DNA of 64,000 bases from Escherichia phage CLB_P2: sequence record OL770107, one strand, 5' to 3'. Positions 1 to 64,000 of the stretch are shown here, one piece after another. The notes under the pieces were generated by a model. It saw only the letters and a list, made by a program, of their open reading frames with translations. It did not search any database and had not been told where the DNA came from. The stretch's first letter is position 1, and every line of letters starts with the position of its first letter. The translations under genes were made by a program, and so were the position numbers.

Positions 1-119
1 CTTTTAATAAACTCTTTAAGTCTTTAACTGAAGATGAACGTGATACTCTTATTGAGCAATTTAATGAAGGGTATGAAGATATACACCGTTATCTAATGAT
101 GTATACCTCCAATTTTTAA
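1..119 (+). CDS. asiA: anti-sigma70 factor AsiA, C-terminal fragment (gene starts upstream of window)
   Basis: Frame-3 ORF running off the 5' edge; tail ...LTEDERDTLIEQFNEGYEDIHRYLMMYTSNF resembles the T4 AsiA C-terminus as I recall it; convergent with holin t as in T4. Confidence 0.55.
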   Translation, partial: FNKLFKSLTEDERDTLIEQFNEGYEDIHRYLMMYTSNF

Positions 120-769
120 CGAGTTCGACCTAATGTTCTCCCAGCCTGACCACACATAGACGAAAGTCTAGGAAATCCTAAATCCGGTTTGATATCGTAC
201 CAATATAATGATATCGAGCCGGCATAGATGTTATCCAAATTAAAAAACGGGCATGAAAACATATAAGTGAAATGGGTTTTCTCCTTTGTAGGGAGAAACA
301 CAGATTCAGTAGATGATTCAAAATAGTTCCCGTTAACTCCCGCCATATACTCTACTGACGTTTTGTCAATCGGGAATCCTCCCGTATTTTTTGCGTCTAC
401 CGTTTCCGGTAATTTACCCTCATAAGCTACCATATCCACAAAATAATTCATGTTGGTTGGCCTAAAAGAATATATTGCTGTGAAGTCTGCGCCTGAAGAA
501 GAATGCACTATTCGGAGCTGCTCGATAGCCGCAATTTTAAATCTATTGTCCTGGTCTTGTCTAATCATTTCAGTATAAGAGGCATAAGTTGTCTCTTTGT
601 AAAAGTTTAGAATATGCTCGCCTTTATACCAAACCAATGCCATAAAGAACAATAATATTACGACTAGGACCCGGGAAAAAACTACTTTCCCGGAAGAAGT
701 ATCTTTAAAAATTCTATCAAGAAGTCCAAAAAGTAGGTCTGTTATCGAAAATCCTACTTTTGGTTCCAT
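116..769 (-). CDS. t: holin (T4 gp t type)
   Basis: 217-aa ORF; N-terminal hydrophobic segment VLVVILLFFMALVWY; strong resemblance to T4 holin T (218 aa) incl. FNLDNIYAG and YSFRP-N-NYFVD motifs; sits next to gene 38. Confidence 0.85.
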   Translation of the reverse strand: MEPKVGFSITDLLFGLLDRIFKDTSSGKVVFSRVLVVILLFFMALVWYKGEHILNFYKETTYASYTEMIRQDQDNRFKIAAIEQLRIVHSSSGADFTAIYSFRPTNMNYFVDMVAYEGKLPETVDAKNTGGFPIDKTSVEYMAGVNGNYFESSTESVFLPTKEKTHFTYMFSCPFFNLDNIYAGSISLYWYDIKPDLGFPRLSSMCGQAGRTLGRTR

Positions 770-787
770 ACTTTTCTCCTTTAAAGA

Positions 788-795
788 TATTTATA
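788..795 (-). promoter_or_regulatory. T4-type late promoter core (TATAAATA) upstream of holin
   Basis: Minus-strand TATAAATA about 20 nt upstream of the t start codon. Confidence 0.45.
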
Positions 796-806
796 ATACA
801 GAAGTA

Positions 807-1595
807 TTAAACTCGGCTGCCGTGAATAGTACCAACGTTTTGCCAAGAAGGAGCATTACCTGTAACGGCTGCACCAGCAGAACCACCTGCAGAAGTATAA
901 ACGTTAGAACCCCATCCTCGTCCGCCGCCAGCACCAACGTTACCGCCATTACCCGCGCCGTATTGGACCGTGGTACCACCTGTGCCTGCAGCAGTTAGGG
1001 ATGCGTTTGAACCGGACAATATGCTATCCGTCCCTATTTTCCCGCCGACGCCGAATGGTCTACCACCACCGCCACCACAGGAACCGTTAGTCGGGTAGTT
1101 ATTTTGCAATGATACTGCGCCACCACCGCCACCACCGCCAGCAATAGTACCGTTGTTCCGAATGCGTAATTTGGTTCCTGCTGAGTTACGTATCGCAACA
1201 CCACCATTTCCGCCTGCTGAACCGTTAGTTGAACCATTACCACCACGTCCATAAACAGTTACACCACTATTAATAGTAAGTTGAATATATGCATTAGGAA
1301 GGTCGCTAGGAAATTCTAAACAAGCATTACCTGTACTATTGGATACTAAATCGCCTGTTATAGTAATAACTACGGGCGCGCCACCTTGAGCTCTCATCCA
1401 GTTGATTAGACTATTTCTATCATAGTTATGGTTAGCCCCTATAGATAAGTAAATTTCTTTTGATTGGTTAGCCATCGAACCCATCCAGCCTGGAACTGCA
1501 ACACGAACATCTCGCATTGCAGCATCCATCCAACGTTGACCTGTTTCGTCAACCGCAGATTGTCCAATCCAACCAGGTAATCCTACAATCGCCAT
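807..1595 (-). CDS. 38: long tail fibre tip adhesin gp38 (T2-type, glycine-rich)
   Basis: 262-aa ORF directly downstream of gp37; N-terminus MAIVGLPGWIGQSAVDETGQRWM; several poly-Gly tracts (GGGGGGGAVS, GSCGGGGGRPFG, GAGGGRGWG) separating short variable segments, as in T2/T6-type gp38. Confidence 0.8.
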   Translation of the reverse strand: MAIVGLPGWIGQSAVDETGQRWMDAAMRDVRVAVPGWMGSMANQSKEIYLSIGANHNYDRNSLINWMRAQGGAPVVITITGDLVSNSTGNACLEFPSDLPNAYIQLTINSGVTVYGRGGNGSTNGSAGGNGGVAIRNSAGTKLRIRNNGTIAGGGGGGGAVSLQNNYPTNGSCGGGGGRPFGVGGKIGTDSILSGSNASLTAAGTGGTTVQYGAGNGGNVGAGGGRGWGSNVYTSAGGSAGAAVTGNAPSWQNVGTIHGSRV

Positions 1596-1606
1596 TATAA
1601 ATCCTT

Positions 1607-1624
1607 AGAGGGCCGAAGCCCTCT
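1607..1624 (-). promoter_or_regulatory. GC-rich hairpin in the 37-38 intergenic spacer
   Basis: Perfect inverted repeat AGAGGGC-CGAA-GCCCTCT between gp37 stop and gp38 start; no clear U-tract, so more likely an attenuator or processing structure than a strong terminator. Confidence 0.3.
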
Positions 1625-1626
1625 TA

Positions 1627-4600
1627 TTAGTTTAACTTAGCTTCAAGTTCTTTTACTTTAGCCGACAGAGTTTTAACTGCTTCAATTAATAGAGCAACTT
1701 GTGCCTGAGTAGAAACTGTCAGAACTTTATTACCTTTGATATCTTCAACTTCACGAATAGCTTCAGGTAATACTTCATTCAATTTCTGTGCAATAACACC
1801 TGCTTCAGTGTGAACAACCTCTCCACCAATATAATCAGCTTTATCATAGATTAAACCATCAAGCTGTTCAACCTTTTCAAGAGCGTTTTCAATTGGTTTG
1901 AAGTTTGATTTCAAACGAATATCAGAACGAATATAAACGTTTGGAGCATTTATATTCATATCTGAATAAGTGTCACCACCTTGGAATCGCATACGGCGAG
2001 AAGCATTAGTCCAAACTTCTAAAAGACCGTCACCAACTTGTCTAAAACCAGTATCGCTATCCCCAATTACAAGTGAGTTACCACCAAACCCGTTTATTGT
2101 GTTAATACCGAAGGCACTTGTTTGTGGTAGCAGTACTTTACCTGGACACTCTAAAGTACCGTCCATTACAAAGCGCCATCTTGCTTGTTGGCCATTAGCA
2201 TTGTCGCCACGTATACGAATAATACCATCACGCCATCCAGCTGTGGTACCAGAACCAACCCAACCAAACTCAAAGGTCTGACGATAACCTGCTGAACCAT
2301 AGTTACTCCACGCTCCGACAATAGGATAATAACTACCTGAATTGGATAAATCACCATGGTCTGCCATAAAGGTGATTTTAGGTTTCATTGCATCTGAGTT
2401 ATCACCCCAGCCTGCAGGTGAACGTGCAGAAGAAACTACACGAGAGGTAATATTACCAAGGTTTGTATTACCGCCTGTAACGTTTAATCCGCCACCAGTA
2501 ATATTCAGACCGTGGTTCATACCAACGCGACCATCAGCCATATTAATAGAGAAAGGTCTTAAGCCATTCCAATCACCATTAGCCGCATCGGGTTTTTCTG
2601 TCGTATTTTTATCTGTAGCTAAAATATAAAAACTTCCACCGTCGTTTCTAAGTAAAGCAGCATTAGAATCTAAATCATTACCTTTAGATTTAATACGCAT
2701 ACCTTTTTGGTTATTGGTAACATATTCACCACGAGTAACAATATCTGATTCACCAGCAGCAAACATTCCGTCAATATTGTTCAGCATTCTTACAGATTTA
2801 CCTACAATATGACCTTCAGGTAATGTTTCTACCAAAGGCTGGATGCCGCTATCCATACCTACTACGGTTACTTTACTATTGCTACTGCATGTATATTCTA
2901 CTACTAAAGAATTAGAATATCCACCCAAATAAACGTAAATATCATAGATATCTTCGCTTGTATTAACCGAAGCAATCTGGGAAATAGCTTCAGAAGTCCT
3001 ATTCCACAACGTAGCATTAAGGCCTTTAGGGTTATTATTACCAGTTCTAAGGATTATTTCAGCTATTGAAGCCTGACCATAACTTTTAAAATTAAATCCG
3101 GAACCACCAAATATTTTAAAAGATACCGTGCCTGTTGACTGCGGAATTTCTACAGTAGCAAATTTATACCAACCTGTAGTAGCACCACCCGACCATCCGC
3201 CCATATTAACTTTATGGTCTAATGTTGAATTCAGGTTTTTAAAGTTGTCTAAGGTAGAACTGCCTGTAATGTTACCATCTGTACCAATACGAATATCAGA
3301 ACCTATTTTAAGAGGCTTGGTTATATCAACAGTATCAGAGTTTAATGCAATACCATGTGAATAAGTATAGTTATGTAAACGAACAACGTTACCGCCGTCA
3401 CCAATACCAAGATACCATTTTGTAACGTCTGCTTTACGTCCTTGGATAAAGTTGGATGCTGCTTGAGATGAAGCATTCAAAACAATACCATCGGAATCCA
3501 TATTAACACGCAACCTACAGTCAGTTTGGACAAATTTACTTACGTTGTCGACTGTAAAAAGTGGACCACCTGTAGATTTATTCCCCATTATAACGGTACC
3601 ATTGGCTAAATTAATAGACAACGGACGGAGGTCGCTTATTCCACCATTTTCACCGGCGTTTTGAAGGGTAGGAATAAGATGGAATGAAGCAGAAGAACCC
3701 GTTTCTGAACGACGGAAAATCAAACCATATTCAGCGTTCCAAATTCTTAATGCGTCAGCAGTACCACCCATTTTAACTTGGCCACTAATTGAAGCGCCGC
3801 CTTGGACAAACAGGCCATTAGTCATGGTAACATTGCCACCAAAAGAACCGGTACCGGATGCACTTATATTTCCGAGACTAGAAAAATGACCTGTTTCAAC
3901 AGAGCCGTTGAACTTGAAGTTAATAGGGCCTACAGTTTCACCGGAAGCCGGATTAGTACGTTGGCCATAGAAATAATATCCTTGTGAATCTGATACTTCG
4001 AATACAGTTTCTCTATTACCGCCACCGGCGTTAAATGAGTTACCCCATGCTTTCATGGTAACGGTATTTTTGTTCTGGCCATTTCGGGTACCAGCGTCCC
4101 AGTTAATGGTTTTTGTACCATCAACACCGGTAGGAGCAGTTAATGCCAATGCAGAAGTATTATTGTTTGCGTTAAGAACTAGGCCGTTATTAACCATTAA
4201 ACGCTGTGTAGTAGAAACTGTGCCGTCTGCTCTAAGATTTAATTCGTTAACCCCGGTCTTAATATTTAAAATACCAGGTTCAATAATCATACCTTCTGCC
4301 ATAGAAATGGCTACACGACCTGTGCCACGGAAATAATGATAAAGTTTACCATTAGAATTATAACCCAAATGGGTTTGGCCATCCCCGGAGTTATTACCAT
4401 CTATTTCGGTTCTAATAGAAACCATAGAAGAATTCTGGCCCGGCAGAAGCCAAGTAAGCCCCTGGTCATTACTACGTCCAAATATGGTTTTGCTTGTACC
4501 GCGGAAACCATCAGTAGTAATAGAAGCAACAGAATAACCTCCACCCACCAAATCAAAATTACCTTGTTTAATATATTTTAAACCGGTCGCGGTATCACCT

Positions 4601-5493
4601 AAAACTAGGTATTTGTCACCCATAGCTCCGGTATTACCATAATCGCTAGATGGGAAATCGGTAGTCATAGTACCTAATGCAAGGCTATTTCTACCAATCA
4701 AACGGCCGTCGTTACGAACACCGTATTGTTTAGACTGAGGAGTATTACCTGTCCACCAAGACATTTCATCAGCTTGGCCTAATTGAGCAGTACAAAGCTC
4801 ATGCCACATAGTGCCGCCAGATTTGGCACGAACTTTACGAAGATAGTTTACACCATTTGTTTCGCCGGTGCCCGGGTATACGTAATTAACTAAAGATTGG
4901 CTGTCATACTGTCCAAACGTTTTTGAATCATGGTTTACTAAGTTAACGGAAATTGTAGGTGTTGATATTGAAGTTAAAGCCGCTAATTTACGAGCCTGAA
5001 AAATACCACCATCATTAGAAATAAAGTGAAACTCTGAATTTTGCGCGCCGGCAGCAGTACCTTGGCGAACACGCATGGTAATTACGCCTTCATTTTCAAG
5101 CTGTGGTTTAGCATATAAAACACCACGTTCAGTGCCATTTGCGTTTTCAAACCAATAATGTGCGTTAGAAGTATCATTAGACGCTCTAGAATAAAATGAG
5201 CCCTTACTAGCTCGGAAAACAGGGGCAGTAATACTACCTTCAGTTCTCATACCTGCCGTACCTGTTTGGACAAGTTCACCATTTAAATTCAAAGTCCCGT
5301 TAATATTAACATCACCATCAACTTGTCCACCTTTAGCAAAGCCCAAATCAATAATCTGTCCTTGGTCTGACTTAGTAAAAATAGTGCGGTCACGCAAGTT
5401 AATAGCCAGTTCACCTTCATCTAACTGGGCTGCAGTAGGCTTGGCTCCTGCTATTTTACTTCTTTTAAATTGTATCGATTTTAAAGTAGCCAT
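1627..5493 (-). CDS. 37: long tail fibre distal subunit gp37
   Basis: 1288-aa ORF after gp36; conserved N-terminus MATLKSIQFKRSKIAGAKP...; position and size fit gp37. Confidence 0.85.
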   Translation of the reverse strand: MATLKSIQFKRSKIAGAKPTAAQLDEGELAINLRDRTIFTKSDQGQIIDLGFAKGGQVDGDVNINGTLNLNGELVQTGTAGMRTEGSITAPVFRASKGSFYSRASNDTSNAHYWFENANGTERGVLYAKPQLENEGVITMRVRQGTAAGAQNSEFHFISNDGGIFQARKLAALTSISTPTISVNLVNHDSKTFGQYDSQSLVNYVYPGTGETNGVNYLRKVRAKSGGTMWHELCTAQLGQADEMSWWTGNTPQSKQYGVRNDGRLIGRNSLALGTMTTDFPSSDYGNTGAMGDKYLVLGDTATGLKYIKQGNFDLVGGGYSVASITTDGFRGTSKTIFGRSNDQGLTWLLPGQNSSMVSIRTEIDGNNSGDGQTHLGYNSNGKLYHYFRGTGRVAISMAEGMIIEPGILNIKTGVNELNLRADGTVSTTQRLMVNNGLVLNANNNTSALALTAPTGVDGTKTINWDAGTRNGQNKNTVTMKAWGNSFNAGGGNRETVFEVSDSQGYYFYGQRTNPASGETVGPINFKFNGSVETGHFSSLGNISASGTGSFGGNVTMTNGLFVQGGASISGQVKMGGTADALRIWNAEYGLIFRRSETGSSASFHLIPTLQNAGENGGISDLRPLSINLANGTVIMGNKSTGGPLFTVDNVSKFVQTDCRLRVNMDSDGIVLNASSQAASNFIQGRKADVTKWYLGIGDGGNVVRLHNYTYSHGIALNSDTVDITKPLKIGSDIRIGTDGNITGSSTLDNFKNLNSTLDHKVNMGGWSGGATTGWYKFATVEIPQSTGTVSFKIFGGSGFNFKSYGQASIAEIILRTGNNNPKGLNATLWNRTSEAISQIASVNTSEDIYDIYVYLGGYSNSLVVEYTCSSNSKVTVVGMDSGIQPLVETLPEGHIVGKSVRMLNNIDGMFAAGESDIVTRGEYVTNNQKGMRIKSKGNDLDSNAALLRNDGGSFYILATDKNTTEKPDAANGDWNGLRPFSINMADGRVGMNHGLNITGGGLNVTGGNTNLGNITSRVVSSARSPAGWGDNSDAMKPKITFMADHGDLSNSGSYYPIVGAWSNYGSAGYRQTFEFGWVGSGTTAGWRDGIIRIRGDNANGQQARWRFVMDGTLECPGKVLLPQTSAFGINTINGFGGNSLVIGDSDTGFRQVGDGLLEVWTNASRRMRFQGGDTYSDMNINAPNVYIRSDIRLKSNFKPIENALEKVEQLDGLIYDKADYIGGEVVHTEAGVIAQKLNEVLPEAIREVEDIKGNKVLTVSTQAQVALLIEAVKTLSAKVKELEAKLN

Positions 5494-5501
5494 AATGCCT
5501 C

Positions 5502-6161
5502 TTAATAATATCCAAAATCTTCAGACGTACCTCTAAGAACAACCTGGTCAATACGAGGAACATGTTCGTTCAATGTACCTGGATTCCTAGATATGAAATT
5601 CGGGGCTGAAAGAACACCAGCCATAGATTGTATGTTACTATTATTTATTTGGACCTGTTTTGCGTTATCTACATCACTTAATCCAACCTGGGCTTTAGTA
5701 GGGGTGTTACCAGGTGAAAATACTCGACCGGATTCATCTTTAATCTGACGGCCAAGAATATCGCCCATTACGGTAAGACGGTTAGCTCCTACTGTAGTGC
5801 TAGGGTCAAAGATTACAAATGGCGTCCCATCTGCTGTTTCAAGTCCCATACCTTTACTCATTCTAAATGAGAAAGAATACGTAGTCGACATTGGAGTAGT
5901 ATTGGTTTTTCTACCTAATTTAACCCAATAACCATCCGAATCTTTAAATTGTAGGTCTTTATCAAAGTTTACAGTACCCAAATAATTCCCACCGTTGGCT
6001 TTAGAAACAAAGTCGTTATCTGCGGCTTGGGGCTTATTAAATTCGGTATAGATTTTGTAGGTTTTATATAAAATATCATTTGATACCGGCGTCAGCGGAA
6101 AGTTACCTTGGTGCCATATAACGGAACCTCCAGCGGTTGAGCCTAATTTTAAATCAGCCAT
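5502..6161 (-). CDS. 36: long tail fibre distal connector gp36
   Basis: 219-aa ORF between gp35 and gp37 (T4 gp36 about 221 aa); N-terminus MADLKLGSTAGGSV. Confidence 0.8.
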   Translation of the reverse strand: MADLKLGSTAGGSVIWHQGNFPLTPVSNDILYKTYKIYTEFNKPQAADNDFVSKANGGNYLGTVNFDKDLQFKDSDGYWVKLGRKTNTTPMSTTYSFSFRMSKGMGLETADGTPFVIFDPSTTVGANRLTVMGDILGRQIKDESGRVFSPGNTPTKAQVGLSDVDNAKQVQINNSNIQSMAGVLSAPNFISRNPGTLNEHVPRIDQVVLRGTSEDFGYY

Positions 6162-6186
6162 AGTTATTCCTCTTTATTAGATAACG

Positions 6187-6194
6187 TATTTATA
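6187..6194 (-). promoter_or_regulatory. late promoter core TATAAATA for gene 36
   Basis: Minus-strand GCTATAAATACG about 25 nt upstream of the gp36 start. Confidence 0.5.
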
Positions 6195-6218
6195 GCAAAA
6201 AGGGACCTCACGGTCCCT
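6195..6218 (-). terminator. hairpin terminator after gene 35
   Basis: Minus strand AAGGGACC-GTGA-GGTCCCTT followed by TTTTTG, overlapping the gp35 stop codon. Confidence 0.5.
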
Positions 6219-7342
6219 TAATATTTTTCTTTAAATTCTTGAACAAATACTTTACCTGCATTACCGGATGATTTATCATTCAACTGTGCAATAACATTAT
6301 CCATTGAACGGGTTTCTGTACCAAAGTTCATACGAATACCGTTAACACCAATTTCGGCGGATTTAGGAGTATCTTCAGGTCTAGCTATTTCACCAAACAC
6401 AACATTTCTAACACCACCTTGACCGTCTAGGACAGTTTTTCTGGCATATAAGGTAAATCCATTAGCATTTAATGGAACTTCTACTACACGCTCAAAGGAC
6501 ATCCATGCGCCTGCCGGTGGGGAGCCAGCTCCTACAGGAATATTGATATCAGTGGATTGAAGCATTTCTTGCCCATTAAAAAATCGTATGGACATCTGGG
6601 TCGTCCCTAAATCTTTTAAAGCCTGGTCATAGGTCATTTGGAATTTAAGATAAAAGAAATCTCCTGGAACCATATTATAATCTGCACAAGGAGTTATAGT
6701 GGCTTCAGTAGGAAACCTTTTAATTTCTTGGGTAGCTCCACTATAATAAGTATTTTCATCTTCGACAATTCTAACCGGGAATCCTGTCCCACCTACGTCA
6801 TTAAAATTATCATAAACTACTTCTAACGGAGTTGAAACATCTTCAACTAAAACACCGTCGTTATAAAGAACGTGCTCCATTACAATGGCATTTCTTCCTG
6901 AAACGTAAAAAGCTGAATAAGAAGTATCCACTTTATCAATGAGCCATTTATCTGGAAAGGCCGCAGACCCTGCAGCTCTAAACCAATCAATTAACACTTG
7001 CGAGGCGTTTAATTTGCCGGAAGAAATAAAGCAAACAATTCTACCGGCAGGTATAGAAGAAATATAAGTTATAAACGCTTGGGAAATAACATCATGGTCT
7101 TTGGTAAAGGCGTATGATTTTGTAGCCACTATTGTGTTATTTGTCGGGTCTATTTCAACCAAATTTAGCCCGGATTGGAAATTCTGAGGACCAAAGTCCT
7201 CATCTTGAAATTTAATATAAGCCTTTTTAGTAGACTTAGTACAGCTCCCTGCTATACTAAGTTTATAACTAACGGCATTATTTTCAGATAGTACAGGAAT
7301 TTGAACGTAATCTTGTCCAAATTCAGCCATAAATCTTTCCAT
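6218..7342 (-). CDS. 35: long tail fibre hinge connector gp35
   Basis: 374-aa ORF (T4 gp35 372 aa) between gp34 and gp36. Confidence 0.8.
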   Translation of the reverse strand: MERFMAEFGQDYVQIPVLSENNAVSYKLSIAGSCTKSTKKAYIKFQDEDFGPQNFQSGLNLVEIDPTNNTIVATKSYAFTKDHDVISQAFITYISSIPAGRIVCFISSGKLNASQVLIDWFRAAGSAAFPDKWLIDKVDTSYSAFYVSGRNAIVMEHVLYNDGVLVEDVSTPLEVVYDNFNDVGGTGFPVRIVEDENTYYSGATQEIKRFPTEATITPCADYNMVPGDFFYLKFQMTYDQALKDLGTTQMSIRFFNGQEMLQSTDINIPVGAGSPPAGAWMSFERVVEVPLNANGFTLYARKTVLDGQGGVRNVVFGEIARPEDTPKSAEIGVNGIRMNFGTETRSMDNVIAQLNDKSSGNAGKVFVQEFKEKY

Positions 7343-7350
7343 ATTACCTC

Positions 7351-10300
7351 TTATGGTGTATCAATCCATTCGAATTTAACAGAACGAGTTACCGGGTCCG
7401 GAATTATACGAACGTTACCAATACGCAACCAATCACGAATGGTCAAGTTACTCATTGAAGCATTATCAGAAGGTAATGCACCGATATCAGACGGTTGAGG
7501 TGGATTACCGCCATCAAATACCTGAACAAATCCAGACCAAGCATTTTTATTTTGCTGCCAAGTACGAGTCCAACGAGTAGTGCTTCCGTCTGCAGTATTT
7601 GGATAGGTAATCCAATCCTGGTAAAGTGAATTCAGAGTGTTACCGAACTGAGTTAACGTACCAGGCGATTTAACTTCTTCACCACGAACCAAATACGGCA
7701 ACCCTGTTACTTCGTTAATTTTTTCAACCATTTTAAAATAACCAGGGAATTGGTTATATGTGGCTTCGTCATTAACGTCAACAGACCAAAAGCCGGTATT
7801 GTCTGCATTAGGTTTTCTGGAATAAAGGTCGGCAGGTTTAGTACCTTGAGAACGAATTCTCGAGTTAACCGTTAAACCACCTGAGTTAATAGTTGCGCCT
7901 TTGGCAATAATAAGACCTTCGCCAATTGTAACCTGGCCAGATGTATTACTAATAGCTAATGGTCTTAATCCATTAAAGCCACCTGTTTGATCGCCTGAGT
8001 CGGTCAGCATAAAATAGACATTAGAGTTATCATTACGAATAAAGAATCCATAATTACCACTAATTGCTCTAAATGCGTTCGAACTATAAGATATAAATTC
8101 GCCCTGAGCTGTAACCGAACGACCGAATGTTGCAACGCCATTCACATTCATTAACCCGGAAGCATTCACATTTATCGGCATTACAGTACCATTAATGCTA
8201 AACGCTATATTACCATCTTTATTGCGTTGGGAATAAAAATGGTTAGACGTTTCATCACCGACTTCAAACACGGTAGAACGACTCGTATCCGAACCACCGC
8301 CATACTGGTTACCCCATACACGGATGCTCATTGACTGAACCGGGTTAGTTCCTGTTTGAGGGCCCTTTTCAAATACTATACGAGTAGCCGTTCCCGTGTT
8401 ACGGATAGTAAATGTACTATTAGCAGCTAAAGAACCACCAAATTCACCGGTACCGCCTGTAGCCAACTGGCCATCCACTCTGATGTTTTTACGAAGGGTT
8501 AATGTTCCTTCAACTATTTGGTCGATATCTCTCCTGACGAACTGAGAGCTATCCAGGTTGTCCAATTTATCAGAGTCAAAAGCCTTACCTTTAATCGGAA
8601 GATAGTGAGTTAACGCCGTATTCAATTGAAGAGGGGAAATAGCAAAGCCGTTGTCTTCAAATTTGGCCAGGTTAGCAACAGAACCATTAGTATCGTCACC
8701 TTCCCAAGTGGCTGTACCTGTAGTTAATTTAACATATCCTCTACGAGCAGAAGTAGCTTCCCAGGATTTTTCCTGTTGGACGATATATTTGTAATGCTTA
8801 GGACTAAACGCTTTATTACTTACCGTACCATCAATAACTTCGGCCTGAGTAGCAAGCTGGATAATACCTTCGGCATTTTCGGTAGCCTTTTTAGCTTGAA
8901 GCTTAAGCGGAGTAATGATTGTTTTATCATCGGTTCCGGTATTAACTTCAGTTTGGGTAGCCAAACGGGCCGTACCACGTTGGGTATTACTTGCTTCACG
9001 GATATCTAGTGTATAATGGTTCCATAAGGTTCCTGATTCAACCAAACCACTGGCTACTGAGACAGAAGTTCTAGCAGTATTATCAAATCTTGTTTTAATT
9101 TTCAACGGAGTTGAAATAACATTATCTAATACACCTGCATCAAATTCTACTTGAGTACCAATACGAGCAATACCAGTTAAAGTCTCTGTAGCCTTCCTAT
9201 CATTTAACGTCTTAGGCGTTACCGCACGAGTATAATCAGTTCCAGCATCAGTTTCCTGTTGCGTAGCAATTTCAATTAAACCATGATTGGTATCAGTAGA
9301 ACGACGAGCACCTAATGTTTCAGGTGTGACAACCGAGTTACTAAAACCAGGGTTAGTAGCACCAGCATTAACTTCGGCTTGCGTAGCAAGATATACAGCA
9401 CCTTGGTTATTTTGGTCGGCTTTATACTGGTCCAAAGCTTTAGGAGAAATAACTAAAGTAGTAGTGTTCTTATTATAAACGTTGGTACCTACAGTTGCTC
9501 TGGAGTCCGCAGGAGTGGTTCCTGTGGTAGATACATATTTTACTATACCAGATAGGCTTTCGGTTCCCTGGCGCGTCTGTAGCTTCTTAGGAGTGATAAT
9601 GGTTGTATCATCAACACCTGCATCAGTTTCCTGTTGCGTAGCAATTTCAGCTACACCACGACGAGTTTCGGTAGCAGTACGTTCGTTTAATTTCTTAGGA
9701 GAAATAATCAAATCGTCCTGGAAAGCGAAAGTTGTATTCTGGTTTACCTGAGCAGTTGTAGCAATACGAGCAATACCACGACGTGATTCGGTGGCAACAC
9801 GATTAGCTAAAGTCTGTGGAGTAATTGCAAGTTCTTTTTCAGGATTATTTTCATGGTCGACGTTTGCCTGGGTCTGAGATGCAAGGGCAATAACACCGAG
9901 ACGAGCACGAGTTAAATCATCCTTAGAATCCACACGTTCTACAGTAGGAACGTTCTGAGCAACCACCCAGTAGTTAACGTTAATATCTGTATCTTCAAGA
10001 TAACTTAATTCGATAACCGGAGTATAACTTAAGTTACCATTAAAGGTCAATACGTCATTCAGAACCCATTCAGTATCCGGTGGATATTCCGAACGTTTAG
10101 GGAACTGGAGCAATTGAACCGAAGAAGCAATTTTATCACCTACAGCAGCCTTAATATTTACTGTCTGGGCTTTACGAAGGTAGTTCAATGCGATTTTAAT
10201 AGTATCGCCTTGCGCTACGTTAGTAGGTAAAGTGATATTAATAGTTTGTGGAGTTGTGTTATTAGGACCAAAAACAATAACACTTTCATTAGCCAAGAGC

Positions 10301-11250
10301 TCAACATCGTCACGAATTACACGTAAACGAGTTTGACGGTCTCCGTCCCAAACATACCACATTTTTTCAACAGAGTTATAAACAAAGAACCCATCACCTG
10401 AGGTACGGAATTCCATGCTGTGTTGCCCGGGCTTACCTAATGAAGACGACGCATCAAACGTTTCAACTACTAAATGGAACTTACTTCCAAGACCATCGAT
10501 ATCAACGGTTTTAACCATATCACCTTGGTTTGCATACTTAGGAAGAGTAAATTTAATTACTGCACCTGAAGTATAACGACGTAAAACGTTATCACCTGCT
10601 TGTGATTGGAACTGTGCAGTGTTAGGCTCTACACGAATACCGCGTTCTTCGTTACCTGCTTCCCAGAAATGCCAAAGACGGTTAGCAAAGATAAGCATGT
10701 TATAAGAAAAAGGTTTGGTTATCAGAGTTTCAGAGAACTGGTTACCAAATCGAACAATTTTCTGATTACCACCGCCTGGAGCAGAACTAGATTGAACCTT
10801 GATTTCATTATAACCTACACGCCCACCAATGTCCTTGATTACAATGGTATCACCATCAGTAGGGTTAGGAGGCAGAGTAAATGTAGTAAAGCTAGCAGCA
10901 GAATCCACTGCGATATATTCACCAGAAGCCAGCTGGCGTGTAGGAGATGCTACTGTAATCCATTTAGGGTCAGTACGGGTAGCGGTCCAATAACCGGGTA
11001 CAAAAGTTCCGGCCGGGGCATCGATGTCACGTTGAGCAACCCAAATACGTTGGTCATGGATTACGGCAAACCCTTTCTTATATCCGCGCGTCTCGTCGTA
11101 CGCCTGGATGGTGTTCTCATCTATAAAGAATTCAACGTTGACGCCATCATCTAGTACATTGTAATCGGCTTTGGCAACATTGATAACTTTCTCGCCCGCA
11201 GCATCGAGTCCGGATGTAGCACGGAATGCAGGTTTTAAAATATCAGCCAT
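7351..11250 (-). CDS. 34: long tail fibre proximal subunit gp34
   Basis: 1299-aa ORF (T4 gp34 1289 aa), first gene of the 34-35-36-37-38 block, divergent from rnh. Confidence 0.85.
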   Translation of the reverse strand: MADILKPAFRATSGLDAAGEKVINVAKADYNVLDDGVNVEFFIDENTIQAYDETRGYKKGFAVIHDQRIWVAQRDIDAPAGTFVPGYWTATRTDPKWITVASPTRQLASGEYIAVDSAASFTTFTLPPNPTDGDTIVIKDIGGRVGYNEIKVQSSSAPGGGNQKIVRFGNQFSETLITKPFSYNMLIFANRLWHFWEAGNEERGIRVEPNTAQFQSQAGDNVLRRYTSGAVIKFTLPKYANQGDMVKTVDIDGLGSKFHLVVETFDASSSLGKPGQHSMEFRTSGDGFFVYNSVEKMWYVWDGDRQTRLRVIRDDVELLANESVIVFGPNNTTPQTINITLPTNVAQGDTIKIALNYLRKAQTVNIKAAVGDKIASSVQLLQFPKRSEYPPDTEWVLNDVLTFNGNLSYTPVIELSYLEDTDINVNYWVVAQNVPTVERVDSKDDLTRARLGVIALASQTQANVDHENNPEKELAITPQTLANRVATESRRGIARIATTAQVNQNTTFAFQDDLIISPKKLNERTATETRRGVAEIATQQETDAGVDDTTIITPKKLQTRQGTESLSGIVKYVSTTGTTPADSRATVGTNVYNKNTTTLVISPKALDQYKADQNNQGAVYLATQAEVNAGATNPGFSNSVVTPETLGARRSTDTNHGLIEIATQQETDAGTDYTRAVTPKTLNDRKATETLTGIARIGTQVEFDAGVLDNVISTPLKIKTRFDNTARTSVSVASGLVESGTLWNHYTLDIREASNTQRGTARLATQTEVNTGTDDKTIITPLKLQAKKATENAEGIIQLATQAEVIDGTVSNKAFSPKHYKYIVQQEKSWEATSARRGYVKLTTGTATWEGDDTNGSVANLAKFEDNGFAISPLQLNTALTHYLPIKGKAFDSDKLDNLDSSQFVRRDIDQIVEGTLTLRKNIRVDGQLATGGTGEFGGSLAANSTFTIRNTGTATRIVFEKGPQTGTNPVQSMSIRVWGNQYGGGSDTSRSTVFEVGDETSNHFYSQRNKDGNIAFSINGTVMPINVNASGLMNVNGVATFGRSVTAQGEFISYSSNAFRAISGNYGFFIRNDNSNVYFMLTDSGDQTGGFNGLRPLAISNTSGQVTIGEGLIIAKGATINSGGLTVNSRIRSQGTKPADLYSRKPNADNTGFWSVDVNDEATYNQFPGYFKMVEKINEVTGLPYLVRGEEVKSPGTLTQFGNTLNSLYQDWITYPNTADGSTTRWTRTWQQNKNAWSGFVQVFDGGNPPQPSDIGALPSDNASMSNLTIRDWLRIGNVRIIPDPVTRSVKFEWIDTP

Positions 11251-11282
11251 TTTATTTCCTTTTCGTTTTCAGGGTATAGAAC

Positions 11283-11290
11283 TATTTATA
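11283..11290 (-). promoter_or_regulatory. late promoter core TATAAATA for gene 34
   Basis: Minus-strand CTATAAATAG about 33 nt upstream of the gp34 start. Confidence 0.5.
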
Positions 11291-11297
11291 GCAAAGT

Positions 11298-11326
11298 GTT
11301 TACTTCTTCCAGGGCCATGATATAAT
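11298..11326 (+). promoter_or_regulatory. sigma70-type early promoter for rnh
   Basis: GTTTAC, 17-nt spacer, TATAAT about 30 nt upstream of the rnh ATG. Confidence 0.55.
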
Positions 11327-11357
11327 AACCTTCTACACTAATTGGACAGAGGTTCAT

Positions 11358-12305
11358 ATGAACGATTTAGATTTTTTACTTCCTGAAGAAGACCAACAAA
11401 AAGATGGATTTTTACTCCTGGATTTCAGCCAAATCATCATGGCTGCGGCTTTCCAAGAATTTGGTGAGAATGCTGGATTTCCTAAAGTAACCACGGCAAT
11501 GCTTCGACATCTCGTGTTGAATTCAATCAAGAAAAACATTAAAGACTTTAAAAAACAAGGTTATAACCAACTAATCATTTGTGTTGATAACTCTAAATCA
11601 GGTTATTGGCGTCGTCGTTATTCTTCTTATTATAAGAAAAACCGTGCCAAGGCACGTGATGAATCACCATTTGATTGGGAAGGCTTATTCACTGCAATGC
11701 ATATTATTGTGGATGAACTGGAACAAAACATGCCTTATATTGTTATGAATATCGATACAATCGAGGCTGATGACCATATTGCTGTATTGACTCGTATCCT
11801 TACGGCTAAAGGCCATCCGGTTATGATTGGTTCTTCTGATGGTGACTTTACCCAACTTCATAAATTCCCTGGTGTAAAACAATGGTCTCCAATGCAGAAA
11901 AAATTCGTCAAAACAAAATCTGGTGATGCTCTGCTTGATTGTGTGACTAAGGTTATTAAAGGTGACCGCAAGGATAACGTTGCAAGTATTAAAGTTCGTG
12001 GTGATTATTGGTTGACAATGGTTGAAGGCGAACGTACTCCTAGCACTCGTGCCAAGGAACTTGAAGCAATTGCTCTTAATTATTATGACCATGATATAAT
12101 TAAAACACTTCTTACTGAGGAACAATATGAACGTTTCTGTGAAAACCAAATCTTAATTGATATGGACTTTATTCCAGATGATATTGTTGCTTTAATTACT
12201 GAAAGATATAATACGTATAACAAACCTTCGAAATCTAAAGTTTATCCTTATTTCGTTAAATCAGGTTTGTCTAAACTAACTGCTACAGTAGCTGATTTTT
12301 ATTAA
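11358..12305 (+). CDS. rnh: RNase H / 5'-3' flap exonuclease
   Basis: 315-aa ORF; motifs shared with T4 RNase H (VDNSKSGYWRR, IEADDHIAV, SSDGDFTQLH, VKQWSP); position between gene 34 and dsbA. Confidence 0.85.
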   Translation: MNDLDFLLPEEDQQKDGFLLLDFSQIIMAAAFQEFGENAGFPKVTTAMLRHLVLNSIKKNIKDFKKQGYNQLIICVDNSKSGYWRRRYSSYYKKNRAKARDESPFDWEGLFTAMHIIVDELEQNMPYIVMNIDTIEADDHIAVLTRILTAKGHPVMIGSSDGDFTQLHKFPGVKQWSPMQKKFVKTKSGDALLDCVTKVIKGDRKDNVASIKVRGDYWLTMVEGERTPSTRAKELEAIALNYYDHDIIKTLLTEEQYERFCENQILIDMDFIPDDIVALITERYNTYNKPSKSKVYPYFVKSGLSKLTATVADFY

Positions 12306-12315
12306 GGTGAATATA

Positions 12316-12585
12316 ATGGCTAAAGAAAAAGTGAAAGTTGAATTCAACCAAGAAGAACATGGTAATACCCTAGCCCAGTTGATTAAAACTGCTTCCGATA
12401 CCAAATTAAAAATGGAAGCATACGGCGACGAAATTAAAGATATCAAAGACCGTGCTAAGACTGAACTTGGTGTAGACGGTAAAATGTTTAACCAGCTGTT
12501 CTCCCTGTATCATAAAGGCACTCGTGAACGTTTCGAAGACGAAAAAACTGAAGTGGTAGAACTGTATGACACAATCTTTGAATGA
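12316..12585 (+). CDS. dsbA: dsDNA-binding late transcription enhancer DsbA
   Basis: About 89-aa ORF from ATG at 12316 (table ORF starts at an upstream GTG); RBS AAGGTGA; position rnh-dsbA-33 as in T4. Confidence 0.65.
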   Translation: MAKEKVKVEFNQEEHGNTLAQLIKTASDTKLKMEAYGDEIKDIKDRAKTELGVDGKMFNQLFSLYHKGTRERFEDEKTEVVELYDTIFE

Positions 12586-12868
12586 TTTTGACGGAGCGGT
12601 TAATACCGCTTCTGAACCTGTCCATGTATTGGTAAATAAACAACAGAATGGCCTTGATATTGAGGCCTTTGTTGAGGCTGAAGGATGTAGCTATCTCGAA
12701 GCGGCTACCGCATGGTTGGAAGAGAACAGCATCCCTGAAGGTAACTTTGCTCGTTATTTGCCTGCAGGAATTATTGATAAAATTATGAACGAGGCCATTG
12801 ATGATAACTTGCTTCGTCCTTCAATGGCACGAACGCAAAAAACTAATACCCTGGATTTCTTGTTATGA
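12566..12868 (+). CDS. 33: late transcription co-activator gp33
   Basis: 100-aa ORF; central and C-terminal similarity to T4 gp33 (YLEAATAWLEENSIPE, LLRPSMARTQKTNTLDFLL); start overlaps dsbA 3' end. Confidence 0.75.
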   Translation: MTQSLNDFDGAVNTASEPVHVLVNKQQNGLDIEAFVEAEGCSYLEAATAWLEENSIPEGNFARYLPAGIIDKIMNEAIDDNLLRPSMARTQKTNTLDFLL

Positions 12869-13518
12869 TTAAGATTCGCATGCCACCAAACAATAACCGT
12901 ATGGTGAATGGTAAGAGCGTATATTCACTATACTTAATGCTCAAACATCACTTCAATGCCAAATACGACGTTATAAAATATAACTGGGTCATGCGAATCT
13001 CTGATACGGCTTACCAAAAACGTCGTGACAAATATTTCTTCGAGAAATTGAGTGATAAATACACTTTGAAAGAGCTTGCTCTTATCTTCATGAGTAACTT
13101 GGTGGCTAACCAAGACGCATGGATTGGCGACATCAGTGATGCTGACGCCTTAGTCTTTTACCGAGAATATATCGGTAGACTTAAAAGAATAAAACAAGTT
13201 TTTGAGGACGATATCAAAAACATCTATTATTTCAGTAAGAAAGTGGAAGTTCAAGCGCTTTCTGAAATTTTTGAATATAATAAAAAAGTTAACTCGAGCT
13301 ATATTTTTAAGCTCCTTCAATCGAATGTTATTTCGTTCGAAACGTTTATTTTGCTTGATTCATTTATGGATATAATAAATAAACATGATGAACAGACCAA
13401 CGATTTAGTGTGGTCTAAGTATTCGACTAAATTAAATGCTTATAAGAAAATTCTTATAATCGATAATTTAGAAGCTCGTAAATTGTTCATTGAAACTATC
13501 AAATCTTGTAAGTTTTAA
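12865..13518 (+). CDS. 59: helicase loader gp59
   Basis: 217-aa ORF; near-identical blocks to T4 gp59 (YDVIKYNW, ANQDAWIGDISDADALVFYREYIGRLK, FETFILLDSF); ATGA overlap with gene 33. Confidence 0.85.
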   Translation: MIKIRMPPNNNRMVNGKSVYSLYLMLKHHFNAKYDVIKYNWVMRISDTAYQKRRDKYFFEKLSDKYTLKELALIFMSNLVANQDAWIGDISDADALVFYREYIGRLKRIKQVFEDDIKNIYYFSKKVEVQALSEIFEYNKKVNSSYIFKLLQSNVISFETFILLDSFMDIINKHDEQTNDLVWSKYSTKLNAYKKILIIDNLEARKLFIETIKSCKF

Positions 13519-13608
13519 TGCTTCATATTAAATGTGTTAATATACTAACTCAATCTGTTAAAAACTGTTAATAAAATACAACTGCTAAAATCTGCTAAGG
13601 TAAATAAT

Positions 13609-14514
13609 ATGTTCAAACGTAAAGACCCTTCCCAACTGGCTGCTCAACTGTCTGCAATGAAAGGTGGTTCTTCTTTCTCTTCCGATGATAAAGCTGAATG
13701 GAAATTGAAAGATGACAATGGTGTTGGTACTGCGGTAATTCGTTTCCTACCTTCGAAAAACGAAGAAAATCCATCTCCATTCGTTAAGCTCGTTAACCAC
13801 GGCTTTAAGAAAAATGGTCAATGGTATATTGAAAACTGTACGTCTACTCACGGTGATTTCGATTCTTGTCCTGTATGTAAATACATGAACCAGAACGATA
13901 CGTATAATACTAATAACGCCGAATACAAACTGATGAAACGTAAAACTTCCTTCTGGGCTAACATCCTTGTTATTAAGGATAGTGCAGTGCCTGCTAACGA
14001 AGGTAAAGTGTTTAAATTCCGTTTCGGACAGAAAATTATGGATAAAATCAACCAGATGGTTGAAGTTGATACTGATATTGGTGAAGTGCCGGTTGACGTA
14101 ACATGTCCGTTTGATGGTGCTAACTTCGTACTGAAATCTAAGAAAGTTGGTGACTTCAAAAACTACGACGATTCCAAATTCATGGGTCAGTCTGAAATTC
14201 CTAACATCAATGATGAAGCTTACCAAGCTAAATTGATGGAAGAAATGCACGACCTTTCTAAACTGCTCGAGTTCAAATCCTTTGAAACTAACGAAGCCAA
14301 GTTTAAGAAAGTTGTTGGTACTGCTGCTCTTGGTGGTGCTGCCGCTAAAGCTTCTGCAGCTGCCGATAAGATTGGTGATGACCTGGACGCATTCAGTGCA
14401 GACCTTGATGCATATGATTCTAAACCGTCTACACCGACCCGTTCCACTACTCCTGAACCATCAGTAAGTCCTTCTGATGACGATGGTTTGGACGACCTGT
14501 TAGCTGGTCTATAA
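13609..14514 (+). CDS. 32: ssDNA-binding protein gp32
   Basis: 301-aa ORF; Zn site [12 protein letters not shown]; LAST-like N-terminus [14 protein letters not shown]; acidic C-terminus [13 protein letters not shown]. Confidence 0.9.
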
Positions 14515-14530
14515 GTTATTGATTTATAAT

Positions 14531-14556
14531 GGGAAGACTTCGGTCTTCCCTTTTTT
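14531..14556 (+). terminator. rho-independent terminator after gene 32
   Basis: GGGAAGAC-TTCG-GTCTTCCC followed by TTTTTT. Confidence 0.7.
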
Positions 14557-14567
14557 GGCATTTAATG

Positions 14568-14596
14568 GTTTACAATGCCTTTAAACATGATACTAT
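14568..14596 (+). promoter_or_regulatory. early promoter cassette (PeSL-like)
   Basis: GTTTAC, 17 nt, TACTAT, then conserved TAGACC..CATGAGGAAATAAAAATG leader with GAGGA RBS. Confidence 0.5.
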
Positions 14597-14625
14597 AGAC
14601 CTATCAACTACATGAGGAAATAAAA

Positions 14626-14994
14626 ATGGAAACTGGTAAATTTTATGTATTAGACCCTGCTGCCAAAAAACAATTCATCGCTGGTAGTCCTGATAACAAT
14701 TCGCGTATGGTTAAGATTATGGAACAACATGGCAGTTCCTTTAAAGTCCTGGGCATGTGTTATATCGACGGTGATTATTTTGTCGAAAAAGTTGAAATGA
14801 AAGATGGTACCATCCTGAAGTCTGTTTATGATAATGCTGACGAGTATTTTGAACTCGCTGAATGGGAATTCAAACACTTCATAGAAGTTGATGGTGATGC
14901 TCCTGCTGTTGATACCCAAACCATTCATGTGCAGGTAAATCATAAAAATGCGGCAGAAGTTGTTGCCTTGATTAAAGCTACCTTTGGAATTTAA
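14626..14994 (+). CDS. hypothetical early protein (tandem paralog A)
   Basis: 122-aa ORF with promoter and RBS; shares DGD-FV-K, EYFEL-E-EF and IH-V motifs with the next ORF. Confidence 0.5.
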   Translation: METGKFYVLDPAAKKQFIAGSPDNNSRMVKIMEQHGSSFKVLGMCYIDGDYFVEKVEMKDGTILKSVYDNADEYFELAEWEFKHFIEVDGDAPAVDTQTIHVQVNHKNAAEVVALIKATFGI

Positions 14995-14996
14995 AA

Positions 14997-15380
14997 ATGA
15001 AAATCGGTAAAAAATACGAACTTCGTCCTGAGCGTATCAAATCTTTTATCAATATCAGCCCTATCAATAATAATGATATGGTTGATATTATCCAAGAAAA
15101 CGGTGGATGGTTTGAAGTAAAGGACGTTATGACCTCAGATGGGGATGAATTTGTAACTAAAATCAAATGTGCTAATGGTGAGGTTTTTAGTTCGGACGGG
15201 ACACTAGAGGAATATTTTGAATTGCATGAAGATGAGTTCTATTGCTTCCGTGAATACGTTGAACAAGATGAAGTTGATGAACCCGTTTCTAAGGCCGGTG
15301 TGACCCAAATCCATTGCGTTGTCACTGAACAGAACGTTGACCAAATCATTGAACTTTTGCAAAAAACTTTTAAGGCCTAA
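14997..15380 (+). CDS. hypothetical early protein (tandem paralog B)
   Basis: 127-aa ORF, 2 nt after the previous stop; paralogous to 14626..14994. Confidence 0.5.
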   Translation: MKIGKKYELRPERIKSFINISPINNNDMVDIIQENGGWFEVKDVMTSDGDEFVTKIKCANGEVFSSDGTLEEYFELHEDEFYCFREYVEQDEVDEPVSKAGVTQIHCVVTEQNVDQIIELLQKTFKA

Positions 15381-15381
15381 T

Positions 15382-15642
15382 ATGACTAAAGATGATTTCC
15401 TGGATGCCGTAGAAAAAGCCAGTGAGAAATTTGAAGTGATGGGTGTACGAGTTCATAAAGACCGAAATTATGGGCTCGATGTCCAAACGTATTCGTTATG
15501 GCTTGTAGGTGAACATAGTCTTGTAACCAGCTTAGTTATGGGTGTTGATGCTCAACCCTTACTGGTTAAATTTAGAAGTATGGAAAAAGCTACCAAAGAA
15601 ATGATTAAGCTTGGTAAATGGCTTGATAAAATTCAAAAATAA
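15382..15642 (+). CDS. hypothetical protein
   Basis: About 86-aa ORF from ATG at 15382 (table ORF extends upstream into the previous gene). Confidence 0.4.
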
Positions 15643-15644
15643 GT

Positions 15645-15673
15645 GTTTACAAGGTCTGTAGATATGATACTAT
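15645..15673 (+). promoter_or_regulatory. early promoter cassette (PeSL-like)
   Basis: GTTTAC, 17 nt, TACTAT, leader ..CTATCAACTAATGAGGAAAATAAAATG. Confidence 0.5.
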
Positions 15674-15701
15674 AGACCTATCAACTAATGAGGAAAATAA
15701 A

Positions 15702-15929
15702 ATGGCTAAGGTTAATATTGATATCGTTGATTTTGAATACACTTACGAAGTTATCCGTAATCGTTATCCTTCTTTGACTATGACTTATATCAAAGACACA
15801 CAATTCTGTAGTATGCAAATTGAAGTTCAAGGTCCTCTTGAAGACCTTACCCGCTTTATGGCTGATGAATATTGTGATGGTATGCATGCTGAAGACGCTG
15901 AATTTTATATGGGCTTAATTCAAAAATAA
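15702..15929 (+). CDS. hypothetical protein
   Basis: 75-aa ORF with cassette promoter and GAGGA RBS. Confidence 0.45.
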
Positions 15930-15931
15930 GT

Positions 15932-15961
15932 GTTTACCTAAGGCTATGGTAGTGATACTAT
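15932..15961 (+). promoter_or_regulatory. early promoter cassette (PeSL-like) with hairpin
   Basis: GTTTAC, 18 nt, TACTAT; inverted repeat AAGGCTAT...ATAGCCTT brackets the -10 region. Confidence 0.5.
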
Positions 15962-15987
15962 AGCCTTATCAACTTGAGGAGAATAAA

Positions 15988-16227
15988 ATGAAATTACAAC
16001 GCGAATCAATCAAAGATTCTGAAGTTAAAGGCAAATGGTACTTCACAATCCAAGGTAACAATCCGGAAGCTCTGGAAAAAGCCGAACAAGCTTTGTGTGA
16101 AATGGGTTGGAAAGATGAGTGTGATGGGTGTCCTCTTTATGAAGATGGTAGCTCATCTGGTTTCTGGATTCACCATTCTGATGTTGACCAATTTAAAGCC
16201 GACTGGAAAGTCGCTAAGAAAGCGTGA
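15988..16227 (+). CDS. hypothetical protein (Cys-rich)
   Basis: 79-aa ORF; CEMGWKDECDGCP motif. Confidence 0.45.
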   Translation: MKLQRESIKDSEVKGKWYFTIQGNNPEALEKAEQALCEMGWKDECDGCPLYEDGSSSGFWIHHSDVDQFKADWKVAKKA

Positions 16228-16237
16228 GGAAAATATA

Positions 16238-16567
16238 ATGCTTACTGAATACACTTGCTTTGCTAAAGATGATGCACATCCTGAACTGATTCTTGAAGTT
16301 AAGGTTAATACACTTGAACAAAAATTTGATTGGAGCCTTTACATCTATCCTAAAAATAATATTGATGGTCCACAGAAATATACGCTTAACGACAAGTGCA
16401 TTAGCGGTATCATTGGATACGGGTCTAGCGAAAGCAAATATTCATTAGAAGATATTCGCCAATCACGTTGTGCCGTCGCTTATTTTGATACTAGTACCAT
16501 TAAATATCTTTACAAATTGGTTCTTGATATTCGCAAAGATTTTACCGCAATTAAAAAATGCAGTTAA
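16238..16567 (+). CDS. hypothetical protein
   Basis: About 109-aa ORF from ATG at 16238 with GAGGA RBS (table ORF begins at an upstream alternative start). Confidence 0.4.
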   Translation: MLTEYTCFAKDDAHPELILEVKVNTLEQKFDWSLYIYPKNNIDGPQKYTLNDKCISGIIGYGSSESKYSLEDIRQSRCAVAYFDTSTIKYLYKLVLDIRKDFTAIKKCS

Positions 16568-17360
<793 letters not shown>

Positions 17361-17361
<1 letters not shown>

Positions 17362-18221
17362 TGAAACAATACCAATTTTTAATTAAAGATATCCTGGAAA
17401 ATGGCTACGAAACCGACGACCGTACCGGCACCGGTACAATTGCACTGTTCGGTACTAAATTACGTTTTGATTTAACTAAAGGCTTTCCTGCAGTAACAAC
17501 TAAAAAATTAGCATGGAAAGCCTGTATTGCTGAGCTCCTTTGGTTCCTTTCGGGTTCAACTAACGTTAATGACCTTCGTTTCCGTACTCACGGTTCACTA
17601 ATTGGCGGTAAAACTATTTGGGACGAGAACTACGAAAATCAGGCCAAAGACCTAGGTTATCATAGTGGTGAACTTGGTCCGGTATACGGGAAACAATGGC
17701 GAGATTTTGGTGGTGTCGACCAGGTTGTAGAAATCATCAACCGCATTAAAAAGATGCCTAATGACCGACGTCAAATCGTATCTGCATGGAACCCGGCTGA
17801 AATCAACCAGATGGCTCTTCCACCGTGCCATTGTTTTTACCAGTTCAACGTTCGTAATGGACATCTTGACCTCCAGTGGTACCAACGTTCTGTTGACGTG
17901 TTCTTAGGATTGCCATTTAATATTGCCTCTTACGCCGCTCTTGTGCATATTGTAGCTAAGATGTGTAATCTTATTCCGGGCGATTTAGTGTTCTCAGGCG
18001 GCAATACACACATCTATTCTAACCACGTTGAACAATGCCAAGAAGTTCTTCGTCGTGAGCCTAAAGAGCTTTGTGAACTGGAAATTAATTGGCCTGAAGG
18101 ATTCTCTGATTGGAGCACGACATTACAGCTTCATTGGGTAACAGAGCATATGGTCCATGAAGATTTTAAACTCATTGGTTACGAATCACACCCTACCATT
18201 AAGGCTAAAATGGCTGTATGA
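17361..18221 (+). CDS. td: thymidylate synthase, intron-less
   Basis: 286-aa continuous ORF from ATG at 17361 (MKQYQFLIKDI); active-site LPPCHCFYQFNV; near-identical to T4 TS over its length. Confidence 0.9.
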
Positions 18222-18282
18222 AAATTCAAATTGCTGGTACCTTATTTTTGGTTATTATGATTGGGCTGAATTTGGTGCTATA

Positions 18283-18576
18283 ATGAGAGTCTGTAGAGTT
18301 GTTAACAAGTATAAAGAAGATTTTGATGTCAATATCCAACGCGGAACCATGTGGGGTAATCCATTTAAAGATGGGACCCGTGAGGAAAACATCAAGAACT
18401 TTAAAGAATACTTTATTGCTAAAATAAAATCGGGTGAAATTAAAAGAGAACATCTTGAAACCCTTAGAGGTATGCGTATAGCGTGTACCTGTAAACCTAA
18501 GGACTGTCATGGGGATGTGATAGCCCTGGTTGTTAACAAACTTTTCAAAGACACGTTCTCATTAGAAGACCTATAA
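18283..18576 (+). CDS. hypothetical protein with GNPF and CxC-x5-CHGD motifs
   Basis: About 97 aa from the only ATG downstream of the td stop in this frame; MWGNPF and CTCKPKDCHGD motifs; start uncertain (table ORF extends to 18157 inside td). Confidence 0.4.
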   Translation: MRVCRVVNKYKEDFDVNIQRGTMWGNPFKDGTREENIKNFKEYFIAKIKSGEIKREHLETLRGMRIACTCKPKDCHGDVIALVVNKLFKDTFSLEDL

Positions 18577-18587
18577 ATATCAGTCCA

Positions 18588-18612
18588 TGCTTAACAGGTT
18601 CTATGATAGAAT
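18588..18612 (+). promoter_or_regulatory. candidate MotA-box middle promoter for nrdA
   Basis: ATGCTTAAC then about 14 nt then TAGAAT; a TATAAATA also lies at about 18572-18579. Confidence 0.3.
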
Positions 18613-18642
18613 AATTATAGAACCTAACATATTGAGGAAATT

Positions 18643-20898
18643 ATGCAAGTACAAAAAAGTAGCGGTGTATCCCAAGATTTTGACGCACAAAAAATTATTA
18701 AAGTTCTGACTTGGGGCTGTGAAGGAACCCAAATCGACCCCTATGAATTATACGAAGAAATCAAATCCCATCTTCGTGATGGTATGACCACCAAAGATAT
18801 CCAGAATCTGACTGTTAAGGTAGCAGCCAACCTTATCTCGGTTGAAGAACCCGATTACCAATATGTTGCTGCAAAGCAACTGATGTTTGCACTGCGTAAA
18901 GAAGTTTATGGGCAGTTCGAACCGCGTAGTTTTATAGACCATATTTCCTATTGTGTTAACGAAGGTAAATATGACCCTGAATTGCTGTCTCGATATTCTG
19001 CAGAAGAAATTACTTTCTTAGAATCTCATATCAAGCATGAACGCGATTTCGAATTAACCTATGCTGGTGCAATGCAGCTGAAAGAGAAATATCTGGTTAA
19101 AGATAAAACAACCGGTAAAATCTACGAAACCCCTCAGTTCGCTATTATGTGTATTGGTATGGCCTTACACCAAGACGAGCCAGGTAACCGTTTAGCACAT
19201 ATTATTCGTTTTTATGACGCTGTAAGTACTCGTCAGGTTTCGTTGCCTACTCCTATTATGGCAGGAGCACGTACTCCAACCCGTCAATTTAGTTCTTGTG
19301 TGGTTATTGAAGCAGGCGACTCGCTGAAATCTATTAACAAAACCGCTAACTCAATAATTGAATACATTTCTAAACGTGCAGGTATTGGTATCAACGTTGG
19401 TATGATTCGTGCTGAAGGTTCTCGTATTGGCATGGGTGAAGTCAAGCATACCGGTGTTATTCCATTCTGGAAACATTTCCAGACTGCTGTTAAATCATGT
19501 TCACAAGGTGGAATCCGTGGCGGCGCTGCTACTGCTTATTATCCTATTTGGCATTTGGAAGTTGAAAATCTGCTCGTTCTGAAAAACAACAAAGGTGTCG
19601 ATGAGAACCGTATTCGACATATGGACTACGGAATCCAGTTGAACGACCTTATGATGGAACGTTTCGGTAAAAATGATTACATCACGTTGTTCAGTCCTCA
19701 TGAAATGGGCGGTGAGCTTTATTATTCTTATTTTGAAGACCAAGAACGTTTCCGTGAATTGTATGAAGCGGCTGAAAAAGACCCTAGCATTCGCAAGAAA
19801 CGTATTAAAGCACGCGACCTCTTTGAATTGTTCATGACCGAACGTTCAGGCACTGCACGAATTTATCCTCAGTTTGTTGATAACACTAACAACTTCACAC
19901 CATTTATTCGTGAAAAGGCTCCTATTCGCCAGAGTAACTTGTGTTGTGAAATTGCTATCCCGACCACCGATGTGAATAGTCCGGACGCTGAAATCGGGTT
20001 GTGTACGCTGTCTGCATTCGTGTTGGATAACTTTGATTGGCAAGACCAAGACAAAATCAACGAACTTGCTGAAGTACAGGTACGTGCACTTGATAACTTG
20101 TTAGATTATCAAAGCTATCCTGTTCCTGAAGCTTTGAAGGCTAAGAAACGTCGTAACCTGGGTGTAGGTGTTACGAACTACGCCGCATGGTTAGCAAGCA
20201 ACTTTGCTTCTTATGAAGATGCAAACGATTTAACTCACGAATTGTTTGAGAGATTACAGTATGGACTTATCCGAGCATCAATCAAGTTGGCCGAAGAAAA
20301 AGGGCCTTGCGAGTATTATTCAGACACTAAATGGTCTCGAGGCGAGCTTCCTATCGACTGGTACAATAAAAAGATTGACCAAATCGCAGCCCCAAACTAT
20401 GTTTGTGACTGGTCGTCGTTGCGGGAAGACTTGGCTAAACATGGCATCCGTAATAGCACATTATCAGCACTTATGCCATGCGAGTCAAGCAGCCAAGTTT
20501 CCAACTCTACAAACGGTATCGAACCTCCGCGTGGTCCGGTAAGTATTAAAGAATCTAAAGAAGGTAACTTCCGTCAGGTAGTTCCTAATGTAGAACATAA
20601 CCAAGGCCTCTATGATTACGCTTGGAGCCTCGCTAAGAAAGGTAATAAACCTTATCTTACCCAAGTAGCAATTATGTTGAAATGGGTTTGCCAATCTGCA
20701 TCAGCGAATACGTATTACGACCCTCAGAACTATGAGAAAGGAAAAGTTCCTATGTCAGTAATGCTTGATGACCTGTTATATTTCTGGTACTTTGGTGGTA
20801 AGAACCTTTATTATCATAATACCCGTGATGGCTCTGGTACTGACGATTACGAAATCGAAACTCCTAAAGCCGATGATTGCGCAGCTTGTAAGCTTTAA
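18643..20898 (+). CDS. nrdA: ribonucleotide reductase large subunit NrdA
   Basis: 751-aa ORF; active-site NLCCEIAIP; C-terminal redox pair CAACKL; collinear with T4 NrdA. Confidence 0.9.
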   Translation: MQVQKSSGVSQDFDAQKIIKVLTWGCEGTQIDPYELYEEIKSHLRDGMTTKDIQNLTVKVAANLISVEEPDYQYVAAKQLMFALRKEVYGQFEPRSFIDHISYCVNEGKYDPELLSRYSAEEITFLESHIKHERDFELTYAGAMQLKEKYLVKDKTTGKIYETPQFAIMCIGMALHQDEPGNRLAHIIRFYDAVSTRQVSLPTPIMAGARTPTRQFSSCVVIEAGDSLKSINKTANSIIEYISKRAGIGINVGMIRAEGSRIGMGEVKHTGVIPFWKHFQTAVKSCSQGGIRGGAATAYYPIWHLEVENLLVLKNNKGVDENRIRHMDYGIQLNDLMMERFGKNDYITLFSPHEMGGELYYSYFEDQERFRELYEAAEKDPSIRKKRIKARDLFELFMTERSGTARIYPQFVDNTNNFTPFIREKAPIRQSNLCCEIAIPTTDVNSPDAEIGLCTLSAFVLDNFDWQDQDKINELAEVQVRALDNLLDYQSYPVPEALKAKKRRNLGVGVTNYAAWLASNFASYEDANDLTHELFERLQYGLIRASIKLAEEKGPCEYYSDTKWSRGELPIDWYNKKIDQIAAPNYVCDWSSLREDLAKHGIRNSTLSALMPCESSSQVSNSTNGIEPPRGPVSIKESKEGNFRQVVPNVEHNQGLYDYAWSLAKKGNKPYLTQVAIMLKWVCQSASANTYYDPQNYEKGKVPMSVMLDDLLYFWYFGGKNLYYHNTRDGSGTDDYEIETPKADDCAACKL

Positions 20899-20951
20899 TA
20901 AAATCTGATTATAATTGACTCATGGATGAGTCACTAACAAATGAGAATAAC

Positions 20952-22091
20952 ATGTCTACAGTTTTTAATACTACCCCGGTTGATGTTTTAGTCGAACCGA
21001 TGTTCTTTGGTTCAGGATTGGGTATTGCTCGTTACGATATCCAACGTCATAAAGTATTCGAAGAGCTTTGTGAAAAGCAGTTGAGTTTCTTCTGGCGTCC
21101 AGAGGAAGTTAACTTGATGATGGATGCTGCCCAGTTTAATAAGCTTCCTCAATTCCAACAAAATATTTTTACCAATAACCTGAAGTATCAATCACTTCTG
21201 GATAGTATCCAGGGACGTGCTCCTTCTGCTGCGCTCCAAGCATTGATTTCAGACCCTAGCCTTGATACATGGGTGGCTACATGGACCTTTAGTGAAACCA
21301 TTCACTCTCGTTCGTATACCCATATCATGCGTAACCTCTATACAGACCCATCTAAGGTATTTGACGAAATTCTATTAGATGAAGCTATCATGAAACGTGC
21401 TGAATCTATTGGTCGTTATTATGATGATGTTATTGAGAAAACTCGTAAATACCAAAATGCTTTAGAAGAATACCATGAGTTCAGTGAAGGTGTTAAAACC
21501 GCTAAATACGAACTAATGCGTTCTCTTTACCTCTGCCTGCATGTAATAAACGCATTGGAAGCTATTCGTTTTTATGTATCTTTCGCATGTACCTTTAACT
21601 TCCATAAGAATATGGAAATCATGGAAGGTAATGCTAAGATTATGAAGTTCATTGCACGTGATGAACAGCTTCACCTTAAAGGCACCCAGTACATTATCCG
21701 TCAACTCCAGCTTGGTACAGATGGTGATGAATGGGTTAAAATTGCTCAAGAGTGTGAACAAGAAGCAGTTGATATTTTCATGGAAGTTAACCGACAAGAA
21801 AAAGAGTGGGCCGCTCACCTGTTCAAAGATGGTACTTGCCCTGGATTAAATACTCAGAACATGGGTGCTTTTGTCGATTACCTGACAGTTTCTCGTATGA
21901 AGCAATGTGGCTTACCATGTCCTATTACTGATGCTCCTACTCGCCATCCTTATCCTTGGATTCGTGAATACCTGAACTCTGATGCTGTACAGGCTGCTCC
22001 TCAGGAAGTGGAAATCAGTTCTTACCTTGTAGCACAAATTGATAATGATGTCGATGAAAAAGTAATGGCATCATACAAGAAATATTTTTAA
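20952..22091 (+). CDS. nrdB: ribonucleotide reductase small subunit NrdB, intron-less
   Basis: About 379 aa from ATG at 20952 (MSTVFNTTPVDVL as in T4 NrdB); continuous ORF, no intron. Confidence 0.9.
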   Translation: MSTVFNTTPVDVLVEPMFFGSGLGIARYDIQRHKVFEELCEKQLSFFWRPEEVNLMMDAAQFNKLPQFQQNIFTNNLKYQSLLDSIQGRAPSAALQALISDPSLDTWVATWTFSETIHSRSYTHIMRNLYTDPSKVFDEILLDEAIMKRAESIGRYYDDVIEKTRKYQNALEEYHEFSEGVKTAKYELMRSLYLCLHVINALEAIRFYVSFACTFNFHKNMEIMEGNAKIMKFIARDEQLHLKGTQYIIRQLQLGTDGDEWVKIAQECEQEAVDIFMEVNRQEKEWAAHLFKDGTCPGLNTQNMGAFVDYLTVSRMKQCGLPCPITDAPTRHPYPWIREYLNSDAVQAAPQEVEISSYLVAQIDNDVDEKVMASYKKYF

Positions 22092-22096
22092 GGAAT

Positions 22097-22115
22097 GGGG
22101 CTTCGGCCCCTTATT
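22097..22115 (+). terminator. hairpin after nrdB
   Basis: GGGGC-TTCG-GCCCC followed by TTATTG; weak U-tract. Confidence 0.35.
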
Positions 22116-22118
22116 GCT

Positions 22119-22532
22119 ATGAAAGAAATCGCAGATGAATTTAGCTTTATCAAGTACGTTACACTGGAGCTCCAAACAGATGCTACTATAGCCCCTATCA
22201 CGGTTCCAAATAAACAAAATGTCATATATGCTATAGCGGTTGATGATATACTAGTCTACATCGGGAAGACTAAAAATCTTCGTAAGCGCATCAACTACTA
22301 CCGAACCGCCATTAATCGTAAGGACCAAACGTCGGATTCGACCAAGTCCATTCTGATTCATGAAGCATTAATGGCTGGTAAAAAGGTAGAGTTCTATGCT
22401 AGACAGTGCTTTAATCTGTCGATGACTAACGAACTTGGAACTATGTCAGTTGAGACCATGTCTCTTGAAGAGCCAATGTTCATAAAGAAATTTAATCCAC
22501 CTTGGAATACCCAACATAGGATAAAGCAATGA
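22119..22532 (+). CDS. denA: endonuclease II (GIY-YIG family)
   Basis: About 137 aa from ATG at 22119 (MKEIADEFSFIKY); VYIGKTKNLRKRINYYR motif; strong resemblance to T4 EndoII. Confidence 0.8.
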   Translation: MKEIADEFSFIKYVTLELQTDATIAPITVPNKQNVIYAIAVDDILVYIGKTKNLRKRINYYRTAINRKDQTSDSTKSILIHEALMAGKKVEFYARQCFNLSMTNELGTMSVETMSLEEPMFIKKFNPPWNTQHRIKQ

Positions 22533-23677
22533 TTGAATTATATGATAACTTGATGACTTTGGTTAAAAACTCGACTAAATCTAAGTTCTTCTTTAAAGAC
22601 TTCCAGAGTGCGCTAGGAGTCAACTATCGCATCTTTAGTTATAACTATGCATCGTACAGTGATTGGTTGGAAGACGGCGCACTAGAGTGCCGAGGCATTA
22701 TGTTTGAAATGGACGAGAATGGTCCTGTACGTATCGCTGCTCGTCCTATGCAAAAGTTCTTTAATCTCGATGAAAACCCACTGACTATTGGTTTGGATTT
22801 ATCACAAGAAAATATTGATTTGGTTATGGCCAAGGAAGATGGTTCCTTGATTTCTACCTTCATGGATAGACAATATCTTTCTGTTAAATCTAAAGGCTCT
22901 ATCCATTCATCGATGGTACATGATTCTTTACGTTTCCTTCGTCTCCCTGAAAACGAGGCCTTCGCTGCTCGTTTAGAAGAAATTACTAAAGCAGGCTATA
23001 CATGTAACCTCGAGTATGTTTCGCCTACTAACCGTATTGTGCTGGCATACCAAGAAACAAACCTTATCTTACTGAACGTTCGTAATAACGAAACAGGTGA
23101 GTATATCCCTTACGCTGAACTGTTTAAAGATGGCGCTCTGCGTAAGCATTTGGTTAAAAGCTATGAACTCGCTGAAGGTGATTTTGTTGACAATATCCGT
23201 AAACAAGAGGGTATTGAAGGCTTTATCTTTGTACTTAAAGATGGCACGTTCTTTAAACTCAAAACCGCTTGGTATAGCGCACTGCATCATACCAAAGATT
23301 CCATTAACAATAACGAACGTTTGTTTGAAGTTGTAGTGGCTGGTGGAACCGATGACCTCCGAGGTTTGTTCAGTACTGATTCATTTGCTATTGAGAAAAT
23401 CAATGCATTTGAACGTATTCATTTAGACTACTTAGAACAGTCCTTGGCTTTGTTAGAAGCAGCATATTCTCAGCTCAAGGGTCGTGACCGTAAAGACTAC
23501 GCTGTTACCGGTCAGTTAATCCTCAAAGACTTCCCAGGGCTGTTCTCTATTCTTATGCAGGCGTACGTAGGCGGTATTAATTATGATACGGTCGTAGACC
23601 AGATTAACTCTGTGTTCTTGAAAAATCATAAGGCCCAAATCCCTGAAAAATATTTGAAAGAAATTGTGATAGAGTAG
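22529..23677 (+). CDS. rnlA: RNA ligase 1
   Basis: 382-aa ORF; N-terminal block [28 protein letters not shown] as in T4 Rnl1; KEDGSL adenylation lysine motif; ATGA overlap with denA. Confidence 0.85.
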   Translation: [382 protein letters not shown]

Positions 23678-23705
23678 TTTACATCTCCTCATGATGTGTT
23701 AGTAT
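23677..23705 (+). promoter_or_regulatory. early promoter cassette (PeSL-like)
   Basis: GTTTAC, 17 nt, TAGTAT; inverted repeat CTCCTCAT...ATGAGGAG spans promoter to RBS. Confidence 0.45.
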
Positions 23706-23735
23706 AGACTTACCAACTAATGAGGAGAAAACAAA

Positions 23736-24236
23736 ATGAATATGCAAATGATTACTAACGAAATGGTTGTTAAAGCTTTTGGTGACTCTACTGACGGTAT
23801 CCAAGTTTTTAAAGGTTCTCGTGCAGTAGGGTACCTAACCGATCTTCGTGTTACTTTAGCTAAAAATGCTAAAAAGAAAATTAAGCAAAAAGAATACTCT
23901 ACCCGTTATGCAGAAGAAAAGCGTGAAGCCATGCCTGAAGCTGTTAACTCTATGGTTGAGTTTCTCCAAAACAACCTTTCCAAGTATGATGCTGAGGTAT
24001 TCATTAATATCAGCCAACCTAATGTCAAAATCGCAGGAATCACTTTCTATTTGATTTGCGACCCATTAAGCGATAAGTTTAATCGCCTTGGCATTTCGAG
24101 TCCTTACCATACCGCTGAAGAATTGTGCGTGATGTTCGAAACGTATAAAATCCAGTGTGAAAACCCTAAAACGGTTCTTATCAACTCCCTGTCACGTGAT
24201 GACATCATCGAGATTATTACCAAATGTCTAAATTAA
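23736..24236 (+). CDS. alc: Alc-like host transcription inhibitor (positional call)
   Basis: 166-aa ORF (T4 Alc 167 aa) directly downstream of rnlA; identity rests on size and synteny only. Confidence 0.5.
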   Translation: MNMQMITNEMVVKAFGDSTDGIQVFKGSRAVGYLTDLRVTLAKNAKKKIKQKEYSTRYAEEKREAMPEAVNSMVEFLQNNLSKYDAEVFINISQPNVKIAGITFYLICDPLSDKFNRLGISSPYHTAEELCVMFETYKIQCENPKTVLINSLSRDDIIEIITKCLN

Positions 24237-24577
24237 GTATTTACCTTTTAGCTGGAGCCATTGTAGTAGGTGCTTACAGTCTTATTTCGTATCAATCAAG
24301 CCGTATTGATACATTAACTGAAGAACTGAAAACAACCCAGCAAACAGCTAAACAGAACGCCGAAGCTGTTGATGACCTTCGTGGTCAATATTCAGATATT
24401 GAATTCCGTACTACTGAAATGAATGCCAGACTGGATAAAATTAAGGTAGAAAATGAAAAGCTCCGTAAAGATTCGAAGAAGGCGCACGTGGTGGCAAGTA
24501 AGCCAGGATTGGTCGAAAAACAAATCAACAAGTCCTTCGATTCCTTTACAGAAGACTTCAGGAGCATCACAGAATGA
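24224..24577 (+). CDS. i-spanin (inner-membrane spanin subunit)
   Basis: 117 aa; N-terminal TM helix LSIYLLAGAIVVGAYSLI followed by coiled-coil-like charged region; immediately upstream of a lipoprotein ORF. Confidence 0.65.
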   Translation: MSKLSIYLLAGAIVVGAYSLISYQSSRIDTLTEELKTTQQTAKQNAEAVDDLRGQYSDIEFRTTEMNARLDKIKVENEKLRKDSKKAHVVASKPGLVEKQINKSFDSFTEDFRSITE

Positions 24578-24864
24578 TTAAATTGACTGCTGTAATGTTA
24601 TCTATTGGATTGCTAGTTGGATGTGCCCAGGATGTTCCTGTAGCGCCTAAACAACAACTCCACCCTTCATGGCCACAACCTATTGCCGAACATAATGTTA
24701 AGTGGCAGGTTAAGGTAATCGATGGTAAGGCTTGGGTCGGTATGCCGTTTGAAGACTCACAAGAACATCGTATTTGGTTGAATGACGTAAAAAGATATGT
24801 ACAAGACCAGAAATCTATGTTATGTTATTATCGTTCCGGGTTAAAAGAGGAGAAGTGCAAATGA
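24574..24864 (+). CDS. o-spanin (outer-membrane lipoprotein spanin subunit)
   Basis: 96 aa; signal peptide with lipobox LLVGC; ATGA overlap with the i-spanin gene. Confidence 0.65.
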   Translation: MIKLTAVMLSIGLLVGCAQDVPVAPKQQLHPSWPQPIAEHNVKWQVKVIDGKAWVGMPFEDSQEHRIWLNDVKRYVQDQKSMLCYYRSGLKEEKCK

Positions 24865-25031
24865 TCGAGGCTTGTGCTGACGGGTGGGATATCGTTCGAT
24901 TTGGTTTTGCATGCTTTTGTTTTGGAATCGTGTTCAGCATGTGTATGAACGGTATTTTTGGAAAGTAGTGTACAAACTCTTGGGAGCAGAGTATAATGCT
25001 CCTACGGATTATAAAAATTGAGGAAATGACT

Positions 25032-25489
25032 ATGAAAATATTATGGTATGTTGAGAACGCTAATAATATCATGAAGTGTAAAGACGAATTCTTCCAAAAT
25101 CTGGCCCGAATTGGTTCTTGCCGTAAAACACCTTTGGAAGGTAAAGCTCGATTCTTTATTTCAGAATGTAAAGACAAAGCTATTACAGAAGTTGAATACT
25201 ACGCCCCATGGAATGATTTCCCGAGCAGAGTGTTGAAATTATCCAAGCCTATTCCTTCTGATGTGTGGAATTCAATCTTAGATGTTACTGCATGCTATGA
25301 AGAAAACCAATCACTTCATGAAGAAAAAGAACGTATTCGCGAACTGGTAAAAAGTTTTGAATACGCGGCTAAACGCCATGGCCAAATGCAATCCGCAGTA
25401 ACCCTTGGCGATGTTCCTGAAAGTGTTGCTTATGAATCCGGTAAAATCCTTAAAACCTGCCGTGAAGAACTTTATAAGGAGCTCGGTGT

Positions 25490-25493
<4 letters not shown>
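25032..25493 (+). CDS. hypothetical protein
   Basis: About 153 aa from ATG at 25032 with GAGGA RBS 8 nt upstream; function unknown. Confidence 0.4.
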
Positions 25494-26714
<1,221 letters not shown>

Positions 26715-26715
<1 letters not shown>

Positions 26716-26912
26716 TGGCATGGCATCATGAAACCTGGGCAGTCGTTCATGTGGACGGTGGCCTAGTTGGAACTAACAATGGGCAATTCTGTGTATTCAC
26801 TAGTCAATCTAAAGCCTGGGAAGAATGCCTTAAATTAAAAGCCAAAAACCCGGGTATTGAATTAACAGTAAAGCAAACTAAAATCCCGTTACCGTGGAAA
26901 ACCTATGAATAA
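26715..26912 (+). CDS. hypothetical protein
   Basis: About 65 aa from ATG overlapping the pseT stop (TAATG). Confidence 0.35.
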
Positions 26913-27102
26913 TATCGAAAAGATTTTTCGTACAATCGAAGAAATTGAAAAACGTAAATGCTTTTTCTTCGGCGTGTGGCCTTTAACTGATGGTCGTATT
27001 GGCCTGGATGTTATGGACTATAAAGATGAAGACAAGGTCGATGGTGGTATTTTTAAATCCGCGCCAGAACTCCTTGCCTTCTTGGAAGAACATTATGTAT
27101 AA
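26905..27102 (+). CDS. hypothetical protein
   Basis: 65-aa ORF overlapping neighbours by a few nt. Confidence 0.35.
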   Translation: MNNIEKIFRTIEEIEKRKCFFFGVWPLTDGRIGLDVMDYKDEDKVDGGIFKSAPELLAFLEEHYV

Positions 27103-27310
27103 CAAACACCACGAAGTTGAAGAAGAAGCTTATAAAGAGCTTCAGAAACTGGTAGGACAGAATATGTCTCCTGCTCTCATTAACTCGCTTGCCACTCTTC
27201 GTAATGACTTGAACGAACGTTACAAAGGTGAATATTATGTCGAGTTCGTTCCACTGACTGAAGTCGTTGACCGGTTTATTGTTAACGTGAAGGTCCATAC
27301 AGTACACTGA
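27095..27310 (+). CDS. hypothetical protein
   Basis: About 71 aa from ATG at 27095 (MYNKHHEVEEE...). Confidence 0.35.
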   Translation: MYNKHHEVEEEAYKELQKLVGQNMSPALINSLATLRNDLNERYKGEYYVEFVPLTEVVDRFIVNVKVHTVH

Positions 27311-27317
27311 GGTGATT

Positions 27318-27596
27318 ATGTTCCCTACTTATTCTGAAATTGTTAAAGTAGTTTTTAGTCAGATTGTATCTGATTACCTATACGAACCTGTCGACACGTC
27401 GACTGAACTAAAAGTGCACGGACGTTTGTCTGCTATTCTGGAAATCATGTTCCCGGATGCAGTCGATGCAATCACTGTCCAACTCACGCCCGGTGCAGCA
27501 TTTGCAATTGTTCCATTTAAAATTGATAACCACATTTTGGCTATTTCATGCAAAATGGACTTCCAGAAACAAACGGTAGTTGTCGAAGCAATTTAA
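27318..27596 (+). CDS. hypothetical protein
   Basis: About 92 aa; GAGGTG RBS upstream of ATG. Confidence 0.35.
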   Translation: MFPTYSEIVKVVFSQIVSDYLYEPVDTSTELKVHGRLSAILEIMFPDAVDAITVQLTPGAAFAIVPFKIDNHILAISCKMDFQKQTVVVEAI

Positions 27597-27598
27597 GT

Positions 27599-27637
27599 GT
27601 TTACAACACGGTAGGACTGTGGTATAGTAGTCCTACC
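27599..27637 (+). promoter_or_regulatory. early promoter cassette (PeSL-like) with hairpin
   Basis: GTTTAC, 18 nt, TATAGT; perfect 9-bp inverted repeat GGTAGGACT...AGTCCTACC encloses the -10. Confidence 0.5.
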
Positions 27638-27658
27638 GAAACAAATGAGGAAATCGAA

Positions 27659-28213
27659 ATGGGTAAGTTCTTTGAAGAGCGTAAGTTTTATAAGTTCATT
27701 AGCGAATACACTAAAAACAAATTCACTAATAACGGCTCTTATGGCCTCAATACAGCTTTTGCCAAGTATGTAGGTATGAACCCGTTTGAAGTTGAAATTG
27801 ATTACCATAATGGGCGTGAACGTGTAAGCCGAATTCGTGTATATGACGAGATGATGTTTGTCGACCCTAGCAAAATCACAGGTAATCCTGATGATGCAAA
27901 TGCTGTTCTTTTTAATTCAACAGGCCTTTTTGGCCATGAATTCGATTACTTTATTGAAGTGGTACGTCCACTGGCCTCGGTGAGTATTCCTGAAAATGGT
28001 GGACCTAAACCAGTAAAAGCCACTGCGGATTGGAAAGTGCTTATCGTTAAAAATGGTAAGATTGAAGTTCATTCTCGCCATAACACAAAGGAACAAGCCG
28101 ACCGTCAAGCCGAAGAGCTTTTGACCAGTTCGTTCCAACAAGTGTGTTATATTGTTAAAGGCGACGTTACCCAAGCTACCACTACCAAACAACTTAAGTT
28201 GGAGACCATCTAA
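27659..28213 (+). CDS. hypothetical protein
   Basis: About 184 aa from ATG at 27659 with GAGGA RBS. Confidence 0.45.
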   Translation: MGKFFEERKFYKFISEYTKNKFTNNGSYGLNTAFAKYVGMNPFEVEIDYHNGRERVSRIRVYDEMMFVDPSKITGNPDDANAVLFNSTGLFGHEFDYFIEVVRPLASVSIPENGGPKPVKATADWKVLIVKNGKIEVHSRHNTKEQADRQAEELLTSSFQQVCYIVKGDVTQATTTKQLKLETI

Positions 28214-28446
28214 TGCTGAGCGAACAACCCATTACTGTAGAGCAGTTCCAAGTTAAAGTTAAAGAATTTGCTCAGGCTCTGATTAATAAGGTTTCTGTAC
28301 GTTTTCCTGATGCAACTCTGCGAGTAATTCAGGAATCACCACGTGCGGTATTGGTTATCGTTAATCCTAAAAATGGCGGCCAGATTACCCAGTTAAAACT
28401 TGGTTCTGATGGTCTGGTCGAAGCGCAGCGAGTGTTCGTAGAATGA
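28213..28446 (+). CDS. hypothetical protein
   Basis: 77-aa ORF, TAATG overlap upstream and ATGA overlap with cd. Confidence 0.35.
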   Translation: MLSEQPITVEQFQVKVKEFAQALINKVSVRFPDATLRVIQESPRAVLVIVNPKNGGQITQLKLGSDGLVEAQRVFVE

Positions 28447-28988
28447 AAGCAAGTACATATCTTCAGATTGCCTATTTGATTTCTCAGGAATCAAAATGTT
28501 GTTCATGGAAAGTGGGCGCGGTTATTGAAAAGAATGGCCGTATTATTTCTACAGGGTATAATGGTTCTCCGTCTGGTGGCGTTAACTGTTGTGACCATGC
28601 AGTGGAACAGGACTGGACTCGTGTTGTGTATGACCCAGCACGAATGTCCCATAAATCGATTCTTCTTAAAGAACATCGTATGGCCCATGCCGCATGGTCA
28701 TCCAAAAATGAAATCCATGCCGAATTGAATGCTATCCTGTTCGCAGCTCGTACAGGAAGTTCTATTGACGGTGCTACGATGTATGTGACACTATCCCCAT
28801 GTGCAGATTGTGCTAAGTCTATTGCGCAGTCCGGAATTAAAACACTGGTTTATGCTGAACTCTATGACCGAAATCCTGAAGGTTGGGATGATATCCTCCG
28901 TGAATCAGGCATCGAAGTTATCCAGTATAACCGTACTGGCCTCCGTTCTCTGAACTGGGAATCAATTCAAAACTATTGTGGTGAATAA
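28443..28988 (+). CDS. cd: dCMP deaminase
   Basis: 181-aa ORF; zinc-deaminase motifs HAELNAI and PCADCA; N-terminus MKASTYLQIAYLISQESKCCSWKVGAVIEKNGRIISTGYNGSP as in T4 Cd. Confidence 0.85.
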   Translation: MKASTYLQIAYLISQESKCCSWKVGAVIEKNGRIISTGYNGSPSGGVNCCDHAVEQDWTRVVYDPARMSHKSILLKEHRMAHAAWSSKNEIHAELNAILFAARTGSSIDGATMYVTLSPCADCAKSIAQSGIKTLVYAELYDRNPEGWDDILRESGIEVIQYNRTGLRSLNWESIQNYCGE

Positions 28989-29221
28989 TGAAATTTCGTC
29001 TAGTTAAGTTTTCAGGTCTGAATTCAAAAGGTGAAAGCTTAGTAGCCTATTCGGTAGAATACAAAAAGTACTTTTTCTCTCGATGGAAATCGTACTATAA
29101 ATCCGAGTGGGTTTATGCCGACATGAATTACAAAACAGTGCCTATTCTTGAGAATTGCCATAGCCTATTAAGAGCTCTAAAAGAGCGTAATGCAACCACT
29201 ATTAAAACTATCCTGGAATAA
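28988..29221 (+). CDS. hypothetical protein
   Basis: 77-aa ORF. Confidence 0.35.
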   Translation: MKFRLVKFSGLNSKGESLVAYSVEYKKYFFSRWKSYYKSEWVYADMNYKTVPILENCHSLLRALKERNATTIKTILE

Positions 29222-29223
29222 TT

Positions 29224-29523
29224 ATGATTTTAACTGAACAAGAAACTATTCGGCTCCGTGAAAAAGTCAAGACTATCTTGTCTGTAGGCTTTCACGAAGT
29301 TCTGTTTGAAAAGGCGGATGGCAGCGTTCGTCGTATGACTTGTACTCGCGACCTAGACCTCCTCCCATATAAAGAAATTCAAGCACCGGGCCCAGAAGCT
29401 AATAAAGAACCGGTTAATTATATTCGTGTATTTGATACCAAGGTTAATGACTGGCGCTCGTTCCGTTTCGATAAACTGATTTCTATTAACGGGCTTCAGA
29501 CTGAAACTCTGCTTGTCCTGTAA
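29224..29523 (+). CDS. hypothetical protein
   Basis: 99-aa ORF. Confidence 0.35.
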   Translation: MILTEQETIRLREKVKTILSVGFHEVLFEKADGSVRRMTCTRDLDLLPYKEIQAPGPEANKEPVNYIRVFDTKVNDWRSFRFDKLISINGLQTETLLVL

Positions 29524-29525
29524 TA

Positions 29526-29551
29526 TGCTTTAAGAATAGCGTGTTATTATT
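29526..29551 (+). promoter_or_regulatory. candidate MotA-box middle promoter for gene 31
   Basis: ATGCTTTAAG then about 14 nt then TATTAT, about 30 nt upstream of gene 31. Confidence 0.35.
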
Positions 29552-29581
29552 AATCTATCAACAAAACAACATGGATTAAAT

Positions 29582-29905
29582 ATGGAACTTCCTATTAAAG
29601 CGGTTGGAGAATATGTTATTCTCGTTTCCGAACCAAAACAAGCTGGCGATGAAGAAACTACTGCATCTGGTATCGTTATTGGCAAACTTCATCAAGGTGA
29701 AATCCCTGAACTTTGTGAAATTTATTCTGTAGGACCTGATGTCCCTGAAGGTTTTTGTGAAGTAGGCGATTTGACTCCACTTCCTGTTGGTAAGATTGCT
29801 AACGTGCCTCACCCTTTAGTTGCATTGGGTATTAAACAGCCTAAAGAAATTAAACAGAAATTCGTTACCTGTCACTATAAAGCTATTCCGTGTCTTTATA
29901 AGTGA
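29582..29905 (+). CDS. 31: co-chaperonin (GroES-like) gp31
   Basis: 107-aa ORF; [14 protein letters not shown] and VPHPFVALG-like blocks; C-terminus [15 protein letters not shown] as in T4 gp31. Confidence 0.85.
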
Positions 29906-30065
29906 TATAAATAATAATATGGATTGGCTGATGCCATACAGAGCTTTGCTGGTGTATGGGGTTAGCTAATCCTAAGCGGTGGACTACAACTGAGAGACTT
30001 GCCGAAAGGAAGTGAAATTCAGAAGAACGTGTCCACCAATCTTTATCTCGAATTGAGAATTTAAA

Positions 30066-30314
30066 ATGAACAAACATCTGAATCACGCTCTTGAACTGCA
30101 ACGCAACGCTTGGAACAACGGCCACGAAAACTATGGTGCATCTATTGATGTTGAAGCCGAAGCACTGGAAATCCTGCGTTATTTCAAACATCTTAATCCT
30201 GCTCAGGCTACTCTGGCTGCTGAACTGGAAGCAAAAGATGAACTGAAATATGCTAAGCCTTTGGCTTCAGCAGCTCGTAAAGCAGTACGTCATTTTATTA
30301 TTACCCTGAAGTAA
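30066..30314 (+). CDS. rIII: rIII-like lysis-inhibition accessory protein (positional call)
   Basis: 82-aa ORF in the position rIII occupies next to gene 31 in T4; no motif confirmation. Confidence 0.5.
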   Translation: MNKHLNHALELQRNAWNNGHENYGASIDVEAEALEILRYFKHLNPAQATLAAELEAKDELKYAKPLASAARKAVRHFIITLK

Positions 30315-30667
30315 AATCGAGGAGCCGTCGAACTGTCTGATTAATGATTTGCGAATCATTATAGTTTTAAGACCCCGGCAGTTTTACGGTGTACCTCTTG
30401 AATGTTATTTTATAGCGGCAAGTGCATGCTACCCCGAGGTGATGGCCAATCGGGAGTACGCCTCAAGGCCTATATACCCATCAGTATATATCTTATCCTC
30501 GAGAAATCGAACCCGGAACCTTTAAGCTAACGGTGTGCAACAGATAAGAGCTATGATGACGAGGTTTATGGTTATCCTGTCGTTAAATATCCGAAACCTA
30601 TGTTCCCCTTGAGGGCTTGCGCAGGCAACGCCAATAAGTCCTGCATTCTAATTTAAGAGATTTAAAA

Positions 30668-30829
30668 ATGGCTAAGAAAGAAGTTAAAGTAGTTGACGGA
30701 ACCTCTAAACGCGCTGGTTACAAGCGTGCGTCTAACAAGCGTATCAATCAGGTAGTTGATAAGCTTCAAGCTCGTGCTCGTGCAGTATTGCGTGCAGATG
30801 CTGCTTGCTTCGGTAAAGTTATTGCATAA
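30668..30829 (+). CDS. small basic protein (53 aa)
   Basis: Below the ORF-track cutoff; read by eye: MAKKEVKVVDGTSKRAGYKRASNKRINQVVDKLQARARAVLRADAACFGKVIA; AAGAG RBS; followed by a strong terminator. Confidence 0.35.
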   Translation: MAKKEVKVVDGTSKRAGYKRASNKRINQVVDKLQARARAVLRADAACFGKVIA

Positions 30830-30834
30830 GTTAT

Positions 30835-30860
30835 GGGACTCTTCGGAGTCCCATTTTTGT
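30835..30860 (+). terminator. rho-independent terminator
   Basis: GGGACTC-TTCG-GAGTCCC followed by ATTTTTGTTT. Confidence 0.7.
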
Positions 30861-30880
30861 TTCTAAATCTTTAAAAAAAG

Positions 30881-30909
30881 GTATACATCTCCGGTAGGCA
30901 TGATACTAT
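30881..30909 (+). promoter_or_regulatory. early promoter cassette (PeSL-like)
   Basis: GTATAC, 17 nt, TACTAT, followed by the 37-nt leader GTACCAAATAATACGAAAACAAACTGGAGAATAAAATG. Confidence 0.45.
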
Positions 30910-30950
30910 AGACATGTACCAAATAATACGAAAACAAACTGGAGAATAAA

Positions 30951-31319
30951 ATGAAAATCAATCTTAACTCATACATCAAAGGTAAAGACCACGACGGTTA
31001 CAAAGCCATTGAAACTAAAGAGATGCAATGGCGCTTGTACAAAGAACAATTTGAATTTGTAGGTTGTATGACTCCTGAAGGTCCTTCCGATGACTTCTCT
31101 TGGAAAATTTTGGTAACAAACTTTTTTACTGGCGATACCTACGAACTGAAAACTATCATAACCGGTAAGATTCGTTGTAAGACCTATGAAGATGAAGAAA
31201 CCGGTTATTCTGAAGATGTTACATGGTATCAAAATGGTCGTATCACTACAGATAACCTGATCGAAAAAATGAATGCCAAAGGTGAATTAAATTTAGATAA
31301 TTGGATTAAAGTTGCATAA
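30951..31319 (+). CDS. hypothetical protein
   Basis: 122-aa ORF behind cassette leader with GGAG RBS. Confidence 0.45.
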   Translation: MKINLNSYIKGKDHDGYKAIETKEMQWRLYKEQFEFVGCMTPEGPSDDFSWKILVTNFFTGDTYELKTIITGKIRCKTYEDEETGYSEDVTWYQNGRITTDNLIEKMNAKGELNLDNWIKVA

Positions 31320-31323
31320 AACG

Positions 31324-31352
31324 GTTTACTTTGGTACAGGTTGTGTTATTAT
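31324..31352 (+). promoter_or_regulatory. early promoter cassette (PeSL-like) with hairpin
   Basis: GTTTAC, 17 nt, TATTAT; inverted repeat GGTACAGGT...ACCTGTACC; same 37-nt leader as the cassette at 30881. Confidence 0.5.
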
Positions 31353-31393
31353 AGACCTGTACCAAATAATACGAAAACAAACTGGAGAATAAA

Positions 31394-31759
31394 ATGAACT
31401 ACATCAACTTCGAACGTAAATATGTTTCTAACGGTATCGCTGGTTCTTCTGAAGTTATTTGTCTGTGGAAACACAACAACGGCACAGTGTGTGAAATCGA
31501 ACAGTGCATGACTCCTAACTACGTTTATATGCGCTTTGAAAATGGTATCACAGTTTCAATCACTATGGAAGGTTCTACTTTTAAAATCGCTTTGGACGAT
31601 GATTTCCGTCAACGTGATTTAGGTACCCATCCTTGCTGGAACGGTTCTAATCGTAAGCTTCTGGTTAAAACCTGGATTCGTCACATCCTGAGCAACCGTG
31701 CTAAACCTGAACACCTGGAAGCAATCTTTGATGTAGTTCTGAATGAATTTGATATCTAA
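31394..31759 (+). CDS. hypothetical protein
   Basis: 121-aa ORF behind the identical leader. Confidence 0.45.
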   Translation: MNYINFERKYVSNGIAGSSEVICLWKHNNGTVCEIEQCMTPNYVYMRFENGITVSITMEGSTFKIALDDDFRQRDLGTHPCWNGSNRKLLVKTWIRHILSNRAKPEHLEAIFDVVLNEFDI

Positions 31760-31770
31760 TCTTAAAAATG

Positions 31771-31790
31771 GAGGCTTCGGCCTCCTTTGA
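31771..31790 (+). terminator. hairpin terminator
   Basis: GGAGGC-TTCG-GCCTCC followed by TTTGAGG. Confidence 0.45.
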
Positions 31791-31800
31791 GGAAAATATT

Positions 31801-32088
31801 ATGTTTATGACCACTTATTTCGATACTCGTAAAAATTTCTGTGAAGTTGTTTTCTCTAAGGCAGGTAAAGATGTTCCTGCTGAAAAACAGCCTACTCGTG
31901 AATCCATTAAGGCTTATGCTGATGTGGTTTGTCCAGTAGAATTCCGTACAGTCAATGGTCGTGACACCCTAGCAATCACTAAGCTCAACCATGATATTAA
32001 CATCGACCCTAGCGCTGCCCGTGAAGTCAATACTTCTGACATCTACGGTGGTAATGTTAAATCACATGGATTTCAGATGAGGTTCTAA
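31801..32088 (+). CDS. hypothetical protein
   Basis: About 95 aa from ATG at 31801 with GAGGA RBS; the table ORF start at 31768 would include the terminator hairpin. Confidence 0.4.
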   Translation: MFMTTYFDTRKNFCEVVFSKAGKDVPAEKQPTRESIKAYADVVCPVEFRTVNGRDTLAITKLNHDINIDPSAAREVNTSDIYGGNVKSHGFQMRF

Positions 32089-32282
32089 TGCAACTATTCT
32101 TATCACAAACCGTTCAGCTAAAAGGCATAGGTATTCCTGGTATGATTTCAAAGGTTTTACCTGCTTTTAAATTAGGTAATGCTACTATTAAAGAAGCCTA
32201 CACCGTCCTATGGGTCGATGGCACTGAAGACGTTCGCATGGGTTCTGAATTGTCTGTAATCAAATGTTTGAAGCGAGGATAA
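32088..32282 (+). CDS. hypothetical protein
   Basis: 64-aa ORF. Confidence 0.35.
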   Translation: MQLFLSQTVQLKGIGIPGMISKVLPAFKLGNATIKEAYTVLWVDGTEDVRMGSELSVIKCLKRG

Positions 32283-32283
32283 C

Positions 32284-32496
32284 ATGTTTAGGAAATTGAT
32301 TCAGAAATTATTAGGTACGGAAATGGTCGAAGTGACTTATCGTGTAACCGACGTAAGTCCATGGGCCCGGAATATTGAACCATATACTAAAACAATTAAA
32401 ATGCTGAAATCTGACGGTGGATTATCTATTAAAGACCGTCTTCCCGGTTATGGACATTGGGCTGATGTCGAAATTATAAGTGTCAAAGATGTCTGA
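32284..32496 (+). CDS. hypothetical protein
   Basis: 70-aa ORF. Confidence 0.35.
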   Translation: MFRKLIQKLLGTEMVEVTYRVTDVSPWARNIEPYTKTIKMLKSDGGLSIKDRLPGYGHWADVEIISVKDV

Positions 32497-32947
32497 GTTA
32501 GAAATTAGAAGTAACTTTCCATGGCCATCATGCGCATTAAGTAACTTTGCTAAATGGCCTTTCGTTATGGATGGTATCCAATTTGGTGGACTCGAAGGAT
32601 TCCTCCAAGGATGTAAGGTGAAAAATGTTGAACAACAAAAACGTATATTTAGGATGTCCGGGTTGGACGCGCAAAAAGCTGGACGAGCTTATGCTAGAGC
32701 TGCGGACCGTGGGACGCTTTTCTGGCTTGGAATTCCCTTTTCAAGATACTCTGCAGCATGGAAAGAGTTGTATACAAATGCATATTTTGAAGCAGCGCTC
32801 CAGAACAAAGGATTCCGAGAAGCTTTACAAGCCACTAAAGGTAAGGTTTTAAAGCATTCAATGGCAAGCCACCTCAAAGAATGTGATACAATACTAACTG
32901 AAAAAGAGTTTATCGACATCCTAAACAAATTGAGAGATTTATTATGA
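32489..32947 (+). CDS. NADAR/YbiA-like (DUF1768-type) protein
   Basis: About 152 aa from ATG at 32489; LSNFAKWPFVMDGIQFGGLEGFLQGCKV resembles the YbiA/NADAR core as I recall it (FSNFAAWP..DG...SEHYFQAQKF); family call by memory only. Confidence 0.45.
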   Translation: MSELEIRSNFPWPSCALSNFAKWPFVMDGIQFGGLEGFLQGCKVKNVEQQKRIFRMSGLDAQKAGRAYARAADRGTLFWLGIPFSRYSAAWKELYTNAYFEAALQNKGFREALQATKGKVLKHSMASHLKECDTILTEKEFIDILNKLRDLL

Positions 32948-33582
32948 AACCAGTTATCTTAACAGATATCGATGGAGTATGTTTGAGTTGGCAGTCCGGC
33001 TTGCCTTATTTCGCACAGAAATATAATTTGCCTTTAGAACATATTTTGAATATGATTCAGGACGAACGTTTCTTATCTCCAGGCGAACTGTTTAATTGTG
33101 ACGACGAATTAGGCTCACGTTTAATAGAGAAGTATAACCAGTCAGATTTTATTCGTTATCTGTCCCCTTACATGGACGCATTAAAACACATCAACAAGCT
33201 CAAAAAAGACTTCGATTTTGTAGCCGTGACTGCGCTAGGCGACTCAATTGACGCTCTGCTGAATAGACAATTCAATTTGAATGCTTTGTTCCCTGGCGCA
33301 TTCAAGGAGATTCTGATGTGTGGCCATTCAGAATCAAAAGAAGACCTGTTCATAAGAGCTAAAAATACGTACGGCAAACGCATTAAGTTTTATGTTGACG
33401 ATTTGGCTCACCACTGTGATGCTGCATCCAATATTCTCATGGATATCCAAGTTTATTGGTTAGCCCGTGGTGAACGCGACTTTAAACCTAATTTAGCCGT
33501 AAAGGTTAATTCATGGGACGATATCGCAGCTATCGAATCCCTTCGTAATAATGCAGCAGTTGAATGGATTGCTCGAGGTTAA
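32944..33582 (+). CDS. HAD-superfamily hydrolase-like protein
   Basis: 212 aa; HAD motif I VILTDIDGV, motif II FVAVTALGDS, motif IV KFYVDDLAHH. Confidence 0.5.
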   Translation: MKPVILTDIDGVCLSWQSGLPYFAQKYNLPLEHILNMIQDERFLSPGELFNCDDELGSRLIEKYNQSDFIRYLSPYMDALKHINKLKKDFDFVAVTALGDSIDALLNRQFNLNALFPGAFKEILMCGHSESKEDLFIRAKNTYGKRIKFYVDDLAHHCDAASNILMDIQVYWLARGERDFKPNLAVKVNSWDDIAAIESLRNNAAVEWIARG

Positions 33583-33583
33583 T

Positions 33584-33856
33584 ATGTTTGTTGTTCATAC
33601 AATTTCAGGCCATGGCCCTACCACTACAATGGATTATGGTCACGTCAATCAGTTCTTTCGTCATCAACCTTTATTTAGGATTGCCAAAGAAAATCCTTTA
33701 TTTAAAGAATGTGTGGAGCAAGGGTTTATTTACATCAGCAAATACGACGTAAATATGTTTTCCACAGGCAATAATAGAATGATTACCTACAATAAACGCC
33801 TTGACTTGCTGTTAGAAGAAGTGGCGTATAATAGAAATCAATCCGGAAGAAGGTAA
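33584..33856 (+). CDS. hypothetical protein
   Basis: About 90 aa from ATG at 33584 with GAGGT RBS. Confidence 0.35.
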   Translation: MFVVHTISGHGPTTTMDYGHVNQFFRHQPLFRIAKENPLFKECVEQGFIYISKYDVNMFSTGNNRMITYNKRLDLLLEEVAYNRNQSGRR

Positions 33857-33859
33857 ATT

Positions 33860-35365
33860 ATGATTTTAGATATTTTGAACGAAATTGCTGCTATCGATTC
33901 TACTAAAGCTAAAGAAGCTATTATTGCACGTGAAAAGGATAACGAGCTTCTGAAACGCGTTTATCGTATGGCTTATACCCGTCGTCTGAACTACGGTATT
34001 AAAAAGTGGCCAGAACCTGGATTTACGTCTCAGTCCTTTGGTATGATTACACTTGAAGACCTTCTTGATTTCGCTGAGTTCACACTAGCAACCCGTAAGA
34101 TTACAGGTAATGCTGCTATTGAAGAACTTGCCCAAATTATTGCCGATGCTAAGGGTCAAGATGCCGAGGTATTACGTCGCGTAATGATGCGTGACCTTGA
34201 ATGTGGTGCATCGATTTCTATTGCTAACAAGGTTTGGAAAGGTTTAATCCCTGAACAACCTCAAATGTTGGCTAGTTCTTATGACGAAGCCCTGATTAAG
34301 AAAAATATTAAATGGCCAGCGTTCGCTCAATTAAAAGCTGATGGTGCTCGTTGTTTTGCTGAAGTTCGTAACGACGGGGTAACATTCCTTACTCGCGGTG
34401 GTAATGAATATCAAGGGCTTACTAAATTAGCTGAAGAACTTATTAAAATGACTGAAGAAGCTCGTCAGCGTCATCCTAATGGTGTTATGATTGACGGTGA
34501 ATTAGTTTACCATACGCCTAAGGTTGAACCGAAAGCATCTAACGATTTGTTTAGTATGTTTGATGAAGAACTTCCAGAATTAAGTAAAGCCAAGGAATTC
34601 CAGACAGTCGCCGACCGTTCTACTTCAAATGGTTTGGCTAATAAGGCCCTCCAAGGAACCATTACTCCAGCTGAAGCAGATGGTATGGTATTGCAGGCAT
34701 GGGACTATGTTCCACTGGATGAAGTTTATTCTGAAGGCAAAATTAAAGGTCAAAAATACGATGTCCGTTTAGCGGCATTAGTACAAATGGCTGAAGGTTT
34801 TACACGTGTCGAGCCTATTGAAACGCAATGGGTTAATAATCTTGAAGAAGCTAAAGTCGTTTATAAGAAATATGTCGACCAAGGCCTGGAAGGTATTATC
34901 CTTAAGAACATGGACTCCTACTGGGAAAACCGCCGTTCTAAGAATCTTATCAAGTTCAAAGAAGTAATCGATATCGCTTTAGAAGTGGTAGGTTATTATG
35001 AACACTCGAAGGACCCTAACAAACTTGGTGGTGTTGAGTTAGTATCGCGGTGCCGTCGAATTACATCCGACTGTGGTTCAGGCTTTAAAGATACTACCCA
35101 TAAGAAAGATAAATCGGGTAAAAAGGTATTGATTCCATTAGAAGACCGACCTGATTTAGACCGTGAACTTCTTATGAAACAAGCTCGTGAAGGTAAGTTG
35201 ATTGGACGTATTGCTGACTGTGAATGTAATGGTTGGGTTCATTCTAAAGGACGTACAGATACTGTAGGTATTTTCCTTCCAATTATTAAAGGTTGGCGTT
35301 TCGATAAAACAGAAGCTGATACATTTGAAGATGTATTTGGCGATTGGTCTCAAACTGGACTATAA
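33860..35365 (+). CDS. 30: ATP-dependent DNA ligase gp30
   Basis: 501-aa ORF; adenylation motif FAQLKADGARCF; N-terminus MILDILNEIAAIDSTKAKEAII and extensive blocks match T4 DNA ligase. Confidence 0.9.
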   Translation: MILDILNEIAAIDSTKAKEAIIAREKDNELLKRVYRMAYTRRLNYGIKKWPEPGFTSQSFGMITLEDLLDFAEFTLATRKITGNAAIEELAQIIADAKGQDAEVLRRVMMRDLECGASISIANKVWKGLIPEQPQMLASSYDEALIKKNIKWPAFAQLKADGARCFAEVRNDGVTFLTRGGNEYQGLTKLAEELIKMTEEARQRHPNGVMIDGELVYHTPKVEPKASNDLFSMFDEELPELSKAKEFQTVADRSTSNGLANKALQGTITPAEADGMVLQAWDYVPLDEVYSEGKIKGQKYDVRLAALVQMAEGFTRVEPIETQWVNNLEEAKVVYKKYVDQGLEGIILKNMDSYWENRRSKNLIKFKEVIDIALEVVGYYEHSKDPNKLGGVELVSRCRRITSDCGSGFKDTTHKKDKSGKKVLIPLEDRPDLDRELLMKQAREGKLIGRIADCECNGWVHSKGRTDTVGIFLPIIKGWRFDKTEADTFEDVFGDWSQTGL

Positions 35366-35366
35366 T

Positions 35367-35540
35367 ATGAAAGCTTATTTAGAAACAATTGTAATATCGC
35401 ATACTACGGCGGCCCCAGCCGTTTCTCAAACCATTTTAGAATTCACAGATGAAGCCGCATATAATAAATTTATTGAAGTCTTTGATGGCTATGAAAAAGG
35501 CCCGACATTCGAAGTATATCGTACGTTGCTACCACTTTAA
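35367..35540 (+). CDS. hypothetical small protein
   Basis: About 57 aa from ATG overlapping the ligase stop. Confidence 0.3.
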   Translation: MKAYLETIVISHTTAAPAVSQTILEFTDEAAYNKFIEVFDGYEKGPTFEVYRTLLPL

Positions 35541-35558
35541 GGCCTTCGGGCCTTTTAT
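35539..35558 (+). terminator. hairpin terminator
   Basis: AAGGCC-TTCG-GGCCTT followed by TTATGG. Confidence 0.5.
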
Positions 35559-35590
35559 GGCATAAATACGGTTATTAAAGAGGAATTATT

Positions 35591-37651
35591 ATGACCGAAC
35601 AATTGAATGAGGTGTTTGAGTCCGAAGGCACCCTGCCTACTGTAAACTTAAACCCAAAACTTAAAGTACCCCAGATTTGGAAGATTGGCGATGCTGAATC
35701 CCAATTGGTTGCTCGTATGGTATCTTATGCCTCTGAAGGCGATGCTATTAAACAGGTTAAATTAGGTGATAAATACGCCCACGTTATCCTTATGAGCCTT
35801 TCAGCTAAAGGTTCTCCAGCCGAACTTAAAGGCGGCCTAGGCCCTACTCCTATTGATGCTATCAATACCATTTTCGACGTAGTATTCGAACAAGTTAAAA
35901 AGCTTCGTATGGATGCAGTGATGTTCCGTTTTCCAACCAAGAAAATGAAAGGACAAGGCCCTATTGTCCAACGGATTATCCAACGTTTGGTAGCACAGAA
36001 AACCGGTGGACGTTTTAAAGTAGTTCCTGCTATGTACCAATTTACCGGTAAACATACTTATATCCTAGTAGTTCGTAAACAAGCTGATATCGAAGATATC
36101 AAAGGTATGCCAGGAATTAATTCCGAATTATACACTAAGGTAGATTCTGATGTCGGTGAAGTTTATATTTCTAAAAAAGAAGGCGTACAGGTTACTAAAG
36201 AAACTGCTATTGCCGGCAGTATTGCCAAAGTTGAAGAACGTCGCACTGATAAAATGGTTATAACCAAGACTAAGATTTCTCGTCGCGCTATTGCAGCAAG
36301 CCAGTCTTTAGAATCCTATCGTAATGAAAGTGAACTGTTTAAGAAATATGAAGCCACTGCCGCTGATTTTAATAAACCGGCAACAGCTCCATTAATCCCT
36401 GAGGCCCAGGAAATGGTCACCAATAACAATTCTCCTGCGGCTAAAAATAAAGTTGCTAATATAGTAGCTGAAGGCACTGCTGAAGAGTTGCATTACGATT
36501 ATAAAATGTTTCCTCTTCACGGTATAGGTGAAATCCAAGAGAAAATTAAAGAGAAAATCCTTACAGCCATCAAAAACGAACCTTTGACATCTGTTAAAGC
36601 TCTAGAAAAATATGCCTCTGTTATTAATACAGTTTTTGAAGAATATAAAGGCGAATGGCTGGCTATACATAACAAAACTCGTAAAGGTCAACCTGACGAC
36701 GTCTGGAATGAATTAACCGAGTCCAAGTGGAAAGCCGCTAAGACCAAGTTCATTAAAAAACGTGTTTATAGTTTTGCTGGTGTAGGTGGCGGTATTATGG
36801 TTGATATTACTTTAGGTCATAGTGCAGATAAATACACCCCTTCTCAAAAACGTGGTATTCGTGAATATTGTGGCTCCGGATATGGCGATATCAATAACCT
36901 TCTTTTAGGACGATATAATCCTCAGAACTATGAAGTTATGAGCGAAAAAGATATCGAATCTGCAGTTAATAATTTGGATTCTGCTTTTGAAAACGGTGAT
37001 AGATTACCTGAAGGCATCACAGTTTATCGTGCACAGAGTATGACGTGGGCCATATATAATGCTTTAGTCAAAAATAAAGTATTCTATTTTAGAAACTTTG
37101 TATCAACTTCACTGACCCCTATTATTTTCGGTCGTTTTGGTGTTACTCATGCCGGTGTAGGTCTTTTAGAGCCTGAAGTTAGAGCCGAACTTACTGTAGA
37201 TAAAAATGATGAAGGTTATACTAAGGTCCAAGGTTCCGGCGACAAATTGGTTAAAGTTGGTTGGGCCATTGACGGTGCTTCTAAAGTTAACGTGGTATTC
37301 CCAGGACAACTTGGTATTGCTACTGAAGCTGAAATCATTCTTCCGCGCGGACTAATGGTAAAAATTAATAAGATAACAGATGCATCTAATAATGATGGTA
37401 TAATATCCAACAATACAAAACTCATTCAAGCTGAAGTTATGACATCAGATGAGCTTCAAGAATCTGTAGTGTATGATGGTGACGTACTAATGGAAACCGG
37501 TGAATTGGTTGTATACCAAGATGACTTCGATACTTCCGAAAGCCCTGTATCTTTTGATTCATTTGTTAAATCTACACGGTTTGACGTACTGCCTCTTTTG
37601 GCTTCATGCATAGACCTCTATGACATACCAGAAAAATTCATCCAAGGGTAA
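35591..37651 (+). CDS. alt: Alt-like ADP-ribosyltransferase (paralog 1)
   Basis: 686 aa (T4 Alt 682 aa); LNE near N-terminus; C-terminal R-S-ExE motifs YRAQ, STS, EAEIILPRG; N-terminal 230 aa shared with paralog 2. Confidence 0.8.
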   Translation: MTEQLNEVFESEGTLPTVNLNPKLKVPQIWKIGDAESQLVARMVSYASEGDAIKQVKLGDKYAHVILMSLSAKGSPAELKGGLGPTPIDAINTIFDVVFEQVKKLRMDAVMFRFPTKKMKGQGPIVQRIIQRLVAQKTGGRFKVVPAMYQFTGKHTYILVVRKQADIEDIKGMPGINSELYTKVDSDVGEVYISKKEGVQVTKETAIAGSIAKVEERRTDKMVITKTKISRRAIAASQSLESYRNESELFKKYEATAADFNKPATAPLIPEAQEMVTNNNSPAAKNKVANIVAEGTAEELHYDYKMFPLHGIGEIQEKIKEKILTAIKNEPLTSVKALEKYASVINTVFEEYKGEWLAIHNKTRKGQPDDVWNELTESKWKAAKTKFIKKRVYSFAGVGGGIMVDITLGHSADKYTPSQKRGIREYCGSGYGDINNLLLGRYNPQNYEVMSEKDIESAVNNLDSAFENGDRLPEGITVYRAQSMTWAIYNALVKNKVFYFRNFVSTSLTPIIFGRFGVTHAGVGLLEPEVRAELTVDKNDEGYTKVQGSGDKLVKVGWAIDGASKVNVVFPGQLGIATEAEIILPRGLMVKINKITDASNNDGIISNNTKLIQAEVMTSDELQESVVYDGDVLMETGELVVYQDDFDTSESPVSFDSFVKSTRFDVLPLLASCIDLYDIPEKFIQG

Positions 37652-37654
37652 ATA

Positions 37655-39778
37655 ATGGAAAATTTAAACGAAGTTTTTGATAGTGATTCCGCTAAAAACT
37701 ATCCAGTAACAAATCTTAAGCCAGGCTCAGGTATCCCACAGATTTTCTCTATCCAAGCACCAGGTAATGATAACCTGGTTGCTCGTATGGTATCTTATGC
37801 GTCTCAAGGAGACGCTATTAAAATGGTTAAGCCTGGCGACAAATATGTCCACGTTATTCTAATGAGTTTGTCAAGCAAGGGTGCTCCGGCTGAACTCAAA
37901 GGTGGGCTTGGTTCCGACCCGCTTGGTGCATTGAATACTATTTTCGATACGATATATGAACAAGTAAACAAACTTAAAATGGATGCAGTTTTGTTCCGTT
38001 TCCCTACCAAGAAAATGAAAGGTAAGGGTCCTACTGTTCAGCGGGTATTAGCTCGTTTGGTGATGGCACGTACCGGTGGTAAGTTTAAAGTTGTTGATAA
38101 CATGTTCCAATTCAGTGGAAAACATACCTATGTTCTTTTAGTACGTCGCGGCACTAATATCGAAGATATCAAGGGTATGCCTGAAATTGATGCTGACCTT
38201 TATACCAAGGTTGAGTCTAAAGTTGGTGAAGTTTATGTTTCTAAGAAAACTGGCCGGGCCGTAAGTAAGGTCGAAGCCGTGGCGGCATCTATTGCACAGG
38301 TTGAAGAGAAACGTACCGATAAGGCTGTTATCTCTCGTACTAAGATTTCTCGTCGTATGGCTGCAGCAGCACAGTATTCTACTGCCGAACCTGAAACTTT
38401 ATCCCCTAAAGAATTGCAGGTTTATAATGAGTTTGAAGCTTCTGTACCTGTTCATTCGGCTGAAGGTCCTGAGAACGAAGGTATTGAACAAATTAGCCAG
38501 AACTTTAAAAAAGGTGCTATTACTAAAATGCGTCAGGCCTCTCAGTTTAAATCTAAGAGTGAGGACCTTGCCAACTTTAGATACACCATTGCTCTCACAC
38601 ACGCTTTAATGACTGATAGTAAATTTAAACTAAATTATGCTAATAGAGATAAACAAGGGTTTGAAATTTACTCTAATAATATGGCATTTTTTAATACGGA
38701 AGTCGATAGACTTTTAAGCGGCCTTTCTCAAATCAATACTACCAATAGTCTGGATATTATTAAGAGAATTGTTAATAACCTGAGTGCCCGTTTTCAGGGG
38801 TCTCCTTCAGAGAAAGCATCCCGAATTGCTTTCGCTATGGAAGCCGTTTATAAACTGATTAACGATTCTATTAGCGATGCATATGCTTATTCAGGCGAGC
38901 TCATTAAACCTAAGGGCTTGACCAAAGACGAAAGTAATGCCATTATTGAATATTGTGCGGCTGAATATGCTCCTATGAACTTATTCCTTTTAGGTAAACC
39001 TGAATCCGAAAACAATACAACAGCTATTAAATTGATTAAGGATTTAGACTCAGCATTTACCAAGGGTATTAAACTTCCTAAAGGTACTATTTTGTATCGT
39101 GGTCAGGATTTACCATACAAAATTCTGCGCCATAATATTGATAACAAAACCTTTTACTTTAAGAACTTTGTATCCGCTTCATTAAAGCCTAATATCTTTG
39201 GTGAATTTGGTAAAAATTATATGGCCCTCGACAACCAAGCAGTTTTTGTTGGTGATGAAGGTTCTTTATCCTCCGCCGATGAGTTGTTTAAATTGGCCAG
39301 TGGTAGTTCATCTGACGTAGGTGAAGTTGATGATGAAGAGGTAGAATGGGAAGAAGACGAGTTTGGTAATCCAATTGCACCTGAAGGCCCTGCAGACAGG
39401 ATTGCTGAAATTGGTATGGTTATTCGAGGTGCTGAAGCAGTTAAAGTTATCGCTCCTGGTGACCTTACAGAATATGCCGAAGAAGCGGAAATTATCCTTC
39501 CGCGCGGATTATTGTTGAAGGTTGATAAAGTAGCAGCTTTTGCTATGAATGATAGGGTATCTCACAAATACCTTATGGAAGCTACAGTGACATCTCCTTC
39601 AGAACTCAGTGAGTCCGTTTACGATGGTGACCATCTGATGGAAACCGGCGAAGTTAAATTGATGAATGGGTTTAAAGAATTCCTAGTTTCAGAATCTGTT
39701 TCAGAAAGTAACGAGGCTATGGAAATCCTTGCTGCATCTTTGGACATCTCTTCTTTACCAAATAAATTCAAAATGTAG
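37655..39778 (+). CDS. Alt-like ADP-ribosyltransferase (paralog 2)
   Basis: 707 aa; same N-terminal module and C-terminal YRGQ / SAS / EAEIILPRG motifs; unrelated central 250 aa and acidic insert DDEEVEWEEDEFG. Confidence 0.75.
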   Translation: MENLNEVFDSDSAKNYPVTNLKPGSGIPQIFSIQAPGNDNLVARMVSYASQGDAIKMVKPGDKYVHVILMSLSSKGAPAELKGGLGSDPLGALNTIFDTIYEQVNKLKMDAVLFRFPTKKMKGKGPTVQRVLARLVMARTGGKFKVVDNMFQFSGKHTYVLLVRRGTNIEDIKGMPEIDADLYTKVESKVGEVYVSKKTGRAVSKVEAVAASIAQVEEKRTDKAVISRTKISRRMAAAAQYSTAEPETLSPKELQVYNEFEASVPVHSAEGPENEGIEQISQNFKKGAITKMRQASQFKSKSEDLANFRYTIALTHALMTDSKFKLNYANRDKQGFEIYSNNMAFFNTEVDRLLSGLSQINTTNSLDIIKRIVNNLSARFQGSPSEKASRIAFAMEAVYKLINDSISDAYAYSGELIKPKGLTKDESNAIIEYCAAEYAPMNLFLLGKPESENNTTAIKLIKDLDSAFTKGIKLPKGTILYRGQDLPYKILRHNIDNKTFYFKNFVSASLKPNIFGEFGKNYMALDNQAVFVGDEGSLSSADELFKLASGSSSDVGEVDDEEVEWEEDEFGNPIAPEGPADRIAEIGMVIRGAEAVKVIAPGDLTEYAEEAEIILPRGLLLKVDKVAAFAMNDRVSHKYLMEATVTSPSELSESVYDGDHLMETGEVKLMNGFKEFLVSESVSESNEAMEILAASLDISSLPNKFKM

Positions 39779-39807
39779 TTTACAACACCACAAGGATGTG
39801 GTACTAT
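39778..39807 (+). promoter_or_regulatory. early promoter cassette (PeSL-like)
   Basis: GTTTAC, 18 nt, TACTAT, then CATGAGGAGAACATTATG leader. Confidence 0.45.
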
Positions 39808-39835
39808 TACCTTACACAAACATGAGGAGAACATT

Positions 39836-40126
39836 ATGAAATCTGCATTCCGTTTTAATGGTCAAGAACTGGTAGTTGAAAACGTTATCCCTGCTTCTGA
39901 AGAGTTCGACAGTGCAGTAGGTAATGAATTACGTCGAGTTTTCGGCGAAGACAAACAGTTCGACTTACGCCCGGTTGAAAATTTTTCACAACCTGAGCAA
40001 ACCGAAAATATTTTTAATGGTGTAGTAACCGGTCAGCTTGAATCTGAAGCTCCTATTTCTATCACGGTCTTTGTTAAAAAGCAGCCATTAATGACCGCTG
40101 CAGGTTTTATCTCGTTCCGTAAATAA
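39836..40126 (+). CDS. hypothetical protein
   Basis: 96-aa ORF behind cassette promoter. Confidence 0.4.
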   Translation: MKSAFRFNGQELVVENVIPASEEFDSAVGNELRRVFGEDKQFDLRPVENFSQPEQTENIFNGVVTGQLESEAPISITVFVKKQPLMTAAGFISFRK

Positions 40127-40133
40127 ACCCCTA

Positions 40134-40159
40134 AAGGAGAGCGTAAGCTCTCCTTTTTT
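40134..40159. terminator. bidirectional terminator between convergent genes
   Basis: AGGAGAGC-GTAA-GCTCTCCT flanked by A-run and TTTTTT. Confidence 0.6.
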
Positions 40160-40160
40160 G

Positions 40161-41114
40161 TTATAACAACCTGGATACTCCATTATTAATAGCACGCCCA
40201 CCAAATGTATTAACCAACCCGGTCAATCCACTAGAAGCTCCTGAAAGTCTACTTAATTTAGCTACAGAAGAACTTAATGAGTTACTCTCACTTATACCTG
40301 CTACGCCTTTAAGGACTTTATCTTCCAGCCATTCATAAGCAGCTTGTTTACCGACTGCACCCGTCTGTACACTTCTATAAGCAAATGTAACATCAAACGA
40401 AGCAATCTGGTTATCGCCATCATAAGATAATTCCGGCGATGAAACACTTACAGGAACACATCCATTAAGCATTACTACCGTATGTGGCAATCCATTACGA
40501 GAATGAAGGTTGACTTGGATATCGGCTTCAACATCCTCTGGCAATGCTCTTAATTGTGTAATAGGGTCTTGGACACTGTTGACCCAATCATTAAAAGCAC
40601 GGTAGTTAGCAGCTTCAGAATCCATACGGAAGCTTAATACCAATGGAGAATATTCTCTTCCGGTAATTTTGATATTAGGCGAGTTGTGATTCAAATCCAT
40701 TTCATAGTTCAAAGTATTATCTGGGATTTTAACAGCATGGACTAAAAGACCTGCCGTAGGATAAGCCATATTGAAAAAATCCATCAGATAAGTCCCGACT
40801 TCAAACTCACCTAGTAAGCTCTGCACAACCCTGGATGACATAGCACCAATCAGATATTTACTTATGCCTGACTTACGAATCAACTTCTGAGTGCCCGCGG
40901 TCACTAATGTCGTAACACCTTGAGTCAACTCTCCTTGAGTAATTCCAAACAAATCAGTGTTCAATGGGATATTGTTAAATAAAGCTCCACCGAACTGGTC
41001 GAGGAGCGCTTGGGATTTAGAAGAAGGAACTGTAGCAAATACTACACTAAACAGGTTATTCCTCTGTAGGTCAATATTAATTGCCTGGTTTTGAAATTCT
41101 TGTAAAGTATACAT
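40161..41114 (-). CDS. 54: baseplate tail-tube initiator gp54
   Basis: 317-aa ORF (T4 gp54 about 320 aa), last gene of the 51-27-28-29-48-54 operon. Confidence 0.75.
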   Translation of the reverse strand: MYTLQEFQNQAINIDLQRNNLFSVVFATVPSSKSQALLDQFGGALFNNIPLNTDLFGITQGELTQGVTTLVTAGTQKLIRKSGISKYLIGAMSSRVVQSLLGEFEVGTYLMDFFNMAYPTAGLLVHAVKIPDNTLNYEMDLNHNSPNIKITGREYSPLVLSFRMDSEAANYRAFNDWVNSVQDPITQLRALPEDVEADIQVNLHSRNGLPHTVVMLNGCVPVSVSSPELSYDGDNQIASFDVTFAYRSVQTGAVGKQAAYEWLEDKVLKGVAGISESNSLSSSVAKLSRLSGASSGLTGLVNTFGGRAINNGVSRLL

Positions 41115-42208
41115 TAGAATCCTTCCGTATAAAGTGAGCCACGGTTCAAAGTAATGATTTCACGGAAAGTAACTTCTAAACTAAACGTAGATGGTAAGTT
41201 AGGAGCAATAGCCAAACCGTTAAAATGTCCATCAGGAGTTTTATCAAATCGTATACTTTGGATTTGGCAGGGTCCGAAAATATCTTCACGGCCATCGTAT
41301 GAACTACTATCACCAAAGTTTCGAATATACCAAATAGTTGGGTTACTTACCACAATAACATTAGAAAGGAAGCTCGTAATACCTTCGCCTAATAGTTTGC
41401 CGTCAAAGTTATCAATAGCTTCTTTTTTAAATGTGGAACGGTACCAAGTATCAATCTTCTCTTTTAATTCACCGGCGAAGGCAGAGTTACCGGTTTCACC
41501 ATAAGAATAGTAATTAAAGATTTCGTATATTTTAATAATCTGAATAAGGTCTTGGGCGTTTCTAGGGGTCATTTCCCAAGTAAATACCTTAGTACGGTTA
41601 TCTGGCCCTGCATACATACTACGGGCGGTTGTGTATATTTGCTCACCTGAATCGGCCATTACGCCGTTAGTTACGGATTCCAATGCTCCAAATACAGCAG
41701 TACTGGCAACGTTACTCAAAATACCGGTAGCAGTACCACCACCTTTAGTAATTAATGATTCGCCTACATCATTAAATTTATGGGTAACCGAATCAACATC
41801 AGATTTAGAACGTGGGAGCAAAATATTGGCTAAAGCCTGGCTATCAAATTTAACTCCTTTAGAGTTGTTACTAAACAAGTTTTTAACCGCACTGAATCCT
41901 CCGGTATTACCGGTAAGTTTACTAGCGGCTTTTGAAAACTTTTTAGTCATTTGGCTTGAACGGTCATTACGCAAATCGGGTGATACACGAGAGCTAAAAT
42001 TATATGCTGTAAAAAGTAGCCCGTTTTTATATAAATCGCTTAACACCATATCCGTAGAGGTGTCATTACCAGAGGCCCTTTCTGCTGGGTATTGGGCCGT
42101 TACTGTAGTTTGGACCGGTTTAGCTTTAGACTGGCCGGCGGAGGTCTTTGAACCTCCTTTAAACAAGGAGGCTACGTCAATGTCAATTTCTTTTACTTTC
42201 ATTATCAA
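41114..42208 (-). CDS. 48: baseplate tail-tube cap gp48
   Basis: 364-aa ORF (T4 gp48 364 aa); ATG overlap with gene 54. Confidence 0.75.
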   Translation of the reverse strand: MIMKVKEIDIDVASLFKGGSKTSAGQSKAKPVQTTVTAQYPAERASGNDTSTDMVLSDLYKNGLLFTAYNFSSRVSPDLRNDRSSQMTKKFSKAASKLTGNTGGFSAVKNLFSNNSKGVKFDSQALANILLPRSKSDVDSVTHKFNDVGESLITKGGGTATGILSNVASTAVFGALESVTNGVMADSGEQIYTTARSMYAGPDNRTKVFTWEMTPRNAQDLIQIIKIYEIFNYYSYGETGNSAFAGELKEKIDTWYRSTFKKEAIDNFDGKLLGEGITSFLSNVIVVSNPTIWYIRNFGDSSSYDGREDIFGPCQIQSIRFDKTPDGHFNGLAIAPNLPSTFSLEVTFREIITLNRGSLYTEGF

Positions 42209-42210
42209 TC

Positions 42211-43947
42211 CTAATTAACTTTAGTAGCTTGACGCATACCAGGAGCAGGAGTAGAAGACTGTGGTGGTAAATTATAACTGGTCTTACTCGTTTTCTTGAT
42301 ATTCGTTTGCTGATTTATTTGAGTTGGAGCTTGCTGACTATATTTAGCATTTTCCTTTGCTCTCATTTGCTCGTCAACCTTTTTAACCTGGGTGTTTTCA
42401 GGAGATTCCGCTACAGAAGCAGGTTTAGGCTTTTCAGCTTCGTTAAATTTCTCTAAAGATTTATTCATCTTATCAAGTAATTGCTGGATATTAAGGTCCT
42501 TAGGTGCTCCACCTTTAGCCATAATAGGGTCAGCCAATTGTTTCTCGATATCCGCTTTAAATGCCTTGGCATTTTCGATATCTTTAGAATCAGGCTTCAT
42601 TATATTATCGGCGGTTTGAGTTAAACGAATAATATCGGCCTGTGCTTTATCACGTTTCTTGAAATACTCTAAACGTTCTTCTTCAGGGAGGTCACGGAAG
42701 CTTGTGTCAATTCCACCTGCGCGTAATTGGTCAGCTTGTTCTTTAGTAAGGTTACCGTATTTCTCTGCCTGGTTTATAAGCTCGGGTTTATCCTTATACT
42801 TCTTATTCATTTTCTCGGCTGCTTCTAAAGCCTCGGCAGAACGTCTATCATGATACTTGGCTACTTTAGTTTGGTCTTCGTCATCTAAAGTGGCTCCGGT
42901 ATTTTGTTGATATGACATTAAAGCGGATGCCTCTACGTTTTCAGCCAACTCGCCCATACCTGGTATTTTACTTAAAATGGCAGAAATCAATTTAGAAATA
43001 CCGAGCATTAACAGTTGTGCCATATTTTTGGTAAGATTAACCATACCGCGAATAATAGCTTCTGCCAGACCTAGCCAATTTCTTTCGCTAAACATAGCTT
43101 CAGCATTCTTGGCCCAGGTCATTAAGCCTTCAAGTACAGGTCCCCACTCTTTAAACTTATCGTTAAATTTTTTCCATCCTTCATTAAATTGGTCCATGAA
43201 ATATTGGAAGTATACACGAATAGCATCTATACCAAATATTAAAAGGGCTAAACCTGCGGCAAGTTTAGCGGCTTCTGCAGCAGCAGTAATAGTATACTTA
43301 AAAAGCATGTCTGAAATTCTATCAGCGACGCCTATAGAAGCTTTAAATCCTTTTTCGGTTATTTTTGTAAGGGCTTCGATTTTATCAGAAAGAGAAGACT
43401 TATCACCTTCTTTACCTTCATCCGAATTTTTAGGAGGCTCTGGCATAAATTCGGCGTCAGGTTTATTATCTTCAGGCGGAAGAATATCTTCAACAACAGC
43501 AGGGACTTTAGGAGTTTCGGCCTTGGGTTCTTCCGGAATAGAGTCTTCAATAACCTTTAATGAGCTCCCGTCCGGTGGAATAGAAATACCGGAAAATTTA
43601 GCCTCCAACATATTAGAAAGCTTATTAATCTTTTCGTTTAATGCATCCGAAAGAGCTTTAGACTGTTGGGTTTGTTCTGATATAGCTTCAGCTGTTAATT
43701 CTGTTCCAGCGACAACGTCTTGGACGCTTTTATCTACTCTATCTACAGAATTAATAATCTGATTGGACTTTGTCTCAACCACTTCAGAGAGCAATTCAGA
43801 CGCCGCCTGGGAATCAGATAAAACATCTGATATATTTCCTAATTCATCGTTCTGAGTTTGGGCTAGCGCCTCAGCACGACGCTGAGGAGCCATTTCTTCA
43901 ATCAGTTTATTGCGACGAAAACTATTCTGATTAGATTCATTCTTCAT
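42211..43947 (-). CDS. 29: baseplate hub / tail length tape-measure protein gp29
   Basis: 578-aa ORF (T4 gp29 about 590 aa); extended helical, charged composition. Confidence 0.75.
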   Translation of the reverse strand: MKNESNQNSFRRNKLIEEMAPQRRAEALAQTQNDELGNISDVLSDSQAASELLSEVVETKSNQIINSVDRVDKSVQDVVAGTELTAEAISEQTQQSKALSDALNEKINKLSNMLEAKFSGISIPPDGSSLKVIEDSIPEEPKAETPKVPAVVEDILPPEDNKPDAEFMPEPPKNSDEGKEGDKSSLSDKIEALTKITEKGFKASIGVADRISDMLFKYTITAAAEAAKLAAGLALLIFGIDAIRVYFQYFMDQFNEGWKKFNDKFKEWGPVLEGLMTWAKNAEAMFSERNWLGLAEAIIRGMVNLTKNMAQLLMLGISKLISAILSKIPGMGELAENVEASALMSYQQNTGATLDDEDQTKVAKYHDRRSAEALEAAEKMNKKYKDKPELINQAEKYGNLTKEQADQLRAGGIDTSFRDLPEEERLEYFKKRDKAQADIIRLTQTADNIMKPDSKDIENAKAFKADIEKQLADPIMAKGGAPKDLNIQQLLDKMNKSLEKFNEAEKPKPASVAESPENTQVKKVDEQMRAKENAKYSQQAPTQINQQTNIKKTSKTSYNLPPQSSTPAPGMRQATKVN

Positions 43948-44458
43948 TTAAGATATCCATGATTTTAAGCAATCCTTTGATAGGACCATTAGGACCAGGG
44001 ATAGCTACAGTAGAAGTTATATCGTCGGCCCATGTAGCAACAAAGGCAGGCATATCCAGAAAATCTGGTACATCGTTACCAAGGTAAAGAGATTGTAATA
44101 CACTATCAACCGGACCAAAGGTCTGGAATGGTTCGTGTGATTTGAATTTAAATGTTTTACCTTGGAATTGGAATTCAAGTCGCTGGCAGATATAAAGGTC
44201 ATTTAGGTTATACGTAAACCCGTCTTTAGTTACTTTACTTTTTAATCTTCCATTGAATTCTAAAAGATGAAGAGCAGCGAAATCAGTCTCCGCTGCAGTT
44301 AAACCCTTATAAATGGAATTCATTAATATATGAAGAGCTTTATAAGGGTCCTTTTCATCTTTAACCAATTTTTGGTGTTTAAGACCTAATTTAGGAATGG
44401 AAATCTCTTTATCACCCAGCGTTATTTTCTTGATCGGGAGTATCAGTTTTAAGTTCAT
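43937..44458 (-). CDS. 28: baseplate hub distal subunit gp28
   Basis: About 173 aa from ATG at 44458 (AAGG RBS); the table ORF extends upstream to 44500 with an alternative start; overlaps the gp27 3' end. Confidence 0.65.
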
Positions 44459-45581
44459 TTTTAACCTTCGGTGGTTCTTCAATCTTAATAGGCTTACCAT
44501 TAGTAAACATATAAAGGTTTGTAATTGATGTATTGTTACTCACTTCATGAATAACTTCGTCTACATAAAAATCGTACTGGAATTGGTTTTTAGGGTCATA
44601 GAAATTAATCTTATCACCTGGAGTTAATTCAAAGTTCCCATATACCTTACAATGAGCATAACCATCGTACTGGGCCATTGTAACTAATCTATCAGCTTCT
44701 TCAAATCCATTTCGGTAGGTATAATCAGAATATCCACCTGAACGAGAAACCAATATACTGTTTTGTCCATCACCAAAAGTAATTCGTGTAGCGTTTTTAT
44801 CTAGGAACGAATGGGCATATACTGTAGCATTTTCGTATGGCTTTCTGGTATGTTGGTTAGCTTTAGTTAGCCACTCAAAATCAAATGCAATAGGGGTATC
44901 CATATCTTGGACGTATTGGCCTATTAAACGAGGCTCACCAACCACAAAATTGATAGGCTCCTGATTAACCATAAATTCGTAGTCCATGATAGAAATACCA
45001 TCTATATCTTCCCAGACAAATACAAATTTATCGGATTCAACAGCCATACCTACTTCTCGCACAAATTCCATATATCTGTCCATAGAATCACACCACGGAA
45101 CATTAGGAACGTAAACGTTTATTCCGTTCAAAGGAGGAGCAAGTAACGGACGGTCTTGGTAAATAACACCAATCATTTCTGTTAATGTTTCTTGAACGCT
45201 AGGGAAGAACATACGTCCGAATTTAAGATTTTCTAAAAAGTGGATAGGGGCGAGTTGTATTGTTATGATATTGTCGCCCTTAGAATCCACCCCTACTGCA
45301 AAGTGTTTACTTCCGTAAATTCTTGATTGGGTACGTTCAGAGTTGGCATTCTTAACAGAAACTTGGATAATTTGTTCACCATCCATTTTAGTATGAAGGT
45401 TTTTTGCATCATAAAACTGGAGCAATCCTTCATTACTACCGTAAAGGCCATCACGCATTGTTAGGGTAGTAAATGTCGCGCCTAGTTCAACAAAACGATG
45501 CTCTAACCAGGCGTCATAATCTTCGTAAAGGCGTATACTAATATTAGGAAAGCCTTCACGCTGCATAGTTTTTGAACTCAT
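44412..45581 (-). CDS. 27: baseplate hub subunit gp27
   Basis: 389-aa ORF (T4 gp27 391 aa) between 51 and 28. Confidence 0.8.
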
Positions 45582-46330
45582 TTCTTAAGGTCCTTTTCAA
45601 CCAAAGACAAAGCAATACCGCGTTCGATTGGAATCATCTGCATAATGCTTTCTAATGAATAATTGTTCTTTACCAATAAATGGTTTATTTGGTAAAATAA
45701 AAATATCTCATCCGGATTGACTATAAGCTTAAACACCTCTAAAATATCGGTATACGTAATTGTTCTACGATTACAGCATCCATATTTGAGTTCGAAATGA
45801 ATAGGGCTTGTTTGTTTGACTATATCCTCTAAAGTGGATAAGTCTATAGCATCTATTACGGCCAACTGGTCTTCTTCAGAAAGGTCAGTCCAATTATATG
45901 TCCCATTTTCATCTTCGACGGTTTGGAGGGTGTTCAAAATCAATTCAGATTTGTCGTGATATTCTATTTCCGGAAATTTGAATGTTAGTTTCAAGCCAGC
46001 CACTTCAATTGTAGGGTTATCTAACTTGGCCTGTTTCAAATTGAATAAGACTTGTTTATCCTTTTCACACTTACTGCAAGTGTATCGGATAGGAATTTTG
46101 GTCTTGCCGAGTGATGACGTGTAAAGTTCAATGAACATATACGGGCGCCATGACATAGGATATTCACCGAAGTATTCTTCCAGTAACTCATCTAAAATTT
46201 GTTTTTGCTCTTCAGGTGATTTATTATTCATGTCATTTCGAATCAAAATAAAATCACGATAATCAGCTACTGTAAAAGGTTTAAATCGGTGGACTCCATC
46301 GGGCATTTCACAACGTACTATATTAGCCAT
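45578..46330 (-). CDS. 51: baseplate hub assembly catalyst gp51
   Basis: About 250 aa from ATG at 46330 with GAGGA RBS (T4 gp51 249 aa). Confidence 0.7.
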
Positions 46331-46350
46331 AGGGTGTCCTCTTATTGATG

Positions 46351-46362
46351 TATTTATAAATA
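46351..46362. promoter_or_regulatory. divergent late promoters (palindromic TATTTATAAATA) for genes 51 and 26
   Basis: TATAAATA readable on both strands within 12 nt, centred between the divergent 51 and 26 starts. Confidence 0.5.
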
Positions 46363-46380
46363 AGCTTAAAGGAGAAGACA

Positions 46381-47004
46381 ATGAATTATACTTTTGACGT
46401 AAAAATTAAAAACAAAACCATAAAATGCAGAGCATTTACCCTCAGAGAGTATAAGGACTTGCTCCAAGCTAAATTAGAAGGCAGAATAGAGTCCTTTATC
46501 AATGAACTCATTTCGAATTGCACAGATGCTCGTGATTTAAACAAGCAAGAATCTGAGCTCCTGGTGATAAACCTGTGGGCCCATTCATTAGCTGAAGTTA
46601 ATATAGAACGTGAGTGGGTTTGTAGTTGTGGTCGCTCACAGGTTGTTCCTATGACACTAACTCGCGCAACATTAGGTAAAGAGCCAGATGTTATTAAAGA
46701 CTTTGGCAACTTTAAAATCGTGTTCAGATATCCTAAACTCTTTGAAGATAAAAATAGAGCTATGATGGTCGCAGGGTGTATCGATTATATTTTAACTTCT
46801 GCAGGCGAAAAGCTTTTTCTTTCCGATTTAAGTGATGCGGAACTTGATGACCTTTATTCTGTGATAACAGAAAAAGATATAAAAGAAGTTTATGATGCTC
46901 TAGTTGCCCCTAAGCCTATTTTGGCCATACCTATTTCTTGTGAATGTGGTGAACATACCGTCCATGTTATTGAGGGACTTAAAGAGTTCTTTAAGGTGAT
47001 GTAA
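46381..47004 (+). CDS. 26: baseplate hub subunit gp26
   Basis: 207-aa ORF (T4 gp26 208 aa); AAGGAG RBS. Confidence 0.75.
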   Translation: MNYTFDVKIKNKTIKCRAFTLREYKDLLQAKLEGRIESFINELISNCTDARDLNKQESELLVINLWAHSLAEVNIEREWVCSCGRSQVVPMTLTRATLGKEPDVIKDFGNFKIVFRYPKLFEDKNRAMMVAGCIDYILTSAGEKLFLSDLSDAELDDLYSVITEKDIKEVYDALVAPKPILAIPISCECGEHTVHVIEGLKEFFKVM

Positions 47005-47393
47005 TGAATATCAATAAAATGTATTCAGATTTAGACCCTGAAATGAGGACGTCTTGGAATAGAGACGTCGCTAAAGCTACAGGGGCCCGTGCAGTAAAAA
47101 ACAGTTTGCTAGGCATTATTACCACCCGTAAGGGTTCTCGCCCTTTTATGCCTGAATTCGGTTGTGATATCAGTAATCAACTATTTGAGAATATTACTCC
47201 ATTAATCACGGATACCATTAAGCGTAATATAGTTTCCGCTGTGCGGAACTTCGAACCCAGAATTTCTGCTCTTGCCGTAGGCGTTACCCCTGTTTATGAT
47301 GACAACTCTATTATAGTAACCGTCCAGTTTAGTATTGTTGATGACCCGGATACATTAGAGCAAATTAGAATCCAGCTCTCACAGAGTGGTTAA
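47004..47393 (+). CDS. 25: baseplate wedge subunit gp25
   Basis: 129-aa ORF (T4 gp25 132 aa); ATGA-coupled to gene 26. Confidence 0.8.
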   Translation: MNINKMYSDLDPEMRTSWNRDVAKATGARAVKNSLLGIITTRKGSRPFMPEFGCDISNQLFENITPLITDTIKRNIVSAVRNFEPRISALAVGVTPVYDDNSIIVTVQFSIVDDPDTLEQIRIQLSQSG

Positions 47394-47394
47394 T

Positions 47395-47420
47395 TGCTGT
47401 TCAAATGAATAGTGTATAAT
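47395..47420 (+). promoter_or_regulatory. candidate MotA-box middle promoter for uvsY
   Basis: TTGCTGT then 15 nt then TATAAT about 30 nt upstream of uvsY. Confidence 0.35.
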
Positions 47421-47451
47421 GGTCCTATGGTTATTACACAGGAAACATGCG

Positions 47452-47886
47452 ATGAGTAAAGAGATTGAATATAAATTGGAATCATTCCAAGATGCATTAG
47501 ATGAAGATTTAAAAATTGATGGGACTCGTTTACAGTATGAAGTACAGAACAACGTTTTGCTGCACAGCAAATGGCTAAGGCTGTATACGAATTGTAAGAA
47601 AGAGATAATGCGATTAGAAATCCAGAAAAAGACCTCTCTCAAGAAGAGATTAGATTTCTACACGGGACGTGGAGAGCCTGGTGATGAGGTTTGTATGGAC
47701 CAGTATGAGAAGTCAGAATTAAAGACTGTAATGGCCGCAGATTCTAGCGTGATTAAAATCGATACATCAATTCAATATTGGGCTTTATTACAGGACTTTT
47801 GTAGTTCGGCACTTGATGCCATTAAGGCGCGTGGGTTTAACCTTAAGACCATGCATGAGATGAGACAATTTGAGGCAGGTAAATAA
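47452..47886 (+). CDS. uvsY: recombination mediator UvsY
   Basis: About 144 aa from ATG at 47452; blocks LQYE-QNNV-L-SKWL, YEKSE-KTV-AADSSV-K-DTS-QYW and C-terminus FEAGK as in T4 UvsY. Confidence 0.85.
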   Translation: MSKEIEYKLESFQDALDEDLKIDGTRLQYEVQNNVLLHSKWLRLYTNCKKEIMRLEIQKKTSLKKRLDFYTGRGEPGDEVCMDQYEKSELKTVMAADSSVIKIDTSIQYWALLQDFCSSALDAIKARGFNLKTMHEMRQFEAGK

Positions 47887-47996
47887 TGAAAAATATTAGT
47901 GAGATTCTTGATGAGATGGTTGTTTCTGCTAACAGAATAACCGAAATTGTTAACGAATTGAAAGCAAAAGCCGCAGCAATGAAGGCTAATAAATAG
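47886..47996 (+). CDS. mini-ORF (36 aa)
   Basis: ATG overlaps the uvsY stop; T4 has small ORFs in this position; below the ORF-track cutoff. Confidence 0.3.
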   Translation: MKNISEILDEMVVSANRITEIVNELKAKAAAMKANK

Positions 47997-48024
47997 ATAT
48001 GTAAGATAAACTAAGGAGACAATC

Positions 48025-48192
48025 ATGTCAGATAAGATTTGCGTTGTCTGTAAAACTCCAATCGATGCTGCATTGGTTGTTGAAACAGAAAAAGGTCCGG
48101 TTCATCCGGGTCCATGTTATAATTACGTTCAAAGCATGCCTGTTACGGAAAACACTGAAGAACAGCTGAACGAAACCCAATTATTACTTTAG
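48025..48192 (+). CDS. mini-ORF (55 aa) with CxxC...C motif
   Basis: AAGGAG RBS; MSDKICVVCKTPID...PGPCYNY; ends at the bidirectional terminator. Confidence 0.35.
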   Translation: MSDKICVVCKTPIDAALVVETEKGPVHPGPCYNYVQSMPVTENTEEQLNETQLLL

Positions 48193-48222
48193 TCTAGTGT
48201 GTATAGCCATTTTATGGTTATT

Positions 48223-48254
48223 GGCCCTTCCGAAAGGTTGGGCCCTTTTTGTTT
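48223..48254. terminator. bidirectional terminator
   Basis: GGCCCTTCC-GAAA-GGTTGGGCC flanked by T-runs on both strands. Confidence 0.5.
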
Positions 48255-48482
48255 TTAGAACTCTTCTTGCTCTTCGTCATCCATGGATTCTAATTCAGCT
48301 CGTTTACCTGCTAGGGCATCACGAACACTGATATCATCCGAATCTCGAAGTTCAGCTTCTTTACTACGAGTTTTGTAATACTTCTCCAATTCCTTCAAAC
48401 CGTCCATGGTTTGACAAGAACTAATTTTAGACATGAAGCTCTCGATAGAGGCTTCATAGATAACTTCTTTAAAGGACTTCAT
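48255..48482 (-). CDS. UvsW.1-like small acidic protein
   Basis: 75-aa ORF immediately downstream of, and start-overlapping, the uvsW helicase gene. Confidence 0.5.
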   Translation of the reverse strand: MKSFKEVIYEASIESFMSKISSCQTMDGLKELEKYYKTRSKEAELRDSDDISVRDALAGKRAELESMDDEEQEEF

Positions 48483-49975
48483 AAATCCACCTGTTTCATT
48501 ACGTAATTAAATTTCTCGTCAGCATAACGTTGAATACGTTCTAAGGCATGTTTTAATGCATAATTCAAATGAACATATTTCTTTTTAGCATTTGCTGATT
48601 TAGGCTTAACGCCCATGTCGTCTATAATGTCCCAAACTTGTGCTGTTGATTTAGAAGCATGTTTACGGAGCACACGACCTATTGTCTGGAGTACAATGAT
48701 TTTGGATTTTACCGGATGCGCAAATACTACATGGTGAAGGTTCTTAACGGAAATACCGGTAGAGAACACACCGTAACTTGCCACAACAATAATACCCTTA
48801 CCATTTTCCGCCATTACTTTAAGAGCATTACGAGTTTCTGTATTAACTTCACCTGATACGTAATAAACTTCTTTATGTTGCTCTTTAACCATTTCAAAAA
48901 GAGTTTTACCGTGCTCGATGTTTTTAAACATCAGGAATACGTTCTCTTCTTTCTTAGCGAGTTTAACAGCTAAATTAGCAACCCATTTATTACGACGGGT
49001 AGCCTTAGTAATGACTTTAATTTCTGATTGGTAATCTTTACCTTTCATCTTAACAGTGAATTCATCTGGATAACGAAGGAAAATACTGTTTATTTTTAAA
49101 TCAGTGACCTGTCCTTCTTCCATTAACTGTGAAGTGGATACTGGCTTAAACACATCACCAAACAAACCCATATATTGCATTAAATTGGCTTTACCGTCTT
49201 TTAAAGAACCGGACAAACCGAATTTAAACATACAATTGGTAAGGCCTTCGATGATGGTAGAAATTGATTTACCTGTTGCCAAATGGCATTCGTCGTTCAT
49301 AAACATACCAAACTGAGCAAACCATTCTTTAGGTTGTTTAATAGCCGTTTGATAAGTTGAAACATAAATCATTGCATCGGAATCACGAGCAGTACCTGAA
49401 CGAATACCAAGCATAGCAGCTTTAGGGAACAAACGATAATCAATGAAGTCATTAATCATCTGGTCGACAAGTGCAGTAGTAGGAACTAAGATAAGAATTT
49501 TACCTTCATAGTTCTCAACGTAATATCGACTCAGGAGCGCCTGAATCAATGATTTACCTGCAGATGTAGGTAAATTCAGAATTGCACGACGTTTTGTCAG
49601 ACCGTTGTATACGGCTTCATTCTGATACCAATGTGGCTCAATCTTGGTAGAACCTGAATAAATCTCTTGTGAAGCTACCCATGAGTCAAAATCTTCACGT
49701 GAAATATCTTCTTGTTCAAGAATTCGTGGGTCAATCCAAAGAGAGTATTCAAACTGGTCAGCGAATTTTTTAATTTGTGGGACTAGACCATACGGAAGTT
49801 TACGGTTATAATCTAGAAGACGAATTCTCCCATCCCATTGCCCGTAACGGTATTTAGGGTTAAATTTATATCCATCAGCTTCAAAGCTGAAATAGTCTCT
49901 GAGTTCGTAGAAGGTGGATTCATCACACTCAACACGAACATGACTAAAATTATCAAAATGTACTTGAATTTGCAT
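48479..49975 (-). CDS. uvsW: UvsW DNA/RNA helicase
   Basis: 498-aa ORF; Walker A LPTSAGKS, Walker B DECH; N-terminus MQIQVHFDNFSHVRVECDESTFYELRDYFSFEADGYKFNP as in T4 UvsW. Confidence 0.85.
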   Translation of the reverse strand: MQIQVHFDNFSHVRVECDESTFYELRDYFSFEADGYKFNPKYRYGQWDGRIRLLDYNRKLPYGLVPQIKKFADQFEYSLWIDPRILEQEDISREDFDSWVASQEIYSGSTKIEPHWYQNEAVYNGLTKRRAILNLPTSAGKSLIQALLSRYYVENYEGKILILVPTTALVDQMINDFIDYRLFPKAAMLGIRSGTARDSDAMIYVSTYQTAIKQPKEWFAQFGMFMNDECHLATGKSISTIIEGLTNCMFKFGLSGSLKDGKANLMQYMGLFGDVFKPVSTSQLMEEGQVTDLKINSIFLRYPDEFTVKMKGKDYQSEIKVITKATRRNKWVANLAVKLAKKEENVFLMFKNIEHGKTLFEMVKEQHKEVYYVSGEVNTETRNALKVMAENGKGIIVVASYGVFSTGISVKNLHHVVFAHPVKSKIIVLQTIGRVLRKHASKSTAQVWDIIDDMGVKPKSANAKKKYVHLNYALKHALERIQRYADEKFNYVMKQVDL

Positions 49976-49988
49976 GTCTAATTCTCAG

Positions 49989-50010
49989 TTATAAATATAA
50001 TTATATTTAT
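49989..50010. promoter_or_regulatory. divergent late promoters for uvsW and the inh-like gene
   Basis: Plus-strand TATAAATA at about 49989-49996 and minus-strand TATAAATA at about 50003-50010. Confidence 0.45.
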
Positions 50011-50030
50011 ACACCAACAAGAGACTAATT

Positions 50031-50702
50031 ATGGATACTCAATATATTGAAGAGCTTCGTGCACTCGAAGATAAAAAAGAAGCTAAAGCTAAGTTAATCG
50101 AATACGGCGAACAGTTCGGTTTAAAACTTAAGAAAACCCGTTCGTTTGATAATTTGATTATCGATATCTCTGAAGGCCTTAAAGCCCTGGCTGATGAACC
50201 ACTTCCAGAAACCGAAGGTTTGTCTATTTCTGATTTGATTGATGCCGCCGACGAACTCACAGGTGCTAACGAATTTGTTGATGGTGCTGAACCTGCCAAA
50301 GAAGAAGCTACCCTATTATTTGATGCCCCTGAAGCGGTAGTTGAAGTTATTGAGGTAGCCGAACTTCCTAAGGTAGAGATTATTGAAGAAGATGTTCCTT
50401 TTGTCGAAGAGAAATTCAAAGAGGCTGTAGCCGAGGTTATTGAATCTGAAAAACCTGTATTCTCTTTGCCTGAAAACTTTAGTCCTAATCTTTTGCTTAT
50501 TGGTAAAAACCCTGGTTACTGTACTGTTCCTTGGTGGATTTATCAATGGATTTCTGAAACCCCTGATTGGAAAGACCGTCCTAAAGATTTCCAACACCCT
50601 TCTGCCCACCAAACATTATTCAGTCTGATTTATTACATCAATCGTAATGGCTCAGTATTAGTACGTGAAACACGTAATTCATCTTTTGTAACTTTAAAAT
50701 AA
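50031..50702 (+). CDS. inh: Inh-like protein (possible prohead protease inhibitor), positional call
   Basis: 223-aa ORF (T4 Inh about 226 aa) immediately upstream of hoc; acidic N-terminal half; identity by synteny only. Confidence 0.4.
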   Translation: MDTQYIEELRALEDKKEAKAKLIEYGEQFGLKLKKTRSFDNLIIDISEGLKALADEPLPETEGLSISDLIDAADELTGANEFVDGAEPAKEEATLLFDAPEAVVEVIEVAELPKVEIIEEDVPFVEEKFKEAVAEVIESEKPVFSLPENFSPNLLLIGKNPGYCTVPWWIYQWISETPDWKDRPKDFQHPSAHQTLFSLIYYINRNGSVLVRETRNSSFVTLK

Positions 50703-50711
50703 GGGTAAAAT

Positions 50712-52124
50712 ATGGCTTTTACTGTAAGTATAGCCGGCGCTGCGTCTATTAAAATAGGCGAAAGCGCCAACTACACTGCTACCGCAACAGGTGCAGCTGT
50801 AGAAGGAACCGTTACATATGTATGGACCATTGACGGTGCTTCTAATCCGGAGGCAACCAATGTTTTGAGATATACCGGTGCGGCTCCAGCTGGTAAGAAA
50901 GTTTTAAAAGTAGTAGCAACTTCTACTCCGGCCGAAGGCGAACCTGAGGTAGCTGAAAAAACTTTTGAAGTTACCGTAGCTAATAAGACCATGACTATTT
51001 CTTTGGCCTTAGACCCTACTTCCGTTTCTAAAGAAATTGGCCAGTCCCAAGTTGTTACTGCTAACGTGACGGGTGCTCCTGCTGGTGCTACAATTGCTTA
51101 TGTTTGGAAACGTAATACAACTGTAATTTCAGGACAAACTGGTAAAACTATTACTGTAACCGAAGCAGCAGAAGCAAATTACACGTTGAACTGTGAAGTT
51201 ACTGTTACCGCCCCTGAATATGACCCGGGTACCGCTACTAAAGGTGTTGCGGTAACTTTTGTTAAGAAAACTATATCAGGTGCTTCCGTTACTTTAACAC
51301 CAGCCTCAATTAGTACAGAGAAAGGCTCATCTGCACAGTTTAAAGCGGATGTAGTTGGCGCTCCTTCCGGCGTAAATGCAACTTATTCTTGGAAGAAAAA
51401 TGGTTCTATTATTCCAGGCGAAAGCAGTAATATTCTTGCCGTCGATACATCTACAATAGGTTCTTACTCTATTGAAGTTTCGGTACTCCTAAAAGGTACG
51501 GATTATAATGATTTAACCGTTACCAAAACAGGAAGTGTAACAATTACTAAAAAGACTATGGCAGGTGTTTCTGTTAATTTAACGCCTGCTTCTATTACTG
51601 TCTCTGAAGGAATCCCGGCTTCTTTTAAAACCACGGTAGTCGGTGCGCCTAGTGGTGCTACTTTTGCTTATTCTTGGAAGAAAGATGGTTCACCTGTTGT
51701 GGGTGCTACGGATACATTAGTAATTGACACAAGCGCTGAAGGTTCACAGGTTATTGAAGTTTCTGTTGTGGTTTCGGCTACCGACTATAATTCTGTGACC
51801 GTCACAAAATCCGGTAATGTAACAATTACGGCTAAAGTCGCTCCTGAACCAGAGGGCGAACTACCTTACGTTCATCCGCTACCAGTTCGTAATTCAGCTT
51901 ATATTTGGTGTGGTTGGTGGGTTATGGACGAAATTCAGAAAATGACCCTTGAAGGCAAAGACTGGAAAACTGACGAACCTGATAGTGAATATTATCTCCA
52001 TCGTTATACCCTTCAAAAAATGGTAGCCGATTATCCTGAGGTTGATGTACAGGAATCTCGTAATGGTAGAATTATTCACAGAACCGCTTTGGATGCTGGA
52101 ATTATTTACGATTACGTTTATTAA
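50712..52124 (+). CDS. hoc: Hoc capsid decoration protein with four Ig-like repeats
   Basis: 470 aa; four repeats of about 90 aa each with a Y-W-K pattern; C-terminal capsid-binding block IWCGWWVMDEIQKMT...YPEVDVQESRNG as in T4 Hoc. Confidence 0.8.
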   Translation: MAFTVSIAGAASIKIGESANYTATATGAAVEGTVTYVWTIDGASNPEATNVLRYTGAAPAGKKVLKVVATSTPAEGEPEVAEKTFEVTVANKTMTISLALDPTSVSKEIGQSQVVTANVTGAPAGATIAYVWKRNTTVISGQTGKTITVTEAAEANYTLNCEVTVTAPEYDPGTATKGVAVTFVKKTISGASVTLTPASISTEKGSSAQFKADVVGAPSGVNATYSWKKNGSIIPGESSNILAVDTSTIGSYSIEVSVLLKGTDYNDLTVTKTGSVTITKKTMAGVSVNLTPASITVSEGIPASFKTTVVGAPSGATFAYSWKKDGSPVVGATDTLVIDTSAEGSQVIEVSVVVSATDYNSVTVTKSGNVTITAKVAPEPEGELPYVHPLPVRNSAYIWCGWWVMDEIQKMTLEGKDWKTDEPDSEYYLHRYTLQKMVADYPEVDVQESRNGRIIHRTALDAGIIYDYVY

Positions 52125-52128
52125 TAAA

Positions 52129-52148
52129 GGGCCGCAAGGCCCTTATTT
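52129..52148 (+). terminator. terminator after hoc
   Basis: GGGCC-GCAA-GGCCC followed by TTATTT. Confidence 0.55.
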
Positions 52149-52209
52149 AGTTTATGATAATGTTTCGGGAGATTAAGTTATTGACGAATAATTTTTAATA
52201 GGTGGATAT

Positions 52210-52389
52210 ATGAAATTTAACAAAGATATAGGGTTGTTGGTTTTCTTTATAGTGCTGTTTTTGTTTTCGTTAATTTCATTAACTAGTGGGTTGTTTGCTT
52301 CTATATTGGCTCTTTTCACATGCATTAGTTCCTTTTTTGGGATAATAGCTACTATAGATAAAATTTTACATACCAAAAAGGGCCCGTAG
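52210..52389 (+). CDS. small hydrophobic protein (59 aa, two predicted TM segments)
   Basis: Below the ORF-track cutoff; MKFNKDIGLLVFFIVLFLFSLISLTSGLFASILALFTCISSFFGIIATIDKILHTKKGP; sits between two terminators. Confidence 0.3.
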   Translation: MKFNKDIGLLVFFIVLFLFSLISLTSGLFASILALFTCISSFFGIIATIDKILHTKKGP

Positions 52390-52405
52390 GCCCTTTATTA
52401 TTTTT
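52376..52405. terminator. bidirectional terminator
   Basis: GGGCC-CGTA-GGCCC flanked by AAAA and TTTATTATTTTT; overlaps stop codons of both convergent ORFs. Confidence 0.6.
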
Positions 52406-53264
52406 CAGGAGGGACGTAAACTAAGTCTTTCCTTTCTAAGATGTAGCCATTTCTCGACTCTTGTATCTCTACTTCAGGATACTTAGACAAAAGGTCGGCT
52501 ACTTTTTGTAACTCACATTTATACTTGTATGGGCTGTTGTTTATATCCAAAGTCCAATCTTCTCCCAATCTAACGGCTTCTCTTATTTCGTCCCATACCC
52601 ACCAACCTATCCACATATACGATTCATTTCTTCCACCGCCATATGGTAAATAAGCATTAAGGTCGTTATCATATATGAAAGGGCACTGCAATACATCATC
52701 CCTAGGTTTTATTTCAACTAAAAGTTCTTCAGAAGCAGGGATATATGCTCCTTCGCAGGTCGCTATAGATTTTAATGTATAATCTCCAAATTTATCAGGG
52801 TCGTCTATTAATATATCAATATCTTCGTCTTTAGATAATTCTACTCCATCTCTATACCATCTACAAATTCTTTCGGCATAAGTGGGTTCCACTCTACACG
52901 ACGGGCGAAGTGAAACTGTTTCTCCTATATTGGCATATATTAATTCCCTAGAGTTTATATCTAGGACTATTCTTCTTGGAAGGGTACCTATTTCAAGTTC
53001 TATTTCGTTACTCTTTGTTATTTCACCACTTTTCTTATTTGTTATGGTCGCATAAAATGTTCCTGCCGCCGGGAATCCTACTTCCCATAAATTTAATTCA
53101 AAAGGGTCTTCGGTAGGAAGTTGTGGAATATGGACATCGTTTTTATACCAATTAATTTCTACATCATCTAGAGTAGAACCGGGTGGTAATACAAACCCGG
53201 TATAAAAGGTTACTGTCCTGCCAACCAATTCATATCTAGGACCATTTATTTTAAGTACAATCAT
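52398..53264 (-). CDS. second Hoc-like Ig-domain protein with Hoc-type capsid-binding C-terminus
   Basis: 288 aa; Ig-like motifs INWYKNDV and CRWYRDGVEL; C-terminal block MWIGWWVWDEIREAV...YPEVEIQESRNG parallels the Hoc tail; AAGGAGG RBS. Confidence 0.6.
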   Translation of the reverse strand: MIVLKINGPRYELVGRTVTFYTGFVLPPGSTLDDVEINWYKNDVHIPQLPTEDPFELNLWEVGFPAAGTFYATITNKKSGEITKSNEIELEIGTLPRRIVLDINSRELIYANIGETVSLRPSCRVEPTYAERICRWYRDGVELSKDEDIDILIDDPDKFGDYTLKSIATCEGAYIPASEELLVEIKPRDDVLQCPFIYDNDLNAYLPYGGGRNESYMWIGWWVWDEIREAVRLGEDWTLDINNSPYKYKCELQKVADLLSKYPEVEIQESRNGYILERKDLVYVPPEK

Positions 53265-53273
53265 TTAACCTCC

Positions 53274-54779
53274 TTAAAACGTGCTCATATTGGTATGGTC
53301 TTCGACAGAAAATAAAACTTCAACAGGGATATCTGTAGTCGTATTAAGAGGGCCGCCTACAATAAACACAGATACAGTGTAGTATTTTCTAGTATCACGG
53401 TCAAATATTTCGTAACGGTTAAATTGTCTTGCACTAGAATAAGCCAAATCGTCGAATAATTCAGGAGATGATGACCACAACACATTACTCCAGTTGGCAC
53501 ATTCTATTCCGTTTTCATAGTTGGTAAATCTTTTAATATCAAGCCTATTAGTAAGACCTGCATTAGTAGCCCTTATATGGATGCCTACAGATGAGTACAT
53601 GCGAACATGAAGAACCATATTAAGGTCCCACAAACGTATTTCCTTCCACTCTGAAGTGTTCAGAGGCTTATCAAATCTTAAAGAGCCTTTCCAATATCTA
53701 GGTGGATAGAATGGGAAAAGTTTATCATATAAAGATTTTAATTGAGACTGGGTTAAAGAATCGACATCAAATACTGCATCTTTGCCTGGCGCACCTGCAG
53801 GACCTATAGGACCTTGAATACCTTGAGGACCTTGATCGCCTTTTTCACCTTTAGGTCCTGGATTACCTTGTGGACCCTGCGGCCCTTGAGCACCGGGCGC
53901 GCCATCTTCTCCTGGATATCCAGGTCTTCCTTCTTGTACAAACAAATGCCAATAATCAACCCATAGGTCTCCACGGCCTGGATAACTATCATTATTTGCT
54001 ATATTGTCCTGAATACAAATCCAAGAAGACCCTTCGCACTGGACTAAATCATTTACATAATAAGGTGTGCCAGGGTCCCAGTTTCCGGCCCAGATAAACC
54101 CATTACCATCTTGGCCTGGCGCGCCTTGTGGACCTTGAGGGCCGGTTGGGCCTGTTGGTCCTTGAGGACCTGGTGCACCGATATTAGCCAATAGCGCCCA
54201 AACTCCTTCGCTAGGAGGTATTGTTCCTGTATTAGAACTGATGCAAAAATAAGAAGCTCCCTGGTATCCAACTGCATCGTCTTTAGAGTATTGGGTAGAT
54301 TCATCCCAGGCTCCCTTCCACACCAAACCTGCCGGGCCTATAGGACCTTGTGGTCCTTGCGGTCCTACTTCTCCTTGGGCCCCTTGTAAACCCTGAGGGC
54401 CTTCTTTTCCTGGTGAACCCGGGTCTCCTTTAGGACCTTCTGGACCTGCTGGTCCTGGTTCGCCCTTTTCTCCTTTAGGACCCGGGTTACCTTGAATACC
54501 TTGCGGCCCTGGGTCTCCTTTAGGGCCTTGTGGACCTTCAGTACCAGGTGTTAGCATCTCATTAGTTATACCTAAATGGGCCAACGCGCCTTCCCTAGAA
54601 GCTTGTTTTATAAATTCAAGTCCATAACTTTGAGAAGAATCCAACATAGTAGGGTCTAAGGTGCTTTCACTAGTGAGTATGTCTGCAAATTCCAATGATT
54701 TATCCTGCGGAACTTCTACTAATGATACGCCTCTAAAGTGACCTCTACCGTCATGCCCGTATAATGGATTGTCTGACAT
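53274..54779 (-). CDS. collagen-like triple-helix repeat protein with Trp/Tyr-rich interspersed modules
   Basis: 501 aa; three Gly-X-Y blocks (about 24, 9 and 17 triplets) separated by two 50-aa modules (W.GAWD...Y..D.V.Y.G..Y.C...P....W); 180-aa C-terminal globular region. Confidence 0.8.
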
Positions 54780-54789
54780 AAAATCTCCT

Positions 54790-54819
54790 GTTTACAAGTT
54801 AAAATTCTCATGTTACTAT
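54790..54819 (+). promoter_or_regulatory. early promoter for the small HTH-like ORF
   Basis: GTTTAC, 18 nt, TACTAT in the 70-nt divergent spacer. Confidence 0.45.
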
Positions 54820-54848
54820 TGAATAGTTCAAATCACAAGAGAACTGTT

Positions 54849-55061
54849 ATGGATAAGATTAAAGTACATTTTTTACATGAATCGGGTATGAATTTTATTG
54901 ATATTGCTAAAAAGATTGGCGGAACTGCCAGAGATATGGCTAAAGCTTGGGCCGAAGTTGAGAATGCTAAGGCCAAGTTTAAAGCAAGAGAGAAAGTCGT
55001 ATATCGTAAAAGATTAAACAACAAAAAAGTCAGCGCAAAGCGCGTTTTTGGTCTAAAGTAA
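54849..55061 (+). CDS. small HTH-like basic protein
   Basis: About 70 aa from ATG at 54849; helix-turn-helix-like FIDIAKKIGGTARDMAKAW; lysine/arginine-rich C-terminus. Confidence 0.4.
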   Translation: MDKIKVHFLHESGMNFIDIAKKIGGTARDMAKAWAEVENAKAKFKAREKVVYRKRLNNKKVSAKRVFGLK

Positions 55062-55175
55062 TATGCTTTAAATTTAGGTGTGTTATAATGGGTCTAGGTC
55101 CTTCCGTTAAACCATTTGGCTTGGTGACAGAAGATTACTAGCTCTTCTATTTAATTATATTTATTATGGTGATTT

Positions 55176-56183
55176 ATGTTCAAGAAATATAGCAGTCTGG
55201 AAAACCACTACAACAGTAAGTTTATCGAAAAACTCCGTACCAATGGTTTGACTGGTGGTGAATGGGTAGCACGTGAGAAGATTCACGGAACCAACTTTAG
55301 TTTAATCATAGAACGTGACGCAGTCACATGCGCCAAGCGCACTGGCCCAATTCTCCCTGCCGAAGATTTCTATGGCTATGAAATTGTACTTAAGAACTAT
55401 GCTGATTCTATTAAATCTGTTCAACATCTAATCGAATCCATTAATTATCAGTCATATCAAATTTATGGCGAGTTCGCTGGTACAGGTATCCAGAAGAATG
55501 TGGATTATGGCGATAAAGACTTTTATGTATTTGATATCCGTGTTACTAAAGAAGATGGTACCGAATCCGTTTTAACTGATACCCTTATGGAAGCTTTCTG
55601 TATTATTCATAAGTTTAAGGTTGCTCCGTGCTTAGCCACAGGTAGCTTTGAAGACCTTATTAAACTGCCGAATGATTTTGATTCTGTTATCCCAGATTAC
55701 AATTTTGCAGTGGATAACGCAGGTTTAACCATTGCTAACTCAACCGATTTTATTCCTAAGGTCGAAGGTAAAGTATTTACGGCTGAAGGCTTTGTACTGA
55801 AACCTGATGTTCCTATCTGGCTGCCTAATGGAAATCGTGTAGCAATTAAATGCAAGAACTCTAAATTCAGCGAGAAGAAAAAGTCTGATAAGCCTATTAA
55901 GGCCGCAGTAATATTGTCCCAAGACGATATGGACTTGATGTGGCAATTCACCGATTATGTGACTGTTAACCGTATTAACAACGTTATCAGTAAGATTGGT
56001 GAAGTATCACCTAAAGATTTTGGAAAGGTAATGGGACTGACGGTCCAAGATATTTTGGAAGAGGCAGCCCGCGAAGAATTAGAATTAACCGATGCAGAAA
56101 ACCCTGTTGAAGTTAAAAAGCAGCTTATCGAGTGCGTTAAAGATACGCTACGAGCTGTGTGGATTGAATTAGTATCCAAATAA
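55176..56183 (+). CDS. rnlB: RNA ligase 2
   Basis: 335-aa ORF; adenylation lysine motif [10 protein letters not shown]; near-identical to T4 Rnl2 over the N-terminal 90 aa and C-terminal region. Confidence 0.9.
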
Positions 56184-56187
56184 ACAA

Positions 56188-56218
56188 TAAAGGGACCTTA
56201 CGGTCCCTTTTATTTTTC
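56188..56218. terminator. bidirectional terminator between rnlB and the head gene operon
   Basis: AGGGACC-TTAC-GGTCCCT flanked by A- and T-runs. Confidence 0.6.
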
Positions 56219-57490
56219 TAGTGGTGGAAGTTTAACACCGAGATAAGAACTCAACTGACTTTGATTAGCCATTTTGTCCATATCCGAACCATCAATAATG
56301 CGAGCTTCTTTATCGTCCTTAGCGACGGTATAAGGGTTTGCAGTCAATGCATAACGAGCAAGCAATGCTACTGTAGGTTGTAAGCTTTCCGGGTCAACAA
56401 TAACCTTAAATTCACCTACTGAAGTATCACCTTCTTCATCAACCACATCCAAACCTTCCGTATAAGGCGCATAATATAAAGATGCGACCGTCTGTCCTTC
56501 ACCCATCTGAGCATTTACACCAACAATAACATAATCACATGGACTATTCATATCGGCATAAAGAGGTAGACCATTCTTTAATACACCATAAGCCAATTCA
56601 TCTTGGTCTTCCTTTTTCTCAACCCAACCGGAAGCGGCGAGAATAGCAGCACAACGAGAACTAGCTACTGCATAAGTCCCAGCGAAAGAAGTTTGACGTT
56701 GGACGGCAGAGTTCATCTCACACATGTAATAATATAATGTACGAGCACGGTCCTGGGCATTATCATAACGTGGGTTAGTAAGGTCCAATACGCCCTTTTC
56801 AGAAACACCTTGGACTTTAAAACGAGAACTCACCGTAATTAATGACTGTAATACGTCCTTATTAATTTCTTCTGCCATTTGAATGCCTAGCAGATTTTCA
56901 ATGAAATTAGGAGCATTAAATCCGTTTGATTCTAGGTCTTGGGCCAATTCGACTGTCAACGAAGTTTTCAGTTTACGTGATTTAACTTCAGATTGCCATT
57001 TGTCAATACGGAAGCCTGCTTCAGCAATTTCAGGATGGCCTTGTTCGAATTTAGAAGTAATAGCAGCATCTGATACCATACGAATATGTCCGGCCGCCAC
57101 TGCTTCAGAAATAACTTCACCGAGGTCGGTTTCCGTGGTTCCGGCGAAAGGAGATGCTTCTAGAACTTTAAACACTACACTTTCAAACTGGAACATATCG
57201 CCGGCTGCATAAGCTGTAGACGAATCGGTAAATTCAGGAATATTTTCACGTTCCGACATACCAATCTGACCTGCAAATGTGGCGCCACCAAGATAAGTCA
57301 TTTTGTCGTCAGGATTAAGTACACGAACCCCGTACAGAGCGGCCACAGGTTGGCTTGTTTTTTGTTCAGCAACTAGGGCTTTAAAGATTCGTTTATTAGT
57401 TGCTTGGGTGTATGAAAGAAGAGCAGGACGGCCAACCGAGTTGGCAGCCGTCAATGTGGATTCTTTAATTAGGTCTATAATCTTAGACAT
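56210..57490 (-). CDS. gp24-like head vertex protein, diverged paralog
   Basis: 426 aa; about half of positions shared with the upstream gp24, incl. RKLKTSLTVELAQDLESNGF, INKDVLQSLITVS, YAPYTEGLD and LTANPYTVAKDDKEARIID. Confidence 0.8.
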   Translation of the reverse strand: MSKIIDLIKESTLTAANSVGRPALLSYTQATNKRIFKALVAEQKTSQPVAALYGVRVLNPDDKMTYLGGATFAGQIGMSERENIPEFTDSSTAYAAGDMFQFESVVFKVLEASPFAGTTETDLGEVISEAVAAGHIRMVSDAAITSKFEQGHPEIAEAGFRIDKWQSEVKSRKLKTSLTVELAQDLESNGFNAPNFIENLLGIQMAEEINKDVLQSLITVSSRFKVQGVSEKGVLDLTNPRYDNAQDRARTLYYYMCEMNSAVQRQTSFAGTYAVASSRCAAILAASGWVEKKEDQDELAYGVLKNGLPLYADMNSPCDYVIVGVNAQMGEGQTVASLYYAPYTEGLDVVDEEGDTSVGEFKVIVDPESLQPTVALLARYALTANPYTVAKDDKEARIIDGSDMDKMANQSQLSSYLGVKLPPLEK

Positions 57491-58773
57491 TAATCAGCCT
57501 CGTAAATAATTGCTGGAAGTTTAACACCAAGCAGATAGGACATATTACTCTGACCGGCCATTAAATCCATATTGGTTGCATCGATAACACGAGCTTCTTT
57601 ATCGTCTTTAGCTACGGTGTACGGGTTAGCGGACAGTGCATAACGAACCATCAGAGAAATAGAAGGCTGTAATGAATCCGGGTCGACAATAACCTTATAA
57701 GCACCAACGTGTTCTTGGTCGTCTAAATCCAGGCCTTCTGTATATGGGGCGTAGAAAATAGAACCGACAACTTCATTACCACCATAGTTCTCTTTAACAC
57801 CTACGATAACATAATCCAATGGGCTGTTAACGTCGCAGAACAGAGGTAATCCATTCAACAAATAACCATAGGCCGTTTCTGGGAGCCAATTATTATCTTC
57901 AGGTCTATGTTTTAACCAGCCAGAACCTGCAAGCATTGCAGCCACACGACTTGAAGCCACAACAAACGTACCTGAATAAGAAGTAGTTTTCTGGATTTCA
58001 GAATTCATCTCACAAACAATTTCATAAAGTTTACGTGCAGATTCTGGAGCACTATCATAAGTCAAATCGATGATGCCATTATCAGATACACCCGTAACTT
58101 TATAGCGTTTGGATACGGTTATTAGAGATTGCAGAACATCTTTATTAATTTCATCTGCCATTACCGTAGCCAGGAGGTCTTCTAAGAATGCAGGGGCGTC
58201 GAAGCCATTTGATTCCATATCCTGTGCTAATTCTACGGTCAAAGCAGTCTTCAATTTACGGGTCTTAACAGGGGCATTCCATTTATTAACCTGGAATACA
58301 GCATCAGAGATTTCTACATCACTCTCTTCAAATTTAGTGGTATGGGCTGCATCAGGAACCAAACGACACGTTAATGACACCAAACCTTCTTGAAGAGCAT
58401 CGGCCAATTCTGTAGCGCTAGTGGATGCGAGTGGGCTTGCTTGAAGAGCCTTATAAACCACATTCTGATACTTAAAGTAGTCACCCTTGGCAATCGCCTG
58501 GGCTTTATCTGTGAGTTCCGGGATAGTTTCACGGTCTTTAGAACCAACTTCACCACCATAAACTGCACCGGTTTGGAAACTGAATTCATTATCAGGGGTA
58601 AGATATTTGACACCATACAACGCAGCGATAGGTTGGTTTGTACGTTGTTCAGCGATGATATCGCGATAAATTAGTTTAGTGGTAGCACGGGTCAAAGCAA
58701 CAAGATTAGGGCGACCCAATGAGTTGCTGGTAGTAGTTGTTGACTCGCGCAGTAATTCGTTAATCTTTGCCAT
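57490..58773 (-). CDS. 24: head vertex protein gp24
   Basis: 427-aa ORF (T4 gp24 427 aa); N-terminus MAKINELLRESTTTTSNSLGRPNLVALTRATTKLIY nearly identical to T4 gp24. Confidence 0.9.
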   Translation of the reverse strand: MAKINELLRESTTTTSNSLGRPNLVALTRATTKLIYRDIIAEQRTNQPIAALYGVKYLTPDNEFSFQTGAVYGGEVGSKDRETIPELTDKAQAIAKGDYFKYQNVVYKALQASPLASTSATELADALQEGLVSLTCRLVPDAAHTTKFEESDVEISDAVFQVNKWNAPVKTRKLKTALTVELAQDMESNGFDAPAFLEDLLATVMADEINKDVLQSLITVSKRYKVTGVSDNGIIDLTYDSAPESARKLYEIVCEMNSEIQKTTSYSGTFVVASSRVAAMLAGSGWLKHRPEDNNWLPETAYGYLLNGLPLFCDVNSPLDYVIVGVKENYGGNEVVGSIFYAPYTEGLDLDDQEHVGAYKVIVDPDSLQPSISLMVRYALSANPYTVAKDDKEARVIDATNMDLMAGQSNMSYLLGVKLPAIIYEAD

Positions 58774-58801
58774 TGCGCTTTCCTTATTGAGGGTATATGT
58801 T

Positions 58802-58809
58802 TATTTATA
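58802..58809 (-). promoter_or_regulatory. late promoter core TATAAATA for gene 24
   Basis: Minus-strand TTTTATAAATAAAC about 30 nt upstream of gp24 start. Confidence 0.5.
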
Positions 58810-58815
58810 AAAGTT

Positions 58816-58845
58816 GTTTACAGCAAGGTTCCCACGTGTTACTAT
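58816..58845 (+). promoter_or_regulatory. early-promoter-like element pointing antisense into gene 23
   Basis: Plus-strand GTTTAC, 18 nt, TACTAT, followed by the hairpin at 58863-58880. Confidence 0.35.
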
Positions 58846-58862
58846 AGTACAGAAACAAGAAT

Positions 58863-58880
58863 GGGAGACCGAAGTCTCCC
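58863..58880 (-). terminator. hairpin terminator after gene 23
   Basis: GGGAGAC-TTCG-GTCTCCC on the minus strand followed by ATTCTTGTTTCTG. Confidence 0.5.
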
Positions 58881-58896
58881 ATAATAAGGTTAGGTC

Positions 58897-60456
58897 TTAG
58901 ATACCTTTAACATAAACGCGACGGAAGTAACCATTCAGACCGAGGCTGTTAACGATGTCCGGCATACCATTCTGAATACGTTTGGTAGGTGCCTGAGCAG
59001 CTGGGTCAGCGAACGGGTTAATACCGATACCGTAACGAGTTTTGAAGCCCATTACCGGCTGGAAGTTCTTCGGATCGGAACCGCGCAGTGGGGTCAGTGC
59101 AACGTAAGGGGCGTAGTAGATACCTGCGTCCATTTCGTTGGAACCTTTATAACCGATGGTGAAGTAATCAGCACGGGCATACTGGTCGATGTAAACGCGA
59201 TATTTACCACCAAGAACACCGGCAAATACTGCTTTAGTGGTGTCAACGTTGAAACCTTGACCCAGACCTTGAGCTGCATAACTTACAGAAGTATCAACTG
59301 CAGCCAGTACGTTAACTACGTTACGGGAAGCGATGATGAAGTTACCAGCACCACGACCGGTCTGACGAGCGATTTCGGCTGCTTCTTTATCAATCTGGAA
59401 CAGAAGGGCTTTAAAGCTCTCACCGGCCCAACGAGCACCACGGATATCGATCGGGTCCTGGAAGTCAAACACACCAGCTTTAGCGCCAACGGTGTTGGTC
59501 ATACCAGATTTACCAACCTGTGCAGAGTAGTTAATCCAATCAATAACTTCACGGTTGATTTCGAGCATAATTTCGGTAGCAAGGATACCGGACAGTTCAG
59601 CATCTGCATCCATACCGTGTACTGCACGAAGGTCCTGTGCCAGTTCGATGGAGTAGCTTGCTTTCAGCTGACGGGATTTAGCTTCGATAACTTGTTTATC
59701 GATACGGAAGCCCATTTCGTTCCACGGGTTGTCCTGAGAACCGTTAAAGCCTTCCTGAAGTTCAGCGATAGAAGTAGCCATACCTTCAGCCAATTCAGCC
59801 AGCTGACCAGCTTCCAACAGAGCGGTTACGGCAACATCCAGTTTAGCAGCATCGGTAGCAGCAGCATCAACGGTTACGGCTTCAACAGCCTGGAAGTGTG
59901 CAGAACCGGTAGCTTCGAAGAAGTGAGAATAAATTTTACCAACTTCCAGAACTTTACCTGCAGCCAGTGCTTCAAAAGTCTGAGCAGCACCCTGACCAGA
60001 GAACATAGCATTCGGAGCATACATCGGGTGGAAAGCTTCTTTAGCGCCAGCAGCGATAGGGTCTTTACCGTATACTGCGCGCAGTGCAAATACCTGGCCG
60101 GTAGGGTTATTCAGAGGCTGAACACCACAAATATCAAAAGCAATCAGATGAGGAATAGCACGACGAACCATACCCATTACTGCCGGCCCAATCTGAGTTA
60201 CAGCACCAGAGGTCTGGCCAGCTGCGATATTGGTAGCATCATAACCGTGGTCACCACCGATTTCAGCTTCAGTCAGGAAAGAACCAAATGCTTCGGAGAT
60301 TTTTTCGTCACGATATTCAGGAGCGGTCAGAATATCTTGTTCCTGGTTTTCAAAGATTTTAGCGATGATAGCTTGTTTAGAAGCACCAACGATTTCAGGA
60401 AGAGCTTCGTTTTCCAGCAGAGCGGACCATTTTTGTACTAATGCATTCTTTTTCAT
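58897..60456 (-). CDS. 23: major capsid protein gp23
   Basis: 519 aa; long identical stretches to T4 gp23 (IIAKIFENQE, GGDHGYDATNIAAGQTSGAVTQIGPAVMGMVRRAIP, QLKASYSIELAQDLRAVHGMDADAELSGILATEIMLEINREV). Confidence 0.95.
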   Translation of the reverse strand: MKKNALVQKWSALLENEALPEIVGASKQAIIAKIFENQEQDILTAPEYRDEKISEAFGSFLTEAEIGGDHGYDATNIAAGQTSGAVTQIGPAVMGMVRRAIPHLIAFDICGVQPLNNPTGQVFALRAVYGKDPIAAGAKEAFHPMYAPNAMFSGQGAAQTFEALAAGKVLEVGKIYSHFFEATGSAHFQAVEAVTVDAAATDAAKLDVAVTALLEAGQLAELAEGMATSIAELQEGFNGSQDNPWNEMGFRIDKQVIEAKSRQLKASYSIELAQDLRAVHGMDADAELSGILATEIMLEINREVIDWINYSAQVGKSGMTNTVGAKAGVFDFQDPIDIRGARWAGESFKALLFQIDKEAAEIARQTGRGAGNFIIASRNVVNVLAAVDTSVSYAAQGLGQGFNVDTTKAVFAGVLGGKYRVYIDQYARADYFTIGYKGSNEMDAGIYYAPYVALTPLRGSDPKNFQPVMGFKTRYGIGINPFADPAAQAPTKRIQNGMPDIVNSLGLNGYFRRVYVKGI

Positions 60457-60477
60457 GTGTTGTATAACCTTATTAAA

Positions 60478-61293
60478 TTAAGAAATTCGAGATGCTGCGA
60501 TTGCAGACAGGTCCGCGAAGGACAGGGTAGGCTTAGCGCCTTTTTCTTCAACTGCTTCCGAAATGTAATTCAGTGCTGCAGCATCGTCTTCAGTTTTATT
60601 TATAGCGGCTTCGGTGATTGGGTTTTCAACGTCAGTCTGACCTTTAACCATTTCAACGATAGCGCCAATTTTTTTACCAAATGCATCGGAATAATCCATG
60701 CCTTCTACCAGAGAACTAACTTTTTCTTTCTGAGATTCAGTCAGGTCTTTGGTTGCTTCCATAACAGCTTGTTCACGCTGTACGTAATTAATATATGCGT
60801 CACGCTTGCCAACTTCTTCGAACAAACGAGCGGTTTCAGCTTTCTGTTCAGCCAATTCTTCTTCCATTTCAGCGACAACGTCTACTGCTTCTTCTGGAAC
60901 AACCACGTTATGTTCAACAAACAGTTCTTTCATACCCATCAACATGGATTCGAACAGTTCGGCTTTAATACCTTTATCAACAGCCAGCTGGTTTTCAGCC
61001 ATCCATTCTTTAGCGACGTGGTCAAGGAAACGTCCGGCAGCTTCTTGGATTTTCTTATCAGCTTTTTCTTCAGCTTCTTCTTTATTTTTCTCAACTTCTT
61101 CTTCCGCTTTTTCAGCGATTTTAGCGATATGAGATTCAGCCAGTTTAACGGCGTGTTGCTTGACGGTAGCTTCGAATACAGTGCCGAAAGTTTCTTTTGC
61201 TTCCGGAGAAATATTAACTGATTCGAAAATACTGTCAAGAGCAACGGAAGCATCAATATTCTGTGCTTCGGCGATCAGTTGTTCTTTAAGCAT
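60478..61293 (-). CDS. 22: prohead core scaffold protein gp22
   Basis: 271 aa; N-terminus MLKEQLIAEAQNIDASVALDSIFESVNISPEAKETFGTVFEA as in T4 gp22. Confidence 0.85.
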   Translation of the reverse strand: MLKEQLIAEAQNIDASVALDSIFESVNISPEAKETFGTVFEATVKQHAVKLAESHIAKIAEKAEEEVEKNKEEAEEKADKKIQEAAGRFLDHVAKEWMAENQLAVDKGIKAELFESMLMGMKELFVEHNVVVPEEAVDVVAEMEEELAEQKAETARLFEEVGKRDAYINYVQREQAVMEATKDLTESQKEKVSSLVEGMDYSDAFGKKIGAIVEMVKGQTDVENPITEAAINKTEDDAAALNYISEAVEEKGAKPTLSFADLSAIAASRIS

Positions 61294-61320
61294 TTTGTAG
61301 TCCTGTTGTTTAGATAATAA

Positions 61321-61328
61321 TATTTATA
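61321..61328 (-). promoter_or_regulatory. late promoter core TATAAATA for gene 22
   Basis: Minus-strand GTTATAAATATT overlapping the gene 21 stop. Confidence 0.45.
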
Positions 61329-61959
61329 ACGCTTTTTTCATGGCCTCTGCGAGAGCCATAAAGGCGTCATCGGCACTGGTATCGGTATCTACCGTTTGTG
61401 ATTCTGTAATTTGTTTAGGAGTTACATAAGCATCAGGAGCAGATGGACCCCATACTGCATCAACACCGACGGTTAATTTATAACCTTCGTTTACACGCTT
61501 ATATCCTTTATTGGTTTCAGTTAAAGAACCTAGACCACGAGAACTAACACCAGGCACCCAACCGGCTCTAATATTAGCAGCTAGTTTATCACCAGGACCA
61601 TGGTCGCCTTCAATAATACGAGCACGTCCATAAACGTCATTACCTTTCCACCACATATCTTCAATAATAATAGCGGCTTGCATAGGGTCGACGTTAGCAC
61701 GAGGCGGATGATTTAATTCTCCTAAAGCTTGTTTAGTAGCAACCTGTTCTGCCATATAATCAGCAACAGCTTTTTCCAAAATAGGTTTTGGATAAAGGCG
61801 TTTATTACGGTTAACCACTTCGGCTTGCATGAATATGCCTTCTATATAAAGGCCCGGGGCAAGTCCAGAATCTTTTCCATCATGAGATTCCAACATCGGA
61901 ACCCCATCGATAATTTCACCTGGTTGTCCCCAATGTTCGATGAGCAATTCAGGTTTCAT
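61324..61959 (-). CDS. 21: prohead core protease gp21
   Basis: 211 aa; near-identical to T4 gp21 (GVPMLESHDGKD, GELNHPPRANVDPMQAAIIIEDMWWKGNDVYGRARIIEGDHGPGDKLAANIRAGW). Confidence 0.9.
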   Translation of the reverse strand: MKPELLIEHWGQPGEIIDGVPMLESHDGKDSGLAPGLYIEGIFMQAEVVNRNKRLYPKPILEKAVADYMAEQVATKQALGELNHPPRANVDPMQAAIIIEDMWWKGNDVYGRARIIEGDHGPGDKLAANIRAGWVPGVSSRGLGSLTETNKGYKRVNEGYKLTVGVDAVWGPSAPDAYVTPKQITESQTVDTDTSADDAFMALAEAMKKAL

Positions 61960-62387
61960 TAGTTAAGTCCAAAGGCTTTACGTTTAGAACGAGCTTTCTT
62001 ACGCTTACGTTCAGCACGTACTTGAGTAGACGGGTTAGCACGTTTGGTTTTAGACGCTTTGCGAGCAATCTGACGGCGTTTTGCTTTAGACAACCCAGTC
62101 GTTTGATAAGCGTTGCGTTGACGGGTTTTAATATCTTTAGTACGAGTAAGCTCACCTTTAGAAGAGACGTGCTTAACGATAAATTCGTTAAGAGCCATAT
62201 TTTCATTCAAAGAGGCAATGGCGATAGCTGTATCGATATCACCATCAGCAATCATGTTCTCTACAAGATTATTTATATCGCTTTTCTCGAGGGCTTCAGA
62301 AAGAGTAGCAAAACGTCCCTGTGCTTCTGGAATTTTGGCCTCTACGCTTTCTAGAGTTAATTCGTAATCATCAGGGATAAGGAACAT
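61959..62387 (-). CDS. 68: prohead core protein gp68
   Basis: 142-aa ORF (T4 gp68 141 aa) between 67 and 21. Confidence 0.6.
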
Positions 62388-62665
62388 TATTCGTCGTCCT
62401 CGTCTTCATCATCATCGCCGTCATCACCTTCATCCGCATCGTCAGATTCTTTTTTGTCTTTCTTATCTGCTTTATCGGATTTTTCGTCTTTATCTTCGTC
62501 TTCGTCATCTTCGTCGGCTTCTTCGCCTTCAATCATAACGGAGCGAGCAATTTCTGCTTTACGGGCTTCAATCAAAGCGGCTACTCGAGATTCGATAAGC
62601 GGGGCTGCTGCTTTACGAACTGCTACGAGGTCGTTTGATTTAATAGCTTCGATTAAATCTTCCAT
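62387..62665 (-). CDS. 67: prohead core protein gp67
   Basis: 92-aa ORF with an extremely acidic C-terminal half; between 20 and 68. Confidence 0.6.
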
Positions 62666-64000
62666 TAGAAATCCTCTTCTTCTTCATCTGGGTTTTGGAA
62701 ACGAGCCTCTTTAGACTCTTCTTCAATTTGCTTAGCTTCTTGATTAATTTCTTCGTCAGTCATCTGAAGGAAATCTTTCATAGCCGTTTGATGTGAAATA
62801 TACTTACCAATAAATGGTTCAGCCATCGTTAGCATATTGATTCTGCGTTCCATGATTTCCGCATCTTTCATTTCACTGAAATAGCTATCACGATTGAACG
62901 TAACTTTAATATTATTTATTTCCTTTTCCCACTCATCTTCTGTAATAATCTTTTTAAGAATGAGGTTTGTTTTTAACGGGTCTAGGAAAATTTCTTCAAA
63001 TTTGTTTTGTAGCTGGCGAATCCATTTAGCAAATTTCAACTCATCACGAGTGATTGCTGTACCGGCATCAAACATAACGCCTGAATTAGATTCACTAGGG
63101 ATACGTGACTCTGGAATACGCAGTGCACGATAAAGTGCTGTGCGGAAATAAAGAACATCATCCATATCACTCATACCAGTAGCACCTGGCATTGTATCAA
63201 CTTCTGTTACCGCTTTACCGTCACGACGTTGCAACCAATAGTCTTCAGTCATAGACATATTATGTTGTTGGTTTTTAATTTTACCTGTCGAAGCATCATA
63301 CACCACACGGTTTTTCATCGTGTTCATGATATGTTGCATTTGTGCTGCAGCCTTACGTGAAGGCATATTACCTGTATCGATATAAAACACACGACGGTCA
63401 GGAGCACGTGTAATACGGTAGATGACCATTGCGTCTTCCATCAATTTAAGCTGGTTTGCAGGCTTAATAGCACGTTGCAAATAGCCAATGATGTTTTTAC
63501 CGCAACAATCTAATAATCCGGAATGTGCATAAACTACGGCAGCACGAGGAATTTTAACTTTAGTCCCGGCTGAATAAATGCGTCCATCAGCGCAATAACT
63601 TTCATGGCCTGTGTCGTAAACGAAAAACTCGCGATACCCGTCTACAATTTTAACGCCGTCTTCCATACGTGTAACGATTTCACGAATATATTGGACTTGG
63701 CGCGGGTCTAAGCGTCGAAGCTCTTGTACGCCATCTTTCATTTTTTTAGGGTTTATAATTTTATGAAAGAATATTCTCGAGTCTACATACCAACGTTGGA
63801 AATGGTCAGTGCCTTTACGTTGGAAATTTAAAAGGTTTAAAACTTCACTAAATTCAGCCAAAATTTTATCTTTAATTGATTGACTAAATTCCGTGCCGTC
63901 TAAATTCAATGCAACTACTTCTTTATCATCCTCGTAGACAATAGCGTCAGACACAATTTCTTGAACGGCATTGTCGACTTCATAGTTGTTCATCAAATTA
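62665..64000 (-). CDS. 20: portal vertex protein gp20, N-terminus beyond window edge
   Basis: ORF open to the 3' window edge; long near-identical stretches to T4 gp20 ([65 protein letters not shown]). Confidence 0.9.

Follow-up and report, generated by a model that had tools for sequence, protein, structure and literature searches.

The last two long-tail-fibre genes of Escherichia phage CLB_P2 (record OL770107) raise the question of which product forms the tip of the fibre, that is, whether gp38 is a T2-type adhesin or whether gp37 itself bears the receptor-binding tip and gp38 is, as in T4, an assembly chaperone outside the virion. Work on the gp38 adhesin family, on its contribution to host range and on the arrangement of its glycine-rich and hypervariable stretches goes back to the 1980s and now includes crystal structures; CLB_P2 is in use for phage-therapy and gut-ecology work. 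Within the window, by which we mean the whole 64,000-nt stretch of DNA that was analysed, the ORF listing resolves positions 807–5493 into exactly two minus-strand genes, 38 and 37, with the limits and lengths (262 and 1288 aa) that an earlier note on this DNA had given. Gene 38 is flanked by gene 37 and by t, the holin gene (116–769; confirmed by Pfam Phage_holin_T), as it is in T2 and the other T2-type loci fetched, and the canonical order 34-35-36-37-38-t is found. Over 807–5493, and likewise over 39001–64000 of the window, the sequence shows 100% identity to Dhakavirus CLB_P2 (OZ035781.1); from phage dhabil (MN850621.1) the segment 807–5493 differs at 2 nt, both in gene 37, the gp38 proteins being identical. 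Genes 37 and 38 come last in the long-tail-fibre set of CLB_P2/dhabil, a known T4-like coliphage. OZ035781.1 carries no annotation but otherwise shows no substantive difference from the CLB_P2/dhabil genes, which in dhabil are labelled 'long tail fiber distal subunit' (dhabil_40) and 'long tail fiber adhesin' (dhabil_39). The T2-type adhesin pair is an ordinary one, previously annotated and in no respect new; correct annotation is the main value here, and the right product names are already in GenBank.

The family membership of gp38 is established by matches to both parts of the protein. The Pfam model GP38 (PF05268) is covered in full by residues 47–262 (E=2.6e-78, 263.2 bits) and Gp38_N (PF21721) matches residues 1–42 (E=4.3e-16, 59.1 bits), the curated cut-off being 25 bits in each case; because of the GP38 match, 807–1595 is not a chance ORF. 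PDB searches return the adhesins of S16 (6F45_D, E=7e-44, residues 8–260) and PP01 (9V85, E=9e-44, residues 40–262), and T2 gp38 (BBC14865.1), likewise of 262 aa, aligns end to end and gap-free at 90.5% identity. These alignments agree with the earlier reading of gp38 as a T2-type adhesin, and nothing found contradicts that assignment.

Glycine makes up 22.9% of gp38 and is concentrated in residues 117–262 (32% vs 11% in residues 1–116), where the tracts comprise G7 (153–159), G5 (174–178), one G3 run and eight GG pairs. Column entropy in an alignment of 16 gp38 sequences, one of them an S16-like protein, delimits five near-invariant glycine-rich motifs (GRM1–5) in fixed order between four hypervariable segments (HVS1–4), a layout defined previously for gp38 adhesins (PMC3157838). 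Mean entropy is 0.18, 0.16 and 0.00 bits for GRM1, GRM2 and GRM3, respectively, 0.8–0.9 bits for GRM4–5 and 1.4–2.1 bits for the hypervariable segments, the limits of which are listed in Table 1. The entropy profile thus bears out the claim that poly-glycine tracts separate variable segments, but the description of those segments as short holds only in part, since they are neither uniform nor all short: the truly variable part of HVS1 is confined to residues 122–130, residues 131–152 being conserved, and HVS3 spans 33 aa with several invariant glycines inside. In the N-terminal domain, Trp9, Trp22 and Trp37 are invariant in all 16 aligned proteins; in S16, three conserved Trp residues of gp38 insert into pockets of gp37 (PMC6851490). 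Residues 47–115 are moderately conserved and align with the β-helix region of S16 gp38, and the G7 run aligns with the G8 helix (151–158) of the same protein (PDB alignment; PMC6851490).

Table 1. Features of the 37–38 locus and the upstream promoter motif (window coordinates; residue numbers refer to the encoded protein)
Feature	Position	Strand	Details and basis
Gene 38, long-tail-fibre tip adhesin	807..1595	-	262 aa; ORF, Pfam, PDB, T2 identity
gp38 conserved C-terminal end, residues 247–262	810..857	-	P249, W251, G255, I257, G259 invariant
gp38 specificity domain, residues 116–246	858..1250	-	alignment columns, Gly runs
GRM1 116–121, GRM2 153–159, GRM3 174–180, GRM4 214–225, GRM5 237–246	within 858..1250	-	
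HVS4, residues 226–236	888..920	-	1.76 bits
HVS3, residues 181–213	957..1055	-	1.41 bits
HVS2, residues 160–173	1077..1118	-	2.11 bits, highest entropy
HVS1, residues 122–152	1140..1232	-	1.82 bits (122–130) vs 0.67 (131–152)
gp38 residues 47–115, putative first part of central β-helix body	1251..1457	-	homology to 6F45 (PMC6851490)
gp38 N-terminal attachment domain, residues 1–46, predicted to dock on gp37 trimer tip	1458..1595	-	Gp38_N, Trp
UUCG-loop hairpin, 31-nt spacer of genes 37/38	1607..1624	-	7-bp stem, -13.4 kcal/mol
Gene 37, long-tail-fibre distal subunit	1627..5493	-	1288-aa precursor; ORF, identities to IME08/T2/T4
gp37 intramolecular chaperone, residues 1190–1288, predicted cut R1189^S1190	1630..1926	-	Peptidase_S74
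gp37 T2-type distal shaft, residues 751–1189	1927..3243	-	77% identical to T2 gp37 803–1242
gp37 proximal shaft, residues 1–750, T4/IME08-like	3244..5493	-	sliding identity, BLASTP to T4 gp37
T4-type late promoter motif ahead of gene 36, TATAAATA	6187..6194	-	pattern search

By sequence comparison gp37 is a mosaic, in which a T4/IME08-like proximal part is followed by a T2-like distal part and an S74 chaperone; its identity is 90.5% to IME08, 62% to T2 and 53% to T4 over the first ~810 residues. The proximal shaft ends with a Pfam gp37_trimer match (669–750), whereas residues 751–1189, which include a Gp34_trimer match (912–983), have no counterpart in T4 gp37 by BLASTP or sliding identity. 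The predicted gp38-docking tip lies at about 1135–1189, and from 1135 onward the sequence aligns with the gp37 tip of S16 (6F45_A). Peptidase_S74 (PF13884) matches residues 1190–1246 (E=3.5e-14, 53.3 bits, cut-off 22) and is present also in T2 gp37 (1243–1300). The S-D-x-R-x-K motif occurs a single time, as SDIRLK at 1190, and its context NVYIR^SDIRLK, the predicted site of chaperone cleavage, aligns with the S16 site DLNVS^SDRRIKK (PMC7917993). At 1288 vs 1026 aa, gp37 is 262 aa longer than that of T4, close to the ~260 aa estimated earlier; however, the oddity that this estimate implied disappears among partners of T2-type gp38, for which such a length is normal. Indeed, gp37 is the shortest of the nine such partners fetched (1288–1341 aa; T2, 1341 aa), and ~99 of its residues belong to the C-terminal chaperone that is predicted to be cleaved off.

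The overall arrangement is similar, but not identical, to that of several characterized fibres. T2 has the same GRM/HVS layout and a distal gp37 part and S74 chaperone that are ~77% identical to those here, whereas the proximal 750 aa of gp37 are only 51% identical, T2 gp37 is 53 aa longer, and the T2 backbone belongs to a different genus (holin 55% and gp36 47% identical). To the S16 tip complex (6F45), gp38 is homologous over its full length, poly-Gly helices and all three Trp residues included, and the S16 gp37 tip and chaperone cleavage motif also align (PMC6851490, PMC7917993). The HVS sequences and the host of S16 are different, however; identity is about 47% to the gp38 of S16-like STML-198, in which the gp37 partner has only about 749 aa and is thus much shorter. 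PP01 gp38 (9V85), an OmpC binder, is homologous to residues 40–262 and has the same GRM framework, yet carries other HVS sequences and addresses another receptor class (PMC12892980).

We conclude that gp38 and gp37 very probably represent the receptor-binding tip and the distal half-fibre of a Dhakavirus long tail fibre. By homology, we suggest that the 1288-aa gp37 precursor would trimerise aided by its own C-terminal chaperone, which would then cleave itself off at R1189^S1190 and expose a flat trimeric tip. A single copy of gp38 (3:1 stoichiometry) would dock onto this tip through residues 1–46, with Trp9, Trp22 and Trp37 as prongs. The body of gp38 may form a β-helix from which polyglycine-II helices (GRM1–5) project as a rigid sandwich, a fold predicted solely from homology to 6F45 and 9V85, such that the HVS1–4 loops would touch an E. 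coli outer-membrane protein and determine host range.

A T4-type organization, with gp38 as a chaperone and the receptor-binding tip on gp37, shares with this locus the gene name and the position between 37 and t only. T4 resembles CLB_P2 in gene order and in the homologous proximal ~810 aa of gp37 (53% identity), but T4 gp38 (NP_049864) is an unrelated 183-aa chaperone that yields no BLASTP alignment with gp38 even at E<=100, the comparison on which the earlier note had staked the adhesin reading. Together with Pfam and PDB matches that are to adhesins only, the absent alignment refutes a T4-type chaperone identity of gp38. The same is indicated by gp37: T4 gp37 ends in a Collar and fibre-repeat receptor-binding tip and lacks an S74 chaperone, whereas Collar (PF07484) and Phage_fiber (PF03335), both matched by T4 gp37, have no Pfam match in gp37 here, the PDB search finds the S16 gp37 tip and not that of T4, and the protein terminates in the predicted cleavable S74 chaperone. 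A T4-type tip has, in our view, virtually no chance of being correct. We also consider it improbable that residues 751–1189 of gp37 make their own receptor or LPS contact, with host range set jointly by gp37 and gp38. This region travels with T2-type gp38 across genera and is 77% identical to T2, compared with 47–55% for the flanking genes, and porin-predictive k-mers are reported for both Gp37 and Gp38 (bioRxiv 10.64898/2026.04.02.716166). A matching docking surface explains the co-inheritance equally well, however, and the gp37 k-mers that were located lie in D10/D11 C-terminal domains of OmpC-targeting phages (bioRxiv 10.64898/2026.04.02.716166). Moreover, gp38 caps the end of the fibre in the S16 structure (PMC6851490), and Pfam and PDB searches detect no binding domain in residues 751–1189.

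According to the earlier suggestion, host range is probably set by the loops that lie between Gly tracts; for the gp38 family this is established in the literature (PMC3157838, PMC6851490, PMC12032242, bioRxiv 10.64898/2026.04.02.716166), and the corresponding layout is present here. Published work also documents which receptors T2 uses and what the HVSs do (PMC3157838, PMC12529663, PMC12032242, bioRxiv 10.64898/2026.04.02.716166). Because gp38 is so close to T2 gp38, FadL and/or OmpF are tentatively the likeliest receptors, but this assignment is uncertain, since the HVSs account for 13 of the 25 substitutions relative to T2: five in HVS1 (125, 133, 136, 138, 150), three in HVS2 (161, 164, 166), three in HVS3 (189, 202, 210) and two in HVS4 (230, 236), with eight more in the attachment domain and one each at 107, 239, 250 and 258. 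T2 and SV76 gp38 differ at only two positions (PMC3157838): 161, which is Val here, Ala in T2 and Thr in SV76, and Gly207 within HVS3. The two phages are reported to have different receptor sets (PMC3157838, PMC12529663), that of SV76 being OmpF with FhuA and LPS. An adsorption-escape mutant of T2 carries a change at Asp190, also in HVS3 (PMC12529663), and in RB68 one change in this segment switches the receptor from OmpF to OmpW (bioRxiv 10.64898/2026.04.02.716166). A literature search found no receptor experiments on CLB_P2, dhabil or Dhakavirus with T2-type gp38.

The HVS substitutions raise a related alternative, in which gp38 is a true T2-type adhesin but changes fixed in Dhakavirus/Gaprivervirus have shifted its receptor away from FadL plus OmpF, towards OmpF only, OmpF with FhuA and LPS (as for SV76) or another porin. 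Gly125, Val161, Gln164, Val210 and Ala236, together with the replacement of Asp202 by Ala (Gly in IME08), are shared by all seven non-Tequatrovirus T2-type members and differ in T2 and SV76, one of the two T2/SV76 differences tied to a different receptor set is position 161 (PMC3157838), and single HVS changes are able to switch porins (bioRxiv 10.64898/2026.04.02.716166). Nevertheless, HVS identity to T2 is still high overall, a dN/dS of ~0.07 (dS ~1.06) relative to T2 indicates strongly purifying selection and suggests a conserved function, and close gp38 relatives generally have common receptors (PMC12032242). We regard a shifted receptor as doubtful, although the Dhakavirus/Gaprivervirus allele might conceivably be a distinct subtype that prefers a porin other than the FadL/OmpF of T2, in which case the 90%-identical pair would constitute a natural experiment on the loop residues that choose FadL vs OmpF. 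The presence of a T2-type adhesin predicts FadL/OmpF dependence of CLB_P2 and the likely routes of resistance, and the HVS coordinates could guide receptor-swap engineering.

The locus also contains candidate transcription signals. The late promoter motif TATAAATA matches 13 times in the window (6.45 expected), and on the minus strand it precedes t (788–795), gene 36 and gene 34 (11283–11290), whereas the pattern search gave no match before gene 37 or 38; the copy upstream of gene 36 probably drives a 36-37-38 transcript. The stem of the hairpin in the 37/38 spacer is preserved through paired changes in T2, T4, IME08, JS98, HY01 and STML-198, and the equivalent position in phage NR1 is annotated as a terminator.

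The interval 807-5493 comprises two adjacent minus-strand ORFs, no others being counted as genes, and the ORF listing confirms the limits and lengths that the earlier note gave for this gene pair. Genes 37 (distal fibre subunit) and 38 sit within a canonical T-even long-tail-fibre block of order 34-35-36-37-38-t. Plus-strand and out-of-frame ORFs inside the two genes fall in coding sequence that is itself strongly conserved, and nothing supports them. Dhakavirus CLB_P2 (OZ035781.1) is 100% identical to 807-5493, as it is to window positions 39001-64000, and phage dhabil (MN850621.1) differs from 807-5493 at two nucleotides only. The dhabil record names the two products 'long tail fiber adhesin' and 'long tail fiber distal subunit', thus both the gene pair and its interpretation in the earlier note were already public, and nothing in the assignment is new. 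CLB_P2 itself stems from the Guelin collection and has served in studies of therapy and of the gut (PMC11495123).

Genes, gp38 segments and gp37 domains, with mean column entropy of gp38 and positions at which it differs from T2 gp38 (genes in nucleotides, proteins in residues)
Feature	Location	Strand	Mean entropy (bits)	Differences from T2	Length or source
holin gene t	116-769	-			Pfam Phage_holin_T, E=4e-66
gene 38	807-1595	-			262 aa, ORF listing
gene 37	1627-5493	-			1288 aa, ORF listing
gene 36	5502-6161	-			ORF listing
gene 35	6218-7342	-			ORF listing
gene 34	7351-11250	-			1299 aa, ORF listing
gp38 attachment domain				8 positions: 6, 12, 16, 29, 31, 33, 39, 43	
gp38 beta-helix body				107	
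gp38 GRM1	116-121		0.18		
gp38 HVS1	122-152		1.82 (122-130), 0.67 (131-152)	125, 133, 136, 138, 150	
gp38 GRM2	153-159		0.16		
gp38 HVS2	160-173		2.11	161, 164, 166	
gp38 GRM3	174-180		0.00		
gp38 HVS3	181-213		1.41	189, 202, 210	
gp38 GRM4	214-225		0.88		
gp38 HVS4	226-236		1.76	230, 236	
gp38 GRM5	237-246		0.81	239	
gp38 conserved C-terminal end	247-262		0.88	250, 258	
gp37 gp37_trimer	669-750				Pfam
gp37 Gp34_trimer-like module	912-983				Pfam
gp37 Peptidase_S74	1190-1246				Pfam

On sequence grounds, gp38 is an adhesin and not a chaperone. It matches the Pfam families Gp38_N (PF21721, residues 1-42) and GP38 (PF05268, residues 47-262, E=2.6e-78), and a PDB sequence search returned the S16 adhesin (6F45_D, residues 8-260, E=7e-44) as well as the receptor-binding domain of PP01 gp38 (9V85, E=9e-44; PMC12892980). 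In contrast, BLASTP yielded no alignment with the 183-aa T4 gp38 chaperone even at E<=100, which rules out the T4-type reading and bears out the adhesin-type assignment of the earlier note.

The proposal that glycine tracts separate variable segments also holds. Glycine makes up 22.9% of gp38 overall and 32% of residues 117-262, where G7 and G5 runs are present within the protein. We aligned CLB_P2 gp38 with 15 other gp38 proteins, comprising a T2-type group (T2, SV76, dhaeg, IME08, VR20, fDHCT2, IME341 and AnYang) and diverse types (NR1, JS98, T6, FL20, HY01, LHE83 and STML-198), and computed column entropy over a set of eight diverse sequences. This alignment with T2/T6-type adhesins delimits four hypervariable segments (HVS1-4) between five glycine-rich motifs (GRM1-5), the scheme of Trojet et al. 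(PMC3157838) that was reused in later work (PMC12032242; bioRxiv 10.64898/2026.04.02.716166). In the S16 complex the glycine-rich motifs form polyglycine-II helices, binding is proposed to take place at the distal HVS loops, and three conserved tryptophans of the attachment domain fill pockets on the gp37 trimer (PMC6851490); W9, W22 and W37 are invariant in our alignment.

CLB_P2 and T2 gp38 are both 262 aa long and align without gaps, with 237 identities and 25 differences. Gene 38 shares 80.6% nucleotide identity with T2, the differing codons being 105 synonymous and 25 non-synonymous, and a dN of 0.07 against a dS of ~1.06 indicates that purifying selection has acted strongly throughout a long divergence. 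Since T2 uses FadL and OmpF (PMC3157838; PMC12529663), these are, by analogy, most likely also the receptors of CLB_P2 gp38. Caution is nevertheless warranted, because SV76 gp38, which in the 16-sequence alignment differs from T2 only by A161T and G207D, belongs to a phage reported with a receptor set unlike that of T2 (PMC3157838), and CLB_P2 carries V161 at the first of these positions. V161 is found in all seven T2-type gp38 proteins of Dhakavirus, Gaprivervirus and the unclassified fDHCT2, that of CLB_P2 among them, and these seven also have G125, Q164, V210 and A236 in common and lack D202 of T2. D190, the residue altered in a T2 adsorption-escape mutant (PMC12529663), is kept in CLB_P2 and adjoins the unique substitution S189T. 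A literature search found no receptor experiments on CLB_P2, dhabil or Dhakavirus phages with a T2-type gp38. Such subgroup-specific loop substitutions may alter the FadL/OmpF preference.

The gp37 partner does exceed T4 gp37 by about 260 aa (1288 versus 1026 aa), as the earlier note had it, but its length is ordinary rather than unusual: T2 gp37 is longer (1341 aa), the partners of T2-type gp38 in dhaeg, IME08, VR20, fDHCT2, IME341 and AnYang measure 1289-1324 aa, and all those fetched fall within 1288-1341 aa. The excess arises because the ~177-aa binding tip of T4 gives way here to ~477 aa of T2 type, made up of distal shaft, docking tip and chaperone. CLB_P2 and T2 gp37 both carry the Peptidase_S74 domain (PF13884), a C-terminal intramolecular chaperone, where T4 gp37 has Collar and fibre-repeat domains, and the only PDB match of gp37 is the S16 tip with its chaperone (6F45_A). 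The sole S-D-x-R-x-K motif of the protein (NVYIR^SDIRLK, residues 1185-1195) lines up with DLNVS^SDRRIKK, the site of autocleavage in S16 (PMC7917993); cleavage is accordingly predicted to leave a mature gp37 of 1189 aa and to free a 99-aa chaperone.

Identity between CLB_P2 and T2 is far higher for gp38 (90.5%) and distal gp37 (77%, residues 751-1189 against T2 803-1242) than for proximal gp37 (51%, residues 1-750), gp36 (47%) or the holin (55%), and the Dhakaviruses JS98 and LHE83 have quite different gp38 types (47-48% identity in the alignment). By these comparisons gp38 and the docking end of gp37 act as an exchangeable cassette, a known behaviour of this locus (PMC3157838), and gp37 is mosaic. 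Over residues 1-750 the protein resembles its counterparts in T4 and IME08, identity to the latter being mostly 86-100% in 50-aa windows and about 80% in 451-550; the BLASTP alignment with T4 gp37 reaches about residue 811 at 53% identity, and residues 751-1189 have no counterpart there. Identity to dhaeg reaches 98.6% over the final 140 residues but only ~56% over the rest, which is ~90% identical to IME08, and among gp38 proteins that of dhaeg is the closest non-identical relative (96%). A recombination junction near gp37 residue 1150 is thereby suggested, at which an IME08-like shaft would have been joined to a dhaeg-like cassette of tip and chaperone (residues ~1150-1288, window positions 1630-2050) together with gp38.

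Upstream in the block, residues 57-128 of gp35, the fibre hinge connector, match Pfam ILEI (PF15711; 34.9 bits, cut-off 27); T4 gp35 does likewise (35.9 bits), so the match characterises gp35 in general rather than CLB_P2 in particular. Its start codon shows a minor ambiguity, the longest ORF giving 374 aa from the first ATG and dhabil a 370-aa product (1113 nt). Across the 64-kb window (1-64000), the tRNA scan found no tRNA genes and Rfam no family at gathering threshold.

The T4 late-promoter motif TATAAATA occurs on the minus strand before genes t (788-795), 36 (6187-6194) and 34 (11283-11290), and the pattern search found none directly upstream of 37 or 38; genes 36-37-38 thus probably form a single late transcription unit. 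The window holds 13 copies of the motif versus 6.45 expected by chance. Genes 37 and 38 are separated by a 31-nt spacer that contains a minus-strand hairpin (1607-1624; AGAGGGC-UUCG-GCCCUCU, 7-bp stem, UUCG tetraloop, -13.4 kcal/mol), the stem of which is kept by paired base changes in T2, T4, IME08, JS98, HY01 and STML-198, and at whose position the phage NR1 record annotates a terminator. As C(UUCG)G hairpins are classically found between T4 cistrons, this one probably acts in mRNA stability or attenuation and represents nothing new.

Follow-up and report, generated by a model that had tools for sequence, protein, structure and literature searches.

Probable PeSL-type early-promoter cassettes ahead of small genes between gene 32 and frd of Escherichia phage CLB_P2

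Cassettes and genes of the gene 32–frd interval

We have analysed here the early-promoter cassettes of Escherichia phage CLB_P2, a Dhakavirus of the JS98-like T4-type coliphages, in a window of 64,000 nucleotides (record OL770107) that is 100% identical to Dhakavirus CLBP2, with the focus on the interval between gene 32 and frd (14531–16567). The interval opens with the gene 32 intrinsic terminator (14531–14556, + strand), which a terminator scan and folding identify as GGGAAGAC-UUCG-GUCUUCCC followed by a T-run, and which lies 12 nt upstream of the first cassette, C1 (14568–14625, +). C1 is composed of GTTTAC, 17 nt, TGn, TACTAT (14591–14596), AGACCTATCAACT and GAGGA, with its ATG start codon at 14626. 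No hairpin surrounds its -10 (fold z = -0.39), and the stand-alone gene 32 terminator is the only such structure there. Downstream are frd.2a (14626–14994, +, 122 aa) and its tandem paralogue frd.2b (14997–15380, +, 127 aa), both matching Pfam FRD2, and an orf232-like gene (15382–15642, +, 86 aa, phrog_4423, no Pfam match). The terminal codons of the latter (IQK*) fall within an exact 21-nt repeat, AATTCAAAAATAAGTGTTTAC, that is present at 15630 and 15917 and takes in the final three codons of two unrelated ORFs. Cassette C2 (15630–15701, +) begins with this repeat and continues with GTTTAC at 15645, the -10 at 15668–15673 and a Shine-Dalgarno (SD) sequence, leading to the ATG at 15702 of frd.3 (15702–15929, +, 75 aa, Pfam Phage_FRD3), a single-gene module between C2 and C3. 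Cassette C3 (15917–15987, +) has the other copy of the repeat, GTTTAC at 15932, the -10 at 15956–15961 and the SD GGAG, and its ATG at 15988 starts frd.1 (15988–16227, +, 79 aa, Pfam DUF5417), which is followed by an orf228-like gene (16238–16567, +, 109 aa, phrog_8592). An earlier note on this DNA had described three cassettes between gene 32 and frd, each preceding one ORF; all three cassettes are present, but they head three transcription units with six ORFs (frd.2a-frd.2b-orf232, frd.3, and frd.1-orf228) and not three ORFs.

Twelve copies of the cassette are found within the 64 kb, all of them on the + strand. The pattern GTTTAC-N15-20-TACTATAG has four matches in the window (14568, 15645, 15932 and 58816) against 0.00 expected from shuffles, and a repeat search recovers a 63-nt family of three copies (14563–14625, 15640–15702 and 15928–15990), the second and third being 79% and 62% identical to the first. 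The recurrence reported in the earlier note at 23677, 27599, 30881, 31324, 39778, 54790 and 58816 is borne out in that the -35/TGn/-10 core occurs at all seven positions, with GTATAC in place of GTTTAC as the -35 at 30881, and there are two more copies, at 11298 and 24968, that were absent from its list. The TAGACC..CAACT box is more restricted than had been proposed, since it is present at 14568, 15645, 15932 and 23677 only, and the other copies have just the promoter core in common.

The nine cassettes outside the focal interval differ in structure and setting. Three are early-promoter cores: 11298–11360 (+; GTTTAC-17-TGn-TATAAT), which is divergent from a long minus-strand ORF and has no hairpin; 54790–54851 (+), which faces away from a minus-strand gene and also has no hairpin; and 58816–58881 (+), which is directed into the 3' end of a minus-strand gene (519 aa) and has no plus-strand ORF downstream. 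The cassette at 24968–25034 (+; GTGTAC...TATAAT) has a hairpin around the -10 (24978–25008, -13.7 kcal/mol, z = -2.4), as does that at 27599–27661 (+), where a 10–11 bp stem of CGGTAGGACT and AGTCCTACCG (27609–27638, -18 kcal/mol) is weakened in phages IME341 and IME281, and at 39778–39838 (+) there is a weak spacer hairpin only (CCACA/UGUGG). At 23677–23738 (+) the pairing is of another kind: the spacer sequence TCTCCTCAT (23684–23692) pairs with the cassette's own SD region, ATGAGGAGA (23720–23728), placing the -10 and +1 inside the hairpin loop. The cassettes at 30881–30953 (+; GTATAC) and 31324–31396 (+) differ by only two bases from the -10 hexamer to the ATG and have in common a 41-nt exact run that ends in ATGAA, and the ORFs behind them are mutually unrelated. 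Upstream of the first is a stand-alone UUCG terminator, and its own hairpin is degenerate; the second has a 12-bp hairpin of TTTGGTACAGGT and ACCTGTACCAAA (31330–31366, -18.8 kcal/mol). A search of the whole window against Rfam at gathering thresholds gave no match, neither for the cassettes nor for the 58816 hairpin, and ARAGORN found no tRNA or tmRNA in the window.

The order of elements in the cassette is an A-rich upstream region, GTTTAC, a 17–18 nt spacer, TGn, the -10 hexamer, a C-rich discriminator, an SD sequence and ATG, and in each cassette a strong SD and ATG are located about 25 nt beyond the promoter; GAGGA or GGAG is placed 6–8 nt upstream of the ATGs at 14626, 15702 and 15988. 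Judged by sequence, the core is the T4 early-promoter (Pe) consensus, in which the -35 is GTTTAC (PMC1524935), T4 early promoters being 'uber' UP/-35/TGn/-10 promoters (PMC2988021). The Pe features present are the GTTTAC -35 (at -36 to -31), an A-rich -40s/UP region, TGn, a TAnnnT -10 that has A at position -11 and T at position -7, and cytosines from -3 to -1; the consensus differs in that it is without the complementary spacer and discriminator arms and the common 5'UTR blocks found in the cassettes. Promoter activity and the +1 position are predicted from this consensus. We also note that the similarity between cassettes is in large part what any strong T4 early promoter requires.

The suggestion in the earlier note that the flanked genes are recently acquired, and are candidates for host-takeover or anti-defence functions, is not supported. 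They belong to old T-even families (Pfam FRD2, Phage_FRD3 and DUF5417), and the equivalent T4 interval also holds frd.3, frd.2 and frd.1. For the flanked proteins, the only Pfam families recovered were FRD2, FRD3 and DUF5417, all PHROGs matches were to 'unknown function' families, neither NCBIfam nor PADLOC returned a hit, and no solved structure was matched significantly. The best PDB sequence match of orf228 is to a designed protein (E = 0.015), which we regard as noise, and we found no support for the 'PemK/MazF toxin' label given by one depositor to the EAWsc9 orthologue.

Hairpins embedded in the promoters

The C2 hairpin, which the earlier note did not describe, is formed by AGGTCTGTAG and CTATAGACCT (15652–15661 with 15670–15679; 10 bp including one G.U; -14 kcal/mol, z = -3.55), and that of C3 by 15939–15951 with 15956–15968 (13 bp including one G.U, with a GUGA loop; -18 kcal/mol, z = -5.32). 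Both overlap the -10, although at 15932 the best fold places the -10 hexamer as the first six nucleotides of the 3' arm and not in the hairpin loop as had been proposed. A significant hairpin between the spacer and the -10/+1 region is present in two of the three focal cassettes and in six of the 12 in the window, with fold z-scores from -2.4 to -5.3 for the six. Summed over the 12 window promoters, the longest stems around the -10 reach 70 compared with 46.8 +/- 3.0 in shuffles (z about 7.8). The sequence of the arms varies from copy to copy while complementarity is kept: arms pair better with their own partners (6.04) than with those of other cassettes (4.98 +/- 0.14), a value exceeded in none of 500 permutations. 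The frd.1 promoter illustrates this across phages, with the arms TAAGGCTATGGTA/TACTATAGCCTTA in CLB_P2, ATGGGGC/GGTCCCAT in IME341 and AGGGTAGTAG/CTATTACCCT in T4, all in the same register. Non-Watson-Crick pairs inside the stems, read on the sense strand, are 11 G.T against 3 A.C, a count that represents only about seven against two independent events and is suggestive, not decisive.

Whether a cassette contains an embedded hairpin depends on what lies upstream. A scan of IMG/VR with GTTTAC-N17-18-TACTATAG gave, among the matches listed, mostly chance matches in unrelated contigs, and the context statistics were therefore redone with T4-sized contigs and homology-derived loci only (76 non-redundant T4-like cassettes), with unchanged outcome. 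Where the -35 abuts the upstream ORF (n = 49) the median embedded MFE is -13.7 kcal/mol and an upstream T-run is present in 2%, whereas these values are -1.4 kcal/mol and 58% where it does not abut (n = 24; Mann-Whitney p = 2e-9). An embedded hairpin is thus nearly confined to cassettes whose -35 directly follows an upstream co-directional ORF, and promoters with room upstream have a stand-alone terminator in its place. None of the embedded stems examined is followed by a U-run, and because of this we reject, at the sequence level, the possibility that they are canonical intrinsic terminators.

Gene order among relatives

At least eight gene orders are found among relatives in the 32–frd interval. 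The gene frd.2a is missing from the equivalent position in dhabil, IME341, 04086 and PSD9, and in IME341 and 04086 it has moved to behind frd.3; frd.3 itself follows frd.2 in CLB_P2 but precedes it in T4 and Gaprivervirus. The orf228 gene is missing from PSD9, and JS98 and IME341 have an extra ORF directly before it, at the SD-ATG motif. The expectation that the flanked ORFs would be variable among relatives is thus confirmed, with differences in both order and presence and with junctions inside cassettes, chimeras and conversion. Junctions map to C1+16..21, to a point 8 nt ahead of the C2 -35 and to the SD of frd.1. Cassette 2 of PSD9 bears the spacer of cassette 1, a cassette-to-cassette conversion, cassette 1 of VR5 is a chimera, and one relative retains a half-cassette relic. 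Two exact repeats are potential substrates for mini-circles: the 21-nt repeat, with copies 287 bp apart flanking frd.3, and the 41-nt repeat, with copies 443 bp apart flanking the ORF at 30951–31319.

The role of the cassettes as linkers in gene shuffling, as put forward in the earlier note, stands in part. In five of the nine rearrangements in the interval a junction falls within a cassette, but the other four (the insertion of an 83-aa ORF in JS98, the orf228 deletion in PSD9, the frd.2a/2b indel, and a 101-aa insertion in IME341) use the SD-ATG motif only, with no promoter cassette, so that recombination linkers are not limited to the cassettes. The similarity is nonetheless not that of generic promoters only, nor are the ORFs invariant, the two outcomes that the earlier note had named as counting against it.

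Interpretation of the cassettes

We think it probable that the cassettes are promoter-early stem-loop (PeSL) elements of the T-even type, composite regulatory cassettes whose conserved blocks serve as recombination patches, and the defining anatomy is present, as the earlier note had recognized, including a statistically real hairpin with covarying arms. PeSLs were described in RB49/phi1 (Arbiol et al. 2010, PMC2839356) and in T4/PST and KVP40/nt-1 (Comeau et al. 2014, PMC4122927), and the CLB_P2 cassettes belong to an already described class of phage element, their identification being correct and of modest interest. As in PeSLs, the repeated intergenic unit consists of a stop codon in an AT-rich region, -35, -10, stem-loop, SD and ATG, it is sited before small genes of unknown function, and the junctions of insertions, deletions and replacements lie in or beside cassettes, with half-cassette relics. 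A stem-loop over the -10 belongs to the positional classes already described, G-T pairs occur in the stems, and the promoters fit the T4/PST PeSL consensus, TTTACW-N17-TAYWAT followed by stem-loop, SD and ATG (PMC4122927). There are also differences: the Dhakavirus/JS98 lineage was not previously catalogued as a host lineage, the only mention of the group in the 2010 paper being of PeSL-like sequences near g43 of JS98 (PMC2839356); RB49 stems are polyG/polyC and those of CLB_P2 are not; and the figure for the T4/PST pair shows the stems immediately before the promoter, while most CLB_P2 stems are inside the spacer and -10. Promoter activity, SLS-dependent attenuation and mini-circles were shown in RB49/phi1 (PMC2839356).

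In the mechanism we propose, host sigma70 RNA polymerase would fire every cassette directly after infection. Where the -35 abuts the stop codon of an upstream gene on the same strand, the complementarity of the spacer to the -10/+1 region would cause read-through RNA to fold (-14 to -19 kcal/mol). With a start about 7 nt past the -10, the hairpin would end somewhere from -1 to about +8 relative to the cassette's own start, so that its own transcript would be unable to form the hairpin. On read-through RNA the embedded hairpin could act as an attenuator, an insulator or a 3'-end stabiliser; the putative role as attenuator is extrapolated from one RB49/phi1 construct. A cassette with its ORFs would constitute a self-contained expression module, and the conserved blocks of 20–40 nt (stop codon/UP/-35, TGATACTATAG, and SD-ATG) provide homology patches for the phage recombination system, at which modules have been moved, replaced or converted among relatives. 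The alternation of embedded hairpins with stand-alone terminators according to context gives indirect support to attenuation or termination of upstream transcription.

Other readings of these elements differ in what they make of the similarity and of the hairpin. They could simply be ordinary T4-type early promoters whose likeness is convergent, with shuffling by generic short-homology recombination, mainly at the translation initiation motif. The common core is the T4 early consensus (PMC1524935, PMC2988021), the sequence past the -10 is common to only four window copies, and both junctions are at SD-ATG, with no promoter involved, in four of nine rearrangements. We nevertheless regard this as unlikely: the identity exceeds the functional positions, as in the 21-nt repeat that includes codons and the 41-nt 5'UTR run ahead of unrelated ORFs, spacer conversion and chimeric cassettes exist, and a hairpin that is arm-specific and context-dependent is not predicted from promoter strength alone. 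That the inverted repeats act in DNA, by cruciform or hairpin extrusion in AT-rich promoter DNA, endonuclease VII-type cutting and recombination hot spots, seems to us very improbable. They do occur at the same places as rearrangement junctions, and Arbiol et al. speculated on the stem-loop as a target of recombination proteins (PMC2839356), but the non-Watson-Crick positions are in the main G.T when read on the sense strand, and in a cruciform the opposite arm would then contain A.C mismatches, and an RNA role fits better than a DNA role because the hairpins need an abutting co-directional gene and alternate with stand-alone terminators.

A further reading has the hairpins acting post-transcriptionally on read-through RNA, either by giving upstream messages a protected 3' end once the A-rich 5'UTR has been cleaved, or, in a long-range variant, by hiding the SD such that the downstream gene would be translated from its own promoter's transcript only, the logic of T4 e, soc, 49 and I-TevI, for which promoter-inside-hairpin translational control has been described (PMC3014915). 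The stems without a U-run behind them are consistent with it, as is the expectation that the own transcript cannot form the hairpin if it starts about 7 nt past the -10. At 23677 the SD is predicted to be unpaired with probability 0.00 in read-through RNA and 0.82 in the own transcript, and perfect spacer-to-SD complementarity of at least 7 bp, with covarying arms, is present in 10 of 82 non-redundant cassettes, compared with 2.5 expected and a permutation maximum of six. However, predicted SD accessibility in read-through and own transcripts of the three focal cassettes (0.84/0.40, 0.62/0.62 and 0.42/0.49) gives no switch, and in the sole experiment with a PeSL stem-loop it reduced downstream expression, which its authors took as termination (PMC2839356). 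We consider the post-transcriptional reading possible but doubtful. SD sequestration at the focal cassettes we reject, as accessibility is not predicted to rise in the own transcript. The cassette at 23677 and about 12% of those sampled resemble the T4 e, soc, 49 and I-TevI arrangement in having the SD in the 3' arm and the 5' arm upstream of the transcription start, such that the transcript of the proximal promoter alone should be translatable; they differ in that the internal promoter is early, whereas in the T4 genes late promoters are involved and early read-through is silenced, and the SD is not sequestered at the three focal cassettes.

With probable PeSLs as the preferred reading, the results indicate that PeSL-type cassettes also organise early accessory regions in the JS98/Dhakavirus group, among whose members are phages isolated for therapy. 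Two quantitative rules are absent from the original papers, namely that a cassette has either an embedded hairpin or a stand-alone terminator according to its abutment to an upstream gene, and that there is a subclass in which the spacer pairs with the ribosome-binding site. With their aid early transcription units can be annotated and exchangeable small-gene modules predicted, and they are of use in designing insulated expression cassettes for T4-type phages that are to be engineered, although no new kind of system is revealed and no function is given to the flanked genes. More tentatively, the hairpins of T-even early promoters might be a general insulation device and not terminators, found only at promoters joined directly to the end of an upstream gene, with a sizeable subclass pairing spacer and SD. 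If so, read-through RNA would be translationally silent or cut back so as to leave a stable 3' end, with each small gene expressed from its own promoter only, an early-promoter counterpart of the T4 lysozyme hairpin, and this would explain how promoter-plus-ORF modules can insert anywhere in an early operon and leave their neighbours undisturbed.

The movement of small accessory genes together with their own expression signals is also seen in lambdoid morons and integron cassettes. In the present case there is no integrase or attC site, and in contrast to morons the linkers for recombination seem to be the regulatory sequences themselves (discussed in PMC2839356).

Promoter cassettes of the 32–frd interval

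The window comes from a JS98-like T4-type coliphage, since the stretch 14400-16700 matches Dhakavirus CLBP2 (OZ035781.1) at 100% identity and the phages dhaeg, JS98 and JS10 at 94-97%. Between gene 32 (13609-14514) on the left and frd (16577-17158) on the right lie six small ORFs: frd.2a and frd.2b (both Pfam FRD2), an orf232-like gene (phrog_4423), frd.3 (Pfam Phage_FRD3), frd.1 (DUF5417) and an orf228-like gene (phrog_8592). The earlier note described three ORFs here, each behind a copy of one cassette; there are indeed three cassettes (C1, C2 and C3, at 14568, 15645 and 15932), but the three transcription units behind them contain six ORFs.

The repetition itself is confirmed. The window has four occurrences of the strict pattern GTTTAC-N15-20-TACTATAG, whereas 100 shuffles gave none. 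An unbiased repeat search returned a three-copy, 63-nt family (14563, 15640 and 15928) and also a 21-nt repeat, AATTCAAAAATAAGTGTTTAC, whose identical copies at 15630 and 15917 take in the final three codons of two ORFs (IQK, stop) that are unrelated to each other. The same -35/TGn/-10 core is present at every other coordinate at which recurrence had been proposed (23677, 27599, 30881, 31324, 39778, 54790 and 58816), and there are two extra copies, at 11298 and 24968. The TAGACC..CAACT segment thought to be shared is found in four copies but not in the remaining ones. The common core runs from an A-rich -40s region and GTTTAC, through a spacer of 17-18 nt and TGn, to TAnnnT with C residues at -3/-2, and in sequence is the published T4-type early promoter consensus. 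T4 early promoters have GTTTAC at -36 to -31 with C preferred at -3 to -1 (PMC1524935), and an 'uber' UP/-35/TGn/-10 character (PMC2988021). From this match, the predicted cassette promoters would be expected to fire immediately after infection.

The suggestion that the flanked genes were recently acquired is not supported, in that frd.1, frd.2 and frd.3 are long-standing T-even residents of the interval, and we found nothing pointing to the host take-over or anti-defence functions envisaged for them. In phage EAWsc9 (locus L006, 2561-2902) the orf228 orthologue is annotated as a PemK/MazF family toxin. For the window orf228 protein (16238-16567) this label is unsupported by Pfam, NCBIfam and PADLOC, none of which gives a hit, and by PDB sequence matching, which gives no significant match.

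Hairpins embedded in the promoters

In six of the twelve window cassettes the promoter spacer takes part in a significant predicted stem. At C2, AGGTCTGTAG (15652-15661) pairs with CTATAGACCT (15670-15679), and at C3, TAAGGCTATGGTA (15939-15951) pairs with TACTATAGCCTTA (15956-15968); the earlier note had recognized the C3 stem but placed the -10 in its loop, whereas in the best fold (13 bp, GUGA loop) the -10 starts the 3' arm. Folding energies, with z-scores against dinucleotide shuffles, are -14 kcal/mol (z -3.55) for C2, -18 (z -5.32) for C3, -17.6 (z -3.83) for 23677, -13.7 (z -2.4) for 24968, -18 (z -3.76) for 27599 and -18.8 (z -5.1) for 31324; by the same measure 14568, 30881 and 39778 are unstructured. 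The longest Watson-Crick stems enclosing the -10, summed over the 12 window promoters, reach 70; shuffling the bases of the spacer and the downstream part gives 46.8 +/- 3.0.

Complementarity is kept even though the arms are wholly unlike among cassettes (AGGTCT/AGACCT, AAGGCTAT/ATAGCCTT, CGGTAGGACT/AGTCCTACCG, and further TTTGGTACAGGT/ACCTGTACCAAA and GGGAACAT/ATGTTCCC), and the frd.1 promoter carries three unrelated stems in one register in CLBP2, IME341 and T4. In a set of 56 non-redundant cassettes, taken from the window and from related loci, pairing is better when a spacer is matched to the downstream arm of the same cassette (6.04) than to arms of the others (4.98 +/- 0.14), and 0 of 500 permutations reach the observed value. 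Internal non-Watson-Crick positions on the sense strand are 11 G.T vs 3 A.C (about 7 vs 2 independent events), which favors RNA or top-strand structure rather than a cruciform, although not conclusively.

Assuming a start about 7 nt past the -10, the stems have their 3' ends between -1 and about +8, and the cassette's own transcript therefore cannot form the hairpin. The hairpin-bearing cassettes at 15645, 15932, 27599 and 31324 start 2-4 nt past the stop codon that ends an upstream ORF on the same strand, and at 23677 the -35 hexamer itself overlaps such a stop codon; the exception is 24968, which lies 103 nt downstream of the nearest upstream ORF. Among hairpin-less promoters, 14568 and 30881 are preceded by a stand-alone UUCG-loop terminator with a U-run, and 11298, 54790 and 58816 point away from a minus-strand gene. 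We examined 76 non-redundant cassettes in 466 kb of T4-like sequence, and those abutting an upstream ORF (n=49) have a median embedded-hairpin energy of -13.7 kcal/mol, with 63% at or below -10 and an upstream T-run in 2%, versus -1.4 kcal/mol, 4% and 58% for those not abutting (n=24; Mann-Whitney p = 2e-9); the outcome is unchanged with a broader cassette set. Embedded hairpins and stand-alone terminators are thus alternatives, as would be expected of a composite promoter-terminator, and this alternation argues that the hairpin acts on RNA arriving from upstream. No U-run follows the embedded stems, and they may terminate, pause, stabilize a 3' end, or act in another way.

A second design has an early spacer segment, just past the -35, complementary to the 5'UTR including the Shine-Dalgarno (SD) sequence, with the -10 and +1 in the loop (e.g. 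ATCTCCTGTAG/CTACAGGAGAT and TTCTCCTCTAGTTG/CAACTAGAGGAGAA). At least seven perfect spacer-SD pairs are present in 10 of 82 non-redundant T4-like cassettes, versus 2.5 expected and a permutation maximum of 6, and the arms covary across these ten. The sole window case is 23677-23738, where spacer TCTCCTCAT (23684-23692) is complementary to the SD region ATGAGGAGA (23720-23728), and the accessibility predicted for the SD rises from 0.00 in read-through RNA to 0.82 in the transcript that starts at the promoter itself; C1, C2 and C3 lack this predicted switching. The logic is the same as in T4 e, soc, 49 and I-TevI, although there it is a late promoter that lies inside the SD-sequestering helix (PMC3014915).

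Relation to PeSLs and gene shuffling

The promoter-early stem-loop (PeSL) anatomy comprises an AT-rich stretch that holds a stop codon, the -35, -10, SD and ATG, together with a stem-loop that has G-T pairs and can take several positions, -10 overlap among them (PMC2839356). The window cassettes match this anatomy, and like PeSLs they favor small genes of unknown function and are linked to indels and half-elements (PMC2839356). The T4/PST consensus of the 2014 extension, TTTACW-N17-TAYWAT, is also found in them (PMC4122927). Every defining PeSL feature open to a sequence-level test is thus present, which supports the proposed identification. In the available portion of the 2010 paper, JS98 is named only for PeSL-like sequences near g43 (PMC2839356), and the SD-pairing variant is absent from the portions of the two PeSL papers available (PMC2839356, PMC4122927); this subclass and the context rule for embedded hairpins are modest additions.

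The comparison with relatives that the earlier note called for reveals at least eight architectures among fifteen related 32–frd intervals. With P a promoter cassette, CLBP2, JS98 and dhaeg have P frd.2a frd.2b orf232, P frd.3, P frd.1 orf228; dhabil has this order minus frd.2a; in IME341 and 04086 frd.2a follows frd.3 and has a cassette to itself (GTATAC..GGGAACAT-GATA-ATGTTCCC); Gaprivervirus phages have frd.3 before frd.2a-orf232; T4 has terminator, P, frd.3, frd.2, P, frd.1; PSD9 is without orf228; and JS98 and IME341 have an additional ORF ahead of it. In T4 (NC_000866; locus L156, about 3025-3093, minus strand) frd.1 is separated from its upstream early promoter by a short ORF (MFAPYIMAAVMLVCLYLLIKAC, 22 aa, hydrophobic) that has its own SD and is missing from the RefSeq feature table of that stretch.

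BLAST end-points place the junction of the relocated frd.2a module 16-21 nt inside C1, at AACATGATA, the extended -10; the frd.3 module is joined 8 nt ahead of the C2 -35 on its 5' side and 6-18 nt ahead of the frd.3 stop codon on its 3' side, and the C3 replacement runs from the last codons of frd.3 to the frd.1 SD. The JS98 insertion, the PSD9 deletion and the frd.2a/2b indel fall exactly at SD-ATG motifs with no promoter. The tandem paralogues frd.2a and frd.2b share a 20-nt repeat of 85% identity (14621-14640 and 14992-15011) that covers their SD-ATG and first codons, and the dhabil frd.2a deletion has its junction there, so that recombination was between paralogue 5' ends, not promoters. 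Of nine events in total, five have a junction inside a promoter cassette and four use a translation-initiation motif only; a role of the cassettes as recombination linkers is supported, with the caveat that SD-ATG motifs do as much in this interval.

Several features also point directly to exchange between cassettes. The PSD9 frd.3 cassette bears the C1 spacer, and the VR5 counterpart of C1 is chimeric, with its join in CATGATA. In one relative (IMGVR_UViG_2974741249_000001, locus L139, 1420-1445) the relic of half a cassette, GATACTATAGACCTATCAACT (-10 and discriminator, without -35), is inserted directly upstream of an intact promoter orthologous to that at 27599. The cassettes at 30881-30953 and 31324-31396, which lie 443 bp apart, differ at only two bases between -10 hexamer and ATG, with a 41-nt exact run through the ATG, and precede unrelated proteins of 122 and 121 aa (BLASTP E = 0.04); in sequence, the pair is a ready substrate for excising ORF 30951-31319.

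A predicted antisense promoter in the window

A full-consensus early promoter (GTTTAC-18-TGn-TACTAT, 58816-58881) lies between two minus-strand genes of 427 and 519 aa, and is antisense to the 519-aa gene, whose 3' end it points into, with no plus-strand ORF downstream. About 10 nt past its predicted start is a hairpin, GGGAGAC-CGAA-GTCTCCC, which has no Rfam hit and looks like the terminator of the 519-aa gene seen from the opposite strand. Back to back with this promoter, just upstream of the 427-aa gene, is TATAAATA (58800-58809, minus strand), which we take to be the T4 late-promoter motif. The minus-strand ORFs 56210-57490 (426 aa) and 57490-58773 (427 aa) are adjacent, and the 519-aa ORF adjoins them; by size and position the pair looks like a candidate tandem duplication, of a capsid vertex gene beside the major capsid gene.

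Follow-up and report, generated by a model that had tools for sequence, protein, structure and literature searches.

The interval between the o-spanin gene pseT.2 and the next larger gene of Escherichia phage CLB_P2 (sequence record OL770107) was found to contain two adjacent, separable features: (i) a 35-codon micro-gene which, as judged from comparison with its relatives, is a genuine gene under purifying selection, with a product predicted to form a single transmembrane helix, and (ii) a promoter-early stem-loop (PeSL) located directly behind it, whose anatomy identifies it as an ordinary member of a class already published for T4-type phages. Taken as a whole, this explanation, including the roles proposed below for the two features, is in our opinion very probable. 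The case for the reality of both was built on the comparison with relatives; in the single sequence none of the features stands out from chance.

The analyzed stretch of DNA (the window) comprises 64,000 nucleotides. The phage is T4-like and belongs to the genus Dhakavirus; positions 24400-25500 are 99.2% identical to phage dhaeg. The features of the region are as follows.

22529-23677, plus strand: rnlA
23678-23705, plus strand: early promoter 5' of alc, TTTACA-16-TAGTAT with TG (consensus scan; TAGTTTACA directly after the rnlA stop codon)
23736-24236, plus strand: alc
24224-24577, plus strand: pseT.3, i-spanin, 117 aa (PHROG 739, Rz-like spanin, E 1e-35; named pseT.3 in the JS98 annotation)
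24574-24864, plus strand: pseT.2, o-spanin, 96 aa (PHROG 812, Rz-like spanin, E 1e-43; annotated in JS98 and dhaeg)
24847-24852, plus strand: Shine-Dalgarno (SD) sequence GAGGAG, 8 nt 5' of the micro-ORF ATG (read from the sequence)
24861-24968, plus strand: micro-ORF, 35 codons and TAG (24966-24968), predicted single-pass membrane micro-protein, PHROG 23289
between the micro-ORF and the 153-aa gene, plus strand: spacer of 63 nt
24966-25034, plus strand: PeSL of 69 nt, from the upstream stop codon (TAG 24966-24968) through the early promoter, stem-loop and SD to the ATG of the next gene (25032-25034)
24969-24997, plus strand: sigma-70-type early promoter, -35 TGTACA (24969-24974), 17-nt spacer, -10 TATAAT (24992-24997), 10/12 matches to the consensus
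24981-25004, plus strand: inverted repeat, 8-bp stem (24981-24988/24997-25004) with an 8-nt loop, enclosing most of the -10 hexamer (RNA fold)
25020-25023, plus strand: SD GAGG belonging to the 153-aa gene, whose ATG at 25032 follows after 8 nt (GAGGAA invariant in the alignment)
25032-25493, plus strand: 153-aa gene, PHROG 4482, function not assigned, one of three alternatives found behind the PeSL
25490-25810, plus strand: 106-aa gene
25807-26715, plus strand: pseT

The micro-ORF encodes the peptide MIEACADGWDIVRFGFACFCFGIVFSMCMNGIFGK, which contains 4 Cys, 6 Phe and 5 Gly residues. A first-pass annotation, made from the sequence alone, had described a Cys/Phe-rich hydrophobic peptide opened by an ATG that overlaps the o-spanin stop codon. 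The composition was borne out, the best 19-residue segment having a mean Kyte-Doolittle hydropathy of 1.9-2.5 in all 11 variants, and so was the overlap; the start had been placed one base off, the ATG occupying 24861-24863 and the TGA 24862-24864. This ATGA overlap (or one of 8 nt) with the o-spanin gene was present in every T4-like locus examined. The last codons of pseT.2 include the SD sequence of the micro-ORF, which is kept as GAGGAG, GAGGAA or GAGGGG in all T4-like relatives.

Two longer reading frames were rejected. The upstream part of a 48-aa ORF starting at ATG 24822 is out-of-frame o-spanin sequence closed by stop codons in relatives, and the reverse frames that carry a 120-aa antisense ORF (24815-25177) are broken in relatives. 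A terminator-like hairpin with a T-rich tail was also scored inside the micro-ORF (24881-24898); its stem is lost in relatives, e.g. in JS98 according to the codon alignment, and it is probably due to chance.

In total, 86 phage records matched the peptide over its full length at 63-100% identity (tblastn), and 31 loci (29 T4-like and 2 of Kuravirus), corresponding to 23 distinct DNA sequences, were read. The frame was intact in all of them (31/31), with 34 or 35 codons starting from the same ATG; every product ended in G-[IL]-F-G-K followed by TAG, and the only changes in length were single-codon (3 nt) indels. In phage fDHCT2 an in-frame stop codon directly precedes the ATG, which fixes the start of the micro-ORF. 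Variable sites were distributed over codon positions 1, 2 and 3 as 14/16/31, the pooled pN/pS was 0.33 and the median pairwise dN/dS was 0.23. The shifted forward frames gave pN/pS values of approx. 1.0-1.1 and contained 38-56 stops; for the antisense frame whose wobble position coincides with that of the micro-ORF the value was 0.46, but this frame is broken by stops in some relatives. Synonymous codons alternated at invariant residues, for example C5, G8, C20, G22, C28, G31, G34 and K35. PHROG 23289 was matched over the whole length of its 35-position profile (E 1.1e-22, residues 1-35 aligned with profile positions 1-35), and the Kuravirus copy also matched it (E 2.3e-14); members of this family such as dhaeg_36, MX01 ORF221 and WG01_227 occupy the same position after pseT.2, and the protein encoded in the window is a further member.

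These observations indicate that the micro-ORF is a genuine gene under purifying selection. The first-pass annotation had allowed either a translationally coupled membrane micro-protein or non-coding sequence, and had named loss of the frame in relatives as the finding that would count against the former; the frame is conserved throughout, and together with the wobble excess, the low pN/pS and the conserved ATG/stop overlap this favors its coding option. The opposite reading, in which the stretch is non-coding and was conserved as an RNA or DNA element (such as an untranslated 3' end of the spanin mRNA or part of the upstream region of the promoter), could draw on the shortness of the ORF, since an open frame of at least 35 codons after an ATG has a chance of approx. 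11% at this composition, on the lack of annotation in JS98, IME08, VR7 and other records, and on the terminator-like hairpin mentioned above. However, that hairpin is not kept, variable sites favor the wobble position, the pN/pS is 0.33 compared with approx. 1 in the shifted frames, and the other frames contain stops. Moreover, the micro-ORF is the least conserved segment of the region at the nucleotide level (mean pairwise identity of 76.8% in 24 T4-like loci vs 88.0% for the 3'-terminal 105 nt of pseT.2 and 94.9% for the PeSL), and its frame is nevertheless kept, while the homology with Kuravirus described below spans exactly the ATG to the TAG, with synonymous sites saturated. We therefore regard a non-coding origin of the conservation as highly improbable.

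The records of dhaeg, MX01, WG01, ABTNLS3, P479, fDHCT2 and UGJNEcP3 list the micro-ORF as a "hypothetical protein", a point missed by the first-pass annotation; it is absent from the annotations of JS98, IME08, VR7, VR20, VR25, SP18, Bp7 and AnYang. The JS98 RefSeq record NC_010105 (locus piece 1966-2590) contains both the micro-ORF and an intact 153-aa ORF (165 aa with the longest start) and annotates neither, leaving an unannotated gap of 625 nt. In Yersinia phage vB_YenM_P8 (locus 501-608) the 35-aa micro-ORF is labelled 'thioredoxin', a name unsupported by any of our searches.

With respect to expression, the early promoter at 23678-23705 is the likely source of the micro-ORF transcript. 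Neither MotA-box middle promoters nor TATAAATA late promoters were found on the plus strand between this promoter and the micro-ORF. Since the nearest promoter is early and none of these intervenes, the micro-gene is most likely expressed early, and would form the last cistron of a transcript comprising alc, the i-spanin gene, the o-spanin gene and the micro-ORF. In the rnlA-alc spacer (23685-23728) we found a hairpin of TCTCCTCAT and ATGAGGAGA (-17.4 kcal/mol) that surrounds the -10 hexamer of this early promoter. As the 3' arm of this hairpin is the alc SD sequence, read-through RNA could mask the alc SD, in contrast to RNA initiated at the promoter.

The micro-gene is accessory, exchangeable and cassette-like in its distribution. 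Outside the T4-like phages it was found in two Kuravirus podophages, 172-1 and NJ01 (77 kb), which encode MNEVCTGWDLIRFAAACFCFGI[VI]FSMCMHGIFGK, a peptide approx. 75-85% identical to the T4-like copies. The Kuravirus copy lies between two small genes, in a stretch left without annotation, and has its own GAGG SD; its similarity to the T4-like copies starts at the ATG and stops at the TAG. Compared with the copy in the window there are 19 synonymous differences at 18.7 synonymous sites (i.e. saturation) and a dN of 0.14, and the comparison with TH57 gives 6 nonsynonymous differences and 16 synonymous ones. Among the 88 Kuravirus records matching the flanks, the whole query was covered in only two, those of 172-1 and NJ01. 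An empty site with a single TTGAGGTTAATATG was present in the two other Kuravirus loci that we read (L034 and L035), and the filled site carries an SD-ATG motif at both sides of a 117-nt insert. This pattern strongly suggests that the gene has been passed between two phage families, the T4-like Straboviridae and the Kuravirus podophages, as a minimal cassette of approx. 117 nt, consisting of the ORF and an SD.

The motif flanking the insert, TTGAGGTTAA(T/CT)ATG, is duplicated in 172-1 (locus 940-1076) and occurs as one copy where the insert is missing (L034 and L035, 450-462). The Kuravirus cassette takes the resident SD and ATG and gives the downstream gene a new SD-ATG. All neighbors of the micro-gene in Kuravirus are small proteins without an assigned function, and lysis genes are not among them.

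PseT.1, a soluble protein of 74-75 aa, takes the slot after pseT.2 in T4 and in Tequatrovirus JK45, and likewise starts at an ATGA overlap. It is therefore the site that brings the coupling to the o-spanin gene, and the micro-gene is one of several occupants that alternate there. T4 PseT.1 (PHROG 2347) shares with the micro-ORF the slot, the ATGA overlap with the pseT.2 stop and the same SD, but has an unrelated sequence of twice the length that lacks the hydrophobic character; it is a positional replacement and not a homologue.

Searches for more distant relatives returned little else. When 1.84 billion representative proteins were searched exhaustively with HMMER, a single match was obtained, to a variant of 34 aa that lies in the same T4-like surroundings, and a homologue search with the 48-aa extended query gave one near-identical 35-aa protein. 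Scans of IMG/VR and of metagenomes recovered the same phages only, plus one metagenome contig with the same block, and scans of bacterial genomes recovered no homologue of the peptide; no wider family or bacterial homologue was thus visible across the protein, IMG/VR, metagenome and bacterial-genome searches. Profile searches with the peptide against Pfam, NCBIfam, PADLOC and PDB gave no match, and a full-text literature search with peptide fragments returned nothing relevant.

The micro-protein is predicted to form a single transmembrane helix long enough to cross a bilayer. AlphaFold modeled one helix (residues 3-33) with a pLDDT of 81 overall and above 90 in the core, and this model together with the hydropathy of the 19-residue segment agrees with the membrane location put forward in the first-pass annotation. 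Fourteen residues are invariant (M1, E3, C5, G8, F19, C20, F21, G22, I23, C28, G31, F33, G34 and K35). The net charge of the flanks in all variants is -1 to -3 on the N-side and 0 to +1 on the C-side, and this distribution, by analogy with short acidic-tailed peptides such as the Pf3 coat protein, suggests an N-out, C-in insertion into the inner membrane, although the charges behind this topology are few and R13 on the N-side argues weakly for the opposite one. The helix might then pack against a target in the inner membrane early in infection, and an early-expressed binder of such a target is our best guess for the function of the micro-protein. A more specific form of this proposal, in which the micro-protein is a dedicated early effector, shared across unrelated families of E. 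coli phages and binding a specific component of the host inner membrane, is tentative, and we put it forward as a possibility only. If it were true, the target could be a membrane-anchored defence system, the DNA-entry route of competing phages, or a redox or insertion factor, and the micro-protein would be among the smallest phage proteins for host takeover or anti-competition.

Two other roles have to be set against that of an inner-membrane binder. As a lysis accessory, the micro-protein would bind the transmembrane helix of the i-spanin, the holin or the antiholin and tune the timing of the spanin complex, which would explain the translational coupling to the o-spanin gene. In favor of this are the start/stop overlap seen at every T4-like locus that we examined and the predicted location in the same membrane as the i-spanin. 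However, soluble PseT.1 occupies the same coupled position in T4 and JK45, where coupling goes with the site; the Kuravirus copy lies among small ORFs without assigned function, with no recognizable lysis genes adjoining, and most T4-like genera lack the micro-gene, so that we consider a function in lysis improbable. The same low probability is assigned to a self-assembling pore or membrane-perturbing peptide, resembling type I toxins or viroporins and serving host shut-off or superinfection exclusion. Its size and hydrophobicity recall type I toxins, the five consecutive invariant residues F19-I23 span all faces of the helix, as expected for packing in an oligomer, and its sporadic, cassette-like spread is typical of competition genes; against this stand the lack of similarity to the toxin and defence families searched, the very small charge at both ends, and the harm that early depolarization of the membrane would presumably do to the phage's own replication.

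Assignment to two established classes was also considered and rejected. The micro-protein does not resemble a holin, as it has 35 aa compared with the usual length of at least 60, a lone Lys on the C-flank in place of a charged C-terminal domain, and no match to a holin family, and the Kuravirus copy lies outside any lysis cassette. Nor does it resemble a type I toxin gene: no toxin family was matched in the profile searches above, and the antisense strand is devoid of a conserved feature, its frames being broken in relatives.

The second feature, the PeSL, begins at the stop codon of the micro-gene. PeSLs are known from T4-type phages, in which they begin with the stop codon of the upstream gene, continue with a sigma-70-like promoter and end with the SD and ATG that serve the next gene, with a stem-loop placed mostly between the -35 and -10 hexamers or overlapping the -10; they acted as promoters and as terminators or attenuators in reporter constructs, and they serve as recombination joints that shuffle the flanking genes (Arbiol et al. 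2010, PMC2839356; Comeau et al. 2014, PMC4122927). They were described in RB49/phi1, PST/T4 and nt-1/KVP40, JS98 being named only for the g43 region.

The first-pass annotation had reported a promoter, GTACAA..17..TATAAT, with its -10 hexamer in the loop of a GGAGC/GCTCC repeat. The promoter-like site stands, with a different -35 hexamer, since it is TGTACA that gives a spacer of 17 nt and GTACAA gives 16; the repeat is present as well, with a stem reaching 8 bp and the -10 in or next to the loop. The reading as a promoter within a hairpin is supported, and the element fits the published PeSL class, which had not been recognized; it is not a curiosity. In the RNA the stem folds with approx. 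-13.7 kcal/mol (z-score -2.2). Promoter-like matches were not enriched (4 found vs 6.2 +/- 2.8 in shuffled sequences). The -35 hexamer reads TTTACA preceded by G in 10 of the 18 distinct relatives, which is the form of early -35 known from T4; the TGTACA of the window is poorer. The exact promoter/hairpin sequence has no second copy within the window and is single-copy. The 18 nt upstream (GGTATTTTTGGAAAGTAG) contain 67% A+T (genome, 60%) and are coding.

The PeSL block, the most conserved of the three segments compared above, precedes three unrelated gene starts (MKILWYVEN.., M[TS]LRDNSFV.. and MKELLENY..), and in Tequatrovirus JK45 it follows pseT.1 and not the micro-ORF, so that two different upstream genes and three different downstream genes are joined to it. 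Such a conserved block could double as a recombination joint for swapping neighboring genes. With respect to transcription, RNA initiated at the promoter would be expected to start at approx. 25004-25006 and would therefore lack the 5' arm of the hairpin, having only a short leader with the SD GAGG for the next gene. RNA reading through from upstream would thus be the only one to carry both arms, and could form the hairpin, which would then close the micro-ORF message at its 3' end and might serve as an attenuator or as a 3' stabilizer. The promoter and terminator activities of the element are predicted from its sequence. It is not a canonical intrinsic terminator, because the stem is followed directly by ACGGATTATAAAAATT, without a U-tract; the site was absent from the terminator scan.

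Several observations concern the DNA around the hairpin. Between it and the SD, at 25010-25017, lies TATAAAAA (TATAAAAT in many relatives), one mismatch away from the T4 late motif TATAAATA. This octamer is conserved in the Dhakavirus and Gaprivervirus copies and deleted in JK45, and could allow late expression of the downstream gene. In TH41 (locus 603-671, corresponding to window positions 24988-24997; record marked UNVERIFIED) the arms are unchanged and enclose the 10 nt ATTATACTCT, which in all other relatives stand in exactly reversed and complemented form (AGAGTATAAT); the inversion swaps TATAAT for TATACT at a shifted spacing. The T4 record (locus 1762-1835, minus strand) notes that the 14 nt of the loop in the early promoter Pe133295 had at first been published as their inverted complement. 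Loop inversion may be recurrent at such elements.

The -10-in-stem architecture was also found elsewhere in the window, with different stems, at 27598-27660, 30880-30953 and 31325-31395. The first of these, with GGTAGGACT ... AGTCCTACC (-18 kcal/mol), is the window's counterpart of T4 Pe133295. The other two share an identical PeSL 3' half, 41 nt long (TGTACCAAATAATACGAAAACAAACTGGAGAATAAAATGAA), at 30915-30955 and at 31358-31398, i.e. 443 nt apart; the two repeats bracket one ORF of 121 aa (30951-31316), a layout of a PeSL-flanked cassette proposed for the excision of mini-circles.

The role suggested for the hairpin in RNA has to be weighed against a reading in which the inverted repeat has no RNA function and is conserved either as a promoter only or as a hotspot of recombination or replication slippage at the DNA level. 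In 18 distinct sequences the stem was paired in 99.3% of cells, and compensatory changes on both sides were not found among them, so that covariation gives no proof of an RNA role; the shuffle control and the covariation score do not separate the stem from plain sequence conservation. The missing U-tract is also in line with a DNA-level role, as are the exact inversion of 10 nt between the arms in TH41, an event of DNA at an inverted repeat, and the recombination that was mapped inside a PeSL loop in RB49 (PMC2839356). On the other hand, the one-sided changes all preserve pairing (the pair 24982:25003 is G-U in 10 sequences, G-C in 7 and A-U in 1), the -10-in-stem design recurs with unrelated stems at 27598-27660, at 31325-31395 and in T4 Pe133295, and the stem-loop of a PeSL terminated transcription in a reporter (PMC2839356). 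We consider it rather unlikely that the repeat acts without an RNA function, and prefer the PeSL reading with a hairpin formed in read-through RNA.

The PeSL class was already known, and PHROG 23289 had been catalogued, although it is uncharacterized. What is added here is the purifying selection on the micro-gene, its transfer across families as a minimal cassette and the prediction of a membrane helix. A real gene has been left out of the reference annotations of JS98, IME08, VR7, VR20 and SP18, and a micro-gene shared across families is a clean candidate for functional work on small proteins. Current understanding is unchanged by either point, and their value lies in better annotation and a modest experimental lead.

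Small single-pass proteins that act through helix-helix binding include AcrZ, MgrB and SgrT of E. coli and Imm, Sp and Ac of T4, and the Pf3 coat protein is an example of N-out insertion. The micro-protein is comparable with these in its size class, its single hydrophobic helix and its acidic N-tail; its sequence resembles none of theirs, and has an unusually high content of Cys, Phe and Gly.

The element at 24966-25034 shares with the published PeSLs the sigma-70-like -35 and -10 hexamers, a stem-loop overlapping the -10 (among the commonest layouts), the SD and ATG at its 3' end, a stem made of a G-run and a C-run with a G-T pair, and a position in a plastic region with differing flanking genes. 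It differs from them in its shorter stem (8 bp) and in that the end of the coding micro-ORF stands where the published elements have their AT-rich upstream part. The T4 element Pe133295 (cd.3/cd.2) is built in the same way, with GTTTAC, GGTAGAG, a 14-nt loop containing the -10, CTCTACC, an SD and an ATG, and thus has the same -10-in-loop design; its stem sequence and locus differ from those of the hairpin at 24981-25004, to which it is analogous and not homologous. The Dhakavirus and Gaprivervirus copies provide a clear example of the PeSL model, in which the block is more conserved than its neighbors and is joined to different cassettes.

Follow-up and report, generated by a model that had tools for sequence, protein, structure and literature searches.

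A putative 139-nucleotide RNA domain with a covarying kissing loop in the rIII–30.9 spacer of enterobacterial T4-type phages

The rIII–30.9 intergenic spacer

The DNA analyzed here, referred to as the window, is a stretch of 64,000 nucleotides from Escherichia phage CLB_P2 (sequence record OL770107), a Dhakavirus, i.e., a JS98-like T4-type coliphage, with about 98% identity to phages dhaeg and JS98 over positions 29000–32000. Comparison with the JS98 and T4 annotations gives the local + strand gene order cd, 31.2, 31.1, 31, rIII, 30.9, 30.8, and the interval 30315–30667 is therefore the intergenic spacer between rIII and 30.9. A previous sequence-only reading of this DNA had pointed to the spacer as a stretch free of open reading frames (ORFs), and this was borne out: between the rIII stop codon (30314) and a 53-amino acid ORF at 30668, no ORF of at least 60 amino acids is present on either strand, and the region 30315–30950 is the largest in the 64 kb that is not covered by any ORF of this size. 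Only 3.6% of the window lacks such cover, and the second-largest uncovered gap measures 228 nt and contains the 55-amino acid uvsY.-2 gene and a terminator. The longest ORFs in the spacer itself are a 58-amino acid ORF with a TTG start (30349–30525) and a 42-amino acid ORF (30402–30530). The following features were located:

29906–29913: late promoter octamer TATAAATA, just 3' of gene 31
30066–30314, + strand: gene rIII, the upstream cistron (phrog_1457, lysis inhibition accessory protein, E 5.6e-43)
30317–30401, + strand: module G, predicted four-helix rod (covariation, alignment A7)
30413–30551, + strand: module A, predicted 139-nt RNA (covariation, covariance model R1)
30556–30601, + strand: module B, predicted H-type pseudoknot (manual structural alignment)
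30602–30619, + strand: module C, predicted local hairpin and conserved GCUUG (sequence reading)
30621–30644, + strand: predicted hairpin H, directly 5' of the 30.9 ribosome-binding site
30655–30670, + strand: Shine-Dalgarno-like AAGAG (30655–30659) and ATG of 30.9 (30668), from the sequence
30668–30829, + strand: gene 30.9 (phrog_1427, family of unknown function; annotated as 30.9 in JS98)
30833–30854, + strand: predicted intrinsic terminator just 3' of 30.9, with a 9-bp GC-rich stem followed by a T-run

The terminator was the sole terminator-like site returned by a scan of 29800–31000. Promoter scans of 30315–30667 yielded neither the T4-type early-promoter consensus nor TATAAATA nor a + strand sigma-70-like site, and no consistent promoter of its own was found upstream of module A across its copies. 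With no internal promoter, a late promoter upstream at 29906 and a terminator downstream at 30833, the spacer modules can most simply be read as part of a bicistronic rIII–30.9 transcript of the + strand. Viewed as RNA, the spacer is a predicted head-to-tail chain of structures, in which modules G, A and B are followed by two hairpins and then by the ribosome-binding site of 30.9.

Blastn searches with the spacer matched about 1000 phage records, but only piecewise. In T4, both flanks are present (about 95% identity) and a central block of some 140 nt is missing; Klebsiella phage Marfa shares this central block alone (about 93% in blastn), its flanks being different. Alignment with the additional relatives PG7, Muldoon, OLB35 and JC221 showed that the modules are separable and that their order and presence vary among genera. 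Second copies of any of the spacer modules were not found within the 64-kb window, and the idea of a dispersed repeat was dropped.

Comparative evidence for the fold of module A

The central block, module A, is predicted to consist of two hairpins that are locked by a kissing loop and joined to a three-helix domain via about 50 invariant junction nucleotides. The helices are P2 (30428–39/30446–61), P3 (30471–77/30484–90), P4 (30491–97/30543–49), P5 (30499–502/30507–10), and P6 (30511–15/30531–36), and the kissing interaction comprises 6 bp between the apical loop of P2 (30440–45) and the loop of P3 (30478–83). A further helix, P1 (30417–19/30468–70, GGC/GCC), was proposed by RNAalifold and is considered tentative, since it is invariant apart from one U.G pair and covariation is therefore uninformative.

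Support for this fold comes from a MAFFT alignment of 20 distinct copies (alignment A3) that was built independently of any structure. Across the 44 proposed pairs, 95.9% of the cells hold standard pairs, compared with 30–40% in a slid control in which the 3' partners were moved by one to three columns, and half of the pairs (22/44) exhibit compensatory double changes. None of 500 shuffles reached the observed pairing values; shuffles ignore the relatedness of the sequences, whereas the slid control preserves it and is therefore the stronger of the two. Helices P2 to P6 were independently recovered by RNAalifold from a model-derived alignment of 39 copies. It is readily apparent that the kissing loop covaries, as six different loop sequences occur (UGAUGG, CGAUGG, CUAUGG, CAAUGA, UGUAUU and UGCAUU), each of which is exactly complemented in the P3 loop of the same copy. 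The P5 hairpin UCGA-GAAA-UCGA appears as CUGA-GUAA-UCAG or CCGA-UAAA-UCGG in relatives, and the covariation in P6 (C-G to U-A) stems solely from a subfamily residing at a second locus (see below). In the window sequence, every proposed pair of module A is canonical. U.G and G.U pairs are common on the + strand, e.g., closing P3 in 34 of the 39 copies and forming the first pair of P5 in seven, and would turn into A.C mismatches on the opposite strand, which identifies the + strand, i.e., the sense strand of the flanking genes, as the RNA strand. Taken as a comparative prediction, the fold of module A itself is one in which we place very high confidence. When folded as a single sequence, the module has no striking folding energy (z = -1.18), and its minimum-free-energy structure does not match the one derived by comparison.

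Two motifs highlighted by the sequence-only reading find their place in P5. The CTCGAG palindrome is indeed present (30498–30503) and is a by-product of the covarying P5 hairpin. The TCGAACC motif (30507–30513), described earlier as isolated and unaccompanied by a tRNA cloverleaf, corresponds to the 3' strand of P5 and is replaced by TCAGACC or TCGGACC with compensating changes in relatives; ARAGORN detected no tRNA or tmRNA gene in the window, in agreement with that description.

The approximately 50 invariant positions of module A are nearly all junctional (e.g., GGCAAGKGCAUG and GCUAACRGUGUGCAAC) and are maintained even across two subfamilies with almost completely different helices. Any contacts formed by these junctions lie beyond the reach of covariation because the positions do not vary. 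The same applies to a candidate pseudoknot between GCA (30424–26) and UGC (30536–38), all positions of which are invariant, so that it is neither supported nor rejected. The family is phylogenetically shallow, comprising about 23 distinct sequences from one phage lineage, and part of the invariance may therefore stem from recent shared ancestry or horizontal transfer instead of constraint.

Modules G, B, C and hairpin H

Module G is predicted to form a rod of three helices (30317–22/30396–401, 30324–28/30386–90 and 30332–37/30377–82) with an apical hairpin (30342–49/30354–61). In alignment A7 (15 variants), 98.9% of the cells are paired, compared with 29–54% in slid controls; five pairs are doubly changed and several invariant G.U pairs are possible on the + strand only. 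Directly after the rIII stop codon, the module carries an invariant GGAG (30321–30324). Its apex is the hairpin TAATGATT-TGCG-AATCATTA (30342–30361), which had been noted together with a T-tract. This hairpin exists and is perfect, while a role as terminator did not hold up, as the terminator scan did not call it; just one of its eight stem pairs is G-C, and it is enclosed by the three other conserved helices of the module.

For module B, the order S1-5', S2-5', S1-3', S2-3' with covariation in both helices points to an H-type pseudoknot. S1 pairs AUGAC[G]AGG (30556–64) with CCUGUCGU (30576–83), S2 pairs 30567–73 with 30595–601 around a GGUU/AACC core, and an A-rich loop 3 occupies 30584–94. 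Among 15 variants, 85.8% of the cells are paired compared with 64% in shuffles, of which 0 out of 1000 reached the observed value, and 11 of 15 pairs show double changes; all these figures rest on a hand-made alignment prepared with the structure in mind. S2 occurs as GUUGGUU/AACCAAC, UAGUAGU/ACUACUA, GUGAG/CUCAC and CAAGGUU/AAUCUUG. The module is located 3' of module A in the window and in T4-type phages, and 5' of it in Marfa, Muldoon, and PS2.

Module C, as judged from reading the sequences, is a hairpin of the type CCC(C)-UUGA-GGG followed by GCUUG, with the variants CCUC-UUA-GAGG in PS2, CCC-UAU-GGG in the relative L013, and CCC-GAAA-GGG in K41P2. T4 and leE carry it in the absence of module A, and in L013 and L018 it is placed 5' of module A. 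Hairpin H combines a GCAGG/CCUGC stem with the conserved loop CAAYGYCAAUAAGU; the stem reads ACUGG/CCAGU in L061 and GCGGG/CCUGC, with a G.U pair, in L017, and in Marfa and PG7 the hairpin is replaced by a different structured module, F.

A pair of complementary 8-mers, proposed earlier to interact over a long range, also proved to be present (CCTCAAGG at 30461–30468 and CCTTGAGG at 30607–30614), but their pairing is not conserved. Relatives carry CCTTATGG/CCCCTTGAGGG (L012), CCTCAAGG/CCCTTAGGGG (L008) or CCTTAAGG/CCCTTTATGGGG (Muldoon) at these positions, and the long-range helix is broken in L008, L012, L013, Muldoon, PS2, JC221 and phi5, all of which maintain the two local structures. The downstream element is furthermore found in T4 and leE, where the upstream one is absent. 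Each 8-mer belongs to a local structure, CCTTGAGG being part of module C, and the long-range helix is therefore unsupported.

We regard modules G, B, C and H as more likely to be generic leader or spacer elements that shape message stability and translation. Among the options left by the sequence-only reading, a structured non-coding RNA has gained strong support from covariation in four separate modules and from G.U pairs that fit the + strand only.

Coding potential and searches for known RNA classes

Alignment with relatives, suggested earlier as a check, revealed nucleotide-level conservation without a conserved reading frame. In all 22 full-length variants of module A, nearly all six frames contain at least one stop codon. 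The variants measure 136, 139, 140, 144, 146, and 148 nt, and the length differences include 1, 4, 5 and 7 nt, which are not multiples of three. The start codons of the 58- and 42-amino acid ORFs do not fall within the conserved element and are missing from relatives, and neither ORF gave a Pfam match. Between genera, module A retains 83–91% nucleotide identity, compared with 73–76% for rIII and 57–71% for 30.9.

The second check that had been put forward, a covariance-model scan alongside the tRNA search, returned no known family. Rfam 15 (4227 families) gave no match anywhere in the window at gathering thresholds; with E up to 10, region 29800–30900 produced merely two chance snoRNA matches, both outside the spacer, and with E up to 5, five divergent homologous loci gave no match over module A. 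No known class of self-cleaving ribozyme in Rfam matched module A in the window or at the five homologous loci. Blastn against 5,426 E. coli genomes (E up to 10) found no match to module A. A likeness of GGGAGUACGCCUCAAGG to helix 27 of 16S rRNA was dropped, as there was neither an E. coli blastn match nor an Rfam rRNA match. Conserved strings of module A were not found in the papers searched nor in the first 200 of 408 files of the supplement of a human-microbiome RNA catalogue, and literature searches on T4 non-coding RNA, rIII and 30.9 turned up nothing about this spacer. The expression of rIII and 30.9 was reportedly the subject of work by Driukas and Nivinskas in 2003 (Biologija; cited in PMC9409239). 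On the basis of these comparisons, module A is a new, previously undescribed RNA family and fold, although the kind of function it serves may still prove to be a known one.

Distribution and exchange of module A

Covariance model R1 scores 169 bits at module A of the window and detects one copy per genome. By blastn, the module is present in about 406 phage records, nearly full length in 395, with hosts that include Klebsiella, Escherichia, Shigella, Enterobacter, Yersinia, Salmonella, Citrobacter, Serratia, Raoultella, and Erwinia, and in almost all of these records it either lacks an annotation or is called a 'hypothetical protein'. Pattern scans of IMG/VR (differently anchored), metagenomes and 185,579 species genomes returned contigs of enterobacterial T4-type phages plus chance matches, and the scans of IMG/VR and metagenomes uncovered no more distant phage homologues beyond this set. 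An apparent bacterial homologue in a Rubrivivax MAG was rejected as a chance match in a GC-rich coding region; the same sequence occurs in two metagenome contigs. The sequence collections searched thus show module A to be restricted to enterobacterial T4-type phages.

Within these phages, the occurrence of module A is patchy. It is present at 10 of 29 rIII loci. Sister Dhakaviruses, whose RIII proteins are 96–98% identical, carry an unrelated 47-nt cassette at exactly the borders of module A, and T4 has neither. T4, Mosigvirus and several Dhakaviruses have gene 30.9 but no module A. Remnants were seen in Mosigvirus OLB35 (the first 30 nt or so) and in Shigella phage CT01 (the 3' half only, with a mutated invariant core). 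The neighbors of module A and their order vary among genera.

A second locus harbors a divergent subfamily (104–108 bits) in Yersinia phage JC221, in Pseudotevenvirus phi5 and two IMG/VR contigs, and in Slopekvirus K41P2. Here, module A is located 3' of uvsY.-2 and a small ORF and 5' of a bidirectional terminator and the convergent gene uvsW.1, so that no gene lies downstream of it; it is present at 2 of 21 uvsW.1 loci. An ATAAATA-like box was seen upstream of the module A copies at this uvsY locus only. The general picture shown by the genome comparisons is a cassette-like presence and absence of module A at two unrelated loci, with swapping or loss between close relatives.

Possible functions of module A

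Our preferred interpretation, to which we assign a probability of about one half, sees in module A an autonomous RNA domain of accessory function that has a protein or ligand as its binding partner and is possibly released at its A/U-rich flanks, and not a dedicated leader of 30.9. The + strand rIII–30.9 message would carry modules G, A, B, C and H as RNA elements that fold independently and can be exchanged independently. The invariant junctions of module A could create a pocket or surface that recognizes one particular partner (a protein of the phage or the host, or a small ligand), and the domain might act after cleavage from the mRNA within the A/U-rich flanks. Its function would then be an accessory, non-core one and not dedicated to the regulation of 30.9. 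A specific, autonomous activity is favored by the invariant junctions, the tertiary kissing loop, a nucleotide conservation higher than in the flanking genes, and the way in which module A is gained, lost and replaced as a cassette, as is typical of accessory functions. Arguments against a dedicated 30.9 leader or riboswitch are the second context, in which no gene follows, the changing neighbors 3' of module A with no conserved expression platform, and the many phages that retain 30.9 but not module A; in most genomes, module A does lie upstream of 30.9 and may act in cis as a regulator. Going one step further, module A may constitute a new functional RNA class that is exchanged like an accessory gene, be it a self-cleaving ribozyme, a ligand-sensing aptamer, or an RNA decoy or sponge that neutralizes a factor of the host, for example a protein of anti-phage defence or the signal it responds to; we put this forward as a tentative idea to which we lend less weight than to its opposite.

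Other explanations were weighed against this interpretation. That the spacer is a decayed or unconventional coding gene, represented for example by the 58-amino acid TTG ORF or the 42-amino acid ORF, is suggested by some GenBank records annotating a 'hypothetical protein' there, but is given virtually no credence in view of stops in nearly all frames, non-triplet lengths, paired substitutions in stems, unconserved start codons and the missing Pfam match; the degraded gene remnant considered in the sequence-only reading was rejected on the same grounds, together with a nucleotide conservation above that of the flanking genes. An element acting at the DNA level, i.e., a replication origin, a packaging site or a recombination hotspot, appears very improbable. 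Cassette replacement at fixed boundaries does indicate recombination at module borders, but G.U wobbles are tolerated on one strand only and loop-loop covariation is a feature of RNA, the RNA recurs at an unrelated locus, and the architecture of a promoter plus stem-loop is lacking; the replication or packaging cis-element originally considered was abandoned accordingly. Packaging in T4-type phages proceeds by a headful mechanism without a pac site, and we know of no mapped T4 origin at this spacer.

The remaining candidates all act as RNA. Module A could be the sensor of a riboswitch-like composite leader, in which binding of a metabolite or protein controls translation of 30.9 via B, C, H and the ribosome-binding site region. 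It resembles an aptamer in its variable helices and invariant junctions, resides upstream of 30.9 on the same strand in most genomes, and in relatives a hairpin UUCUCC-AAAAU-GGAAGA overlaps the Shine-Dalgarno region of 30.9. We nevertheless deem this explanation unlikely, as the copies in phi5, K41P2 and JC221 have no downstream gene before the terminator and the convergent gene, 30.9 persists where module A is missing, and both the modules 3' of A and the distance to the start codon vary, leaving no conserved expression platform. Less likely still is a new self-cleaving ribozyme or a nuclease processing signal that separates the rIII and 30.9 messages or frees a stable RNA. Phage-borne self-cleaving ribozymes are typically pseudoknotted RNAs with an invariant core that are encoded between genes on the sense strand and occur sporadically; module A shares these traits and is flanked by A/U-rich sequence in every context, but no known family matches even at E up to 10, no candidate cleavage site is apparent, and 139 nt with six helices exceed most self-cleaving classes. 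Similarly low is our estimate for a purely passive, stabilizing role of the modules, module A among them, as compact folds that would stop 3'-to-5' exonucleases or hide RNase E or RegB sites and so prolong the life of the upstream or downstream cistron. At both loci, module A follows a small ORF and lies no more than a few hundred bases from the end of the unit, the GGAG next to the rIII stop codon matches the RegB motif, and RIII modulates RegB via ribosomal protein S1 (PMC9409239). For such a purpose, however, simple hairpins would suffice, while a specific tertiary fold is indicated by the kissing interaction, which covaries, and by some 50 unpaired nucleotides that are invariant, and close relatives dispense with module A yet keep both genes.

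A spacer that is blank or labelled 'hypothetical protein' in about 400 genomes holds a complex, strongly constrained RNA fold without known relative, next to several smaller RNA modules that can be exchanged. To our knowledge, T4 and its relatives have almost no annotated non-coding RNA beyond tRNAs, introns and two old "stable RNAs", despite intense study. Module A is a candidate for a new ribozyme, aptamer or RNA–protein system that is readily testable in E. coli phages, and sister phages without it, or with a different cassette at its site, provide natural knock-outs for comparison. The spacer is also evidence that plastic regions of T4-type genomes shuffle RNA modules besides genes.

Comparison with known systems

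Mobile regulatory cassettes are known from T4-type genomes as PeSLs. These are short intergenic elements that border insertions, deletions and replacements (PMC2839356, PMC4122927) and consist of a stem-loop, a sigma-70-like early promoter (TTTACW-N17-TAYWAT) immediately 3' of it, and then a Shine-Dalgarno sequence with a start codon (PMC4122927). The spacer modules are likewise swapped at fixed borders but are predicted to adopt complex folds rather than terminator hairpins and are not associated with an early promoter: the consensus TTTACW-N17-TAYWAT has seven matches in the window, none of them in 30315–30667 and the nearest at 31325.

The pseudoknot in the leader of T4 gene 32 is an autogenous translational operator and possibly the only viral example used in the autoregulation of translation (PMC3014915). 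Module B resembles it as a putative H-type pseudoknot in the mRNA leader of a T4-type phage that is followed by A/U-rich sequence, but is found at another locus, has no established homology with it and moves between positions 5' and 3' of module A. T4 rnaC and rnaD (species 1 and 2 of the tRNA cluster) are, like module A, small phage non-coding RNAs (119–139 nt) of unknown function. They are unrelated to it: model R1 finds nothing at T4 positions 70908–71171, the sequences are dissimilar, and rnaC ends in a tRNA-like arm.

With the aptamers of purine and lysine riboswitches, module A shares adjacent hairpins that are locked through Watson-Crick pairing between their loops, as well as conserved junction strands that could form a pocket. 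An aptamer-like fold with covarying helices and invariant junctions, as expected of a riboswitch, is predicted here. The architecture is different, however, as the tentative P1 encloses P2 only and leaves P3 outside, and two other hallmarks of riboswitches do not apply. Instead of a consistent 5' leader position before a coherent set of genes, module A has two genomic contexts, one of which lacks a downstream gene, and a conserved expression platform is missing, since the sequence 3' of module A differs among genera (B, C, D and others), which makes a conserved alternative pairing with module A impossible.

The orphan structured RNA motifs of the Weinberg/Breaker type, which were discovered through comparative genomics and some of which are phage-borne, as are GOLLD and ROOL, lend themselves to a further comparison. 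Module A is much smaller than GOLLD and ROOL, is confined to enterobacterial T4-type phages and has no match in Rfam 15. What it has in common with these RNAs of unknown function is its definition purely by covariation and invariant junctions, its intergenic position on the sense strand and its sporadic distribution.

Promoters and a reused leader module around rIII

Among the conserved elements flanking rIII is a further structured RNA module, module F, which lies in the spacer between gene 31 and rIII. The features of this spacer are:

29906-29913, T4-type late promoter octamer TATAAATA, directly after the gene 31 stop codon
29978-30037, module F
about 30045-30058, hairpin between module F and the rIII start (30066)

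In the window, the outer stem of module F is GGUGGAC/GUCCACC, the conserved strands are CUACAAC and GAAGAACGU, and the apex is formed by a GAAA hairpin. The outer stem carries compensatory changes in relatives, reading GGUAGUC/GACUACC in T4 (L001) and GGGAGC/GCUCCC in Marfa (L002) and PG7 (L004). In the latter two phages the module is located upstream of 30.9, and it is therefore a leader module that is used again ahead of different genes. The position of the late promoter octamer implies a predicted late transcript that would comprise a leader of about 150 nt, rIII, the RNA modules and 30.9.

Just past the rIII stop codon, an internal loop of module G, the four-helix rod, contains an invariant GGAG (30321-30324), the motif of the RegB endoribonuclease; the RIII protein reportedly binds ribosomal protein S1 and inhibits RegB activation (PMC9409239).

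Seven sites in the window match the T4-type early-promoter consensus TTTACW-N16-18-TAYWAT exactly, compared with 0.6 expected by chance. All lie on the + strand (11299, 14569, 15646, 31325, 39779, 54791 and 58817), and together they provide a ready-made map of early promoters for the window.

The uvsY-uvsW gap

In other genera, module A, the 139-nt structured RNA of the rIII-30.9 spacer, has its second locus in the gap between uvsY.-2 and uvsW.1. In this phage the gap measures only about 60 nt (48193-48254) and contains just a bidirectional terminator hairpin, GGCCCTTCCGAAAGGTTGGGCC. The corresponding regions in relatives are:

JC221 (L006), about 745-1030
leE (L028), about 860-1010
K41P2 (L076), about 815-975

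In these regions, the second-locus copy of module A precedes an early promoter of the T4 type, GTTTAC-N17/18-GATAAGAT or -GATAACAT. Some 120-250 nt in which no ORF is conserved separate this promoter from a strong bidirectional terminator farther downstream. This promoter-to-terminator stretch may represent a separate small RNA gene of Pseudotevenvirus and Slopekvirus phages.

Remnants and replacement of module A

Shigella phage CT01 (L078, 501-569) carries a truncated module A that consists of the 3' half only and has a G-to-A change within the otherwise invariant GUGUGCAAC, and in the Mosigvirus OLB35 (L007, about 700-730) the module is reduced to its first ~30 nt. Judging from these two remnants, module A is still decaying in some lineages. 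In the sister Dhakaviruses L047, L051 and L058 (about 1850-1900), a different cassette of 47 nt, GTACTATCACGTGTCAGAAAAAGGTTATCTGTCTAAGCCGTGGTTGG, sits exactly at the place of module A; it partially resembles module B, the H-type pseudoknot of the window.
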